Assembly (NCBI GenBank): GCA_973895155.1
Contig: OZ316899.1
Span: 10,104,287-10,168,286, forward strand
Source of the DNA: Marsupella aquatica
Lineage: Eukaryota > Plantae > Marchantiophyta
DNA: 64,000 bases
Reading direction: 5' to 3'
Shown: positions 1 through 64,000 of the stretch, piece after piece
Numbering within the stretch: the first letter of the stretch is position 1
How the letters are laid out: the number at the start of each line of letters is the position of its first letter
Translations under genes and position numbers: made by a program
Notes under the pieces: model-generated
Seen by the model: only the letters and a program-made list of their open reading frames with translations
What the model was told of the DNA's origin: nothing
Database searches by the model: none

Positions 1-875
1 ACAGGCAAAATCTCCTCTCTCCCGTCTCTTTTTCTTTGTATCTTTCCTTAGACTTGATTACCAATTTCCCCTGATATGTTCTAGCAAATTCAATTGATAA
101 GCTTTAGCAATGCAGCACAACAAAAGGAAGATGATAAGCGTTATACCCTGCAAGACGTCGCCTCCCCTCAAGCGAGAGATGCTGCCAATTATGCAGATAG
201 AGCAAGCAATGATGAATGAATACAAAGATGGAGCAAGATCCTCCAGAAGTAGCAAGGCAGCCCGACCCTGAATAAGCGATCACCAACTTCAACCTCATTG
301 CAAATCTCATAGCCAAGCTCTGCTTCAGTAGCAAGCACATCGATTCACAATTCCTATCCTACAAGTATGCGCTCCATAGAAAATTAGGCAAAAGAACTGC
401 CCAAAAAATACTACAAACCTGATCACCCTTAGATGTTTTTTTTGACAAGTATTCGACACTACAGTATAACCAAATGATTACATTACACTCAAACTCAAGT
501 TAAACTTGATTTAGATTAGGTTACATTATACCAATCACCATTTATGCCCTTTATTTACCCTGGTTCTCCAACATAAGTATGGTTGTGGCACTCTCCCTCC
601 ATGAAGAAAGTAAGGAGGGTTTTAAGGAGACCAAACCAGCATATGTTAAACCAGACCAACCTAAGGTTAAGCTTTAACCAATTGTGGTTGATTTCTTTTC
701 ACTAACCCAATCAACCAAGGGGGAGTGTTAAGAATTAAAAACTAACCCTGGTTGAGTAGACTAGATAGCGGTTACACAACCACCTATCCACTATCCTATA
801 TGTAAGAGTGCATGATCAATGGAAAGACAACTTGTTGGGTGCATCTTCTCTTGGCTATGGTGTTGTGTCATAACA
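1..875 (+). mobile_element. 3' end of a Ty1/copia (Bianca-like) LTR retrotransposon; 3' LTR ~726-875
   Basis: PPT caagggggag is directly followed by TGTTA...TAACA (150 bp). It has the same PPT/LTR junction and a similar 3'-UTR motif (ggttttaaggagac vs ggttttaatgagac) as the intact copia at 16836-23205. The 5' part lies outside the window. Confidence 0.65.
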
Positions 876-1076
876 GTAACTATAATTCTTAACAAGCTCA
901 AACAATTAGCTAATAACCCTATGTGACACCTTTCAGGGGGCGCACATAATCCCAGGTTCAACGTGTGAACGCCTTGAGAGCACTCTATGTCCAAGCCCAC
1001 TCTTGGAAGGAATGCCCTAGATCATAGTACTTTCTCACTCTAGAACCATCAACCCTGGTTGGCAACTCCTCTCCAT

Positions 1077-1301
1077 CTAGAGTAGCCAAAGACAAAGAAC
1101 CATTCTCAAAAATAGAAGCACTTGAAATGGACCAAGCCAACAAGTGTGCAACTTCCCTGGGAACTTCTGCTGTTGGTTGTCATACATCACCACCAGGTCT
1201 CCTTCTTCCACGGGGTCATGCTTGATCTTCTTATCAAGCCTCTTTTTCCTTTGTTCTTCGACTACTTGAGTCCTCTCCAAAGCAATCTCTCTCTCCTCAT
1301 C
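1077..1301 (-). pseudogene. Ty3/gypsy integrase C-terminal fragment (GPY/F module), distal half of a relic split by CACAA element 1
   Basis: EEGDLVVMYDN...KFPGKLHTCWLGPF resembles the integrase tail at 59895-60461. It joins in frame to 12344 (EELD|EEREIA) once the insertion and one ATC copy are removed. Confidence 0.85.
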
Positions 1302-1810
1302 CACAACTACATTTCACTACGTCGTGACTTCCTTTCGCGTCATGTGACACGACGTTACTCCCCAGTACATCTCCCTCTACGTCGTAACCCAAAATGGGTT
1401 TACCCATTTGACTTTCCTTCCCATTTTACGTCGTCTAGAGGGTCTTTAATTTAACGTATCTCCCAATAGGGCTATTTACGTCTTTTATAACGAGGCAAAC
1501 ATGTAGACGTCGTCCCAGACGGTGTAACAGAATAGGGTTGGGTCGACGTATAGATGTACGTCGTTTCAGACGTGGCTATAACGGATACTATGCTATGACG
1601 ACGTATAATGGATGTTGGGCGATGTTAGACGTATATGACCAATGTGGGAAACGACGTTAATGGAATCCAATTGGCATGCGTAAGGTTTTTTGCGGGAGTT
1701 TTTGGGGCAAGGCTACTGGGACCTCACTGCACAGGTCATTCGTGATTTCAGATGTCCTACGGGTACGATAGTGCACAAAATTTGCAGAGTGAGATTGAAA
1801 GTCTTCAACT

Positions 1811-2371
1811 ATGGTACGTAAGATATTCAAGGATGTCCACTGTTGTTTTCTTCCGCTAGGTGAAGAAGACAAGACTGTTCGTGGCTTTTTTTGTCGTGGA
1901 GGTGTGATAGACAAGTTTTGTAACTCAAAGACGGAATACTTGCTTGCCAATACCTGGAAACAAGTCACAGAGCACTTCAGTGACTATCCTGGATTGATCG
2001 AGCACTTTGCAGAGTCCGTGCATTTCATCTCGATTTGTTGGGTACAGTACTCCATTCTGGGCAATAAGGAGTTGGACCCATAAGAGTTTTTGCTGCATCC
2101 AGGGGATGATTTGATGCTGGACGATACGCCCAAGGATGATGCTGGTGAGGCTTGTCCACCAAAGTTGGCTAAATGTCAGTTGTCACCGACTGAACTTGAT
2201 ATTGTGATGTATGACTACAAGGAAAGCTGTGCAGCTGAGATTGAGGCTGAAAGGCTGAAGGTTGGTGAAGCAGTGGTCCGCAAGAAATGGAAAGCCAGCA
2301 ATAGGCGTGATTTGTACAAAAAGAGGAAGGCAGATGAGGAGTACTACTGGTCTGGTGAAGGGACCCCTTAA
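1811..2371 (+). pseudogene. Conserved accessory ORF of unknown function in the CACAA family (one in-frame stop at 2081-2083)
   Basis: ORFs 1811-2083 and 2090-2371 are in the same frame. A clear homolog lies at the same relative position in element 2 (~15600-16144), and both end ADEEYYWSGEGTP. Confidence 0.65.
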
Positions 2372-3007
2372 GCTACACTAGTGCCAAGGTCAGCTGGAGA
2401 CGGAGGAGCATCATTTGCCTAGGATTGGAATCAGTTTAGACTGGAGTCAGACTCATGCCTTATGTGCACGTTGTATGTTTCTGAGCGCATGAATAAAAAG
2501 TCCCTCCCAGGCAATTTATATTTGTAATGTGTTTTGTGAGTAACGTCGATTGAAACTTTGAACGTCATCAGAAGAATGGTTAAATAAACGTTTACGTCGT
2601 TTAAGACACGGTAACACAATCTACGTCGTCTACTACGAGGTAAACCAAGGACGTACTATGTATACGTCGTTTGTACAAAGTATCTATGACGTAACTATAG
2701 ATTAACGTCTTCATTATGGGTATAAGCGACCTTTGATTGTCTAATGACGTTGAGGTTGACGTTAATAAGTTTGAAGTGTCAATTGGCCTACGTGATAAGG
2801 GTTTACGTGCTAGGACCCATTGAAGGTTGTTCGAAGGCCGAGGTTTAATGCTTTTTAATGTGTTCTTAGCTATAAAGTGAGGAAAGAAGAAACTTTGCAC
2901 AACTCTCCCTCCAGTTTGCCAGATCTCAAACGTCGAAACATATGTCAATATATATGTGGAAGGTGGGCATAGCCAATACATATAAATGGAGGGTGTGAAG
3001 GATAGTG

Positions 3008-6000
3008 TCAGTCCGCATCGTCTGCAAGGACTGATGCCATGAAGCCCTTCCTTCGCCGAGGGAAAATTGGTATGACAATGGACCATCTTCTCATGGTCTG
3101 CATCGGAACCATAATGCACTGATCCACCTGGCTAGGAAAAACTATGGTGTCACTAAACTCAGTCCCTGTGGGTGCAACTCGGGTTGTGTCCACGCGATAA
3201 AAACCACACTCATCCGCAACCATCGTAGCTCTCGTTGGGGGTGACATGATCGACTTGTGCCACCTCACCTCTAGTACAGTGGTGACAAATGACCCAAAAT
3301 GAACATCTAAAATGTCCACAACTGTCCCACAATAAGGAACCTCTACATCATCTACATCAGTCATCATGAAGATTCCAGAGTTACAAGTACTCTTCTTCAT
3401 ATGGTCTGTCCTCCAAGTCCGAAAGTGATGCCCTGACTCATACATGTGTGTATGAGTCGTGGCCCGCATCCCTGGCCCTCTAATGATGTTTTGTACATCA
3501 ATGGGAATGGATGTAGACCCATGCACAGCCAAGAGCCTCTCCATGCGCTCCAAAGCCCAGACACAAAATGATGCAATGCCACGACCTGCTTGCGCAACTC
3601 CCACTTGAAGCTCCAACCATGCACTGCCAAATACGTTGTCACAAGATTGTTAGAGATTTGCAGCCTTCTCAAATCCAATTCACAATCGATTAAAATTTTA
3701 GAGTACCATACCTATACATCTCCCTCCAATCAGACATCTCCGGTCGATTCCCCAACACATAATTATGGATCTGTCGATGAAAGATGTCATCATCCAATGA
3801 TCGCTTCTTGGCCGCACCCATCAATCGCAGCCCACCATTGTCATCATCTTGTGCCTCTTCCCAAGTTGTGGGAGCTTTGCTATCCAAACTCCCTATCACC
3901 CCCCCGGAATAGAAAAGACACTCTGACATAATGAACCCTGTTGCCATACTTCCCTCAGGTCGAGCGGGTTGACGCACCCAACCCTTGAGCACCTTCATAT
4001 ATCGCTCAACCCAATACATCCATCGGGCATGGACTGGGCCTGCAATGGCAACTTCATCCACCAGGTAACATAGCAAATGCATTTGCATGTCAAACAGTGC
4101 TGGGGGGAACACTCGCTCCAAATTGCACATCACTTGCGCCGTCCTCTCCCTCATCAAAGGAATCTCTGACTCCTTGATCTCCTTGGCACATACCCACCTA
4201 TGAGGCACTCAAAAACATGACAGGAATAAATATCACCGCCCAATCTGAAAGTGGGCTAAGATGGTTACCAATTCAATGCCTACTAACATTCCCTCTACTA
4301 AGATTCCTACAAACGTCGCTCTGCAGGACGTTCCTGAAGAGGGGTGACTTATACGACCTTGAATACGTCGTATGTGGAGTCTTATTTTTACATTACCTAG
4401 TTATAGATGACGTAAAGTATTAAGAGACTACGTATCCTCTCTAGAATGTCGTTTGAGACACCATAAATTTATGGTCCCATAACACCACAAAATCCACGAG
4501 TAAGATATTTCCAACCTGAAAATGGAGCACAACTCGTACACTATGAGTCGGAGTAGGTGGCGCTCTCTAGAATCATCGCAACAACGCAACACTGCAGGGA
4601 GCACATGCTGTATCAACTTGTGATAATCGTGGGACTTCAACCCTATCGGGGGGATGTACTCATTCCTCGTTGTGCACCCACGGAATCCAGCTTCGTAATG
4701 GCTCGGGAACTTCATCTCACAAATCATCCCATTCACATCCTTCAGAATGTCTCGAGGCAAAATCCAAGGGGCTGGTGGTGTCACCCCAGTACGTGCTGTC
4801 CAATAATTAAAGAGAATCAACTTGTTAGGGTTTGGGGTTTCAGGCAAATCCGGGCAACTTCTTACAAATTAAGGGTTGATCGATGTTTTATCATGTACCT
4901 GATATCCAACAGCTCTTCACAACTCCTACATTCTTTGCATCCACACGAACTCCACGAGTATCATTCTCACCATACATGTGCTTCACCAAATTCTTTGTGA
5001 CATTCACTTCAATGTGCATGGGGTCCAATAGCCACCGGATCTTGAGCATCTGCTTGCACAACATGGTAATCAAGTGAAAAACTCTAGCATTATGAGAGTT
5101 GATGAAAAAATCTATACACAACATTTGATAGGTATATTGTACCTACCCTCCAATAAGGCAAGTCCCACAATGCTGAGCGTCGGTTTACTCCACAATCTTT
5201 GGGTTTCAGCAGCTTAGCCTCCACCATCTCTGCCATTTGAATTTGAGCTTCTGCTGAAGGCGCATTAGGACATGGTCTTAACTCAGTCTGTGCCCAATGT
5301 CTTGTGTTACATCGCATGGGGTCATCCATTGACAATCTCATCCTGCTGCCCTCATATGTGGTTTTGTGCAATAGTACTGAGTACCTCCCATGCAACTCAG
5401 GGCCACATGAAGGGCAACCTGAGTACCCAGCCACCTTCAAGCCTGATATTGTGCCCATGCCTGCCAAAGAAACCCCATCATATTCCCACAATAAAAGAAG
5501 CCAAATGAAGACATAAAGTCATTTAGCACAATATAATCACATTTTGTAAGGTTTTTGAATTACCGGGCCCATCAGTGGTGCAATGGGTGATCATGACTCT
5601 CATGTTGAATGTCCTCCCATTGTCCGGTGCACGGGTGACATCTGTTGTTGGAGCCCCAATTTCCCACAAGTCATGTAGCTCTTCATAAGCTGGGGCCAAG
5701 CAAACATCTGGATTCTTGCAAGCCTCGGGACCGGGAATGATAGCTAGGAGGAGAACATGACCTTTTTTCATCGCCAACCATGGAGGGATGTTCTGATTTA
5801 TCAAAAGAACTGGCCAAATGGACTTTGGTTTCCGTCGCTGCTTGTATGGGTTTACCCCATCTATGGCCAACCCCAACCGAACGTTCCGTGGCTCTGCAGC
5901 AAAATCTGGCCATGTGGCATCAATGTGCTTCCATGCTGGACTATCTTGGTGATACCGCATTATCCCTGCTGGGGATTTGGTCTCGGCATGCCAAGTCTGT

Positions 6001-8909
6001 AGGGAGGATAGGTGTCTTCGCCGGTATAGATGCTGCAATCGGGGTGTGATTGGAAAATACCTCAGTACCTGAATGTACAACAACCATGAGGCGGCATTTC
6101 GTCATTAACATCACAAATACGTTGACGATAACTACGTTCCAAAAATCTTTATGATGTTCAATACGACGTATTACTTCTGTATTGAACATAACTACGTATC
6201 CTAAAAGTGAACGTTGTCCAGAACGACGTTATAGTTTCATGTTGAGCAGATCTACGTTCTCTAAACTTTTACGTTGCAAAAAGCGACGTTGGACTAAAAA
6301 ACGTCGTATGGAAAGACGTAAAAATCACAAGGGAGACGTTAGGGTTATTTACTTCTAGTTGAAAGACGTACTACTCACGAGGGCAACGTTAAGGGACACA
6401 AAACGCCGTAAAGTACGTCAAAAATTACTAAAATACAGATGTGGTACAGAGAGGATGTCATTACCTTCTCAGCAATCTTGTCTCCAATGGTATCAGGACG
6501 ATACCGTGGAAGGCCACATCGCTCAATTGGGCAATGGGTGAGGTCCAAGTACGGTCCTCTATACAAGATGCACCCATGAGGGCACATATGTATAGTCTCT
6601 AACGCCAGTCCGATAGATGATAACAACTTCTTAGCCTCCCTCACACATCCTGGAAGGTTGTTAGGTTGAGGCAAGAGTTTGTTGTGGAACAACGCAAAGA
6701 GTGCATCTGTATGGACATCTGATCCATTGAAAACCCCCTGTAAATTCAACATCAAGAGTGTGGCTCCCAACCTGCATTTGCATTGAAAACCACAAAGAAA
6801 CCAACTTTTTAATTAGTTTAAGGCATGCCATTGAGGATGGTCCAATTGGGGACTTAGGGTTTATGCACACCCTTAAGCAACATTACAGTAGAAAAACTAT
6901 AATAGCACCTCAGAGAAATGTACCGTGAGGTCGGGGAACCCTGGAATAGCGGAGTCCTGGATTCAGTTTCCAATTGGTCCCAATCATCTTCGTCTAGTTC
7001 CATGACAGGAGGGTCACCCTCAGGTACATGAGGTCCAAAGTGGATGTCCACAAGGTGCGCAAAAGCATCCTCTTCAAGAATAGGTGCATCCATATCATCC
7101 TCTACATCTTCATCAAAATCGTCATCATGTGCATCATGGTACTCATTCACATCCTCGTCCACATCCTCGTCCTCATGCACATGATCACTCTCAACATCTT
7201 CGTCGTCAGAAAAAGATAATGTGGCTCGCATGTGGAACGAACGGGCTGACTCCGTCATCATCGATGGATGAGGTGTAGGTGTTATATTTGGACCATCCTA
7301 TGCAAGACGTCAATATTAGATAAGGTCATCCCCAAATTAGACAATGTGTTCCCAATAGTGCATGAGGTAATGAAGGTCAAAGAATCCAATATAAGTCTCA
7401 CTCTGAGTAATGAATAAGTGATCAATAACATATATAATCTTCAATGCCAATCATAGTCTACAAATATCTCATCCCCTGCTCGAATGGTGCGGGTGGCATG
7501 TGTCAGGATGTAGTGACTGCATCCCAAGGGCAAACGAGGGTGACTCTGGTCATGGTACTCATGCCACTCAGCGTTGGGGCGGAACCCCAAACGCCGACAC
7601 CCCACTGTGCTATTGATGTAACCCGCCAAGTTTCCAGTACGAGGGGGGTAACCATCCATCTGAGTATACCTAGGGTCCAACTTTAGTGACATGCCATACC
7701 GACCAAAGGTTGGGCATTGGCGAGACAAGATACGCCATCTATGGGCCGAATACTTTGGCCCATAAAATGGAATCAACTCGGGCAGGTCCTCAGGTGCACA
7801 ACCTTCCGGCACCACAATATCCACGAGTGCAAATAATCCAAGACCTACGTCGTCTCCCAATGTGGATGGGAGGAGGACCCATGGCCTGGCTCCCGAACAA
7901 GCAGGACCATAGGGAGGCCAAACTGGGTTGGGAATGAGTCCTTTATGATGTCCAAGGCTCTCCCTCTTAACTCTCTTGGTGCTCGGGAAAAAGAGGCATC
8001 AAGAAAAGGACAGTGTGGCGGCACCGTCCTAGGGGTACGAGACGTAATGGACCGATGTCTAGTGGTGACCTCTACTCCCCTCTCAATAGGGTGACTCCGA
8101 ATGACCCTCCTCCTCCTATCAAAAACACGGTCTATTGCCCTTAACGTGGCATCGAGTGCTGATGGGGGAACTAGTGCTGTGAGCGCGCGACGTGCAACCT
8201 GTCTCATGTGGTCCAAGGGCGGAGAGACCACACACAAAATCTGTTTCACATGTGAACAAGAGAACTTCAGAAATCAGGGAAAAAACCATTCCAACTAAAC
8301 ACTCAAGAAACTCAAGAAACCCAAACATGTTATATTCAAAAATAAGGACTTAATGAATTGAATAGTGTCAATAAAGGTTTATGAATTACCTGATGTGTCG
8401 GGGGTACGTAACGGCCGTGGAGGCCTAAATGGCTAAGGACAGTGGTCCTCTCGTGGGAGACGACGCCCTTGCATCTACTACATGGGCAGGGCATCTTTCG
8501 GACTGGGCCAATCCCCTGAAGGGCAGCCATGGCCTCTCCAAACCTATCCTCATCCTCCGGCATGGGTGATCGGTGTCGGGGTGTGTGGTCATCAGAGGGA
8601 GACCTGGACCGGCGGTGGCGGTGGGACTGTCGATGGGACCTCCTATGCCTTCGTCGCTCCCGATGTCGATGATCCCTAGATCGGTACTCCCTATCTGAAG
8701 ACTGATCCCAACTCCTCTCAGACGAATGGTGCCTGCTCCTATCAGATGATAAGTCCCTCCTCCTCTCGGCTGAGTGGTATCTTGACCTCGCAGGTGAGTG
8801 CTCCCTCCTCCTCTCCCTCCCCCTATCATGAGAGCGGTACCTGTCTCGGTGATGTGCACCTCCATCATAGCGATCATCAGATGACCACTCCGATGAGCAC
8901 GAGGCCATG
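3008..8909 (-). CDS. Multi-exon CACTA TnpD/Tnp2 transposase (RS-rich exon + CPC..C..H transposase-associated motif, Transposase_21, DUF4218-like, DUF4216-like), possibly degraded
   Basis: Motifs MPCPCSRCK...HLGLHG; HMCPHGCILY; LRYFPITPRLQ; PRNVRLGLAIDGVNPY; LDPMHIEVNV; GLKSHDYH; HLLCYLVDE...GPVHARWMYWVERYMKVLKGWVRQPARPEGSMA; FPSQVDQC. GT-AG introns separate the ORF pieces. Confidence 0.9.
7441..8240 (-). CDS. SET-domain (lysine methyltransferase-like) exon nested in intron 1 of the transposase gene; one frame change between ~7860 and ~8000
   Basis: PSTLGDDVGLGLFA (motif I), GNLAGYINS...PNAE, HATRTIRAGDEIFVDY (terminal SET motif with the Tyr); no post-SET cysteines. Confidence 0.8.
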
Positions 8910-9426
8910 GCCTGCAATAGTACACACACATATACACGCAAACTTGCAAACTCAGCCTTGGAAATGGAACGTCGGGACCACTATAGTACCACAATATTTA
9001 CGTCAAGTAAAATGAAGTACTTTCACTTTACGTCGCCAAGAACACAATACACGACGTATTTCTTAAACCCTACGTCATGTACCGTACCCCACATGACGTT
9101 ACAGTAAACCCTACCTTTTAACGGTGTACAGAACAACGTTTAAATGAAAACGTCGTCTAGCACAACGTATTACTAATCGATCAATTAGGGCATCGTCGTG
9201 AAAAATGACGTAAATAGACAGAGAACGGCGGAAACACATTGTTGCGAACTCTGTCGCATTCTATTCGGAAAATACCGGGGCATAGTGTCGAATGTGAGTC
9301 ATTCGACCATTCCGCACACACCTCACCCCACATCTAGTGTTCTGTTCTGTTCGTGGCTCTAGTGAAGCTCTAGTGAAGCTCTAATCTTTGTGAAGGTCAT
9401 CTACATTTGCTCCAAGTCTCGCCTCA

Positions 9427-11592
9427 ATGTCACGTCCAACTTATCTGCCCCTCAGTATCAACTTTGATGCTGTGAAAGTTTCCATGGAAGACCCAGAGGA
9501 GGTGGAGAAGGTTCGAACAGCTTTGCGGTCAGCACATTCACTGATTGATGCTTTCAATCAGAGTTGGCAATTCATGGGAGGAACTGGGACGAAGGAGTCA
9601 CGATTTTTGGAATACCTTCAGAACATAGAAGTGAACGCTCTAGCATCCGACGTTGAGCCCGACATTCAAGCACCAGAGTTCTTGCGCGACCTTCCGGGGG
9701 CATCACTTGATCCTCTTGCTTCCTTCCCGCCCTTGATGGACTCAGTCTAGGACTATCCCTCGTTCTCTGGGATGGAGCCGGATTCACAACCACCCTGTGT
9801 TACTCCCATCAAGAGCCAAGTGAGGATTCAAAGATATGAGCCTGATGATTCAAGTACAGAGTTGCGGACACACAGAAGGCGACGTCGTTCCCGTTCTTTG
9901 AGTAGCAATAGTAGCATTGAGAGGAGACAAAAAAAGGGGAAGGGAAAGGAGCGCAGAGAAAGAGACAGCCGCAGCACACACAAGAGAAAAAGGGCTGAAC
10001 GAGATTCGAGGGTGGACAGAGATAGGAGAGGTCGAAGGTCACATCGACATTCACATTCAATCGGAGGAGGTCATCGGCGAGCTTCTCCTCACCGAACCGT
10101 TGCTACTCCTGCCAGCAAAGAACAACTGCCGGTCATCAGCCTGGCTGCTTTTGATGCGAAGCCAGAGGTGCTTGATGAGAAGGCGCTAACGAATCGAGTG
10201 CAGGTCTGCTGTACAAAACACTGCCCTGGGTGGACGACTTGGAAGGACCTCGTGCACAATACAAAGAAGTTTCAAGTACTCCTCAATGACATACAGGCCG
10301 GATTCAAGAATGGCAGAGAGATTGATTTTCGACACATCAGGCAGAAGATTGTGAGTTTCCTTGCTGACAAAAGATTCAGGTGGAGAAGCAAGGTCCGAGC
10401 AATGAAATGCGAGAAGATAGGGCAGTACCGTAAGCCTGAAGGGATGGCCGAGTCGGACTTCAACTTGATCGTGTCTGAACTTGAAGCACCCCCAGACACC
10501 CCAGTAGGAAAATGAGTGCACATGGGTGACAAAGCCACTACAGCTCGAAAGAATAGCGGACGCCTTCTAGTAACCAATTTCTGGGGGCAAGGAGGATGGC
10601 GAGGGTTCCTCGCAACCTACGTAAGTCTCGGACCCAACTTCCACGTTTTCATTTCGCTGCTCCGGTGTAAACCATAGTGTAACGTCAAGATTTTGAAATT
10701 ACGTCGCCTGATTCATTCATAACGTCGTCCATAACAACGTTAACTTTGATTTGTAACTTCATCTGAGACGTACCTTAGGAAGAACGTCGTCCTTGAGACG
10801 TTACATGTACCGCTTTAGTGAAAACGTCGTTAGAGCGACGTTAACTAGATATGCAACGCATGGAACGACGTTAGCACCGATGCTGAGAGGGTTGAATACG
10901 TGCTTAGGAACGACGTTCTTTTGCTTTCTCGCAGAAACGCAAGTTTGGTGTCGATGCCGAGCCGTCGGAGGAGGAGCGGCTGTACTCGAAATGGTATGGC
11001 CCGGCAGCGCTATGGGCCAAGTTGGCCTCAGTCCCGGAGGATCACCGGGTAAGAGCTAAAGTGATTGCTAGGTTGTAGTTGACTTTAGGCCTACTCTGTG
11101 ACATTAACTGACCATAATGCTATCATGCAGGTGGAGGATTGGACTCCTCCGGAGGGCTTGGTTGCACGGGCCATCCCTGAGGATCACTTGCCAGCCAGGG
11201 TACCGCCCGAGGAGGGTTTGCAGGAGGAGGCTCACGTAGATTGCGGGCAGGAGGAGGCAGAGACTCATGGGGGGCGTACTAGTGGCCAAGGCCGGAGGGA
11301 GAGAGAGAGAGCCAAGGGAGGGAGAGAGAGGGAGATAGGGAGAGATAGGTCAGATAGACGGAGGGGGAGGGAGAGGGAGAGGAGGAGGAGGGATGACACT
11401 AGGCGACCTCCACACAGTAAGGGGAGTAGGCCAGTGACTACTCATAGGGCTGCAACACAGGCAGATACGTTGTCCCCCAATACCACTAGCTTAGAGGAGG
11501 ATGACTCCAGGTACGAGTTGCGCCCGAGAGGCGTACAACCCACTTCTACACGCAGGTCTGGACGTGATACCAGGCGGACTGAGCGTGACTAG
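9427..11592 (+). pseudogene. Second, divergently oriented gene of element 1 (TnpA-like; RS/R-rich), 3 exons, 2 in-frame stops
   Basis: 9427-10620 is one frame with stops at 9748 and 10513. Introns run gtaagt 10621..ag 10934 and gtaaga ~11049..ag 11130. The TnpA-like label is inferred from position only. Confidence 0.6.
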
Positions 11593-12343
11593 GGTATAGC
11601 CTATTTTACTTGCCCGACTTCATCCTCCATTTTGTACATATTTGGCCCATAACAATATTATCTAATACGACACTTTTCGCGGATTACAACGTCTATACCA
11701 TATGCATATTGAATGTGTATCCCTAAACCCCAACTGCCTACCCAAATAATGCTCACCCCATTGTAACCCTAGCTTAAGTGTGTTTATAACCTCCAATAAG
11801 GTTGTATGGCAGGGTCCGACATAATATACGGGGCGTCGTTCATTCATAAAGTTACCAAGCTTCTCACAAGGTATGACCCAGACGTAGTCTTCCACTTTCA
11901 CACAACGTCGTTCATGACATCGATATATGATAACAACGTCTTATCACACCACGTAAACCAATGAACGAATTCACATTACATCAAACGGAACGGTGTCCCA
12001 GACATCGTTACAAACACTGACGTTGTCTTATACGAGGGAGTCAACGTCGTCAATCACGACGTTTTGTTTGTATTAACGTCAGTTCGTGCGACGTTCAATG
12101 GACATGGAAATCTACATTAGCCCAGTACTCTAACGATGCATAGGACGTCGTGCACACAAAGAACCACGTTGGCGGTGTGGCAATGTGCATTGTGTGAGAC
12201 GACGTAAGAAACCACGTCAATATAGACGTCCAGAACGTTGCCAATTTTACCTTGGGGATTCCGTGTTTCCGTTTAGAGTTTCATACGTCGAGATTAGCCT
12301 GTTGTGAGGCAACGTTAAGTTGAGTCAAAATGTAGTTGTGATC

Positions 12344-12690
12344 CAACTCCTCAATCTTGGGCAACCTGCTATCTAGCCATTCCTCTGGTTTAGGATGCTC
12401 CTCATTGGTGCAATCAGTCCTTAACTCTGACTCCACAATTGATAATGGGTTCTATCCATAGACCAAGAAGTAAGGGCTCTTCCCAGTGGTGCTCTTCTCA
12501 GCTGTATTGTATGCATCAACAGCTGAAGCAAGCTTCTTATCCCAATTGGACTTATGTGCTTCAACCATCTTGGTTAGAATGGTGCACACAATTCCATTAG
12601 CTCTCTCAGTCAAGCCATTAGCCTTGGGGTTGTAGGGTGTAGTGGGCCTATGCCTGATTTGGTATTGCTCAGTGATGGTTTCCTTGAAAC
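12344..12690 (-). pseudogene. Ty3/gypsy integrase core fragment
   Basis: HRPTTPYNPKANGLTERANG...WDKKLASAVDAYNTAEKSTTGKSPYFLVYG. Confidence 0.9.
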
Positions 12691-12691
12691 G

Positions 12692-13505
12692 TTTTATATT
12701 TTTTATAAATTTTGCCACGCAAACCCCATGGTAGAGGAAACAAACAGGCACACAAAAGCCAGCCGACCAAGCAGCTCAGAAACAAACATAGCAATACAAC
12801 ACCAACAGCGAGATCCAATACCCGCTCACCGGCCAATGGCCCCAAACCGTCAATCCGTTTTCCCTCCCATGGCCTTTATTTGGAACAATCAGCCCCAAAG
12901 CTTAGCCTACAGTAGCTACCTATCACTGCCCACAGTATCTGCCTAACCCGATGTGACCCATATATCCCTTTGTTTCAACCATTCTAATTGCTCACAGTTT
13001 ATCATTTCCTTAGCACATACTAATCGCGTTTTTTGGTTGCACACAGGCAGTGTGAGCAAAATGGTAGAAACATGGTCAGCAGCCCCCACTAGGATAAATC
13101 TGTAGTCCATTTTCTGGTGCCATTTTCTTGGAACATGTGTTTGTTGCGCCTAAGCCACAATGACCGCAACATCTGATATAGGATCACCATCATTACCACC
13201 TTGCCATGGTGCCGACCGATAGCGGAGTCCACCAACCCAATCAATCCCCCAAAATATCCAGCAAAAAGACCACCAAAGCTCTGTGAGCAGAGAGCCCAAC
13301 ATTTCTATGCATGTGTTTATTCCAAAAATAGATGTGGATAGGTTTCCAATTGCCCAGGGCAAAGCTTACATTCCCCATTACCTTTACCAATTCTAGCAGC
13401 CCTCACTCCGGTGAACAGTCCGGATGCAATTACTCTCCACATAAAGGTTTTGGCTTGCATTGCCATGCCTGAACCCCAGATGCCAACCCAACGGGTATAA
13501 CCACC
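12692..13505 (-). mobile_element. 3' relic of an L1-like non-LTR retrotransposon (zf-RVT region)
   Basis: W.GIW...KTFMWR...L.T...CKLCPGQLETYPHLFLEC matches the zf-RVT pattern. An A-rich tract on the minus strand at ~12692-12712 may be the tail. Boundaries are approximate. Confidence 0.7.
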
Positions 13506-13929
13506 ATGACAGCAAATAGTTAATAGATTTGCTGTTACGAGCAAAAATTTACTCATACAAGGAATTCAATTACTAATAGCAGAAAATCTGTTTACTCATA
13601 CAAGAAACTATTTACTTGTACGAGTTTTCTAGGTTATTCAAAGTTGACAAAAAGGGCTCCATGTTAAAAAACAACAACCATATAAGCGCTCACTGAAATG
13701 CTGACATAATGGGGCCCATCATTCAATGATAAATAACAAACAATATAAAGGTCATTATAAGAAGGCGCGCTTTATTTAACAGTCAATATGTTTGCTATTT
13801 GTTGCAAATTTTGGCTAGCGCCAGGAGCTAGCGACAGACACTCCATATTTTTGGATAAGAAACGGGTACTTCTTTTGACCGTTAGAAAAGACAAATTCCA
13901 CTTAGAGTTGTTCAACGTCACCAAATTGA

Positions 13930-15051
13930 CTACATGTCCGTTTCATTCTGTCGATCAAGTAGGTAACGGACTTCGCCCAATGTCAGAACTGGTTGACTAG
14001 ATAGTGTCGAATCGTGAGGACTCAACTTCAACTCAGTCCTGAATACCCAATATAGATATTTGCAAGGCATGTAAGACTTCCTATAAATGTGCCTACAATA
14101 GAAATCCTCACATGAACAGCAAGGGAAACAACAAATCATGCACCCAATAAGAGGCAGCAGTCCTCTCATGTTCAATCATGTGTTCTGATACAATACTACT
14201 TTCCCCACGCATTCCCACTCGTGACATCTCTCTCGCATACGAGGCTCATTACTTCTGTTTTGAATGCTTCGATCTTCTTGTAATGTGTTTGAGTTAGATT
14301 CACTCTTTGTAAGCACTTCCTTCCATTCCTGGAGCCACATCTGAAAATTGGGTCCGCTAAATTGATCCTCTCTTGGAACAAATTCACATCGATGCGTAAC
14401 TCAAATGGGGATGGCTCTTGACCTTCCCTTACCTCTCTTGTCCCAATTAGTCCTTGTTCTCTCAAGAATTGGATCTCGCCCTCCTGGAGATTGGTCCCTC
14501 TCGCAATGGGAAAAACGGGTGGTATATTGGGAATGTTTGAAACACCTCTTCTTGGCCGACTTTTGTGACATTTGTTGTTTGGGCAAAACCATATCTGGTC
14601 CGGATGAGGTTCTCCTCTAAAAAGTCTACATCCTCTTACAAATATTGCGACAACTCCTTCTGGATTTGGAAACCCAATCTTCTTTACTTGATTTCGACAT
14701 TCATAGCGGCTCCTTCTCCAACCAAGCGTCCCATGGCAAGTTGGACCAGCACCACGTTTTGAAGTTTGTTGGAGCTGCCACAGACCTGGAGCTATGTCAC
14801 TTTCCATCGGGAGAAGAGATTCCTCAGGCGTGGCCTCACCTTGATGTATGATGGGAGGAACAAAAGATCTTGTTGTTTGACGTGAGGGTGTTTCAAGGAC
14901 GACGACCTCCTCAGAATCTTCACTCTCAATTTGAGACAAATTAACAATGCCACTTCCACCATCACAAGGGGTGGAAGACATCTTCTCAAAGTCTGTGGAA
15001 TGGAGGTTTCTCCGCTTCAAACCCCTTGTATTTGGTGAAGTCACAAGGATA
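13930..15051 (-). pseudogene. Cys-rich protein with a C-terminal SWIM-type zinc finger (probably MULE-associated), 5'-truncated by CACAA element 2
   Basis: PCCSCEDF...YMPCKYLYWVF is SWIM-like (CxC..CKH, with H changed to Y); upstream 286-aa ORF contains WFCPNNKCH. Confidence 0.55.
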
Positions 15052-16835
15052 CACAACTACAATTTTTAACGTTGCGTGCCTTATGAATGTCTTCAACGTA
15101 GACGTTCAATTGGATCACGTCAAAGAAGACGTTGTTCCATATAGCTGAAGACGTTAGGCCAACGTCGTAGAATATGGCACGACAATTGGAACTATTTTTA
15201 CGTTGTTTGATACAACGTAAGGTTAACGTCTCCTCATCAGGGTAATTAAACGTTGTCTAAAAAGAGGTAAAATTAATTGTGTCGTACAGGACGTCATAAT
15301 ATATAGTTTGTTGGACAACGTTTAAAAGTATGTTGGAATCTGCGAGGTTAAATCCATTCTGGAGCTCTCATCGACGTTTGAGAGTTACTCTGCCACATGA
15401 TACGTCCAAGACATCATTTTGGTCGACGTAAATGACAGAAATTCCTTGCTGACTTGGGTTTTCTACCTGTGGCTTTTGGTTCATAGTTGCTAAGACCTTC
15501 CAAGACTTGCATTCAAGAGTTTTTGAGTGAGCTCTCGTCTTGAGTAGGGAGAAATTTATGTGGGGGATAGAAAGTGCTAAGCTATGGTGCGCAAGCTATT
15601 CAAGGATGTGCATTGTTGCTTCCTTCCTCTCGGTGAAGAGGACAAGACTATGCGTGGGTTCTTTTGTCGTGGAGGTGTTATTGAGAAGTTGTGTACCTCA
15701 GAGACAGACTACTTGCTGGCCTATACCTAGAAAGATGTTGTTGAGCACTTCAATGACTACCCTGGATTGATTGAGCACTTTGCAGAGATAGTGCATTTCA
15801 TTTCTATCCGTTGGGTTGAGTGCTCCATTCTGGCTAACAAGGAGTTGGATCCAGGAGACTTCTTGTTGCAACCGAGTGATCATGAGATCCTTGATGATTT
15901 GCCCAAGTTTGATGATGGTGAGGCATATCCACCTACCTTCTCTAAATATGAGTTATTGCCTACTGAGCTTGGGATTGTATTGTAGGATTACAAGGAAAGC
16001 TGTGTAGCTGAGGTTGAGGCTGAAAGGCTGAAGGTTGGGGAAGCGGTTGTGCGGAAGAAATGGAACCAGAGCCAGAGGCGTGATTCCTACAAAGCAAGGA
16101 AGGCCGATGAGGAGTACTACTGGTCTGGTGAAGGGACCCCTTAAGCAACAATACTTCAAATCGCAGCTGGTGGTGGGGTTTAGGTTACATGATTTGCATA
16201 GGTTAGCATTGCTTTAGTGGAAAGACAATGTGTTGTGAAATGTAGTTGTGTGTTCATATCACCTTAATAAAGACACCCATGATTGTATTATTTTGATTGT
16301 GCCGGTGAATGTGTTCTTTCAGTGTGTGCACTGTGAGTAACATCGCCCCTCACACGTTACGTTGTCCTTTACGTTGTCCCGCAATATTTTATATATCATA
16401 ATAAGACATTCCACAATGTACATCCTTTAGGGCTACGTGTATTTATGTCACAATTTAGTATCACGTTGTGTAGGGCTACGTGAGAACAACGTTAAGTTAG
16501 GGTTTACATCATTTTTGGTGGGGTTTTGTGATGACGTACGGGTTGTCTACGTCATTTTGGGTGTTACAAATGGGATGTTTAATTATATAAATGATGTAAA
16601 TGAGGACTGTCCAACCAGATCTGTATATATGTAAAGGATGGCTACGGCCAATATACATGCATTTAAAGCATCATGACAGTGGTGATGGTCATATCAATCA
16701 GCATCGTCTATAATTGCTGATTGCATCAAACCCTTCCTTCACCGTGGGAAGATGGGAATGACAATGGACCACCCTCTCATAGCCTGCATGGGCACCATAA
16801 TACACTGATCCACTTGGCTAGGAAAAACTATGGTA

Positions 16836-19800
16836 TGTTACAAACCATATGCTCCAACAATGTAATCAATCTTATTCATGTGTCCAATATATATACATGA
16901 GGTAGTTGAGTTAGATCTTGGTTAGATCTTAACTCGGGTTAAGATATCTAATCCTAGTTAGGGTATAACACTCCCCCTTGGGTGTTATAGTTTTTGATGA
17001 AATTATAACAACCAATCTAAGTTGCTATCAGTTAGATATCTTCTACCTATGTTATATTGTGAGATGATGGAGGTGCAGTCTCATTAAAACCTTCCCTACT
17101 AACATCATGGAAGGAAAGAGTATTGCCACCTTCCATCTCTTTTGTATGATCTATTTTGTATGTATGTTAGGTCTAGAGTACAATATTGGTTTTATTTGTG
17201 TTTTCTATGTTGTTAGGTTCCATAGAGGTTGTTGTCTCCATCGTCTCCATTGTACTGTATTTGAGTTATTGTTGTTCTTGAGGATGTCTTGATCTCCTTT
17301 GTGGTAGTATTGATGGTTGCTTCTTCATAGTAAGTAATCATTCTTCTTCAATGGTGTTGTTGTAGAAAAATCCATTCTCCCCCTCAATGTTAGAATCCTG
17401 CATCAGTTTCTTAAGACTTCGCATCCCCAAGAGGTGAGTTAGTGTTCTATGAGTAGATGGGGGTAGAGATTTTGTTAGGATGTCGGCCAGGTTCTTTTCT
17501 CCTGAAATCCATTGTATGTCGATGTCTTTTCCTTGTTGTTCATGTGAGAAAAAGAACTTGGGTGCAATATGTTTTGTGCGTTCACCTTTTATAAATCCTG
17601 ATTTGATTTGAGTGATGCATGACATATTCTCTTCAAATATAGTTGTAGGCATGGTTAAGTTTTGTTTACCTATTTGAATAAGAATATGGTCTATTACTTG
17701 CCTTAGCCATAAACATTCTCTAGTAGCCTCATAAAGGGCAATAATTTCTGAATGGTTTGAAGAAGTGGTTGCAAGTGTTTGCTTAGTACTTCTCCAAGAT
17801 ATTGGTGTTGATCCCATTAAGAATATATATCCTGTTTGAGATCTACCGTCATGTGGATCAGAAAGGTATCCGGCGTCAACATATCCTGTCAACTTATGGT
17901 TATCCTCATTAGGAAAATATAGGCCGAGGTCGGATGTACCATTAAGGTATCTGAAAATCCGTTTTAGCCCGTTCCAATGTCTTATAGTGGGTTGAGAACT
18001 ATGTCTCGCCAGTAGGTTGACAAAAAATGCTATGTCTGGTCTTGTTTGATTAGATAAAAACATAAGAGCACCGATAGCCGAAAGGTATGGCATATCTGAA
18101 CCTAATATAGGTTCGAATTCTTCTCTTTTTCTAAACATATCCTTATCCTTATCAAGGGTACGGATGTCCATGGGGGATTTAACAGGCTTCAACATATTCA
18201 TTCTGAATTGTTGTAATATTTTCTTTGTGTAAGTAGTTTGGTGTAAAAGAATGCCTTTTTCCAAATGTTCAAATTGGAGTCCAATGCAATAAGAAGTTCT
18301 GCCCATGTCTCTCATTTCAAAAACGCTTTTTAGTGTTTGCATTGACTCATTCATCATCTTTTTCGTACCAAGGAGGTTGAGGTCATCAACATATATAGCG
18401 ATGATTATGAATTCAGGCCCTTCATGCTTTATAAATAAGCAAGGAGCTATTTCAGAATTCTTATATCCCATGGATATCATTTGATTTTTGAATCTGTGGT
18501 ACCATGTACGTCCACTCTGTTTGAGTCCGTAAAGGGAACTAAGGACTTGAACTGCATACCGGGTCTTTGCTCCGGTTGCCTTATGATCCTTTCTAGGTTC
18601 TTGTAATGCAATTGCTTTAGAAGCATTGTGGAGTACCAATTTGTTCATATAGTCAAATGATTTTGCACTATTATCATTGTGCATATGTGGATTATGTTTT
18701 GAATTTGCATGGAAGTTTACTCTCTCAATGAGTTCAGGCGGGGCTTCCATATAAATCACGTTGTCCAGTTTACCATAAAGGTAAGCGGTAACAACATCCA
18801 TTTGTTGCATTAACAGTTTGTTGTGTATAGCAAATGCTATCAAATAGCGGTATGTGGTGACGTCCATGACAGGTGAGTATGTCAGGGCATAGTCAGTTCC
18901 ATAAACTTGTGTGTAGCATTTAGCAACCAGCCTAGCTTTATATCTTAGTATTTCTCCTTGTGAGTTTCGCTTTTTAACAAATGTCATCCTATATCCCGTG
19001 AGGTGTTGGTCTGGGGAAGCTACGGTTATAGGTCCAAAGACTTTTCTAGATATCAAGGAGTCTAATTCGGAGTTCATGGCCTCTTGCCATTTGCTCCAAT
19101 CTATTTGTTTTTGTGCTTCGGTCACTGATTTGGGATCTGGTAGGTTGTTAATATCATTTGCTACATGAGAGGCAAATATGAGATCAGGGTTGATCATCAT
19201 TCTATCTAGTATGTTACCAGTGGAGTTGTAGTTAATTGCTATCTCTGGTTGGGATGGTGGTCTCGTATGGTTGGTTGGTGTAGGAGGTCTACGCTTGTTT
19301 CTAGGTTGTTTGTCGACTGCTCCTAGTGGTCTCCCTCTTTTGAGTTGTGGGAGTGTGTCAGAGGATAGTCTCTGATCTTGTATGCGGGATGGTGTATTAG
19401 CCGCTGGTATATGGGATTTAGTTACGTGTGTAGCATCAGCAAATGAGTCGGGTAGGGACTCCATGATCTTGGTTAATTGAAGTATCCTATTGACTTCTAG
19501 TTCAGTTTGGTTAGTTCGAGGATCTGGGCAAAGTGCCGGGGAAGCTTGCCATGTGAGTGTTTTGGTGTATGACTTATGTTTTCCTTCTTGCGTGTTAATG
19601 GTTGGGAAAATGTTTTCATAGAAATGGCAATCGCTGAAACGGGCTTTGAATATGTCAGTGGTTGAAGGTTCCATGTATCGTATGATAGATGTTGAGTCAA
19701 ATCCTACATAGATGCCTTTCCTCCGTTGTGGTCCCATTTTGGTTCTATGAGGACCTAGTATGGGGATGAGGACTTGGCATCCAAATATTCTTAGGTGTGA

Positions 19801-22800
19801 GATATTTGGTGGTTGCCCGAAAGCTAGGTGATAAGGTGTGTTGCTGTTAAAGGCTGATGGTCTATAAAGGAGTAGGGTTGCAGCATGTAATACTGCATGG
19901 CCCCATGCTGATGTTGGGAGTGATGATTGCATTAATAGTGGTCTAGCAATCTGTTGTATACGTTTAATAAGTGACTCCGCTAGTCCATTCTGGAAGTGGA
20001 CATGGGGTACATTATGTTGGGAGTCAATTCCATTTATTGTGCAGAATTCATCAAAGGTTCTAGAAGTGAATTCACCAGCTCCATCAGTTCTAAGGGTTCT
20101 AATTGGATTTTCAGGGAATTGTGACCGTAGTCTTAAGATGTGTGTAAGGATTCTGGGGAAGACTAGGTTGCGGGTTGATAATAAGGATACTCTAGACCAC
20201 TTAGAACTGGCGTCTATCACTACCAAGAAGTATCGAAATGGTCCACTTGGTGGGTCGATTGGTCCGCATACGTCCGCATGGAGTCTCTCGAGGAATGCGG
20301 GGATATGGTTTTCGGTTTTTGGGATGGAGGGGGCGGTAATCATCTTGCCCTGGGAGCAGGCAATGCATGGTTTTTGGAATGACCTTGGGTGACAGGTCTT
20401 TGGTATTCCTGTTGAGTTGTTGACTATCCTATGGAACATGCTGGTTCCTGGGTGTCCCAATCTCATGTGCCATGTCTCGGTGATATCTTTGGGTTCGACC
20501 CCTAGGTTATAACATTGGTTTTGGGTGATGTAGAACCCTGAAGGGTGGGTCGAGATGGTTTCTCTAATGATTATCCCTCCTGGTGAGTGTGATGTTATTT
20601 GCAGTACTTCTTGTAAGTTTTGGATGTTTGTTTGGATATGGTAGTTGTTGGCTCTAATATCTTGGAAACTCAGAAGGTTCCTCCTTGCTTTGGGGGCATA
20701 TATGGCTGATGGGCATCTAATTATTGTGCCTCCAGGGAGAGTTAAGGTGGCTCTTCCGTGACCTTCTTCTATTTGGCTTTCTCCGGTTATAGTGATTATT
20801 TGTCTTTGGGAAGGGATAATTTCATGGAAATATTTTCTATTTCGGAGGATGGTGTGTGATGTACCGCTGTCTATAATGCATACATCTATATCCTCTAGCT
20901 CAGGTGGGGGGTCTACCATATGAATTTCTGGTATAATCTCAGGTGATTCCAGGTAAACTCCATGGGTTTCAAGTTTTGATCCATCTAAACTTTGTTTGTA
21001 GAGTTTCACGAGATGGGCTGGGGCATGGCATACCTTTTGGGTGTGACCTTTTGTACCGCACCTGAAGCATGTGATCGAGTTGTTTGAGTTGTTTCTTGAC
21101 TTCTCTTGGTAGTCGTTGCGGCCTCGTTTCCATGTGGTCCTTCCTGGGAAATTGTTTCTTCCACGGCCCCTTCCGCGGTTGCTGAATCCTCCTCTGGATC
21201 CTCCTCTGTAGGAGTAGTTCGATCGTCCTCCCTTCGTTCCTCTTCCCCTATATGAGCCTCTCCCCCTGAATTTACTTGTATTTCTATCATAAGGTGTGGT
21301 CAAGTTAGCTTCTCTCAGTTTCTCGTTTATAATTAAGTTCGTCTCAGTGGGGGCAGGTATTGGGAGTGTACCCGGGGGTCTATCCTTTGCATTTGTCATG
21401 AGTAGGATTGAGTTTTGTTCTGCCAAGAGCATGTGTGCTATTAGTGCTGAGTATTTAGTGAATGCCATGTTTCTATACTGGTTTGAGATTACCAAGTTTG
21501 TAGGGTGAAATGTTGCTAGTGTCTTTTCGATTTGTTGTTTATCATTCACTGGTTCACCGCACATCTGGAGTTCGTTCGAGATGCGGAACATCTCGCTGTT
21601 GTATAAGTCTACCGTTTTGAAATCTTGCACTCTTAATGTTACCCATGCTTGTAGCGCATTTGGTAAGTTTATAGTTGTTATGTGTTCAAATCTCTCTTTC
21701 AATGCATCCCATAGGAGCCTTGGGTTGTATATCGTCTTATATTGATGTTTTAATGGTTCTATTAAGTGGTGTCTTAGTAGGACTAGTGCTTGGGCCTTCT
21801 GGTATTGGTCCACCCCAATGTCGGTATGTATTGTTTCTGGGATTCTTTTTGCGGTGAGGTTAACCTCCACGTCTATTGTCCAATCATTATAGTTCTTCCC
21901 GTCAATTCTTAGTGCTGGGAATAATAGTTTCTCCATTGCCATCTTGGGCTAATATGGGTTCACCTTGTAAATGTATGCAATTAAGGAGGGTTCAATGGAG
22001 TTTTTGCACTTAGCTATTATTTTGTGGTGGATCAGCTTCGCTTGCTCCTTTCTTTTGGTATTCACTATTCTTTAGGTTTGGTCCCGGTATGATTGGATTC
22101 TTCCTTCTTAGGTGGGTGGAAAGGAGAATTGGGGGTCGCTGCCCTTGCTTGTACGTTTTCGGTCTGGGGCTCGCGTTTGCTCTCTTCGCTATGGTGTGCT
22201 TGGTCTTTCTCTCGTTCTCTGTGGATGGTGCTGATCGGCTCTCTTTAGTGTGTTAATTTGCCTGGGACTCTTCTGTGTTCGCGTTTTATCTCTCGGAGTC
22301 TTCTCTGCAATTTCTGTGTATTTCTTTATTCTGCTCTTCTTGTGTGGGATCGATCCGCTTTGACTTCAGTCAGGGTCCCTATACGGGTGGTTTCAATTCG
22401 GTGAGGGATGGTGTGCCGATGAAGTCCTTATCGATCTTCTATTTCGTTTCGTCTTGTTTCAACGCTGCGCTGTCGCAAGTGTGGGTCCGGGAGTCAGTGG
22501 TCCGGGAGTCAGTGAATTCAGTGGCTACAGGCGGCGAAGCGTCAAATTGTGAATTCAGTGGCTACAGGCGGCGAGCGTCGAATTGTGTCTGAATTGTGTC
22601 TGGATTGTGTGGTGCTATCTGCGGAACGGCGCCTCGTGGCTTTGTCCGGGGCTTGGTCTTCGTGCTGAATTGGCGCTATCGTTCCTTCGTGTGTGCTATA
22701 CGTCGTCTGCGGGATTTGTCTTGAGTTACTGTGGGTTTCAAGAAGTTCTACTCTTCTGCCGATTTCCTTTCGTTTCAATTCCTTCGGATTAGACTGCGGC

Positions 22801-23205
22801 TGGCCCTACGTGTTTCTTTTTTCGTTCTGTCTCTATGGTCCTACTGTTTACCTATTGCTCGCACGCTCACAAGATCTCTAGATGGTGGTCTATCGTTCTC
22901 AAGCCATAGACGAACAGAGGCCCATGTCATTCTACTCGAGGTTTCTATCGAGAAATGGCCCTCAAATGTGGCCAAAAGTGCTCATCTTTTGGGAAAAACT
23001 CTTCGGATCTCCCCTTATGGTTTAGCACCTCTTCGTGGGAAAAAAATAAATTGCATTCGTGTTGATAACGTGTTACAAACCATATGCTCCAACAATGTAA
23101 TCAATCTTATTCATGTGTCCAATATATATACATGAGGTAGTTGAGTTAGATCTTGGTTAGATCTTAACTCAGGTTAAGATATCTAATCCTAGTTAGGGTA
23201 TAACA
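16836..23205 (-). mobile_element. Full-length Ty1/copia LTR retrotransposon, Bianca lineage
   Basis: 135-bp LTRs TGTTA..TAACA at 16836-16970 and 23071-23205, with one mismatch seen. TSD TGGTA; PPT next to 16971; PBS cgttatcaacacga (Bianca-type); Bianca-type gag start (GKNYNDWTID...KAQALVLLRHHL). Confidence 0.95.
17338..21942 (-). CDS. Copia gag-pol polyprotein (gag, CCHC knuckle, protease, integrase, RT, RNase H), 1534 aa
   Basis: CFRCGTKGHTQKVC; IIDSGTSHTIL; WHMRLGHP; RTDGAGEF; NGLAES; SLYGLKQSGR; IYVDDL; KHI; ADILTKSL. Confidence 0.97.
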   Translation of the reverse strand: MAMEKLLFPALRIDGKNYNDWTIDVEVNLTAKRIPETIHTDIGVDQYQKAQALVLLRHHLIEPLKHQYKTIYNPRLLWDALKERFEHITTINLPNALQAWVTLRVQDFKTVDLYNSEMFRISNELQMCGEPVNDKQQIEKTLATFHPTNLVISNQYRNMAFTKYSALIAHMLLAEQNSILLMTNAKDRPPGTLPIPAPTETNLIINEKLREANLTTPYDRNTSKFRGRGSYRGRGTKGGRSNYSYRGGSRGGFSNRGRGRGRNNFPGRTTWKRGRNDYQEKSRNNSNNSITCFRCGTKGHTQKVCHAPAHLVKLYKQSLDGSKLETHGVYLESPEIIPEIHMVDPPPELEDIDVCIIDSGTSHTILRNRKYFHEIIPSQRQIITITGESQIEEGHGRATLTLPGGTIIRCPSAIYAPKARRNLLSFQDIRANNYHIQTNIQNLQEVLQITSHSPGGIIIRETISTHPSGFYITQNQCYNLGVEPKDITETWHMRLGHPGTSMFHRIVNNSTGIPKTCHPRSFQKPCIACSQGKMITAPSIPKTENHIPAFLERLHADVCGPIDPPSGPFRYFLVVIDASSKWSRVSLLSTRNLVFPRILTHILRLRSQFPENPIRTLRTDGAGEFTSRTFDEFCTINGIDSQHNVPHVHFQNGLAESLIKRIQQIARPLLMQSSLPTSAWGHAVLHAATLLLYRPSAFNSNTPYHLAFGQPPNISHLRIFGCQVLIPILGPHRTKMGPQRRKGIYVGFDSTSIIRYMEPSTTDIFKARFSDCHFYENIFPTINTQEGKHKSYTKTLTWQASPALCPDPRTNQTELEVNRILQLTKIMESLPDSFADATHVTKSHIPAANTPSRIQDQRLSSDTLPQLKRGRPLGAVDKQPRNKRRPPTPTNHTRPPSQPEIAINYNSTGNILDRMMINPDLIFASHVANDINNLPDPKSVTEAQKQIDWSKWQEAMNSELDSLISRKVFGPITVASPDQHLTGYRMTFVKKRNSQGEILRYKARLVAKCYTQVYGTDYALTYSPVMDVTTYRYLIAFAIHNKLLMQQMDVVTAYLYGKLDNVIYMEAPPELIERVNFHANSKHNPHMHNDNSAKSFDYMNKLVLHNASKAIALQEPRKDHKATGAKTRYAVQVLSSLYGLKQSGRTWYHRFKNQMISMGYKNSEIAPCLFIKHEGPEFIIIAIYVDDLNLLGTKKMMNESMQTLKSVFEMRDMGRTSYCIGLQFEHLEKGILLHQTTYTKKILQQFRMNMLKPVKSPMDIRTLDKDKDMFRKREEFEPILGSDMPYLSAIGALMFLSNQTRPDIAFFVNLLARHSSQPTIRHWNGLKRIFRYLNGTSDLGLYFPNEDNHKLTGYVDAGYLSDPHDGRSQTGYIFLMGSTPISWRSTKQTLATTSSNHSEIIALYEATRECLWLRQVIDHILIQIGKQNLTMPTTIFEENMSCITQIKSGFIKGERTKHIAPKFFFSHEQQGKDIDIQWISGEKNLADILTKSLPPSTHRTLTHLLGMRSLKKLMQDSNIEGENGFFYNNTIEEE

Positions 23206-26200
23206 TGGTATCACTAACCTCAGTCCCGCTTGGTGCTACACGAGTGGTGTCCACCCGGTAAAATCCACACTCATCTTTCACCATGGTGGCTCTCACAAGA
23301 GGTGACATGATGGACTTGTGCTGGCACCGCACCTCTAACACAGTAGTGGTAAATGACCAAAAGTCAACATCTAAAATGTCCAATATAGTGCCGCAATAAG
23401 GAACCTCAACATCACCTCAGTCTGTCAACATGAACACTTGTGAGTTACATGTTGTCTTTTTCATATGGTATGTCCTCCAAGTCTGAAAGTGGTGCCCCGA
23501 CTCATATATGTGTGTATGAGTTGTTGCCCACATCGATGGCCCCCTAATGATGGTCTGAACATCAATCGGGATGGATGTGGGCCCATGTTTTGCCAGGCCC
23601 CTCTCCATGTGCTCCAATGCCCATACGCGGAATGATGCAATTGTGCGTACATGTCCTGCAATAACCGGCTGTCGCTCCCTCCATGCCCTGGCATTTGTAT
23701 ACACAAATATTATTAGAAATTTGCAGTATCCTATGGACAAAAAAGTACTCCCCAACTACAAGTCTAACTTCACAATCTAAATGCCTCGTACCTGTACAAC
23801 TCCCTCCAAGCTGACATGTCAGGGCGGTTTTCCAACACATAATTGTGGATTTGTCGTGACCGCTTCTTCGACGCACCCATCAAGCGCAACCCACCATTGT
23901 CCTCATCCTGTGCCTCTTCCCAAGTTGTGGGAGCTGTAGGGTCCAAACTCCCTATCATCCCCCCTGAATAGAAGAGGCACTCAGACATAATGTACCCTGT
24001 TGCCATGCTTCCCTCTGGTCGAGCTGGTTGACGCACCATGGACTTGAGCACTTTCATGAAGCGCTCAACCCAATACATCCACCGCGCATGAACTGGACCA
24101 GCAATAGCTACCTCATCCACAAGGTGACATAGCAAATGCAATTGCATGTCAAAAAGACAAGGAGGGAACACCTTCTCCATATTGCACATCACACATGCTG
24201 ACCTCTCCCTCATCAAAGGAATCTCACACTCCTTTATCTCCTTAGCGCGTACACACCTATATTCCACCTCATACAATCCAATTGATTTAATATCACAATC
24301 ACACCAAGCGGTTGCCAAAATTACCGACTTAAATAATTATAATACTGGTAATGAAAACAATTAAGCCCAAAACAACAAGTCTCTAATTTTAAACTTAGGG
24401 TTTAGGGTTTTAAACCCTAAACTTCTTTAAAAACATACCTAAAAATAGAACACATGTCGTAAATGGTGAGTCAAAGTAGGCGCCTCTCTCGCGAGTCATC
24501 ACAACAACGCAAGACAGCAGGCAGCACATGTTGAATCAACTTGTGATAATCATGAGACTTTAGCCCTATTGGGGGCATGTGGTCATTTCTGCTAGTGCAC
24601 CCACGAAAGTCGGCTCCATAGTGGCTAGGCAATACCCAAGGAGCAGGTGGTTTCCCCACAGTACTTGTCATCCAGCAAAACTTCACAACTCCTACATTCT
24701 CAGCATCCTCTTGGACTTGACAAGTATCATTCCGTCCATAAATGTGCTTCAACAAATTCTTAGCAACATTCACTTTGATGTGCATGGGGTCCAACAACCA
24801 CCGGACCTGGAGGATCTGGAGCATGAAAAAACAATAATGTTGGAGTTCACTAATAATTTCTCAATAGCAATAGTTTTCAGTGAAGACTCCAATTTGCAAT
24901 TAGAAAAATTAACCATTTGCTTTGTCTCACTTACCCTCCAATAAGGCAAGTCCCACAAAGCTGAGCGGCGATTTACTCCACAATCTTTGGGTTTGAGTAA
25001 CTTTGCCTCCACCATCTCTGCCATTTGGATTTGCCCTTCAGCTGAAGGGCCATTGGGACATGGTCTTAACTCACTTTCTGCCCAATGAGTTGTGTTTCAC
25101 CGCAAGTGATCATCCATTGCCAAGTGGACCCTACTTCCCTCATATGTGGTTTTGTGCAATAGTGATGAGTACCTCCCATGCAACTCAGGACCACATGAAG
25201 GGCAAGTTGAATAACCTGCCACCTTCAAACCAGATATTGTTCCCATACCTGCACATGATATTTTGGGTCCATAGAATATGTCATTATCTCTAATACATTG
25301 TACAATATAATGCAATTAGAAAAATGCTCTAGGTTGTCTTGTGAATTACCTGGACCATCGGTGGTGCAATGGGTGATCATCACTCTCATCTGGAATATCC
25401 TGCCATTGCTCGGAGCCCGAGTGACATCTGTGGTAGGTGCCCCAACCTCCCACAGGTTCTGTATTTCTTCATAAGCTGGTGCCAAGCAGACATCTGGATT
25501 CTTGCAGGCCTCAGGACCAGGTATGATAGCAAGGAGGAGGACATGGCCCTTTTTTATTGCCAACCATGGAGGGATGTTCTGATTAATCAAGAGAACCGGC
25601 CAAATGAACTTAGGCTTCCGCCGTTGCTTGTACGGGTTTACACCGTCTATTGCCAACCCCAACCGGACATTTCTTGGCTCCTGGGAAAACTGAGGCCAAG
25701 TCATATCAATGTGTTTTCATGCTGGACTATCTTGGTGGTACCTCATAATCCCTGGTGGGGATTTGTTCTCCGCATGCCAAGTCTGTAGTATGGATAAGCG
25801 TTTCCGTCGATACAGGTGTTGCAGCCGGGGTGTGATAGGGAAATACTTGAACACCTGTAATAACAACAGTGAAACCATTCGAATCGATGATATTAGAACC
25901 CTAATGTCCTTTATGAACACGTTATCTTATTTTAACCACGTCTCCTATGACGTAAACAACAAAGAGACGTTACTTTATGTCATAGGAAGAGACATAAAAT
26001 GGGCTTACATCGCCTGAGAAGATGTATTCAATTCACATTGACGTTACAATGTAATTTACGTCGTGTAATGAGTCGTACATATGACGTTAATACAATGTTA
26101 ATAAATAAATCAACAAATTTGAAGACGTAAGATGTGAATGTGCTTTGTTGAGTTGGATGTTAAGTTTGCACCTGAGTATGTGGACGCTAATCACATGAGT

Positions 26201-26544
26201 TTGCATCAGTAATTTACCTTCTCTGGAATTTTGTCCCCAATGGTGTCTGGTTGATATTGTGGAAGGCCACACTGTTCCTTCGAGCAATGAGTGTGCTCAA
26301 CATACTCCTTTCTATACAAGATGCAACCAGCGGGGCACATATGGATAGTCTCCAAAGCCAATCCAATGGAGACAAGTAACTTCTTAGCCTCCCTCACACA
26401 GCCAGGAAGAGTGTTTGGTTTGGGCAAGAATTTCTTGTGGAACAACTGCAATAGTGCATCTGTATGGACATCCAAACCATTGAAAACTCCTTGCAAATTT
26501 AACATCAAGAGAGTGGCACCCAACCTGCATTTGCAAAACCACAA
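23206..26544 (-). pseudogene. CACTA Tnp2 transposase exons of element 2 (stops, frameshifts, internal deletions)
   Basis: Close paralogy with 3008-6770, e.g. PRNVRLGLAIDGVNPY and GPVHARWMYWVERFMK. Confidence 0.9.
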
Positions 26545-26617
26545 TTAGTTCATCAAAATGGAACATGAGGTACTACCTACAATTACACTCTCACAATTAG
26601 AGAAGTCATAGGCTTCT

Positions 26618-29600
26618 TGTGGTGCCTCCCATGGCTCCCCAAACCCAAGAAACCCCCTCGCACAAGTCGATTTCCGCAGGTTTTGTCCTCGACGAGGCCG
26701 TTTCCGCGGCTTAGCGGCATGGGACGCTGCTAATCTCCTCTACTACTACTATTAACATTTTACACACATATACTGGACAGATCCTTCATCGGGTCATAAG
26801 ATACTTAGCCGGCCTATTCTAGGCCTTCCCTTGTATTCCTCTCCTGGTCTTCCATTAGGTATGTTTGGATTCCGCCGCCGGAATGATCCTCAATTGGCTT
26901 GGTTAAGCCGCTAAGACCTCTCTCAGCTCGACACATCCAACTCTCACTCCCTTGCTACTTCCCTTCATTGATGTGGGCACTCTTCACACAAGTTAATGCG
27001 ACACACAAATAGCAAATGACTCCTTCTGACTGAGTTATACCATGCACTTGCCATACAAATAGTACATCTCATACACAAGCTCTGCGAACTAAGCCGTGAG
27101 GCCAACTCTATCAGTTCTTAGGCATGAGGAAACATGAATATACACAAGGGTCACTGTATAACTAACCGAGAGCTTCTCTTACTACTTGATCCCAGCCCTG
27201 CTGGTGCAACTAAAAACTTGCTAAAGAAGAGCCCTGAACTCCCCGTAGCCCAGGTACTTATCTTGGTTGTGGATCCGCCTGATTCCTTGCAGCGTAAGCC
27301 TAATCTACTTATCGTAATCTACCTAACTGTAATCTACCTATGTACAGCGAGGCAGGAGCACAAGTGTTGCCCTTACTCGTGGATCCGCAATCCCACTAAT
27401 CTAAGTATCAGGGCCGTCTCCTGGTCCTGATCCTTAGTCTAAACTTGGAGATCAGCGCCCGCCCTGCCCACTCACGCCTCCTACCTCCACGTCCGCCCTC
27501 CCTAAAAGGGACGGCTCCCTTACACCGTCACGACCCCGGTGGCTGGTCCTCAATGGACGCCCCCAACGCTTCCTCCGCAGCCACTGCCGTTGGTCCATCC
27601 TCTGACAGATTACCTGCCCCGGACCGAGTCAACTCTTCATCGGCCTGACTGGGTCCACCCTTGGCTTCGGCCTCAGCACCGGCCACGGCCTCCCCGGCAT
27701 GTTCTAGTGGAGGATCTGGTACCTCGGCTTCATTACTGGTTGTCCCGGCCTCGGCCTTGCCATCCCCACTTCCTAGGACTGGTGGATCCACCGCCGTGTC
27801 GATGCCGGAGGTTGGTGCCGGGTTTATCTTCTCGGTCACAATGGCTTGAGAAGCCATATAACTCCCAGACCTAGAAGGTTTTCGCTTCTTCTTCTTCCCT
27901 ATTTCGACAGTCGGTTCCTTCCCCTTGCCACTTACCTCCGGCACCGGGGTGAGTGTCTCGGCTTGTCCTTCGGCCAATACTACCCCTGGTAACTGGGTTG
28001 CCCCAATTGGAGTTGGACCTGATGAAGCCAAGCATTTAAATACTGCGGCTTGTTTCTTCAGCCGCTCCGTTTGGTTGTTGGCCCGCCGTTGTAGGTTCTC
28101 CATCTTCCTCGTGATTTCCTCCAACTCCTCCTGGGTCTCTTCCAGGTCCTTGCGCGCCTCCTCCAGCTCCTTTTTGGCTTCCTCCAATTCTTTCTTTAAG
28201 GTAGCCCTCTCCTCCTGGGTTGCTCTTAGCTCCTTGTCGAGCTCTGCTATGACCTCAGACTCCATCTTATTCATCTTGGCATAAGTCTGGTCGAGCTGGT
28301 GGTCTTTCTCACGGAGGTTGGCCTTGAAGCTGGCCGTCAGGGACGCAAGCTCCTGCTGCAGCGCAATAATCCCTTGATAGGATTTCCCTAACTCGGCCTC
28401 CTTTTGCTCAAGGGCTCCGCGGATATCCTTGAGTTCCCCCTTTAATGCCCTCTCCCTTCTCTGGTTCTCCGTCATGGCCTGATTGTTGGTTGCTAAGTGG
28501 GCCTCCTCTGCGTCCCTTAGCTCTCGCTTCCATTTCTCTCTTTCCTTGATTGCGCCGGCCAACTCTCCTTGGGTCCGAGTCAGTTTATCTTTGATAATCT
28601 GATTGTCAGACTGAGCGGTATCCAACTGCCCCTGCATGATGTTTAGCTCATGCCGCTTAATCCGCAGCTCATCTTGGGCTTTCTTGGCCGCCTGCAGGAC
28701 TTCCACCTCGGCTTCCTTCTCCCTAAGCCGTCGGATGACCTCGTCCTTCTTGCTTCTCTCCAAAGCCACCGCTTCTTCTAATCGGTGCTTCTCCAACCTC
28801 TTCCTCTGGTAGAAAGGTCCCTGCTCCAACTCCTCCCCAAAGATGCTGAGCGCCAGGTCCCCACACATCTCCCCGTACTCCATGGCTCTATCTTTAGCAT
28901 AGGTGGAGTAAGTAGAAGTCATCGAGATCAACCACCTCGGCCTCTGTTCCCAAGCTGCCTTGCGAATTTCTTCTACGGTGGCAAGAGGGTTGCTTCTTTT
29001 TTCGGCAAGCCGCCTGATGTCCTCCGGCCAATCTCCTCTTGGTAAATCTTTCTCCCTAGCCAGGGCTGCCCTCTCTTCCTCCCTGAGTCGCTCCTGAAAA
29101 TCTTGTGTCGTCTGCTTTATGCCGTCAAAGCTCAGGGAGCAACCTCTGGTAGGGGAGACTCGGGGCTACTCTGCTAGGTGGGGTCCCCTCAAACTACTCT
29201 TGGAAGCGTGGGGATAAATCGGCCACAGGTCCTTACTCCTGGAACATGATGATCCGACCCATAGCCGGAGTTATCATTGCTATAGTCCTCCACCGCCTCC
29301 TCCATTGCTTGGACTCCCCGCTTCCCCCTCTGTTCCCCTGGTCCTGCCGTGAAAACGGCCTCACAGACCACGGGCTGTTGTTCCTCCTCTGGGTTCTAGG
29401 CTGTCCTCTCCCTCTGCTCTCCGCGGGAAGGAGCCTTAGGCTGCTCTGCCTCCGATTCGGGGCTTGAGGCTCCCACATACATTCGCACTCCCGGCTTGTG
29501 TTCCGGCCTCCTTCTCTCCTTGGCTCCGGTAAAGGGGTTTTCCCTCCTGAGTCGGCTTAGGCCGGCCTCTAGGGCAGTGTCCTGTACCAGTGCCGTTGCC

Positions 29601-31328
29601 GTTGCTGGTGCCGTTCTCTCCTTCTCCAGCATTTTCAGCAGATTTTGCATGCCTGATTGTTGCATCGGCAAGTCTTCTTTCCTTGGCCGAAACACCTGCT
29701 CGATCATAGGACTGGCAGGCTTGTTGGGCTCTTCTGTTGTTGGCCTCTGCTCCGGAACCTCCTCCAGTGCCCTTGCCGATAGGGGAAGTACTAGGGCAAA
29801 GATTTGACTTCTGGCATACCGGCACAACAGCGGCATGTGATAGCCAAGCCGGGACACGCTTCCCATGCCGATCGCCTGTTGTTCCTCCTTTAAGATCTTC
29901 TTCAGTTGGTTGAGGAGGTACTCGTTGTAATCCCGGCTTGGGTCTGGCCTTTTTGCCAGGTAGACCTGAGCCTTGCCGATCTCTACCCTCGGCAAGTTAC
30001 AATGCATGGTCACCCGCAAGAAATCGATCATCTCTCCGATGTGCGGGTTGGTGTAGGTGTTTCGGAAGAAGTCATTCTTTATTGATGGTCTTGGGAACGA
30101 CCGGAACTCCTTGTCAGGTAAGGTCTTCCTGGTATCAACCTTGGTCTTATTACCCATCGGCAAGCCAAACACCTCGGCAATCACCCGGGGAGTGAGATAT
30201 AAATCCTTCCCATACACCCTCGTGGAATTGGTCTCGGGTTCCCATGATCCCACAAATTCTAATAAGTCTGAGTCCGGCACCTCCAACTTCAGCCACGGTA
30301 ATCTTACAAAGGTTTCCAAGCCGGATCCGGCCATGAAGCCCTGGTACTTCTTGGTCTGCATGGCCGTAAAGCATGCATCCTCCTCCCGTGCAAAATGTAA
30401 TTGCACTTCCTCTGGTAGGGTCGCCGCCCAGCCTTTCCAGGTGTCATCCTTTGTTGGAATGGCATTGATGGGATCAACCTCCTCCTCTTCGGCTTCTCCC
30501 TGCCTCCTGCTCTGCTGCTCTGCTGGCTTCCTTGGTGCCGCCGACCTCATTCTTTTTGCCGGGGTGGCCTCTTCATTGTTGTTTCCTTTCCTCTTCATCT
30601 TGGCTGCCGTGGATGTTTCTCCTAGCACAGTTGCCTTTGTCCACCCCTCCGTGCTACCCTTCAACTCCCAGTGCACGTCATTGCAGCGGTTGATGGCTTC
30701 CCGAATGCCGATGATTCTGTCTTCGCAAAACAGAAGGTCATCGAGCTGATTGGCAGTAGGAGTCCACAAGAAGTCGGCCTTGATGAGTTCTCCTCCTAAG
30801 AAGGCAGACTTCTACAGCTCCCACAGTCGAGCGAGCTCTTGCCGTTCTTGAGCTGCTCTCTCCGATTCTTCATCCTCGTAAGTCCCAATGTACTCAGTTG
30901 CCCGTTCGAATAGGCATCCCCAAAAATATGTCGCTTGATTGACGTTGCTCATACCCTCCTTGACTTGATCGTTGGTATCTGTTCCCACCCAGAGTGCTTG
31001 CCTAAGCAGCTGACAGTATTTGGCCTCCCGTAGTCGTCTGCCCAGTTTGTGCTTGCAAATGAGCCACCATTCCTCGCGAGCGGTCCTTACCCCTCTCCTC
31101 CTTTGGTCTTCCCTCCCGTTGGTCACCCCTAGCCGCCGACGCTTAGCACGCCCTAACCCTAATCGTGTTCTCTCCCCGACGTCCTTACTTCCGGCCTCGG
31201 CCCGGGTTCCATAGTCACCCTTAATTGTTTATATTTTCCTTGTCTTGTTACTATACTAAGGTGTTTCCAGGGTACACTCCTGCTTTTACCATGTAAACCG
31301 GCCTAGTGATTCCTGGCTAGGCATCACA
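26618..31328 (-). mobile_element. 4,711-bp solo LTR (Gypsy-type) containing long ORFs
   Basis: Ends TGTGGTGCCT...AGGCATCACA form a near-perfect 10-bp inverted repeat; 5-bp TSD CTTCT (26613-26617, 31329-31333); no gag/pol and no internal direct repeat; sits in an intron of element 2. Confidence 0.85.
27528..31126 (-). pseudogene. LTR-encoded protein (up to ~1200 codons): plant-mobile-domain/Athila-ORF-like region plus long coiled coil; a few stops and at least one frameshift
   Basis: ORFs 30812-31126, 29396-30769 and 29189-29371 share a frame. Motif SGLETFV...LLEFVGSW...RVYGKDLYLTPRVIAEVFGLP is present, and 27528-28931 is heptad-rich. Confidence 0.65.
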
Positions 31329-31619
31329 CTTCTCTACCTCGAGGTTGGAGAACCCTCGAATAGTGGAGTTTTGGCTTCTGATTCAAGCTGGTCCCAATTC
31401 TCTTGGTCTACTTCCATAGTAGGGTGATCAGCGTCAGGTGCATGTGGTCCAAAGTGAATGTCAACCAGGTGGGCAAAAGCTGCCTCTTCAAGAATAGGTG
31501 CAGGCCCCTCATCCTCTACATCATCATCAAACTCGACATCATATGCATCATGGTACTCATCATCATCATCGTCCACATCACCATCATCATCCACATCATG
31601 GACATCATCATCATCATTG

Positions 31620-32150
31620 CACTAGTAGAAACCGGGGCATTCTGTGACCAGACCAGTTATGACAGGCTTGACCACCAAAGTGCTCTAATATAAAGTGAGT
31701 CTTTTTGATGTGACACCATATGACTTTACAGTCATTAATAAGTCTACATAAGACATTGGTGCATATTAAAATCTGTGTTTTATCGAAATTGATAGTCATA
31801 GTCATGCTTAGTCTAAGTAATATGAGCATGGTGTTTGTGGATACAAGTCCCCTGTAGTCATAAAATTGACTACAACCAAAGTTTTCATAACAAACCCTGG
31901 ATATTATGAAATGCCATATTAACATGCTAGGCAAGGTGCTCATAAGTGCTCCTAATGATTGTTTTGCCCCTCCCAAAAGCACAACATAATAGGCTTGTTT
32001 AATCTATTGTTGCAATTAGGTCATAGTCATGCATGTGTTTATTCCACCAAATTTAATACCCAAAACACCAAAGTAAAGAGCTAGGAACAAATTAACTGCA
32101 CTCTTGGTAGAAATCATCTTTAATCCTAACTGAGTAGAAAATATCATTTT
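31620..32150. mobile_element. Terminus of a classical CACTA element (element 3); other end not found in window
   Basis: CACTAGTAGAAACCGGGG truncates the acidic transposase exon of element 2 and is followed by subterminal ATGAC/GTCAT motifs. Confidence 0.75.
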
Positions 32151-33539
32151 ATCCTAATTAACACCATCTAAACCGTAGCAAGCAAAGACTTTTGAGAAGA
32201 CTTTCATACAAGGTAAAACTTGTTAACTTGTTAAGTGCCCTCAACGTGCCGATCAACGGGAAAAAATGCCAGCAGCCCCTACACTACCCAACTTTTGTGC
32301 AAACGGCAAGGGTTTGTCAAGTGCTACCCAACGTGTCGACTGCATTACCGCCAAGGTTTTTCCCCAGGATTTTACGAGGGAACCCAATAGCCACATTGGA
32401 TTCCATTCCAAATCCAATTGTTCTTCCGAGCGCTCTTGACTCGTCCTACTCACTGCATTTCGCGTGAACCCTCTACCACAGTGGGCTCCATCGTTGCTAC
32501 ATCCTTTCTCCAGCCCATTCTCTCCGGTAGCTTGACTCGCTCGGGGAGATTGTTGCTTGTCGTGTCCAATCCAATTTGAGCTCCTACCATAGCATCACGT
32601 CTCAAGGTTTACTAATGCGCAAGCTGTGTGCGGGGCTGTGTGGGAGGCAGAAAGGGCAACGATGAAGGTTTACCCTTGCGGAACGACACTTCAACCCTAA
32701 TCCCTCATTTTATTGTGTATTGTCAGTTGCCCCGTATGCGCGTCTAAGGTTCTGTGTTTGCTTGCAAGGTCGGGCCAGGCTACTGTTTGGTTTTGCATTT
32801 CCTAGACAAAGCTGCATTGTGTTCGTGAGTGGACCTCGTTTTTGGTGCTCCTGTTTGTGAGTGGAGCCGGCGATCAAGGGAGTCTGGGAAGTATTGGAGT
32901 AGCCTGACTGAGCTCAACGCAAGGCAGAAGTGGAATGCAGGTGGAGTGCGCTTGCAAGGTAGAAGTCGAGCGCAGCTGGAGTGTTCACATTGATCTGTGC
33001 GAGAAGGGCGACTGCAAGCTGAGCTGCAGGAGTGGTGTTGGAGTGCAAGTCGGGCTGTGGGAGTGCTGCTGATGCGCTGAGGGAACCTGAACCTGTTGAT
33101 GCAGTCTGGAGGGCGCCAAAGTTGTAGTTGTCAAAGGAGTTTGCTCCCTGTTGCTGCTGCCTGAGGGGAGCGCTGCTGTTGGAGGCAACTGTAAGTTGAA
33201 CCGGTTGTGTACAGGTTTTTCCCTTTCAATTCTTTTGACCACATTCGCTTCTTTTGGTAGTGTATACACTTTGGCATTGTGGGCATTCTATTTCTTTATT
33301 TTGTGTTCCCTATCTATGTACCTGAAAAAGCGTGATCATGGGAGAGAATTAGTTTACAGTGTGTCGCGGAAGCAGGCCAACGCTTATACTATGTTGGCAA
33401 ATTCTGAGCAGAGAGCAGGGAGTGTAACTGTTAGAGTATTGTCAGCCTCGAGGCTATTGTTGTTATTTCCAATGGTTCTTGCATTGTCCCGGAAACACAA
33501 CCGCATCAGCCTATTCATTAAAAGTGTATTATTATTTGA

Positions 33540-33870
33540 TTTATGTACATTTGGGCAATGAAAAGTGTACTTTTGGGCGAGGAAAATTGTACATTTGGCC
33601 AATGAAAAGTGTACATTTGGGGATAGAAAAGTGTACAATTGGCCTAAAGAGTGTACATTTGGGCAATAAAAAGTGTATATTTGAACATCAAAATAGGTAC
33701 ATTTGGCTCTAAAAGTGTACATTTGAGTACATTTGGCCTAGAAAGTGTACATTTGAGTGAAAGAAACATACATTTGGCTTAAAAAGTGTACATTTAAGTG
33801 CAGTTGGTCTAGAAAGTGTAACTTTGAGTGCAACAAAGTGTACATTTGGCCTAAAAAGTGTACATTTTCC
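33540..33870. repeat. Subterminal repeats (AAAGTGTACATTTGG), left end of the Sola-like element
   Basis: More than 10 imperfect copies; 4 further copies at 46680-46760. Confidence 0.9.
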
Positions 33871-34204
33871 TACCAAAACTTATTATAATCATTTAAAAGA
33901 AAGGAATGAATAGAAAAATATTTTTAATTATGCAAAAAAGCAAACATTCATATTCATAATGATCAAAAGTTTAGAAAATGAGGAGATAGTATAACTAAAA
34001 CTCAATGACATGGTCTCACATTAAAACTATTAGAATAGTAAATAACTAGTACGTAAGTTACTATGTTTGAATGAGTGTCGACTATTTACATAAAAACTAG
34101 GTAAGTAACTATCTAAATTAATTTAATTATTATAGCTTCGCAAGTAACAACTAAGTCTACTTGTCCATCCTTTGGAGATAAATTTGGACAGTTTGTAGAA
34201 CATT

Positions 34205-37200
34205 TCAAGGAATCTTCAAACCTCTGCCCGCCATGTTTTCTTCTTTCATGTCAGATTTAAAACCATACATTGCAGAATTTGCATATTGCCAATGTTGAGC
34301 ATTCTCACCAAACCCTGGATCTCGTTCCCATGTCTTAGTGGACATGAAACAGTTTAGATACCGTGCACTCTCAGTCACATCAAGTTTAGAGTGTTTAGGC
34401 CTCCACCATTCGACTGGAAACATTGGAGCATATTGTTGAGGCATAGGAGGGTTTGTTGGAGATGTAGTTGGGACTTCATGCTTAGGGTCCACCGAACCCA
34501 AAGCTCTCACCAACCAAAAATGACCTCCACCATTTTTATTCTCCCAATCATCCTTAGGTCGAAGAAATACAAAGTTCCCTTCACGAATATCCTGTAGGGG
34601 AATCCACCGTCCTTGTTCTCTCTCAGCTCGAGATCCAACAAATGGTGTTGCTTGATCTTCCATCTCTTCCAAGACCTCATTTTGAAGAGCTGTCATCTTT
34701 GCATTCTCCTCATCTTCACTTGGAGGACCACTTTGTTCCGGTTGGTTGACCTTGTAACCAGTGCCGTGGTTAGTCTTAGGCCAAAATCCATTTTTCAAGG
34801 GAAATTGAGTACTTGCCTCCCCTTCTAGTGCAAGCCCATTTGTCAACAACTCCACAATTCTCTCCCAATATTTCACAAGAGGAAATCTTTCCTTATATGC
34901 TATAGATGTCTCATCAGTGCAACTCCTTCTCAAAAAATCAAGGTACTTGTTAAGAAATGGGATAATCTCTTCAGATTTTTTGTGTATCTCTCAAATGAAT
35001 TTAGCTAAGGGCTCTCCACTAGGTAAAAGAAGAGAATTTGTTGTCAGATCTATTGCCCAAATGCACCTTCCTCCAATTGGAGCCCAAGCTTGCTTTACAT
35101 GGGACTTATACTGAAATATTGGTACATTATCTCTCATAGAGAAAAGAAATGATACGGGTTTTGAGTGACCTTGAATATCTTTAACTTTGAAAGTTTGAAG
35201 ATATTCTTTGTAAGATGCAACTTCTTGTATCAATCTGGGAACTGGATGAATGCTCTCACATTCCCAAACCTCTGCCATAAGAGCAAGGAGAGTTGCAACT
35301 TCCTTGTGCTGAACTTGATATGATACCTTCGAAAAGAGTGCATCAACATCTTCGTGTGTATGACCAACCATTAGAAAAGACATTTGAACAGTTTCAAATA
35401 CTCCTCTACTCACAAGCTCACTACAAAATGCCATGACAGTCTGGTTTTTGTTATCCTTTGCTGAGTTATCCATTTGCAGTGTTAGGTGCCTTGGCAAGGG
35501 CTTGAAAGATGGACTGCCTTGTTCCCCATGCATGTCCCCTCCTTGATCCTCACCATGTTGGGTGGAGACCGTCTCCGTCTGACTGTCGGCAGCTCCATCT
35601 TCAGAACCAATATACCTATTCATTGGAATACTCTTTGGTTCCAAATATCCCTTAAAAAATGCATCAAAGTCAAGAAGGGCTTGAAAGAAAGGTCTATGAG
35701 GTTCCAAATAAAGGCCATCCAACATGTCACTTGTCTTGTCTCCATTGTACTCTTCAAGGTCTCGAAGACACTTAGCCAAGGATGTCACCGTGAAATCGGC
35801 ATCTCCTGGCCAAAGGCCAGTGACACTAAAGTGTGCATAGACTCCTGGATCCCTTCCGTGGGTCAACATCCCTGTGAGAGCAATAGGTAGTGGCATCCCA
35901 TGACCCGAAAGCGATTTAGGAGTACTGACCATTTTTGGAATCCAGGTCTTTGCTTGATCCATCTTGTCGTGAATGATGCAAAGATATTCCCCTGGATGTT
36001 GCTTAGCCATCACTCGATGAGCATAGTAAACATATCTACGTGACATCTGCTCACGAAGATGTTGCGCTCATTTTTCTTCAATTTTAGCATGCTCTTTGTT
36101 CCTTCTTTCTCACATCAAACTATCTTTGTATTCACAACAAAGAGTACACTTGGCAAATGCACCATCTTTATGGAAACTGAAGTTTGCGAATGATTTGCTC
36201 CAAATCTTGTACAGAGTATTCTCTGTAACTGGAGGAAGCCCCTCTTCCTTCATCTTTGTTCTCACATCTTCCAAAATCTCCAACTTCTTGTAACATGCTG
36301 GAAGACGATACTCAATGGAGTCTGTCCCATGAGCCCCAACATAAGGTATATGAGGCATGGGCTCTGCATTTCGAGTCAAAAAATCCTCACACAGAGCTCG
36401 TGCATGCAAGGTATTTGACCTTGTTTTCATGGAGCCCGTGTTTCCATGGAACCCAATTTTGCAACCCTCCACATATCTCCTTTTGTAATCATAATATTTT
36501 GTGTGGCTAAAGCCATGGATGATTACAAATGCATGTCTACATATGACCATACCCTTGAGAACATGGTGCCCCTTATCACGAACATCATCTTCTCTGTAGT
36601 GGAAGAGGTTGAAAATGTGTGATGTTTTTGACTCGCTAGACATCCCGTGAAATTCTATCCGGATATCTTCTATGTCTTCTCTTGGCATAGTCAGACAACA
36701 TTTTTGCTTGCAACAATTCTCTCTTTTAATTTCATCAATTGAAGCTTTTGTTGTTTTTGAAACTACCTTGGTTTCCAACAACCTTCTCTTCTTTTCAATC
36801 AGATCTACATGAGTCCTCTTGTTGAAATTGTATGGCCTTGTGCGTGGCATTCCCCTATCATTTACATTTGGATAGAGATCATCCCTATCCACCGTCTCCA
36901 TCCTCTCTGAACCTTCAACCAAAATGTCCGACAAAAAATTCCCATTTGCAAGTAGTTTTGTTGAATCAATCCGCCACCAAACCAAAGTAATTACTCCCCT
37001 ATGGAAATTGGGAAAGTATTGTGATTCCACCACATCTTTCACAACAATCCCTACATGGTCCTCACCAAGGATTTCATTGTCAACGGCCGCCGTTTCTTGA
37101 GGCATAGTGATGGTCCCCGTGGCAACCCTATTGGTTTGATCTGAACTGATGTATAGTTCGACCAACTCTGACATCCAATTTGACCGTTGGAAATAGTCAC

Positions 37201-37903
37201 AATTAGTTTTAGAAATTTCAGCTGAGGGAGACTCTGCAACAAAACTCCGCTCTATGTTGATATCATCGCCCGCATCCTTCTTTGAGAAACTCTTTCTACT
37301 TCGGACATCTGCCACATCCCAGAGAACCCATGAGTCTTTTGCCTCGTCGATTGTTTCAGCCCCGCTGTGTTTGTAAGGTAAAACCCTACTCCCATGAATG
37401 ACATCAGTGACCCTCACACTGATCCGTGATTCACCAAGTAAAATGTAGTGACATCTTTCCATTGGATTTGTATTGAAAACAACTCCAAGGGCTACACAAC
37501 ACCCAAATATGAACATTTCAACCTCATCCCCTTGCCTCAGAGTGGTTGATGAGTCCTCCTCTACAATTGGATTTTTTTCCAAATTACTCTCCGGTCAATT
37601 TGAACAACTACCTACACTAATGCGTTTTTGAGAATTTGTTATCGTTGATAGATATGCGCAAGACAAATCCCAAATAACGCAAGAATCAATGGCATCAAAA
37701 AGGTTTTCTGCCCGAGGCATTGGAAATGGTAGTTTTGTGGTTCGGTCAAAAACTTTCTCAATGAGAACGCCCATTCGATTCTCTCTCAACAATATCTTTT
37801 GAACACTATCTTGCGGGTTGATTTTTTGAACTGTCCCGCTTGCAACATTGTAACCACCAATTGTCAATATCACATTGTCTCCTCTCAAAAATATTCCGGT
37901 CAT
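34205..37903 (-). pseudogene. Sola-like (DUF7869-type) DDD transposase, ~1230 codons in one frame with four internal TGA stops
   Basis: IIHDKMDQAKT; LQMDNSAKDNKN; SFLMVGHTHEDVDALFS; CCKQKCC and FAKCTLCC upstream. The four listed ORFs are all in frame and separated only by TGA. Confidence 0.85.
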
Positions 37904-38004
37904 TCCTACAATGTGTTCACCTGCACAATTTGAAATGTAAGGTATTAGTTAACAATGGTCCCAACTAGGAAGCAGATAGGTGTGAACCCTATCCAAGGAC
38001 AGTG

Positions 38005-39095
38005 CGCAAATAGGGATCATCCCCATCAAGCAAAATAATAGGTCCCTAAACAATCCTTATCTAGCCCTAAGATCCCTGATCCCTATTTAGACGTCGGATA
38101 CGGATGATCCCTGTCCAGACGGCAGATAGGTTCTATCACTGTCCAAACAATGGACATAGATGATCCCTGTCAGAACGGTGGATAGGGTCTGTCATTGTCC
38201 AAATGGCGGACACAACTGATCCCTATCCAAATGGCGGATAGGTCTATCACTGTCCAAACAATAGACATGGATGATTCAAGGTCCGGATCACTTAGGATCA
38301 CTCAGCGGTCCTATCTGAAAGTAAAACCTTTCATATTGGGGTCCCATAAAGCAAATACCTCAAACAACGGACAAGGATCATCCCTATCCAAATGGCAAAC
38401 AGGGATCATCCCTATCCAATGGCGGACAGGGATCATCCCCATCCCAAATGGTGGACAGGGATCATCTCTATCCAAATGGCGGACAGGGATCATCCCCATC
38501 CAAACGGTGGACAGGGATCATCTCTATCCAAATGGTGGACAGGGATCATCTCTATCCAAAATCCGGACAAGGATCATCCCCATCCAAACGGTGGACAGAG
38601 ATCATCGCTATCCAAACGGTGGACAGGGATCATCTTTATCCAAATGGGGGACAGGGATCATCGCTATCCAAACAGTGGACAGGGATCATCTCTATCCAAA
38701 TGGTGGACAGGGATCATCCCTATCCAAATGGTGGACAGGGATCATCTCTATCCAAAAGCCGGACAGGGATCATCCCCATCCAAATGGTGGACAAAGATCA
38801 TCCCTATCCAAACGATGGACAGGGATCATCCCCATCCAACGGTGGATAGGGATCATCCCCATCCAAACGGTGCACAGAGATCATCCCTATCCAAACGGTG
38901 GACAGGGATCATCTCTATCCAAACGGTGGACAGACATCATTCTTATCCAAAAGCCGGACAGGGATCATCCCCATCCAAACGGTGGACAGGGATCATCTCT
39001 ATCCAAACGGTGGACAAACATCATTCTTATCCAAACAGCACATAGGGATGATCCCTATCAAAACAGCTAACAGGGATGACCCTTGTACAGACAAT
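38005..39095. repeat. 28-bp tandem repeat array built on a 21-bp imperfect palindrome GGAYAGGGATCATCCCTATCC
   Basis: Unit acagggatcatccctatccaaatggtgg; about 25 regular copies at 38370-39080, with decayed copies to the left. Confidence 0.95.
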
Positions 39096-40099
39096 TAACC
39101 TCTACACATAATTTAATGTTTGACCAAAGAAAGGTTCGATTGAGATGATCCCAATCGTGAGTTGGGCTAGATACCCCAACCTTAAGTAACTTAGATATAC
39201 AATTCCTAAATTTGATACCAATGGAATATTCTATAATTAAGTTGAAAGTTACCTGTAATGGAAATGATTCTTGAACACAAAACTCACTTAGTTTATGTTG
39301 TCAAACCAAGTAATAAAAAACTTTGTTGAAGGGGTAGTTCTCAGTAAGCTGGTAAACTAAATGCTTCAGGGGTGTGGAAGAAATTAAAACTAGATGTTCT
39401 GTCTAGAAAACAAGAGTGGCTCAATGGGGCTCCGTAATGAACGGACCTGGTTGAGAGACTGAATGAAAATCTAGAAATGAAAATACCAAATGAGGACCAG
39501 CCGGAGCAGCCCAAGTATCTTATACCATTTATTCAAGATCGCTCTTACGGATAAGGCGATGCGTGATCAGCTTTAAGCAACGGCGGAGTTTAGGGTCGAG
39601 TGGATTAGGTCACCCACGCCACACAACCAAGTCGGGCAGCACAATTTACGCAGCCTTGCATTTAGGGTTTGCAGCTCGGCCTCCCACGTGTTGAGTCGGC
39701 CTTGCCTCGCCTTGGTGTGGGGGGGTAAAGGAGGCAAGAGGTCCCACTTGGGCCTCATTCTTCTTCCCTCCTCTTCTTCGCTCCTCCGCTCCTCCACCTC
39801 ATTCGCTTCCAGTCTCCCTAGGCCCCACTCCACCTCCGCCTTCACACTAGAGTTTCTGCCCTAGCCGCCACGTTAATTGCCCTAGATCTAACGCTCTGTG
39901 ATCCTCCACGTGTCCATACGACCACGTGTCACAAGATGGATCCATCTAGACCTATTCATGTGTCTTTGGTCATTGAGCCAACAGAGGAGATAGACCTCTC
40001 CTCCATTGAGGATGTGGTAGACACGGCCCTCGAGGATTCCAGAGCCTTCCAATTGCTCAATCCAAGTAAGTATCTCGGTAACAAGTTGAATATTTGTGC

Positions 40100-40645
40100 A
40101 TTGGACAAAGATCATCCATGTCCAAGTAGAGTCCAAGTAGAAGATAGTGATCTTTATTAGGAATTGGATAGAGATGATCTCTATCCAAACTGAGGACAGA
40201 GATCATCCCTGTCCAATTGGATAGGGATCATCTATTTCCAAAATGACGATAGAGGATGTCCAACCAGAGGATCGAAATTGTCCTATCAGAGGATGCTGAG
40301 GAACTTTATTTTTAATTGGATAGAGATGATCCCTATCCAAGTAGAGGATAGAGATGATCCCTGTCCAATTCCTAATAAAGATTGTCAGTATCCTCTAATC
40401 GAACAAAGATGATCTTTATTAGGAATTGGACAGAGATCATCTCTATCCAAGTAGAGGATAGAGATCATCCCTATCCAAGTAGAGGATAGAGATGATCCCT
40501 ATCCAATTCCTAATAAAGATTGTCAGTATCCTTTGATCGAACAAAGATTATCTTTGTTACGAATTGGACAGAGATCATCCCTATCCAAGTAGAGGATAGA
40601 GATCATCCCTGTCCAATTGGATAGGGATCATCTCTGTCCAAACTG
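40100..40645. repeat. Cluster of the same 21-bp palindrome (GGATAGAGATSATCYCTRTCC) upstream of the ParB-like gene
   Basis: About a dozen copies separated by aagtaga/aatt spacers. Confidence 0.9.
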
Positions 40646-40699
40646 TGAGAGAACCTCATCTTTGTCAATTACAAATTATGATTTTCCAAACTAATATGC

Positions 40700-43600
40700 A
40701 TGGATGGGACTATTGCAGGGAGCGATCTAAATGGATTGAAACCAGCAATTTCAGAATCAGACTGCTCCGAGGGAGTCTTGTTGGAGCAGAGCAAACCAGA
40801 TTTTTGTTGGGGCCTTGAGTTCTCTAGAGTTGATTTTGATTTCCTTAGCACGTCAGAGAGACGGGATCCCATTTTGTGCATAAAGGTCAGAACAGAAGAT
40901 CAAGAGACTCTTGTACTCGGACCTGTAGTCTTCATTGGAATTGAAGGAAGAGGGTTTGTTTCCATCATTCTTGAGCTCCATGAAAGGATACGATGGGTTA
41001 AGCTACATCTACCATCAAAGGCGTATTCTTCAGAGTTCAATGTTGAGTGGTCTGCTGTTGGAGAACTTGGCGTGATGGCAATGGGCTTTTTCCCTAAGTC
41101 GTATTCAACTCAAAAGGTGATTGCTGGAGTGAAGGGGATTCTTCCACTTGACATCATGTATGGGTTTCAATATGTGAAGCTGAATATCCATAAACACCAA
41201 GGGAATTATGCATTTCCGGTGACATGGATTTTAAATAATTTTCTTGACAAGGGAAGATTCCTATCTTTGGAATCAGGTGTTTGCCTTGACAAGCAAATTG
41301 CATTTGCGGAGGAGTTTGCAATGGATAATGCAAAAAAGTGGGTAGAATCATTACCCAAGCCTACAAATGTTGCACCAGTAGTGGTGAACGAGCTTCCAGT
41401 AGTTGTTAACAAAGAAGTTCTCAAAGAAGTTCCCAAACCTAGAAAAATATCTCAGGAGACAACAACAGGGACTGCAGGAACAACGGCTGGGACAAGCACC
41501 AAACAAGTGGTAGGGAAGCGAAGACTAAGAGAGAGGAAGGGTCGCGAGAAAATTGAGACATTGTTGAAGGAACCCGAGAAGAAGCCAGTGGTGAAGAAAC
41601 AGAAAACTGACAAGTCTCTTTTGCGGTCAACCCCTGCGGACGTACAGATGCTCCCAGAAGATGAGGGAGACAAACTTGATGCCCCTGAGGAGAAGAAGGT
41701 CTTAGAAGGAAATGATGTTCTCCAGAGAATAGAGCAGTACTATACTTTTGGGATAAATGAACTGTTTTCTATTCCAGTGGAGAAAATTGTGCCTGCACCT
41801 GCAAGATTATGTTACAGGATGCTCAGTAGTACCCATGTGAAGCACATAGCCGAATCCATGGTCAAAAACCCCGGACATGAACCTCACGTCGCGGACCTGC
41901 TTCCTTACAGTCTGAAGCTTAGAAAGTTGCTCCATTTTGACAGCACGGAGAACGACCGCAAAGACTTTCTTGCAGGAGTGAAGAAAGGCAAGATTGGTTT
42001 CTTTGCCATCAGTGGGCAACATTTGGCTAGGGCGGCCAAGTGGGTTCTCGAATGGGCCAAAACTGATGCCAAGCTCACAGTGTTGGCAAAAAAGTTAAAA
42101 TACAGGAAGTCTAGATTATTGTCAGACCTTACACCATCGGCTATATTGGTTGAGCACTCAATGAGATCAAATGCCATCAATTCGACGATGGTGTTTCAAT
42201 CGTGCTTCAAAGATACAATTGTTCATGCAAGGAAACAATTCCTTGAATGCGGAGGACCAAGAAAGCCAAAGCACGGGGACAACAAGTCAAACGCCCAAGA
42301 GAATCAAAAATTTCAGGTGAGAAACACTTTTCTTGTTTGGACAGAGATGGTCTCTGTCCAAGAGTGTGACCGTCCGTTACATTGATTTTAGTTCAATATA
42401 TTTCTGGTTATGACTTGGATGGAGATGGTCTCTGTCCAAGAGTGTGATCGTCCATTCTAGAGATTTCTCTTCCTTCTACTTTTGGTTATGACTTGGATGG
42501 AGATGGTCTCTGTCCAAGAGTGTGATCGTCCATTCTAGAGATTTCTCTTCCTTCTACTTTGGTTATGACTTGGATGGAGATGATCTCTGTCCAAGAGTGT
42601 CATCGTCCATTCTAGAGATTTCTCTTCCTTTTACTTTTAGTTATGACTTGGATGGAGATGGTCTCTGTCCAACAAGCAAGTGATAGTTTGTTGTCAAATC
42701 TCATTGATTGTAGATAACTTATTTTCCCCTAATTTTGACTGTAGGATTATTTGGCATTGGCAAGGATGACCATGGGGAGAAAAGACTTGAAAAATGTATA
42801 TTGGTTGCTCTTTGCCGAGAATGATCTTTTCGAGCTCTAGCGGTTAGTGTGCCAGATGTGGATTGATGGACATCTTCCTGATGGAGCTGGTACACAGGGA
42901 AACAAAAGGTCCAAAAAGGGTATAACGGTCGCAATGTTTCGTTGTTTTGATGGTGAAATATCAAGTAGAGATTTGACCAGAATTTTGAACAAGGTGAAGT
43001 CAGGTCAGGTTTTATTGAAGAAGGATCCGACAAATAAGTCAGATGTTCCAGCAATGGAGGACTTTGCAAAGGAGGTGAAGATATTGATCAAACTGAAGTC
43101 TCTTATTGGAGATTACTACTTCAAGAAGGATCCAAAAAACTTCCCAGCAGATAGTGATTGGGTTAAAGTAATTGAGGTCCTCCCATTGTTAGGTGTCGAG
43201 TCGGAGTTGAACAGGTGCCGAAGAGCGGCTGGTGAAGTATGGTTGACAAATTTATTGAACTCTAATCATACAAAGGAGAGTGAGATATTGCCAATGACAT
43301 TGGTGATGCGTCTAGATGATATTTACTGTCAGAAGTTTGGCGGAGGGACAAGTTCTCGGACCCAACCGTGGGTCACATTTTTTAGTAACAACCTAATGAA
43401 GACAGTCGATCCAAAGTCGTTGGAAGAACAATCTCCAACATGCCCTCTTGCAATTGTTGATTTCAGCCGACTTCAACAGAAGGAGTGGACCGAAGCAGAG
43501 ATTTTGGTACTCTTCCAATACATAGTAGAGCTACCACGGAATCCCACCATTGTTGTGATGATAACTGTCCATCCGGGTTACCTTGTACTGAATGTCCTAA

Positions 43601-45116
43601 GCGCTCTTCGTAAATTAGGACATTCAAAACTCTGACTATTCACATTGAGTATGGGAGTTATTACCGAGATGATCAACCTCACCCTCACGACTCATGTTGG
43701 AAGGGAGGAATAGAAGAAGTTATCTTTGCGGGAATTTCTTGCGAAGAGAACATCAGCTGGGATGAAGTGTTCAAGCCCAACCAGATGAAGCCAAAATGGG
43801 TGTACGGTGAAAAGGATACTGATTTCGTGGTTGAGAAGGTCAAGGGAAAGGGAAAGGCAAAGGACGCGGACGAGGAGTCATTACATGAAGATCTAAGAAA
43901 TATGATGACCCCAGAAGAGGCGGCAATACTTCTGCACATGGCACCTCGATTTGAGACGGTCGGCGCACGGGATGGGTGGGTGAATCCTCACGCCAAACCC
44001 ACACGGATGATCCAAAAGATCATCCAAACACTGTCCGAGCCGGGGGATTTGATTCTTGACTTTTTCTTTGGCGGTCAAGTGATGAAGGCGTCCCTTTTTT
44101 CTCAACGTGAATGTTTTGTTTATTGTGACTCTCAACATGAGAGACATTTTGTGGAAGCATATGCTTCGTTCCTTTGTGAGAAGGTTCCCACCATCAAAGA
44201 TCGTTCTGATCGCTATGTCGGTGGAAGTTCTAGACATTGGGAACCCTCTTCTGCCGCTGTTGCTATTGACGATGAATCAGATGGTGATCAAGAAGATGGA
44301 GCTGACCAATCAGTCAAAGACGATGGGCCATCGGAGGAGGCATACGTGAAGAATTTGGATGACCGAGTTGGCAAGGGTGAAAATATTGACCTTGTGGAAG
44401 ACGATATGATTGTTGGATCTGCACCTTGCAGTTCACCAATTACAGATGTTGCCCCCATGGGACCCAACGAGGGCCAGTATGATGATAACTTGGATAGAGA
44501 TGGTCTCCATCCACAATTGCCTGGACAAGAGATGGAAGCTGATACGTTTGAAAAACTGTCTTCAAACAACCTTCTCAATCAAGGTGCGGAGAGGCATGGT
44601 GAGTCCAATGAACTCGACATATTGGGATTGAGACCGTAGCCCATCCAAATAGCTGACATTCCCGTGAATGAAGCAAGTGCATCCACGACTGCTGACAACC
44701 AGGCAAGTGCTTCAAGTTGTCCCGATACACTCTTTTCCGCTTTTGATGACAAATTGGTGTTTGTTCGATCACAATCAAGAAGTCCCGTTATCCTTCCACT
44801 CTCAAAAAAGAAAGGGAAGAGAGTAGGATCAACTGGATATAAGTCACTTGAATATGATTGTCGATGTTACGTGTGGAAAAGTGGACCCGATTTAGGAACT
44901 GAAGTTGCATTGGATGTTGCTCAATCAATTTTGAACAATGACTCGTACAAAAAGCACAAGAAAGATCCAACTTATAGAAGTGGAGAATTGGGATTGATGA
45001 CTCCGGTTTGGTCTGCACCTTATTGGATAGAGGAGAGTACCTCCGATGTCAATTATGAGATCCAACAAGAGCTCGATGATGATATCTTGATTGATGAATA
45101 TGGATCGCATTGTTAG
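40700..45116 (+). pseudogene. Large gene with a ParB/sulfiredoxin-like domain followed by a beta-class N4/N6 DNA-methyltransferase-like domain
   Basis: ParB-like: SIPVEKIVP...YRMLSSTHVKHIAESM...FAISGQHLARA. MTase-like: LAIVDFSR...IEEVIFAG...NPHAKPTRMIQKIIQTLSEPGDLILDFFFGG...SQRECF. Intron 42317-42744; stops at 42838 and 44637; frameshift at ~43630. Confidence 0.7.
42335..42675. repeat. ~78-bp tandem repeat (about 4 copies) in the intron, each copy carrying the 21-bp palindrome
   Basis: tgacttggat recurs at 42411, 42489, 42566 and 42644. Confidence 0.9.
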
Positions 45117-45368
45117 CCAAGGTCTAGATTGAGCGATGTGACCTTATCAATTTGATATAATATAGTCTGTATAATTATACTTCAAGTTTAACAATTAGAG
45201 CATCAGTATCAATATCCATCTCCTCTTTACGGTTTCTCAATGAATACGATCAGTATGCAGATATATTTTCTTTGTGGTTGGCCACTTGTGTTGGGTTGAC
45301 AGAGATGATCTCTATCCAAACTTCAAATGTGGTTTTTTCTCTAAGATTGGTATTTGTTGCACTTGCAG

Positions 45369-46404
45369 AACCAAGACTTTGTTCCATCAAGCGCAAATTG
45401 CTGATTTTGGATCTTAACAAAATACTTTGGGATTCAGTTGAATTCCAAAGCAAGGGCAAATCCAGAAATGTTGTGACCCCAAGTGGAGTGCATTGGGATA
45501 GAAAAAATGGAATTAGTCGCATGTACGCAGAAAGGCCAGGGCTCCATGAGTTTCTAAAGTTGGTTTTTGACTGATTTGACGTTGCAATTTGGACATGTGC
45601 TGGGGTACATCGAACAGTGAAATGCTGAACTTGATGTTCACTGCTGAGGAGCGGTTGAAACTTAAGTTTGTATTCACACAGGTGGAAGCCTTTGACACAG
45701 GCATTCAAAGACGTGACATTACAAACGGAAAGGCAAATGTGCTACTGAAGGATTTTCGGGTGGTATGGAGTGGATTTGGAAATCTATATGATGAAACCAA
45801 CACCCTCCTTGTGGATGACTCCCCCCTTAAGGCATTTGCCAACCCAAGCATGATCGGACTATTTCCAGTGCCCTACACGCATGCCAATGGTGGAGATAAT
45901 TTTCTTCTAACAATTCTTTGGCCTTGTCTTGAGAAACTATCCCATGCAAGTGACATTAGATGTTATTTTCTTCTTAACTCTCCACTGTGGTCTCTATTGC
46001 ACATAAAGAGAGACAAGGTAAAAAATGAAATTACTTATGATCAACTTAGTAAGAGATGTGCAACAAAAATTTGGAAGTCACAGTTTACGCATAGTGTGTT
46101 GGACCTCAATAGCAATGAGATTCCTTGGAACGTGAAGCATCGTATATGTAGTTTACGTCCTGAGGCAGAACTTGATGATGCACTTGTCATGTCACTTGCT
46201 AAAGCATTTGTAGGAAGGGACTATTCAGGTCCACATAGAGAAAATCCCAGACACTTTTTCCGGGAGATTATAGCCATTAGGAACAACACCACCAAGTTTC
46301 AGCTCCCTAAAGATAAAGGGACTTGCAACCGTGACACTAGGGTAGATAGTAAAGGAGACAAGGGCACGTGCTCAAATACACATTGTAAGGAGCACTTTGT
46401 TTAG
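45369..46404 (+). pseudogene. FCP1/NIF-family HAD (CTD phosphatase-like) domain protein
   Basis: KLLILDLNKIL; RPGLHEFL; F(DV)AIWT; LLKDF; NTLLVDDSPLKAFANP. TGA at 45572 and a frameshift at ~45620. Confidence 0.85.
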
Positions 46405-49400
46405 AGATCTGACTCATGTTAAGCCCCTTAGATAGAAGAAAGACATTGTAAATTTGGAGATAATTGTATATTATTTTATAATCTATTTGGAGTTATGTCA
46501 TTTTGTTCACACATATTCAAGGGTTTCTTTGTGCTGAAATGTTTTTATAAGTATGATCTCTATCCTACTATTCTTTGTGAATTAATAAATAATGATCTCT
46601 ATCCTATTATTCTTTGTGAATCAATAAATGATATAATATGTATTATTTATTAATATAATACTAATATGATTTGGCCTATAAAGTGTACATTTAGGGACCA
46701 AAAAGTGTACATTTGGGTTTCTTAAAGTGTACATTTGGGGACATGAAAGTGTACATTTCAAGACTGATTTGTGAACAAAAGAAAATACACTTTTAATGAA
46801 TAGGCTGATCCGCTCTCTCAGTCTTATCTTTGCATTTATGGAGATGCTCCTACCGTAGTCTGGGAGTTGCCGACATTGTTGACCTCTTGTTGAGCCAAAG
46901 CTTTATTGCGCTGCCCGGTGCGGTGATGTTGAGTTTAGGAGTCTGCAAAACACCCTCAGCGCCAAGCTGAGCATTCAAGTTGGCTGCTCTTCGCAACTTA
47001 AAAGTGAGCGCACGACGCACATTGGCAGTGACCATTTTTTGTAGCTGCAAGTAGTGATGGTTTCACTTTGGGAGTTGGGAGCTCCTATGAAGGGTCAGCT
47101 GAACAAGCCTCATTGCTATTGGGAGTTGGCATTGGCAAGGAGGGCGGAGGGAACGGATTGGCAGCTGCAAGCTAGATTGGAGTTGTTGCGACTAACTCTG
47201 GACATTGCAAGGGTGTGTTTCGGGTGAGTTTTTGGTTGAAGAACCGGGAAGAGCCTGCGGTTTGCCATCAAGGAGCTGTACTTGGAGACCGGCCCTCGTA
47301 GCTACATTCTTCCATCCAGCACATGGGTGAGCAAAAGTTCATTTTTATCTCTCATTGTTTTTCTCCGACTCGTGCTTTGATCCAATGTATGTATTGTTGC
47401 TATGTCACGCTGTCAAGAGAGACTGGACATTGTAGCTACTCATTCTTGATCATGTCATCAGGCATAGGACCTCAACTGCGACGGAAAGATTCCACATTCT
47501 GTTGACCCAATTTAAGCTATAGGAGGCAAGAGCGGAGCCATGACACACTACAATACAGTTGGAGCCCACATTCGCCCAATGCAATCTTACTTGTTAGCTT
47601 CTACCTGCATCCTACATTGACCCTACATCTTGGAGAGGTGGAGCGAGGGCGTGCATCATGCAACCTAAGCCGGCGGATCTTGCCAGTCACTCAGGCAGGG
47701 CAGGGGTCCACCTTTGGAAGGTACAACCTAACTCAGAATTATTTGAATGTAGGACTTGGCTTCGATTGGCTCCTCTGTTTTGCTGGCTTCTTCATGTCTG
47801 CTCATAACATTTTTCTATGCACATAGTTATGGATAGAACATAGTAATTGGGATCATATTGTCTTCTGCTTTGTTGGGGATCCTCTTTGAATATATACTTG
47901 CATGGTCACATGTGTATGTAACTACATACACATTCTACCTGAGGGGAGTATGATTGTACACCTCAGGTAAAACCAAGCCAAGCCCTATAAGTAATTTTCT
48001 TAAAAGTAGAAAATATTTTCCATATGGGTATCTTCAGCTTGGGTTCAGGGAGTCAACCGAGCTGCTTGTTCTCTGCAACTTGTGAAGTGAATGAAGAGAC
48101 TGAATCCCCCTTTGAACTAAAATGCATACTTAGATGCTGTTTGGCCTCCTGCTGCGTCCTCTGGCTTGGGTAAGTTGGCTTTTGGCATTGTTTGTGAAAT
48201 GTGAGCGGATTGGGGCCCTCACCAAAATGTTCACAAGCTTTCACCCTCGTTCATTCAGCGATGCATGCTTAATTTGGACAACCAAGTGTAAAGTTGACTC
48301 TTTCCGAATATTGTAGTCTGTTTTGCCTTGAACTGGGCCATGGATGAATTGAGCTTGGAGGCAGTTTTTTCATTCCCATCTTCCTTTTGTCAAGTGAGCT
48401 TTTTGCCACCCCCTTTTGGTGGGCCCATTTTTAGGAAGATCCTTATTGTGAACACAGTCTGTACTTTGGTTATGAAGTTTGACTGAGTACTGCGGGCCAC
48501 TTCCTGTGCCAACCTATGCTGCAATTTGCTTTGTTTTGCATCCACTCCTTAGTTTCCTTCTATTTTATGGACGACTTTCATGCATATCATGTTTATAAGA
48601 GCTTTTGTGCTGATGCACAATATAGTTGTGCCAACTGAATGCCAGTCTGCCTACACTCCTGCTCATTTCACTCTTGCAAGCAGTGAACTACCTCTTTGTT
48701 GCTCACTGCCTCTCTGTTGTTCAATCTTTCTGGATATTGTAGTTTGCAACATTGTTGATTAGGAGTGTTTCATGCTAAGTTTATACTATGACCTCTAGTT
48801 GGAATCAAGGGAATGACACAGTGAGTGGGAACTGATAGTTCAGGTTGGTTGTTGTTGGTGAGGCAAGTATAGCTCCTGCTCACCTTGCTGATCGAAGGAC
48901 GTCAAAGGATGTGAACACAAGACATCTGAACAAAAGCAACAGTTATGGTGAGCACCCGCAATGCTGAACATGTGCGGCTTGCACGCAAGACAGAGAGGTT
49001 GCGTCTTGAGTATGTGAGACTTGGGATCCTTCCTGCCCAGTCTGCATGGTACTTTGAGTACCCTGTTGTTGCCAGGAATAACTACAGTCGGCCTGTTCCT
49101 GCTTCTCTACCCTTCCCAACATCCTTGGTATTTCTGTCTCTTGTACATAACCCGCCACAAATTAGGGCCCAAGGGTGTGTACACAGCTGCCAATATGACT
49201 GTCCTGCCTGTCGGGCTTCTGGCCCAGAGTTGGATGACCGTTCTCTTGGATGTCGATTTTTGCATAGAGCACAATGTATCATCTAGAACCACTCGCCATC
49301 CTGCAGTGTGCCTGGAGATGTCACTTGTCCTGGCCTCCCAGACCCCACCACCGGTGCGTTTGGTGTCTACACATGTTTGGATCACACGCTGTAGAGGAGC

Positions 49401-50179
49401 ACTTGTCACACCGTATGCACAGACCAGAGTGCAATGACCTATAACTTAATGCTCTGACTTAAGCACCGTAGATATTTATTTAAAATTTTGAAGTTTGAGC
49501 AATTTTGGGTGCAGGGTTTAGGATCCATAGTATATAACTTATCCTCATTTGGCTGCACTAAGTGGAATATCCTAATGTAAGAATTAAGCAAGCTCTCTTT
49601 AAATTCTCCAACGAAAGACTGCTTGAATGACTGCTTTAACTTGGCCAACATTGTAACATTATATGACAAAATTAATGGGCCATTGTGACGGGTACCCCGT
49701 CACGGGAAGTCACACATAACTGGTTGCAAAGGCCGATACCTTGTTAATAGTCAATGTAAATAAGCCATTTTTTAATTTTTAGTTAATTCCGTCATTATAG
49801 GTTGATGATGCCCCAGGTGACTTTATATTCTTTCTCTCATAATAGTTCTAAGATTTGCGGCGACCTAAGTGGGCAAATATTTTGGGACCTTGAAACTAGC
49901 CAGGACCAGCCCCATAGGACTTACCGTTTTGCTTCAAGAGCTATTGTTGAGACCCCCATTGCAAAGTCAGGAGAGGGGGGGGTTTTTTTTAAAATAAATC
50001 CCTCCTCAGGAGGGCGAGTCCCATTAGTGGCCGTCCGAGAGAAAGAGGGGCTGCCTCGCGAGCCCATAGGGCTGCGTGCCCGGGCGATTAATGGGGCTCC
50101 GCGAGCTGAAGGGGCTGCCTCGCGAGCCCATAGGGCTGCGTGCCCGGGCAATTAATGAGGCTCCGCGAGCTGAAGGAGC

Positions 50180-50420
50180 GCAAGCGAGCGGGGGGGGGGA
50201 GTTAAAGGGCCTCCCGCGAGCTGGGAGGATCACGCGAGCGGGGGGGAGTTAAAGGGCCTCCCGCGAGCTGGGAGGATCACGCGAGCGGGGGGGAGTTAAA
50301 GGGCCTCCCGCGAGCTGGGAGGATCACGCGAGCGGGGGGGAGTTAAAGGGCCTCCCGCGAGCTGGGAGGATCACGCGAGCGGGGGGGAGTTGAAGGGCCT
50401 CCCGCGAGCCGGGAGGAATG
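50180..50420. repeat. 47-bp GC-rich tandem repeat (~5 copies) in the LTR; second copy at ~60922-61162
   Basis: Unit cgcgagcgggggggagttaaagggcctcccgcgagctgggaggatca. Confidence 0.95.
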
Positions 50421-50840
50421 GCCGCGCGCCCTGCATAGGGCCGCGCGCAGGAGGACGCAAGGGTAAGGCCCGAGAAATAGGCCGGGGCGCATGGCGAAGG
50501 CGCCAGGAGTTTTTTCGGTTCTATTTTTTTTTCCTTCCTTTTTCTTTCCCTCTTCCTTTTGCACGACCCTCTCATTGCCGAAAGCAAAAACGGGGTTCTT
50601 CTCTCTCTTGCCGGAAGCTCTCTCCAGATTCTAATTATTTTTGAAGCTCTCTCTTTCATGGTGGATTAGTGGGGCTTGCTGGCGTCATTCTTCCAGGCAT
50701 TAGTGGCGGCCGCACGGAGTAGTGACGGGAAATTGAGAGAATTTAAGTGATCGGGCTACGGGGGCTGTTTCGGGCCAGGGAATTGACATTGCCACGGGTG
50801 ACGGGATTGGTGATTGAGAAATTGATTTCGGGATGCATGG

Positions 50841-52697
50841 ATGCTAGATCAACCAGAGTTTAGTGCGTCACGCATTCGGAGATACAAGGCTGCTTACCGT
50901 GACTACGTGGAGACTCGGATTACACGGGAAAGGGAAGAGAGAGAAGTTATGATGAGCACGGGATTGGCAGCGGGTTCCTCACCGGTGGGTAGGAAGATTT
51001 TTCGTCGAATTTATCCCAAGACCTCCACCAAGGTGATGGAGGATTGTCGGAACATTTTCCAAGCCACCGGGCTTACAGAATTCATGAAGGTGGAGATTAC
51101 CATCCCTTCAGGGAAGAGCTGGGACATTGAGGCCGGGATGGAGTTCCGAATGGAGGGAATCTACTTTGAATGTCTCAAACGTGTAGTGCCCCATGTGGAG
51201 TTGGCTAAGCTATTGTTTCTTGAGAATCAGAAATTCTCATTCACACCTCGGAATATCAGGGGAGAACTCACGTTGAAAATGGTGGCCACTTGGGTGACCA
51301 ATCCTACCTCCACCACCGCCATCCCTCTTTCTGCTGTCAAGGATGTTGAGTATAAGGGCTTCCTGGCCAAGGTGCATCAACGGGTTCTTGGCAACGTGCA
51401 ATCCGGAGTGCTGAATGAGGAGCATTTCGTGGTAGCTATGGACATCAAGAACTACCCAGCCCATGTGTACGGATGGTGGTGCTACGGATTGAAGAAGCTA
51501 TTGGCCGCTGAGCCCGGGAGTGTGAAACCAGGTGGGGCTGTACATTTGATGGGGTCATTTGTATTGGCCAGGGCAGAAGGGTTGATTGGTTCTCCGGGGC
51601 ATGAAGACACGGGATCATCTCTCACCACGGAGATCCGGAGTATTGCCACTACCGTTTTAGGGAAGCTCACGGAGGAATCATTGTCTGCTGGTGGGGAGGA
51701 TAATAGAGAAGAAGAGAACCAGGAGGATGATTGCACATTGGAGTGGCTTGAATCACTCGTGGGAGATCCGAAACAGCCTCTGGAATACAACATTCCGGAT
51801 GTTTACTTGGCAGAGCTACGGGATTTCAGAGAGGGAGTCCACGAGGGACTCAAGCTAGTCCACGCATTGAGGGAGTCTCTCAAGCACGCCACAGTCAAAG
51901 TAGAGACGTTAGAGCAGAGCATCCTGTCACTGAAGGAGGTGATCAAGACCAAGGAGCAGACCATTCATGAGAAGGTCAGGCACATCAATGCAGCTCACGT
52001 AGAGATCACCAACTTGAAGGGAGCTTTGTCCACCAAGGCCAAGGAAGCAGAAGAAGTAGGAGCGTTGAGGCAAGCATTGGCCAAAGAGAAGCAAAATTCT
52101 GGAGAAGTGATGGAGTGGAGGAACCAGGTGGGAGCACTACGGAGTCAGGTGGCAGCCTTTGAGACACGAGCGAAGAGAAGTGAGGCCCTGAGTCTAGGGA
52201 AACGGAAGAGTCCCGGCACACCTGGCTCCACACTTTCCCCGGATGTGATCTCCCAAGCTATCGAGATGGTGGTGAAGGAGGTTAGTGGGAAGTATGGACC
52301 CTTGTTGGATGGAGCCAAGAAGAGTCAGGAGAAGAGTAAGAGCTTGGAGAAGAAGCTCCGGGAGGTACGGAAATCGTTACGGGAGGCTCAGGTCAGTACG
52401 GGGATGCCACCCAGGTCTGTCACCCCCGGGACTCCCATGGCCACGGGGCAAGTTCTACCGTTGGAGTTGCGGTCCGGAGAAGAGGCTACCCTCTGGAAGG
52501 ACACAATTGGTGAGGGGTACATCAAGGCGTGGCAGGCCTTGGCTGCTTTGAGGAAGCGCGGGAGCAGCAGCACTAAGAGTACTCCGTCGAAGAAGAAGAA
52601 AAGTACGGTGGCACTCACTCCCGTGAGTGATGAGGAGGAGGACCACTCACGGGGCACAAGTCCGGGCACCGAGAGCGAAGAAGAAGAGGAGGATTAG
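50841..52697 (+). CDS. 618-aa protein encoded inside the 5' LTR (globular N-terminal part, acidic linker, coiled coil, basic NLS-like/acidic tail)
   Basis: Uninterrupted ATG-to-TAG ORF, duplicated intact in the 3' LTR. Confidence 0.85.
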   Translation: MLDQPEFSASRIRRYKAAYRDYVETRITREREEREVMMSTGLAAGSSPVGRKIFRRIYPKTSTKVMEDCRNIFQATGLTEFMKVEITIPSGKSWDIEAGMEFRMEGIYFECLKRVVPHVELAKLLFLENQKFSFTPRNIRGELTLKMVATWVTNPTSTTAIPLSAVKDVEYKGFLAKVHQRVLGNVQSGVLNEEHFVVAMDIKNYPAHVYGWWCYGLKKLLAAEPGSVKPGGAVHLMGSFVLARAEGLIGSPGHEDTGSSLTTEIRSIATTVLGKLTEESLSAGGEDNREEENQEDDCTLEWLESLVGDPKQPLEYNIPDVYLAELRDFREGVHEGLKLVHALRESLKHATVKVETLEQSILSLKEVIKTKEQTIHEKVRHINAAHVEITNLKGALSTKAKEAEEVGALRQALAKEKQNSGEVMEWRNQVGALRSQVAAFETRAKRSEALSLGKRKSPGTPGSTLSPDVISQAIEMVVKEVSGKYGPLLDGAKKSQEKSKSLEKKLREVRKSLREAQVSTGMPPRSVTPGTPMATGQVLPLELRSGEEATLWKDTIGEGYIKAWQALAALRKRGSSSTKSTPSKKKKSTVALTPVSDEEEDHSRGTSPGTESEEEEED

Positions 52698-53828
52698 ATA
52701 GGCGTACGGACGTGGGTGTACGGCCTCCAGATTTCCAACATTTTAGTGGGGGGTCACTCATGGGCTTGTTGGGATGAGCTCGCGGAGCTGATTCCAACAA
52801 GAGGCGGCGCTCCTCAAACGGAGCCAGGATGAGCAAGTTATGGCCTGGAGAACTTATGTTTTTGCGGTACGGAAACGGCCATAACTCAGGCGTCTGAAGT
52901 CCGTTGAGGGAGCGACTTAGTGATTCGGAAGCAGGAAAAGAAGAGCTATCCAGGGGTGAGCTCAGGTGTGCACTTGGAAGGGCACCTAGTTTCGGCCATT
53001 TTGGGGTGCCTCTCACTTTCAGGGTTCACGTGTACTGTTGGGGCGCCGTCGAAGGCACCGTCGGCCCCCTTGTTTTGGGTTTAGGGTTTTAGCAGCATGT
53101 GTGTGCCGCATGCTCCTCTTCAGTTTAAGGATTTCTCTTAGTGCAAGGTTTTAGCGGCGCCGCTAGGGTAGCCGCCACCGTTGTGACCCTGTGAGGGGTG
53201 CTTTGGTGTGATTTTTCAGTATTTAGGGGGATAGCCCCGAAGTAGTTAGGGGGACTCAGTGTGAAGTTAGCAAGGAGGGATAGAGTGGAGCCTGAGGAGT
53301 TTGAAAGCGTGTTCAGAGTAGTGAGGGGGAGCCATACTCATTGTCCGGAGAGGCAGGAGTTGAGTAGACGGCAGGAGGCCGGGTTACTCATGCAATGTGT
53401 ATCGTTTTTCCCAAGAGATATGGATCTGTACATTTGACTTGATGGGCTTTTGTTGTGTGTTCCTTCTCCCTTTTTCGCTTTCCGAATTGTGTTCTCCCGT
53501 TCTATGATTTGAAGAAACTTGCTTGGTTTGAGTCGGCCTTGTGAGTAGGGGTGGTGACAGCACTCTTTGGGTGACTCCGAGTGAAGGTGTAGTGGGGTAG
53601 TCGGCAGGACTTGATCAAAAGCTGTGGGGTGAGGGTAGTCGGTAGACTTGATCAAAACCTACATTTCCGGGAGCGGAAACCAAAATACTCATCCTGGTGT
53701 GAAAAGAATCCAAATAGCGTCCCTCCACGACCCCGTAATACGATACCAACGGTTTAAGCGAAGAAAAGTGCGGTTTGCACGTATTAACCGTTGGAGAGGC
53801 AAGTGACATAAGTGTGGTCTTTTGTTTT

Positions 53829-53846
53829 TGGCGCCGCTGCCGGGGA
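53829..53846 (+). promoter_or_regulatory. Primer-binding site, tRNA-Asp type (TGGCGCCGCTGCCGGGGA)
   Basis: One mismatch from the Athila-type PBS TGGCGCCGTTGCCGGGGA. Confidence 0.85.
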
Positions 53847-54063
53847 ATCCTTCTTCTTGTTTGACGACACGAAGGAGGGGAGCTACGTCTATTGGGAGTT
53901 CAAACCTATCAACCACAACGCAACTTGCGACGGTTGATACGTGAGAAGTTTGTTGGTTACTTTGTTATTGTACGTCAACCACAACGCATCGTGCGACGGT
54001 TGATGTTTACAAATATTGCTTTCTGAGACATTGGTGTAAGTTTGGAATGCAGGTCTCAATGGG

Positions 54064-57000
54064 ATGCCGAGAGGGAGAAGGGGAGGTAGAGGAAGTCCCC
54101 AACACACACGTACCCCAAGATCAGAGCTAGAAGGGGGGCCCTCTTGGATTGGGACCAGACGACGAGTTGCTGCCGAAGAACGCTTACGGCTTGCAGAAGA
54201 GAGGAGGTTGCCACTGGTGCTGGAAGAACAAGTTGGTGTGCAACAGGAAGAGGCTCAACGTAATGAGGCCATATGCCCAGACGAAGAGCCAGACATAGAT
54301 CACGAGCGAGAAGAAGGAGAGCCCTTTGTGTTGGTGCAGTCTGAGTTACAAAATCTGATCCCAGAGCTCACTGCATTGCCACAAATCATCTCACACCTAT
54401 CATCGGTGCTGTTACCGGTGGCCCAACAAGCGCCATTACCACCTGTGTTGATACAGGCACCGGCTGCACCGATGGCAGCTGCACAACGTACCCGTGTTCA
54501 GTACGTACCCTTCAAGGGGAGACCAAAGGATGATCCAGACGAATGGATTGAGGAGTTTGAAGGGATTGCCGAAGCTAATGGGGAGTCTGCACATAAGCTC
54601 ACTATCATTCCTGGAATGATGAGAGGGGAGGCAGGTCCATGGTTCATTTCGTTGTTGGCCAACGTGAAAGCTGATTGGGCTCTGTTCAAGCAAGCCTTCT
54701 TGAAGGAGTTCAGATCCATAGGAGTGGAGGCCACCTCACTATTAAAGGTGGGCCAACTCAGGATGAAGAAGAAGGAGTCATTACGGAGGTTTTTGCAAAG
54801 GTTCCAAAAGCTGGTACGTCGGATCCAAGCCCGTACCGATGATGCTATGCGTCAAGCCTGGTTTGTGGCTGCCCTACCAAGCAAGATGGGGTTCTTTGTA
54901 CGTCAAGCCAAGCCAACCACATTGGCTGAAGCTATTGCAGCAGCGGAGTCATACACCGCAGCTGATGCCACAAGCAAGCGTTGCCGAAGAAAGAAGCTGA
55001 AGCCGGTTGACAGTTCCTCCAGTGAGGAGTCGAGTGGATCTGATTCAGATAGTAGTGATGAATCTGAGGATTCTGAGAGTACTACAGAGTCAGACACTAC
55101 GGAGTCAGAAGCTGAAAGACGAAGGAGGAAGAAGAAGAAGTTGTCAAAGAAAGTCAAGAAGTCCTCTCACCGTGAAGTGATACTACCCACGGTGGCCGTT
55201 ACACCATTGTCTACGGCAAGACGCCTGAAGGAGCAAGAGGCCAGATATGATGAGCTGACGGAGCAAATGAAAGCGTTGAAAGTACATTTTGCCGGACTCA
55301 AACCTGAGAGGAGAAAAGTTCCGGTGGAGAGAGCCAATGTGTGGTGCACCAAGTGCATGAAGTTTGGTCATGCCCCGAAGGAGTGCCCAGCGGGAGAACC
55401 AGCCAAGGTTTTCCAAGTACGGGAGGAGGATGTTGAGGGGGCAAGCTACTCAAATCCTTCATATGCAGCGGAAGGGCCAATAGAGTACTTCATGGAGGAG
55501 CCACCAGAGGCCAACGTGTATAGTGTACAACCTCTCAACCCGGGACCACGGAGCATTCATGGAGTTTCAACAAACGCCGGAGCACCCGCATACTCCAACT
55601 ATCCCAACGCTAACCCAGGGAATCGACCACCGTACCCTGGAGTGAGGAAGATCCCTATTTGTTACAATTGTAGAGTGGCGGGCCACTACGCTAATGTGTG
55701 CCCAGAGCCCACCCGTCAAGGCAATGGAGATTTTGCCCGGCTGTGTCAACTATGCAAGGGGGAGGGTCATCTTGCACCACACTGCCCAACCTTGGAGGCG
55801 TTCAAGGCTCAACCGATTGGGGCACAAGAGAAGAAGGGGCCGCCACCTCCTCTGAAAGAAGCTAGCGTCAACTTTCTCACCACGGAAGCAGTCGACACCC
55901 CTCTAATCACTAGAAGAGAAGAAACCGTAGTGAACATTCCCAAGCAAAGGATGACCACCATAACGGAGGAGGTGGTACCGCTAGTCGTTGTAGTATCTCC
56001 AGTTGTTGAGATACCGGTGGTTGTTGTTGCAACATCTACGGAAGTTGAAGTTGCTAACCCCTCACCCCCAAGTCATGAGTGGACTCATGCTGAGAATCTA
56101 CCGGAGGAAGACAGCGACGAGGAGAGAAGGCATTACTCTTGTTACCGAGTCTCCACTCGATCCGGCAAAAAGAAGGGCAAGTCCGAGCTCAAGCAGAAGT
56201 ACAAGGAGGTGCATCAAGCTTCCACATCGGGTACCTCACACGAACCGGAGGTGCCACCCATGGAGGATAGTGACTTTGATCGGGACAACCCCAAGTTGTT
56301 CTATCCGAAGGTGGGAGAAGAGGTACGTAAGCAGTTGGAGGAGCTAGAAGCACAAGCCATGCAAGCGGCCATTGACAAAGACATGGAGGAGGCAAAGGCC
56401 AGAAAGAAAGCGGAGGAGAGGGTTGTTCGTTGGAAACCGGGAGAAGAGGTCATCCCACCCATACCTCCTGCAACCGCGTACAACATTGCTCAAGACATTC
56501 TGGATTGCCCAGTCAGTGCCACAATTGGTCAACTATTACGGGATAGCTCCCTATACCGTCGCCAAGTCAAGGAGATTCTCATGAGGAGGAGACGTAGAAG
56601 AAGGTTACCCAAAGTTGGGGCTGACCCCATACAAGTCAACTGGGTCACGGAGGATTTGGGTGCCCCAGAACTCACGGTGGACATCAATGGATGTGCAATA
56701 CGGTTTGTACCGGTGGACGGGGGCTCGGGAGTCAACATCATGACTGAGGAGACGGCAAACCGGTTGGGGTATACAGAGTTAGAACCACCGGCACGTGCCA
56801 TGAGGTTGGCTGATGGTGCACGGGTGGTGCCGTTGGGGTGTCTCACCAAGATTCCAACAATGATTGGGGGAAAATCTTTCCCCCTCAACTATTTGGTGAT
56901 GCGACCCGTTCGGCCGTACGGTTTTCCCATTTTAATTGGCAGGCCATGGTTGTATGTGGCCAAGGTCACAAGTGATTGGGGCAAACGGCAGTTTCGGTTT

Positions 57001-60000
57001 GGTATCCCCACTATCACTATTCCATGGTCAGCGGAGTCACCTCACGGGGAGACTACGACTATGGAGGAGGAATATGATTCAGAGGTCACCTCAGATGAAG
57101 ACGAGGATGAAGTATACATGGTGAAACTGATTTCTCACCTCACGGAGGAAGATGTTTTTGGCCCCGGAGTTGCTACTCAAGAGCATGCAGTAGAGGAATC
57201 AGTTAGCCAAGTGCACGCTGTTCTAGAAGAGATGGAAGACGAGCGAAGCAAAATTGTGGAGGCTGAACCTCTAGAGATTCATGATAGGGAGGCAGAGGAT
57301 CACCCCGAGGAGGTGGAAATGCAAGCCCACACGATCATGTTTGATGATGAGCAAAGAGAGCAGTTTTTGAATGACATCCTGGATGATGACTTTAGAGAGG
57401 AGCTATTGTCACATTACAAAGAATCTGACGTTGAAGAAATAATGGCCCATGTGACAAAGGATCCACCTCCATCCCGACCAGACCAGGAGGAGAGTGATGC
57501 ACCGGTGTATGGAGGGATGAGGCTCGCACGGTTGGAAGAAACCTTTGATGAGGAGACACGCAACAAGTTGGACGTGATCAGGCCGGAGCAGTACACAAAG
57601 GTGGAAGTGGGTGAGGGCAAGACACTCAACATTGGTAGTAAGTTGGATGCTACGGAGCAACGCACGATTCAGGAATTGTTGAAAGAGTACCAAGACGTAT
57701 TTGCGTGGAGCCACCAAGATTTGAAAGGAGTGCCACCTGAGTTTGGTGAGCACAGCATTGACCTGATGTCAGGAGCACGACCTGTGAGGCAACGCCAATA
57801 CCGCCTCAACCCCAAATACTCACTCATGGTGAAGGAGGAGATTGACCGTTTGTTGGATGCAGGATTCATTTATCCGGTCATGCATAGTGAGTGGGTGTCA
57901 CCCATCGTAATCGTGCCCAAGAAAAAGGGGCCAGACGGGAAGGTGAAAATACGGGTGTGCCAAGATTTTCGAAAGTTGAATGATGCGACCAAGAAGGATC
58001 ACTACCCGCTACCGTTCACGGATATCGTGTTGGACATGGTAGCAGGTTGGGAGATATACAGCTTCTTGGATGGCTACTCTGGGTACAACCAAATCTGGAT
58101 ACGGGAGGAGGACCAACTCAAGACGGCTTTCACAACAGAGTGGGGGATTTTTGCATTCCGGAGAATGCCTTTTGGGTTGTGCAATGCCCCTGGCATGTTC
58201 CAACGGCTCATGATGAATATATTTCATGACTTTTTACGCAGGTTCTTGGAGATCTTTATTGATGACTTTGCTGTCTACGGCAAACGAGTCAAGCATCCGG
58301 AACACTTACGGTTGACTTTTCAGCGGTGCCGGGAGACTTGCCTGAAGCTGCATCCGGAGAAATGTTTCTTTGGAATTGAGGAGGGAATCCTATTGGGCCA
58401 CAAAGTGTCTGCACGAGGGATTGAAGTTGATCGTGAGAAGGTCGCCGTGTGGGTAGCAGTCTCATTTCCCAAGAATGTGAAGGAAGTGAGAGGGTTCTTG
58501 GGGTGTGTTGGCTACTACCGACGCTTCATCAAAGACTTTGCCAAGGTAGCCATGCCACTCACTTCCATGTTGAAAAAAGGAAGTGAGTTTGAACCTACTC
58601 CTTCCCGTCAGGCTGCTTTTGATGAATTGAAGAAACGATTGCTAGAGGCCCCCGTGCTCATTACGCCCAATTGGAATAAGGAATTCCATGTTTACGTAGA
58701 CGTATCAGGATTTTGCATCGGTGCCGTTTTGAGTCAGTTAGATGATGATGGAAGAGACCATCCCATCTACTTTGCCAGTAGGCAGTTGGCCCCGGCAGAG
58801 AAAAACTACTCACCCACCGATAGGGAGGCACTTGGTATCATCTACGCTTGTAAGAAGTATCGTCATTATTTGTTGGGGTACAAGGTTGTGTTCCACACGG
58901 ATCACAACAGCTTGAAATACATGGTCAACAAGCCAGATCTGTCCGGGAGAATTGCACGTTGGGTTTTGTTGCTACAAGAGTTCAACTATGAGGTGAGAGT
59001 AAGATCGGGGAAGAGTCATAGCAATGCAGACTTCTTCTCCCGTATTGAGGGAGCATCTGACTCCCAGGAGATTGATGATCGGTTCCCGGATGAGGAAGTG
59101 TTCAGCGTGAATACAGAGGCCACTACTTGGTATGGAGAAATTTTGGAATTTCTCCGCACGGCTAGAGTTCCCTCACGTTTGGGCCCGGAGAGAGCAGCAG
59201 TGTTTTTGCGTAAGACAGGTCCCTACTTGCTTGTGAAGGGAGTACTTCACAAGTACGGCATGGATGGCCGACTTCGTCGTTGTTTGGAGGAAGCGGAGAT
59301 ACGTACAGTCATGGCAGCATTACATGAGGAGGAAGCTGGTGGCCACTTTGCACGGGAGACCACCGCAAGGAAAATACTAGATGCTGGATATTGGTGGCCA
59401 ACTCTCTTTCGGGATGTACACCGGTACATCCAGCGATGTGATCCGTGCCAGCGTCAAGGCAAACCAGGGCCCTCCTCACGACACCCATTGGTGCCCATAC
59501 TTCCTCTTGCACCCTTTGAGAAGTGGGGGGTGGACTTCATTGGCCCTTTCACTCCCATCACACGAAGAGGGAGGAAGCGCTACATCATTCTTGCAACGGA
59601 CTATGCCACCAAGTGGGTGGAGGCCCGAGCTACTGCCAAGGATGATGCCAACACCACGGCACGTTTTTTGTATGAGCAGATTTTTACACGATTTGGTCCA
59701 CCATTGGAGTTGGTAAGTGACAGGGGTACTCACTTCCTCAATCATACGATTGAACGTTTGACGGAGAACTACTTGATCTCACATAGGAAGACCACTCCGT
59801 ACCACCCTCGAGCCAACGGGCTCACTGAGAGAGCCAACGGGATCATGGGCAAGATCCTCAACAAAACGGTTCCGCTCACAAGACCGATTGGGATTTGAAG
59901 TTGTTGGCTGCCACTTACGCTTACAACCTGGCTCACAAGACTACCACGGGCCACAGCCCCTATTTCCTTGTGTTTGGACAACACTCTCTTGTGCCGGTGG

Positions 60001-60461
60001 AATTTGAGGTTCCAACCATTCGAATCCTAACACGGGAAAGGGAAGGGGCAGAAGAAAGTGTCGCTTCACGGATCCAACAGTTGGAGCAACTCACGGAGAC
60101 ACGAGAAGAGGCTTTGACACATACGGAGCAGGAGCAAGGCAAACGCAAGTCACATTACGATTCCCGTCTCCGTCGTGTGTCCATTGAGGAGGGAGATTTG
60201 GTGCTCCTCTACGATAGCCGCTTCATGCATTTCCCCGGGAAGTTGCATACACGGTGGATGGGACCCTACGTAGTGGATGCCGTCTACTCCAACGGCTCGG
60301 TTCAACTCAAGACATTGGAGGGGCAACTACTCAACACACGGATCAATCAAGAGCGCCTAAAGAAGTACTACACGGAGGAAGAGTATGGTGCTCGCGGGGG
60401 CGCTTCGCAATTAAGAGAGGAGCTATGTGACGGGTACCCCGTCACGGGAAGTCACACATAA
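54064..60461 (+). CDS. Gypsy gag-pol (gag, 3 CCHC knuckles, protease, RT, RNase H, integrase, GPY/F); single frameshift at ~59872
   Basis: VDGGSGVNIM; RMPFGLCNAP; IFIDDF; YVDVSG; TDHNSL; WGVDFIGP; VSDRGTHF; NGLTERAN; WMGPY. No chromodomain. Confidence 0.95.
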
Positions 60462-63400
60462 CTGGTTGCAAAGGCCGATACCTTGTTAATAGTCAATGTA
60501 AATAAGCCATTTTTTAATTTTTAGTTAATTCCGTCATTATAGGTTGATGATGCCCCAGGTGACTTTATATTCTTTCTCTCATAATAGTTCTAAGATTTGC
60601 GGCGACCTAAGTGGGCAAATATTTTGGGACCTTGAAACTAGCCAGGACCAGCCCCATAGGACTTACCGTTTTGCTTCAAGAGCTATTGTTGAGACCCCCA
60701 TTGCAAAGTCAGGAGAGGGGGGGGGTTTTTTTTAAATAAATCCCTCCTCAGGAGGGCGAGTCCCATTAGTGGCCGTCCGAGAGAAAGAGGGGCTGCCTCG
60801 CGAGCCCATAGGGCTGCGTGCCCGGGCGATTAATGGGGCTCCGCGAGCTGAAGGGGCTGCCTCGCGAGCCCATAGGGCTGCGTGCCCGGGCAATTAATGA
60901 GGCTCCGCGAGCTGAAGGAGCGCAAGCGAGCGGGGGGGGGGAGTTAAAGGGCCTCCCGCGAGCTGGGAGGATCACGCGAGCGGGGGGGAGTTAAAGGGCC
61001 TCCCGCGAGCTGGGAGGATCACGCGAGCGGGGGGGAGTTAAAGGGCCTCCCGCGAGCTGGGAGGATCACGCGAGCGGGGGGGAGTTAAAGGGCCTCCCGC
61101 GAGCTGGGAGGATCACGCGAGCGGGGGGGAGTTGAAGGGCCTCCCGCGAGCCGGGAGGAATGGCCGCGCGCCCTGCATAGGGCCGCGCGCAGGAGGACGC
61201 AAGGGTAAGGCCCGAGAAATGGGCCGGGGCGCATGGCGAAGGCGCCAGGAGTTTTTTCGGTTCTATTTTTTTTTCCTTCCTTTTTCTTTCCCTCTTCCTT
61301 TTGCACGACCCTCTCATTGCCGAAAGCAAAAATGGGGTTCTTCTCTCTCTTGCCGGAAGCTCTCTCCAGATTCTAATTATTTTTGAAGCTCTCTCTTTCA
61401 TGGTGGATTAGTGGGGCTTGCTGGCGTCATTCTTCCAGGCATTAGTGGCGGCCGCACGGAGTAGTGACGGGAAATTGAGAGAATTTAAGTGATCGGGCTA
61501 CGGGGGCTGTTTCGGGCCAGGGAATTGACATTGCCACGGGTGACGGGATTGGTGATTGAGAAATTGATTTCGGGATGCATGGATGCTAGATCAACCAGAG
61601 TTTAGTGCGTCACGCATTCGGAGATACAAGGCTGCTTACCGTGACTACGTGGAGACTCGGATTACACGGGAAAGGGAAGAGAGAGAAGTTATGATGAGCA
61701 CGGGATTGGCAGCGGGTTCCTCACCGGTGGGTAGGAAGATTTTTCGTCGAATTTATCCCAAGACCTCCACCAAGGTGATGGAGGATTGTCGGAACATTTT
61801 CCAAGCCACCGGGCTTACAGAATTCATGAAGGTGGAGATTACCATCCCTTCAGGGAAGAGCTGGGACATTGAGGCCGGGATGGAGTTCCGAACGGAGGGA
61901 ATCTACTTTGAATGTCTCAAACGTGTAGTGCCCCATGTGGAGTTGGCTAAGCTATTGTTTCTTGAGAATCAGAAATTCTCATTCACACCTCGGAATATCA
62001 GGGGAGAACTCACGTTGAAAATGGTGGCCACTTGGGTGACCAATCCTACCTCCACCACCGCCATCCCTCTTTCTGCTGTCAAGGATGTTGAGTATAAGGG
62101 CTTCCTGGCCAAGGTGCATCAACGGGTTCTTGGCAACGTGCAATCCGGAGTGCTGAATGAGGAGCATTTCGTGGTAGCTATGGACATCAAGAACTACCCA
62201 GCCCATGTGTACGGATGGTGGTGCTACGGATTGAAGAAGCTATTGGCCGCTGAGCCCGGGAGTGTGAAACCAGGTGGGGCTGTACATTTGATGGGGTCAT
62301 TTGTATTGGCCAGGGCAGAAGGGTTGATTGGTTCTCCGGGGCATGAAGACACGGGATCATCTCTCACCACGGAGATCCGGAGTATTGCCACTACCGTTTT
62401 AGGGAAGCTCACGGAGGAATCATTGTCTGCTGGTGGGGAGGATAATAGAGAAGAAGAGAACCAGGAGGATGATTGCACATTGGAGTGGCTTGAATCACTC
62501 GTGGGAGATCCGAAACAGCCTCTGGAATACAACATTCCGGATGTTTACTTGGCAGAGCTACGGGATTTCAGAGAGGGAGTCCACGAGGGACTCAAGCTAG
62601 TCCACGCATTGAGGGAGTCTCTCAAGCACGCCACAGTCAAAGTAGAGACGTTAGAGCAGAGCATCCTGTCACTGAAGGAGGTGATCAAGACCAAGGAGCA
62701 GACCATTCATGAGAAGGTCAGGCACATCAATGCAGCTCACGTAGAGATCACCAACTTGAAGGGAGCTTTGTCCACCAAGGCCAAGGAAGCAGAAGAAGTA
62801 GGAGCGTTGAGGCAAGCATTGGCCAAAGAGAAGCAAAATTCTGGAGAAGTGATGGAGTGGAGGAACCAGGTGGGAGCACTACGGAGTCAGGTGGCAGCCT
62901 TTGAGACACGAGCGAAGAGAAGTGAGGCCCTGAGTCTAGGGAAACGGAAGAGTCCCGGCACACCTGGCTCCACACTTTCCCCGGATGTGATCTCCCAAGC
63001 TATCGAGATGGTGGTGAAGGAGGTTAGTGGGAAGTATGGACCCTTGTTGGATGGAGCCAAGAAGAGTCAGGAGAAGAGTAAGAGCTTGGAGAAGAAGCTC
63101 CGGGAGGTACGGAAATCGTTACGGGAGGCTCAGGTCAGTACGGGGATGCCACCCAGGTCTGTCACCCCCGGGACTCCCATGGCCACGGGGCAAGTTCTAC
63201 CGTTGGAGTTGCGGTCCAGAGAAGAGGCTACCCTCTGGAAGGACACAATTGGTGAGGGGTACATCAAGGCGTGGCAGGCCTTGGCTGCTTTGAGGAAGCG
63301 CGGGAGCAGCAGCACTAAGAGTACTCCGTCGAAGAAGAAGAAAAGTACGGTGGCACTCACTCCCGTGAGTGATGAGGAGGAGGACCACTCACGGGGCACA

Positions 63401-64000
63401 AGTCCGGGCACCGAGAGCGAAGAAGAAGAGGAGGATTAGATAGGCGTACGGACGTGGGTGTACGGCCTCCAGATTTCCAACATTTTAGTGGGGGGTCACT
63501 CATGGGCTTGTTGGGATGAGCTCGCGGAGCTGATTCCAACAAGAGGCGGCGCTCCTCAAACGGAGCCAGGATGAGCAAGTTATGGCCTGGAGAACTTATG
63601 TTTTTGCGGTACGGAAACGGCCATAACTCAGGCGTCTGAAGTCCGTTGAGGGAGCGACTTAGTGATTCGGAAGCAGGAAAAGAAGAGCTATCCAGGGGTG
63701 AGCTCAGGTGTGCACTTGGAAGGGCACCTAGTTTCGGCCATTTTGGGGTGCCTCTCACTTTCAGGGTTCACGTGTACTGTTGGGGCGCCGTCGAAGGCAC
63801 CGTCGGCCCCCTTGTTTTGGGTTTAGGGTTTTAGCAGCATGTGTGTGCCGCATGCTCCTCTTCAGTTTAAGGATTTCTCTTAGTGCAAGGTTTTAGCGGC
63901 GCCGCTAGGGTAGCCGCCACCGTTGTGACCCTGTGAGGGGTGCTTTGGTGTGATTTTTCAGTATTTAGGGGGATAGCCCCGAAGTAGTTAGGGGGACTCA
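60426..64000 (+). repeat. 3' LTR (truncated by window end)
   Basis: Near-identical to 49684-53258. Confidence 0.95.
61583..63439 (+). CDS. 618-aa LTR-encoded protein, 3' LTR copy
   Basis: Differs from 50841-52697 at two residues visible in the ORF track (M/T, G/R). Confidence 0.85.
   Translation: MLDQPEFSASRIRRYKAAYRDYVETRITREREEREVMMSTGLAAGSSPVGRKIFRRIYPKTSTKVMEDCRNIFQATGLTEFMKVEITIPSGKSWDIEAGMEFRTEGIYFECLKRVVPHVELAKLLFLENQKFSFTPRNIRGELTLKMVATWVTNPTSTTAIPLSAVKDVEYKGFLAKVHQRVLGNVQSGVLNEEHFVVAMDIKNYPAHVYGWWCYGLKKLLAAEPGSVKPGGAVHLMGSFVLARAEGLIGSPGHEDTGSSLTTEIRSIATTVLGKLTEESLSAGGEDNREEENQEDDCTLEWLESLVGDPKQPLEYNIPDVYLAELRDFREGVHEGLKLVHALRESLKHATVKVETLEQSILSLKEVIKTKEQTIHEKVRHINAAHVEITNLKGALSTKAKEAEEVGALRQALAKEKQNSGEVMEWRNQVGALRSQVAAFETRAKRSEALSLGKRKSPGTPGSTLSPDVISQAIEMVVKEVSGKYGPLLDGAKKSQEKSKSLEKKLREVRKSLREAQVSTGMPPRSVTPGTPMATGQVLPLELRSREEATLWKDTIGEGYIKAWQALAALRKRGSSSTKSTPSKKKKSTVALTPVSDEEEDHSRGTSPGTESEEEEED

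Follow-up and report, generated by a model that had tools for sequence, protein, structure and literature searches.

An inactivated Sola-like transposon of a bryophyte family with ParB-like-methyltransferase-like and NIF-like cargo genes and element-specific palindrome arrays

Introduction

Sola1, Sola2 and Sola3 transposons have terminal inverted repeats (TIRs) of variable sequence, 4-bp target-site duplications (TSDs) and DDD-type transposases. These elements can reach 15 kb or more and are present in bryophytes, namely moss (PMC10741241). The initial annotation of the present locus regarded Sola elements as normally described with a transposase only, a view that needs correcting for the Sola2-Fanzor1 chimeras, in which Sola2 elements of 12-15 kb already bear a non-transposase passenger gene (PMC3627910). 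The element described here shares the general Sola features and is likened to Sola on their basis. It differs in a transposase with TNP1/DUF8039-like N-terminal repeats and in its cargo, which is not Fanzor but a ParB-like-methyltransferase (MTase)-like gene, a NIF-like gene and palindrome arrays. No earlier description of this cargo-bearing element family was found in the literature examined.

Domains of nucleic-acid-modification type are kept as cargo by several other mobile elements. KDZ transposons with TET/JBP were reportedly described by Iyer et al. in 2014. DAM-LTR/EpiLTR retrotransposons bear DNA-modification (DAM) domains (10.64898/2026.05.21.726589), and DIRS1 sets an example of an MTase domain that is inactive yet kept for binding (PMC4738411). 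The present element differs from all of these in being a TIR DNA transposon with an MTase of another clade, accompanied by ParB-like and NIF-like proteins and cognate palindrome arrays. Fusions in which a ParB/Srx fold is followed by a beta-class amino-MTase (N6_N4) occur in phages and prophages (PMC12704722, PMC4738411); the gene examined here has the same arrangement, but is eukaryotic, spliced and transposon-borne, and has lost the DPPY and GERRxR motifs.

VANC of the VANDAL elements (MULE, Arabidopsis) is an element-encoded anti-silencing protein paired with short target motifs, which form tandem repeats in non-coding regions and diverge strongly from one related element to another (PMC5735166, PMC10398659). 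The likeness to our element lies in this logic, proposed here from sequence, and involves no kinship of sequence or fold: the two accessory genes of the present element encode folds derived from enzymes, and its motifs are palindromic.

Results

Element ends and transposase

The window is the whole 64-kb stretch of DNA that was analysed, and all positions refer to it unless another contig is named. A 13.3-kb copy of a cut-and-paste transposon spans 33505-46809, with the following ends and transposase.

33501-33504, no strand: left TSD copy, CCGC, flanking the left TIR
33505-33530, plus strand: left TIR, 26 bp, ATCAGCCTATTCATTAAAAGTGTATT
33544-33867, no strand: left subterminal array of ~22-bp repeats (AAAGTGTACATTTGG), from a repeat search
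34205-37903, minus strand: transposase pseudogene in one frame of ~1232 codons (Pfam DUF7869, E 7.5e-45)
36870-36890, no strand: lone perfect palindrome within the transposase ORF, from a palindrome search
46553-46647, no strand: 39-bp tandem repeat with palindrome half-sites (ATGATCTCTATCC), near the right end
46675-46758, no strand: right subterminal 22-bp repeats, from a repeat search
46784-46809, minus strand: right TIR, 26 bp, the same as the left TIR without mismatch
46810-46813, no strand: right TSD copy, CCGC, flanking the right TIR

The TIR sequence has two exact matches in the window against 0 expected from shuffles, and its core ATCAsnnTATTCATTAAAAGTG is kept in Calypogeia fissa and in L019. 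The near-palindromic 22-bp subterminal repeat occurs 11 times where 0 are expected, and only inside the two ends; a nearly identical motif lies at 14036-14119 of the C. fissa element L001; these repeats are probably transposase binding sites. Two C. fissa copies have TIRs homologous to those of the window and 4-bp TSDs of their own, TTCT (L001) and ATAA (L006). Together, the TIRs, the CCGC flanks and these different TSDs indicate the integrity and mobility of the element.

Repeated TNP1/DUF8039-like domains form the N-terminus of the transposase and DUF7869 its catalytic core, in which IIHDKMDQ, LQMDNSAKDNKN and VGHTHEDVDALF are candidate DDD triad motifs; the three acidic motifs follow a pattern similar to that in Sola2_DFa-2. 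The reading frame is interrupted by four in-frame stops (37595, 36110, 36068 and 34991). The initial annotation of a transposon with TIRs, 4-bp TSDs and a DDD transposase is thus borne out by the perfect TIRs, CCGC and DUF7869, with the triad as a candidate, and these features are most consistent with the Sola family, although this assignment is unproven.

Cargo genes

Both cargo genes lie on the plus strand, divergent from the minus-strand transposase.

40700-42316, plus strand: cargo gene 1, exon 1, 539 codons, intact, with a ParB/Srx-fold domain carrying an SGQH motif
42317-42744, plus strand: cargo gene 1, phase-0 GT..AG intron separating the ParB exon from the MTase exon
42745-45116, plus strand: cargo gene 1, exon 2, with a helical domain, a beta-class amino-MTase-like domain, an acidic linker and a conserved C-terminal tail
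45386-46404, plus strand: cargo gene 2, NIF/FCP1-like HAD pseudogene (Pfam NIF at 45589-46404) whose motif I reads LDLNK and which has a Cys motif at the C-terminus

Exon 1, which falls within a 561-aa ORF at 40700-42385 (plus strand), encodes an N-terminal region without a recognised fold, a Lys-rich linker and a domain whose ParB/Srx fold was assigned by structure prediction (AF2 pLDDT 87.9). The top Foldseek matches of this domain are all ParB, Noc, Srx, KorB or phage ParB, at modest E-values (1e-4 to 1e-2); searches of Pfam, NCBIfam and PDB gave no sequence profile match, and the CTP-binding GERRxR motif of ParB is replaced in the family by SGQH(S/L)xxAA. The ParB designation is therefore meant at the level of the predicted fold.

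In exon 2, Pfam N6_N4_Mtase motifs lie at 43767-44639. The MTase-like domain matches CcrM, M.RsrI, MboIIA and PvuII in Foldseek (E 8e-8 and weaker) and the M.RsrI profile over motifs X-I (E 4e-9). Foldseek also retrieves phage ParB and 'modification methylase' models for this gene, while tblastn against 50,697 phage records gave one weak motif-I match only. The family keeps an AdoMet-loop-like VLDFFSGG (DFFFGG in the window) and VNPxxKP. However, the (D/N/S)PP(Y/F/W) motif IV of the DPPY type is absent from every lineage examined. Its place, directly after the predicted beta4 strand LAIVDF, is taken by DF[SGTA]R (DFSR in the window), DTTS, IIEAQD or VLDLHG; within the main clade it is kept as DFxR, and distant lineages lack even the D of motif IV and the KP of motif X. 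Of the claimed fusion of ParB and a DNA methyltransferase, the two predicted folds and the M.RsrI relationship stand, but the ParB part holds at fold level only and the catalytic DPPY is missing.

The second cargo gene had been described as CTD-phosphatase-like (NIF/FCP1) and divergent from the transposase, in agreement with its Pfam NIF match on the plus strand; the C. fissa copy also matches Pfam NIF (E 7e-15). The protein matches the UBLCP1 profile (5.5e-11), and UBLCP1 and CTDNEP1 are its best solved relatives. It shares the NIF HAD fold with the FCP/SCP phosphatases and TIM50, but is transposon-encoded and carries a C-terminal CNRD..CSN..C cysteine motif. Its DxDxT motif I is degenerate, reading DLNK, DCNG, EGSG, DVEG, ELNG or EIIG across lineages; Asp+2 is missing in all of them and the nucleophile Asp in L021, L022 and P0121, while motif IV (DDSP), Lys and Thr are retained. 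A degenerate motif I is also found in TIM50, a non-catalytic relative of the NIF phosphatases.

In exon 2, two stops (42838 and 44637) accompany a frameshift near 43615-43635; in the NIF-like gene, one stop (45572) accompanies a frameshift near 45600-45620. With the transposase stops, nine disabling lesions are present (transposase four, MTase exon three, NIF-like gene two), which confirms the description of this copy as pseudogenised.

Palindrome arrays

The palindrome GGAyAGrGATCATCyCTrTCC has 57 matches in the window against 0 expected, all of them within the element. Its arrays and related sites are as follows.

37972-39090, no strand: arrays upstream of the transposase, one at 38077-38275 with 56-bp units at 38103-38275, and another in which a 28-bp unit is repeated 25 times at 38369-39064
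40084-40641, no strand: arrays immediately upstream of cargo gene 1, with 28-, 110- and 138-bp units; the palindrome matches form an array at 40162-40641
42337-42672, no strand: 78-bp tandem array of degenerate palindromes in the cargo gene 1 intron, from a repeat search
45297-45317, no strand: palindrome upstream of the NIF-like gene, from a palindrome search

The arrays mark three promoters and the ParB/MTase intron, and equivalent positions are occupied in the window, C. fissa and Riccia; palindromes are also present in the homologous intron of the C. fissa element L006 (10136-10322). Their sequences differ by lineage, with GGATAGAGATCATCTCTATCC in the window, GTCGCCTCGAGATCATCTCGAGGCGAC in C. 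fissa and GGGGACGCGTCCCC with CATGAGGnnCCTCATG in Riccia, unlike the TIRs and subterminal repeats, which scarcely change among these lineages. A GAGATsATCTC core is shared by the palindromes of the window and C. fissa; a GATC core is present in these two and an ACGCGT core in Riccia. Unit sizes are 28, 35, 56, 78 and 110-138 bp. The arrays also fall inside spurious long ORFs.

Family members and constraint

The order of DUF7869 transposase, ParB-like-MTase-like gene and NIF-like gene, together with the same intron, recurs in four further elements. At least two named species are represented, the liverworts C. fissa (L001 and L006) and Riccia sorocarpa (L003); the fourth element is on contig L021. 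Three further contigs (L004, L007 and L022) show the cargo genes alone, and linkage of transposase and cargo is unbroken wherever both ends of the region are seen. Uninterrupted long ORFs exist elsewhere in the family: L006 has one of 777 aa, L007 one of 901 aa and L004 two, of 553 and 578 aa.

Between the window and C. fissa, pN is 0.20-0.39 and pS 0.57-0.81 (the latter saturated), a signature of purifying selection on the cargo between lineages. Cargo proteins are 41-53% identical and the transposase core 63-68%, so the cargo is more diverged. Comparison of the two young C. fissa copies gives dN/dS of 0.3-1.0 or higher, which reads as neutral decay after insertion without a direct sign of selection at that scale. 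Searches found no close host or phage homologues of the cargo.

Discussion

The interval is an inactivated copy of an autonomous bryophyte DNA transposon family that stably bears an accessory module. Functionless cargo, whether host gene fragments caught by one copy or a nested second element, is refuted: the window copy is pseudogenised and the young C. fissa pair decays neutrally, but gene order and intron recur in four other elements with one TIR/TSD pair each, pN is far below pS between lineages, and close host or phage homologues were not retrieved. The cargo is therefore neither confined to the window copy (it recurs in four other elements, and its genes alone on three more contigs), nor a separate insertion with its own TIRs and TSD, nor a set of ordinary host genes decaying neutrally.

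Both cargo 'enzymes' are probably pseudoenzymes, because DPPY is absent, DxDxT is degenerate and the nucleophile is sometimes missing. With these catalytic motifs lost, the proposed alteration of chromatin or transcription by methylation or CTD dephosphorylation is unlikely, and the proteins look rather like binding modules. By contrast, the proposed self-recognition of the element's DNA receives support from the arrays, whose positions are conserved and whose sequence changes between lineages. We hypothesize, with a probability of about 0.45, that the module is an element-specific DNA-recognition and transcription/anti-silencing kit with VANC-like logic. The pseudoenzymes would be retained for binding: the ParB-like-MTase-like protein would recognise the element's own palindromes through the target-recognition region of its MTase-like part, its helical and ParB-like domains, or both, and so mark every family copy in trans. 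The NIF-like protein, without its catalytic motif, may connect this platform with the machinery of transcription or with regulators of that machinery, and the three element promoters would stay active or escape silencing. Fast palindrome turnover and faster-evolving cargo proteins suggest co-evolution of binder and sites, as for VANC and its tandem-repeat targets in VANDAL. Another candidate binder of the palindromes is the transposase, with its repeated TNP1/DUF8039-like N-terminal domains.

It is also conceivable, if rather doubtful, that the module is part of the transposition machinery and does not act on transcription or chromatin. The ParB-like-MTase-like protein would then bind the internal arrays and condense or bridge the 13-kb element, with possible roles in end pairing, excision timing or copy-number limitation, comparable to CACTA TNPA, the PIF/Harbinger Myb-like ORF1, MuDR MURB or ParB-type bridging and clamping. 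In many eukaryotic TIR families the element must encode a second protein that binds DNA. Moreover, proteins of the ParB fold condense and bridge DNA starting at palindromic sites (PMC12704722), cargo and transposase stay together wherever both ends of the region are seen, and a palindrome lies within the transposase ORF and half-sites near the right end. However, the arrays are at promoters and in an intron rather than at the termini, the termini bear their own, differently evolving repeats, and a CTD-phosphatase-like partner is hard to fit into a transpososome.

A true epigenetic writer, in which active enzymes with non-canonical motifs methylate the palindromes and dephosphorylate the Pol II CTD or another substrate, is improbable. 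The beta-class fold keeps VLDFFSGG and VNPxxKP, conservation of DFxR in the main clade and of the motif I GG could mean altered but real catalysis, the cores of the palindromes have the look of ordinary methylase targets, and the NIF-like protein retains DDSP, Lys and Thr; retrotransposons with active DAM domains exist (10.64898/2026.05.21.726589). Nonetheless, the motif losses listed above affect both proteins in every lineage, extending in some to the D, the KP or the nucleophile, and dead MTase domains in transposable elements have the DIRS1 precedent (PMC4738411). It is even less probable that the arrays act alone, as hairpin or cruciform satellites, small-RNA sources or decoys, or neutral replication or recombination hot spots unrelated to the cargo. 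Tandem palindrome arrays turn over fast by slippage, and variable unit sizes and occurrence in spurious ORFs would suit such an origin, but the same four positions are filled in lineages without a common array sequence, the arrays are confined to the element, and the GAGATsATCTC core indicates descent with constraint.

A ParB/Srx fold alongside clustered palindromic sites also recalls ParB-parS, but the element is nuclear and eukaryotic and lacks ParA, the CTP-motif arginines and a significant profile match. With DndB-like proteins, to which the same differences apply, the family motif SGQH shares a 'GQH' that fits the DGQHR signature, and one family member gives a faint Pfam DndB match (E 0.05).

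Structure of the transposon

The boundaries proposed in the initial annotation proved exact, as identical terminal inverted repeats (TIRs) were found at 33505 and 46809 with CCGC directly outside each of them, forming a 4-bp target-site duplication (TSD). The features of this copy are listed below.

33505-33530 (+) and 46784-46809 (-): TIR of 26 bp, ATCAGCCTATTCATTAAAAGTGTATT, 26/26 identical; 2 matches in the window against 0 expected (shuffles)
33544-33867 and 46675-46758: subterminal near-palindromic repeats of about 22 bp, AAAGTGTACATTTGG, directly inside each end; 11 matches against 0 expected
37903-34205 (-): transposase in a single frame, which spans about 1232 codons and is interrupted by four in-frame stops but by no frameshift
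38077-38275, 38369-39064 (25 x 28 bp), 40162-40641 and 42337-42672 (78-bp units): palindrome arrays
40700-42316 (+): exon 1 of cargo gene 1 (ParB-like), 539 codons, intact
42317-42744 (+): intron of cargo gene 1, phase 0, GT..AG, holding the palindrome array of 78-bp units listed above
42745-45116 (+): exon 2 of cargo gene 1 (methyltransferase (MTase)-like), with two stops and one frameshift
45386-46404 (+): cargo gene 2 (NIF-like), broken by one stop and one frameshift

The element was also correctly described as pseudogenised, with nine disabling lesions: four in the transposase, three in exon 2 of cargo gene 1, and two in cargo gene 2. A 150-aa ORF that had been regarded as separate is actually the conserved C-terminal tail of cargo protein 1. 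Folds and alignments rest on intact natural homologues of the broken ORFs, and for cargo gene 1 each exon of the spliced gene was analyzed by itself. No sequence match was found between the element and the remainder of the window.

Transposase and superfamily placement

The transposase core corresponds to Pfam DUF7869 (E 7.5e-45), while the N-terminus consists of repeated TNP1/DUF8039-type domains. Three acidic motifs, IIHDKMDQ, LQMDNSAKDNKN, and VGHTHEDVDALF, are invariant across all transposase relatives and represent a candidate DDD core. Their pattern resembles LMDFKEN, WSDGAKHFKS, and YHGKSDVDRHF of Sola2_DFa-2 in a by-eye comparison with the published supplement. Of the Pfam domains of other superfamilies, only a TNP1-type N-terminal domain was recovered, and the catalytic domains of CACTA, KDZ, hAT, MULE, PIF, and piggyBac were not matched. 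Membership in CACTA/Chapaev was rejected. TSDs of 4 bp, as in Sola, are present in three copies (CCGC in the window, TTCT and ATAA in two copies from the liverwort Calypogeia fissa). These differ from TTAA, and Kolobok and piggyBac are therefore excluded. TIRs, a further trait of Sola, are likewise present, both in the window and, in homologous form, in C. fissa and the related contig L019. When compared with the traits of the Sola superfamily (PMC10741241), the family appears to fit Sola in its non-TTAA 4-bp TSDs, TIRs, candidate DDD core, and Sola2_DFa-2-like motif pattern, a fit judged on these traits.

Related copies in liverworts and in further contigs

A search with the N-terminal piece of the transposase led to a C. 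fissa protein at locus L001, where a 12.7-kb element (1530-14197) is bounded by the TIR ATCAGAGTATTCATTAAAAGTGGACATT, homologous to that of the window, and by a TTCT duplication; its genes are ordered as in the window, but mirrored. C. fissa also has a further copy, L006 (1267-15178), which is flanked by an ATAA duplication. Because three insertions carry three different 4-bp duplications, the role of chance is negligible and mobility is proven. In Riccia sorocarpa, locus L003 combines a divergent transposase and a NIF gene with a ParB-like-MTase-like gene, which is annotated as a single spliced protein of 820 aa. At this locus (2873-3033 and 3207), transposase homology ends past the first catalytic motif and is followed by a palindrome array, and the NIF gene contains three in-frame stops. 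Since transposase homology stops early and the NIF gene has stops, the Riccia 'gene' region KAL3695087.1 is a decayed transposon copy. The TIRs of this degenerate copy were not located, apart from one weak candidate at L003:334 without a partner. Among related contigs, L021 shows the complete arrangement of transposase and cargo, and L004, L007, and L022 contain the cargo trio. In L021, a distant member, the transposase-cargo spacer (4251-6840) is occupied by a (TCTA)n microsatellite of 2.6 kb together with two additional ORFs of 385 and 287 aa. When exon 1 of cargo gene 1 was used in an all-against-all HMMER search, 100 clusters of relatives were obtained, in which the only named hosts are these liverworts. 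A scan of metagenome contigs for the TIR pattern gave 12 matches, 11 of them by chance in unrelated contigs, with L019 as the only relative.

The initial claim that the cargo is part of the element stands. The objection that the cargo occurs in one copy only fails, as the same gene order is found in L001, L006, Riccia, and L021. The objections of separately bounded cargo and of neutrally decaying host genes fail as well. When the window is compared with C. fissa, the non-synonymous proportion pN is 0.20-0.39 and the synonymous proportion pS is 0.57-0.81 and saturated, so that only pN and pS, rather than dS, are quoted between lineages. Within C. fissa, L001 and L006 differ by a dS of 0.006-0.06 with uninformative dN/dS ratios of 0.3-2.4; these two young copies decay roughly neutrally, as is expected after insertion. 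Intact ORFs of 553-901 aa occur in other copies of the family. The cargo proteins are more diverged than the transposase core (41-53% against 63-68% identity). A second element nested inside the first and a Pack-type capture of host fragments were both considered and rejected. For genome annotation, caution is advised, as 'DNA methylase' and 'NIF phosphatase' predictions in liverwort genomes, such as Riccia KAL3695087.1, are transposon genes.

Palindrome arrays

The palindrome GGAyAGrGATCATCyCTrTCC has 57 matches in the window against 0 expected, every one of them within the element. Palindromes occupy four places: 5' of the transposase, 5' of cargo gene 1, in its intron, and 5' of the NIF gene. 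In C. fissa the arrays are found in the same four places, but they consist of GTCGCCTCGAGATCATCTCGAGGCGAC with a 35-bp period and share only the core GAGATsATCTC with the window. In Riccia, arrays of GGGGACGCGTCCCC and CATGAGGnnCCTCATG with a 27-28-bp period lie in equivalent places, including directly 3' of the ParB exon, and arrays with GGCTCAAGCTTGAGCC-like palindromes were seen in passing in L022. Unlike the palindromes, the TIR and the subterminal repeats hardly differ between the window, C. fissa, and L019.

Near the NIF-side end of both C. fissa copies (L001 1930-1950, L006 14712-14732), there is one GGGTAGAGATsATCTCTACCC besides their own palindrome type. It is more similar to the window type than to the C. 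fissa type, and it may possibly be a relic of an older site specificity. Two reading frames are open across the 28-bp array of the window, giving spurious 'proteins' of 291 aa (38195-39070) and 217 aa (38392-39045) with DRDHPYP and GIIPIQ repeats. The same peptide, as DRDDLYP, is encoded in frame at 36870-36890, within the transposase, and at 44492-44512, where the MTase-like exon has its acidic linker, and palindromes are thus tolerated in coding sequence.

In VANDAL elements, the targets of the anti-silencing protein VANC are tandem repeats that vary between related elements (PMC5735166, PMC10398659). The present family likewise has arrays that are conserved in position and variable in sequence beside fast-evolving accessory proteins. 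Element-specific short motifs in tandem non-coding arrays that differ between related elements, as looked for in a VANC-type system, were found.

Cargo proteins

The ParB-like domain gave no significant match in Pfam (single proteins and 36 family members), in NCBIfam, or in a PDB profile search, where only Lys-rich low-complexity matches were returned. The best profile match was DndB, at E 0.05 and for one member only. For the first 247 aa of cargo protein 1, phmmer gave no match in PDB. An AlphaFold (AF2) model of the ParB-like part, based on 55 relatives, is confident, with a pLDDT of 87.9. Foldseek matched this model with Noc, ParB, sulfiredoxin, PadC, KorB, and SbnI in PDB (E 4e-3 at best, with probabilities reaching 0.99) and with phage ParB/Spo0J/Srx and 'modification methylase' proteins in BFVD (E 1e-4 and weaker). 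Structure prediction and Foldseek, the sole sources of this assignment, are consistent in pointing to a predicted ParB/Srx fold. At the position of the NTP-binding GERRxRA of ParB (box II/P-motif GxxRxxA), the family consensus is SGQH(S/L)xxAAK, with (nearly) invariant H, G, and Q and without any Arg. The DGQHR signature of DndB-like proteins is closer to the SGQH of the family than is GERRxRA of ParB. A canonical ParABS partition system was rejected. In Logan contigs of the related protein P0003 from two independent runs (SRR18067266 and SRR18067426; 1823 and 1739 bp), a ParB-like-only ORF lies at exactly 151-1683, which suggests that the ParB-like part may be made alone from a discrete, perhaps intron-retaining, transcript.

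The MTase-like part was modeled with moderate quality (pLDDT 64.5, core 70-90). Foldseek matched the model with CcrM, M.RsrI, MboIIA, PvuII, M1.HpyAVI, and N4CMT over 260-310 columns (E 8e-8 to 1e-4), and a beta-class Rossmann-like fold with the permuted motif order IV ... X-I is predicted. The family profile aligns with M.RsrI residues 223-269, which span the AdoMet-binding motifs X-I, at E 4.4e-9. Pfam PF01555, with a cut-off of 26.7 bits, is matched by the window piece (28.2) and L001 (26.9), and the longer relatives, an L006 ORF and the protein P0111, fall just under it (23.5). The GG of motif I is invariant, with one residue deleted relative to FxGxG. The catalytic motif IV, (D/N/S)PP(Y/F/W) or DPPY, is absent from every MTase-like lineage. 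Its site, which immediately follows the predicted strand beta4 (LAIVDF in L001), reads DF[SGTA]R in the main clade (DFSR, DFGR, DFTR, or DFAR) and DTTS, IIEAQD, or VLDLHG in other lineages. The domain order of cargo protein 1 echoes that of the ParB-N6_N4 MTase fusions of phages and prophages (PMC12704722). When the MTase-like and ParB-like parts were compared by tblastn with 50,697 phage records, the sole match was a weak one to motif I. With so little found in these records, a recent capture from a phage was rejected, and the cargo represents an old transposon-specific lineage.

Cargo protein 2 matches Pfam NIF (PF03031) at E 2e-5 for the window piece, 7e-15 for L001, and 2e-16 for relatives. 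Its best solved relatives in a PDB profile search are UBLCP1 (5.5e-11) and CTDNEP1 (2.8e-5), and its C-terminus has a conserved CNRD..CSN..C motif. The NIF motif I, DxDx(T/V), was not found in any lineage compared: the acid/base Asp+2 is always missing and the nucleophile Asp sometimes is, with LDLNK in the window and C. fissa, LDVEG in Riccia, LELNG in L022, LEIIG in L021, and LDCNG and LEGSG elsewhere in the family.

Proposed function

On their motifs, the MTase-like and NIF-like proteins are most probably pseudoenzymes kept for binding. A dead MTase domain has a precedent in DIRS1 (PMC4738411). We propose that the transposase would act on the TIRs and subterminal repeats, while the ParB-like-MTase-like protein would read the palindromes of its own element at all three promoters. 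The NIF-like protein may then connect this platform with RNA polymerase II or with factors that regulate it, and the outcome would be self-specific activation or protection from silencing. For this mechanism as a whole, from self-recognition to activation or anti-silencing, we infer a probability of about 0.45. More tentatively, these elements may encode a previously undescribed, sequence-programmable system of self-activation or anti-silencing, made up of a ParB-fold domain, a dead MTase that reads the fast-evolving palindromes of its own element, and a dead CTD phosphatase that serves as an adaptor, either to RNA polymerase II itself or to regulators of it. Such a system would also supply orthogonal protein/DNA-site pairs from nature; this specific form is possible but doubtful.

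The same parts allow for other explanations. The cargo module could be a part of the transposition complex or could control copy number; the shared gene order of cargo and transposase speaks for this, and the palindromes, which vary where the TIRs and subterminal repeats do not, speak against it. We regard this role as unlikely, but deserving of serious consideration. It is improbable that the cargo proteins are real but non-canonical enzymes: both folds are recognizable, but motif IV of the MTase-like part and motif I of the NIF-like part are absent from the lineages compared. Slightly less credit is given to palindrome arrays that act alone; that the arrays keep their places between lineages counts against this. 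That the cargo is a functionless capture is scarcely credible; the young C. fissa copies decay roughly neutrally, but between lineages pN lies far below the saturated pS. Self-recognition leading to activation or anti-silencing is the reading that we prefer.

Cargo in Sola is already known from Sola2-Fanzor1 (PMC3627910), and MTase domains in retrotransposons are known as well (PMC4738411; 10.64898/2026.05.21.726589). In a limited literature search, no description was found of a DNA transposon with a ParB-like-MTase-like, NIF-like, and palindrome module.

To our knowledge, the ParB-MTase architecture has been described so far mainly from phages and prophages, and the family extends it to a eukaryotic nuclear transposon. 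We are also aware of very few transposon-encoded systems that act on their own chromatin or transcription, with VANC as the main example; if the proposed mechanism is true, the family would be a second VANC-like case in early-diverging land plants and an independently evolved analogue. The folds of a DNA amino-methyltransferase and of a CTD phosphatase have both long been retained in two liverwort classes despite apparent catalytic loss, which bears on the recruitment of pseudoenzymes as binding modules. The parts are clearly testable: there are two proteins and defined palindromes, and the protein/site pairs differ among several natural lineages. If these pairs are specific, they could be used in plants as orthogonal parts for DNA targeting.

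Neighboring sequences in the window

The element has one Ty1/copia and one Ty3/gypsy retrotransposon as neighbors, and the region is therefore TE-rich and of plant type, not a human contig. Two long ORFs of 467 and 457 aa (27528-30769, minus strand) fall where the GC content of the window is highest (0.55) and have only weak coiled-coil-type Pfam matches (ATG16, phage scaffold). The Ty1/copia polyprotein (17338-21942, minus strand; 1534 aa) is apparently intact, with gag, integrase, and RVT_2, and the sole repeat found in its flanks is a short 135-bp match (16836-16970 and 23071-23205, 99% identical). The Ty3/gypsy element (49684-64000) is young and has an intact gag-pol ORF of 1944 aa (54064-59898). 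Each of its LTRs holds a 618-aa ORF without a Pfam match (50841-52697 and 61583-63439). These LTRs, one at 49684-53258 and the other running from 60426 up to the end of the window, are of unusual length (3.6 kb or more) and 99.8% identical.
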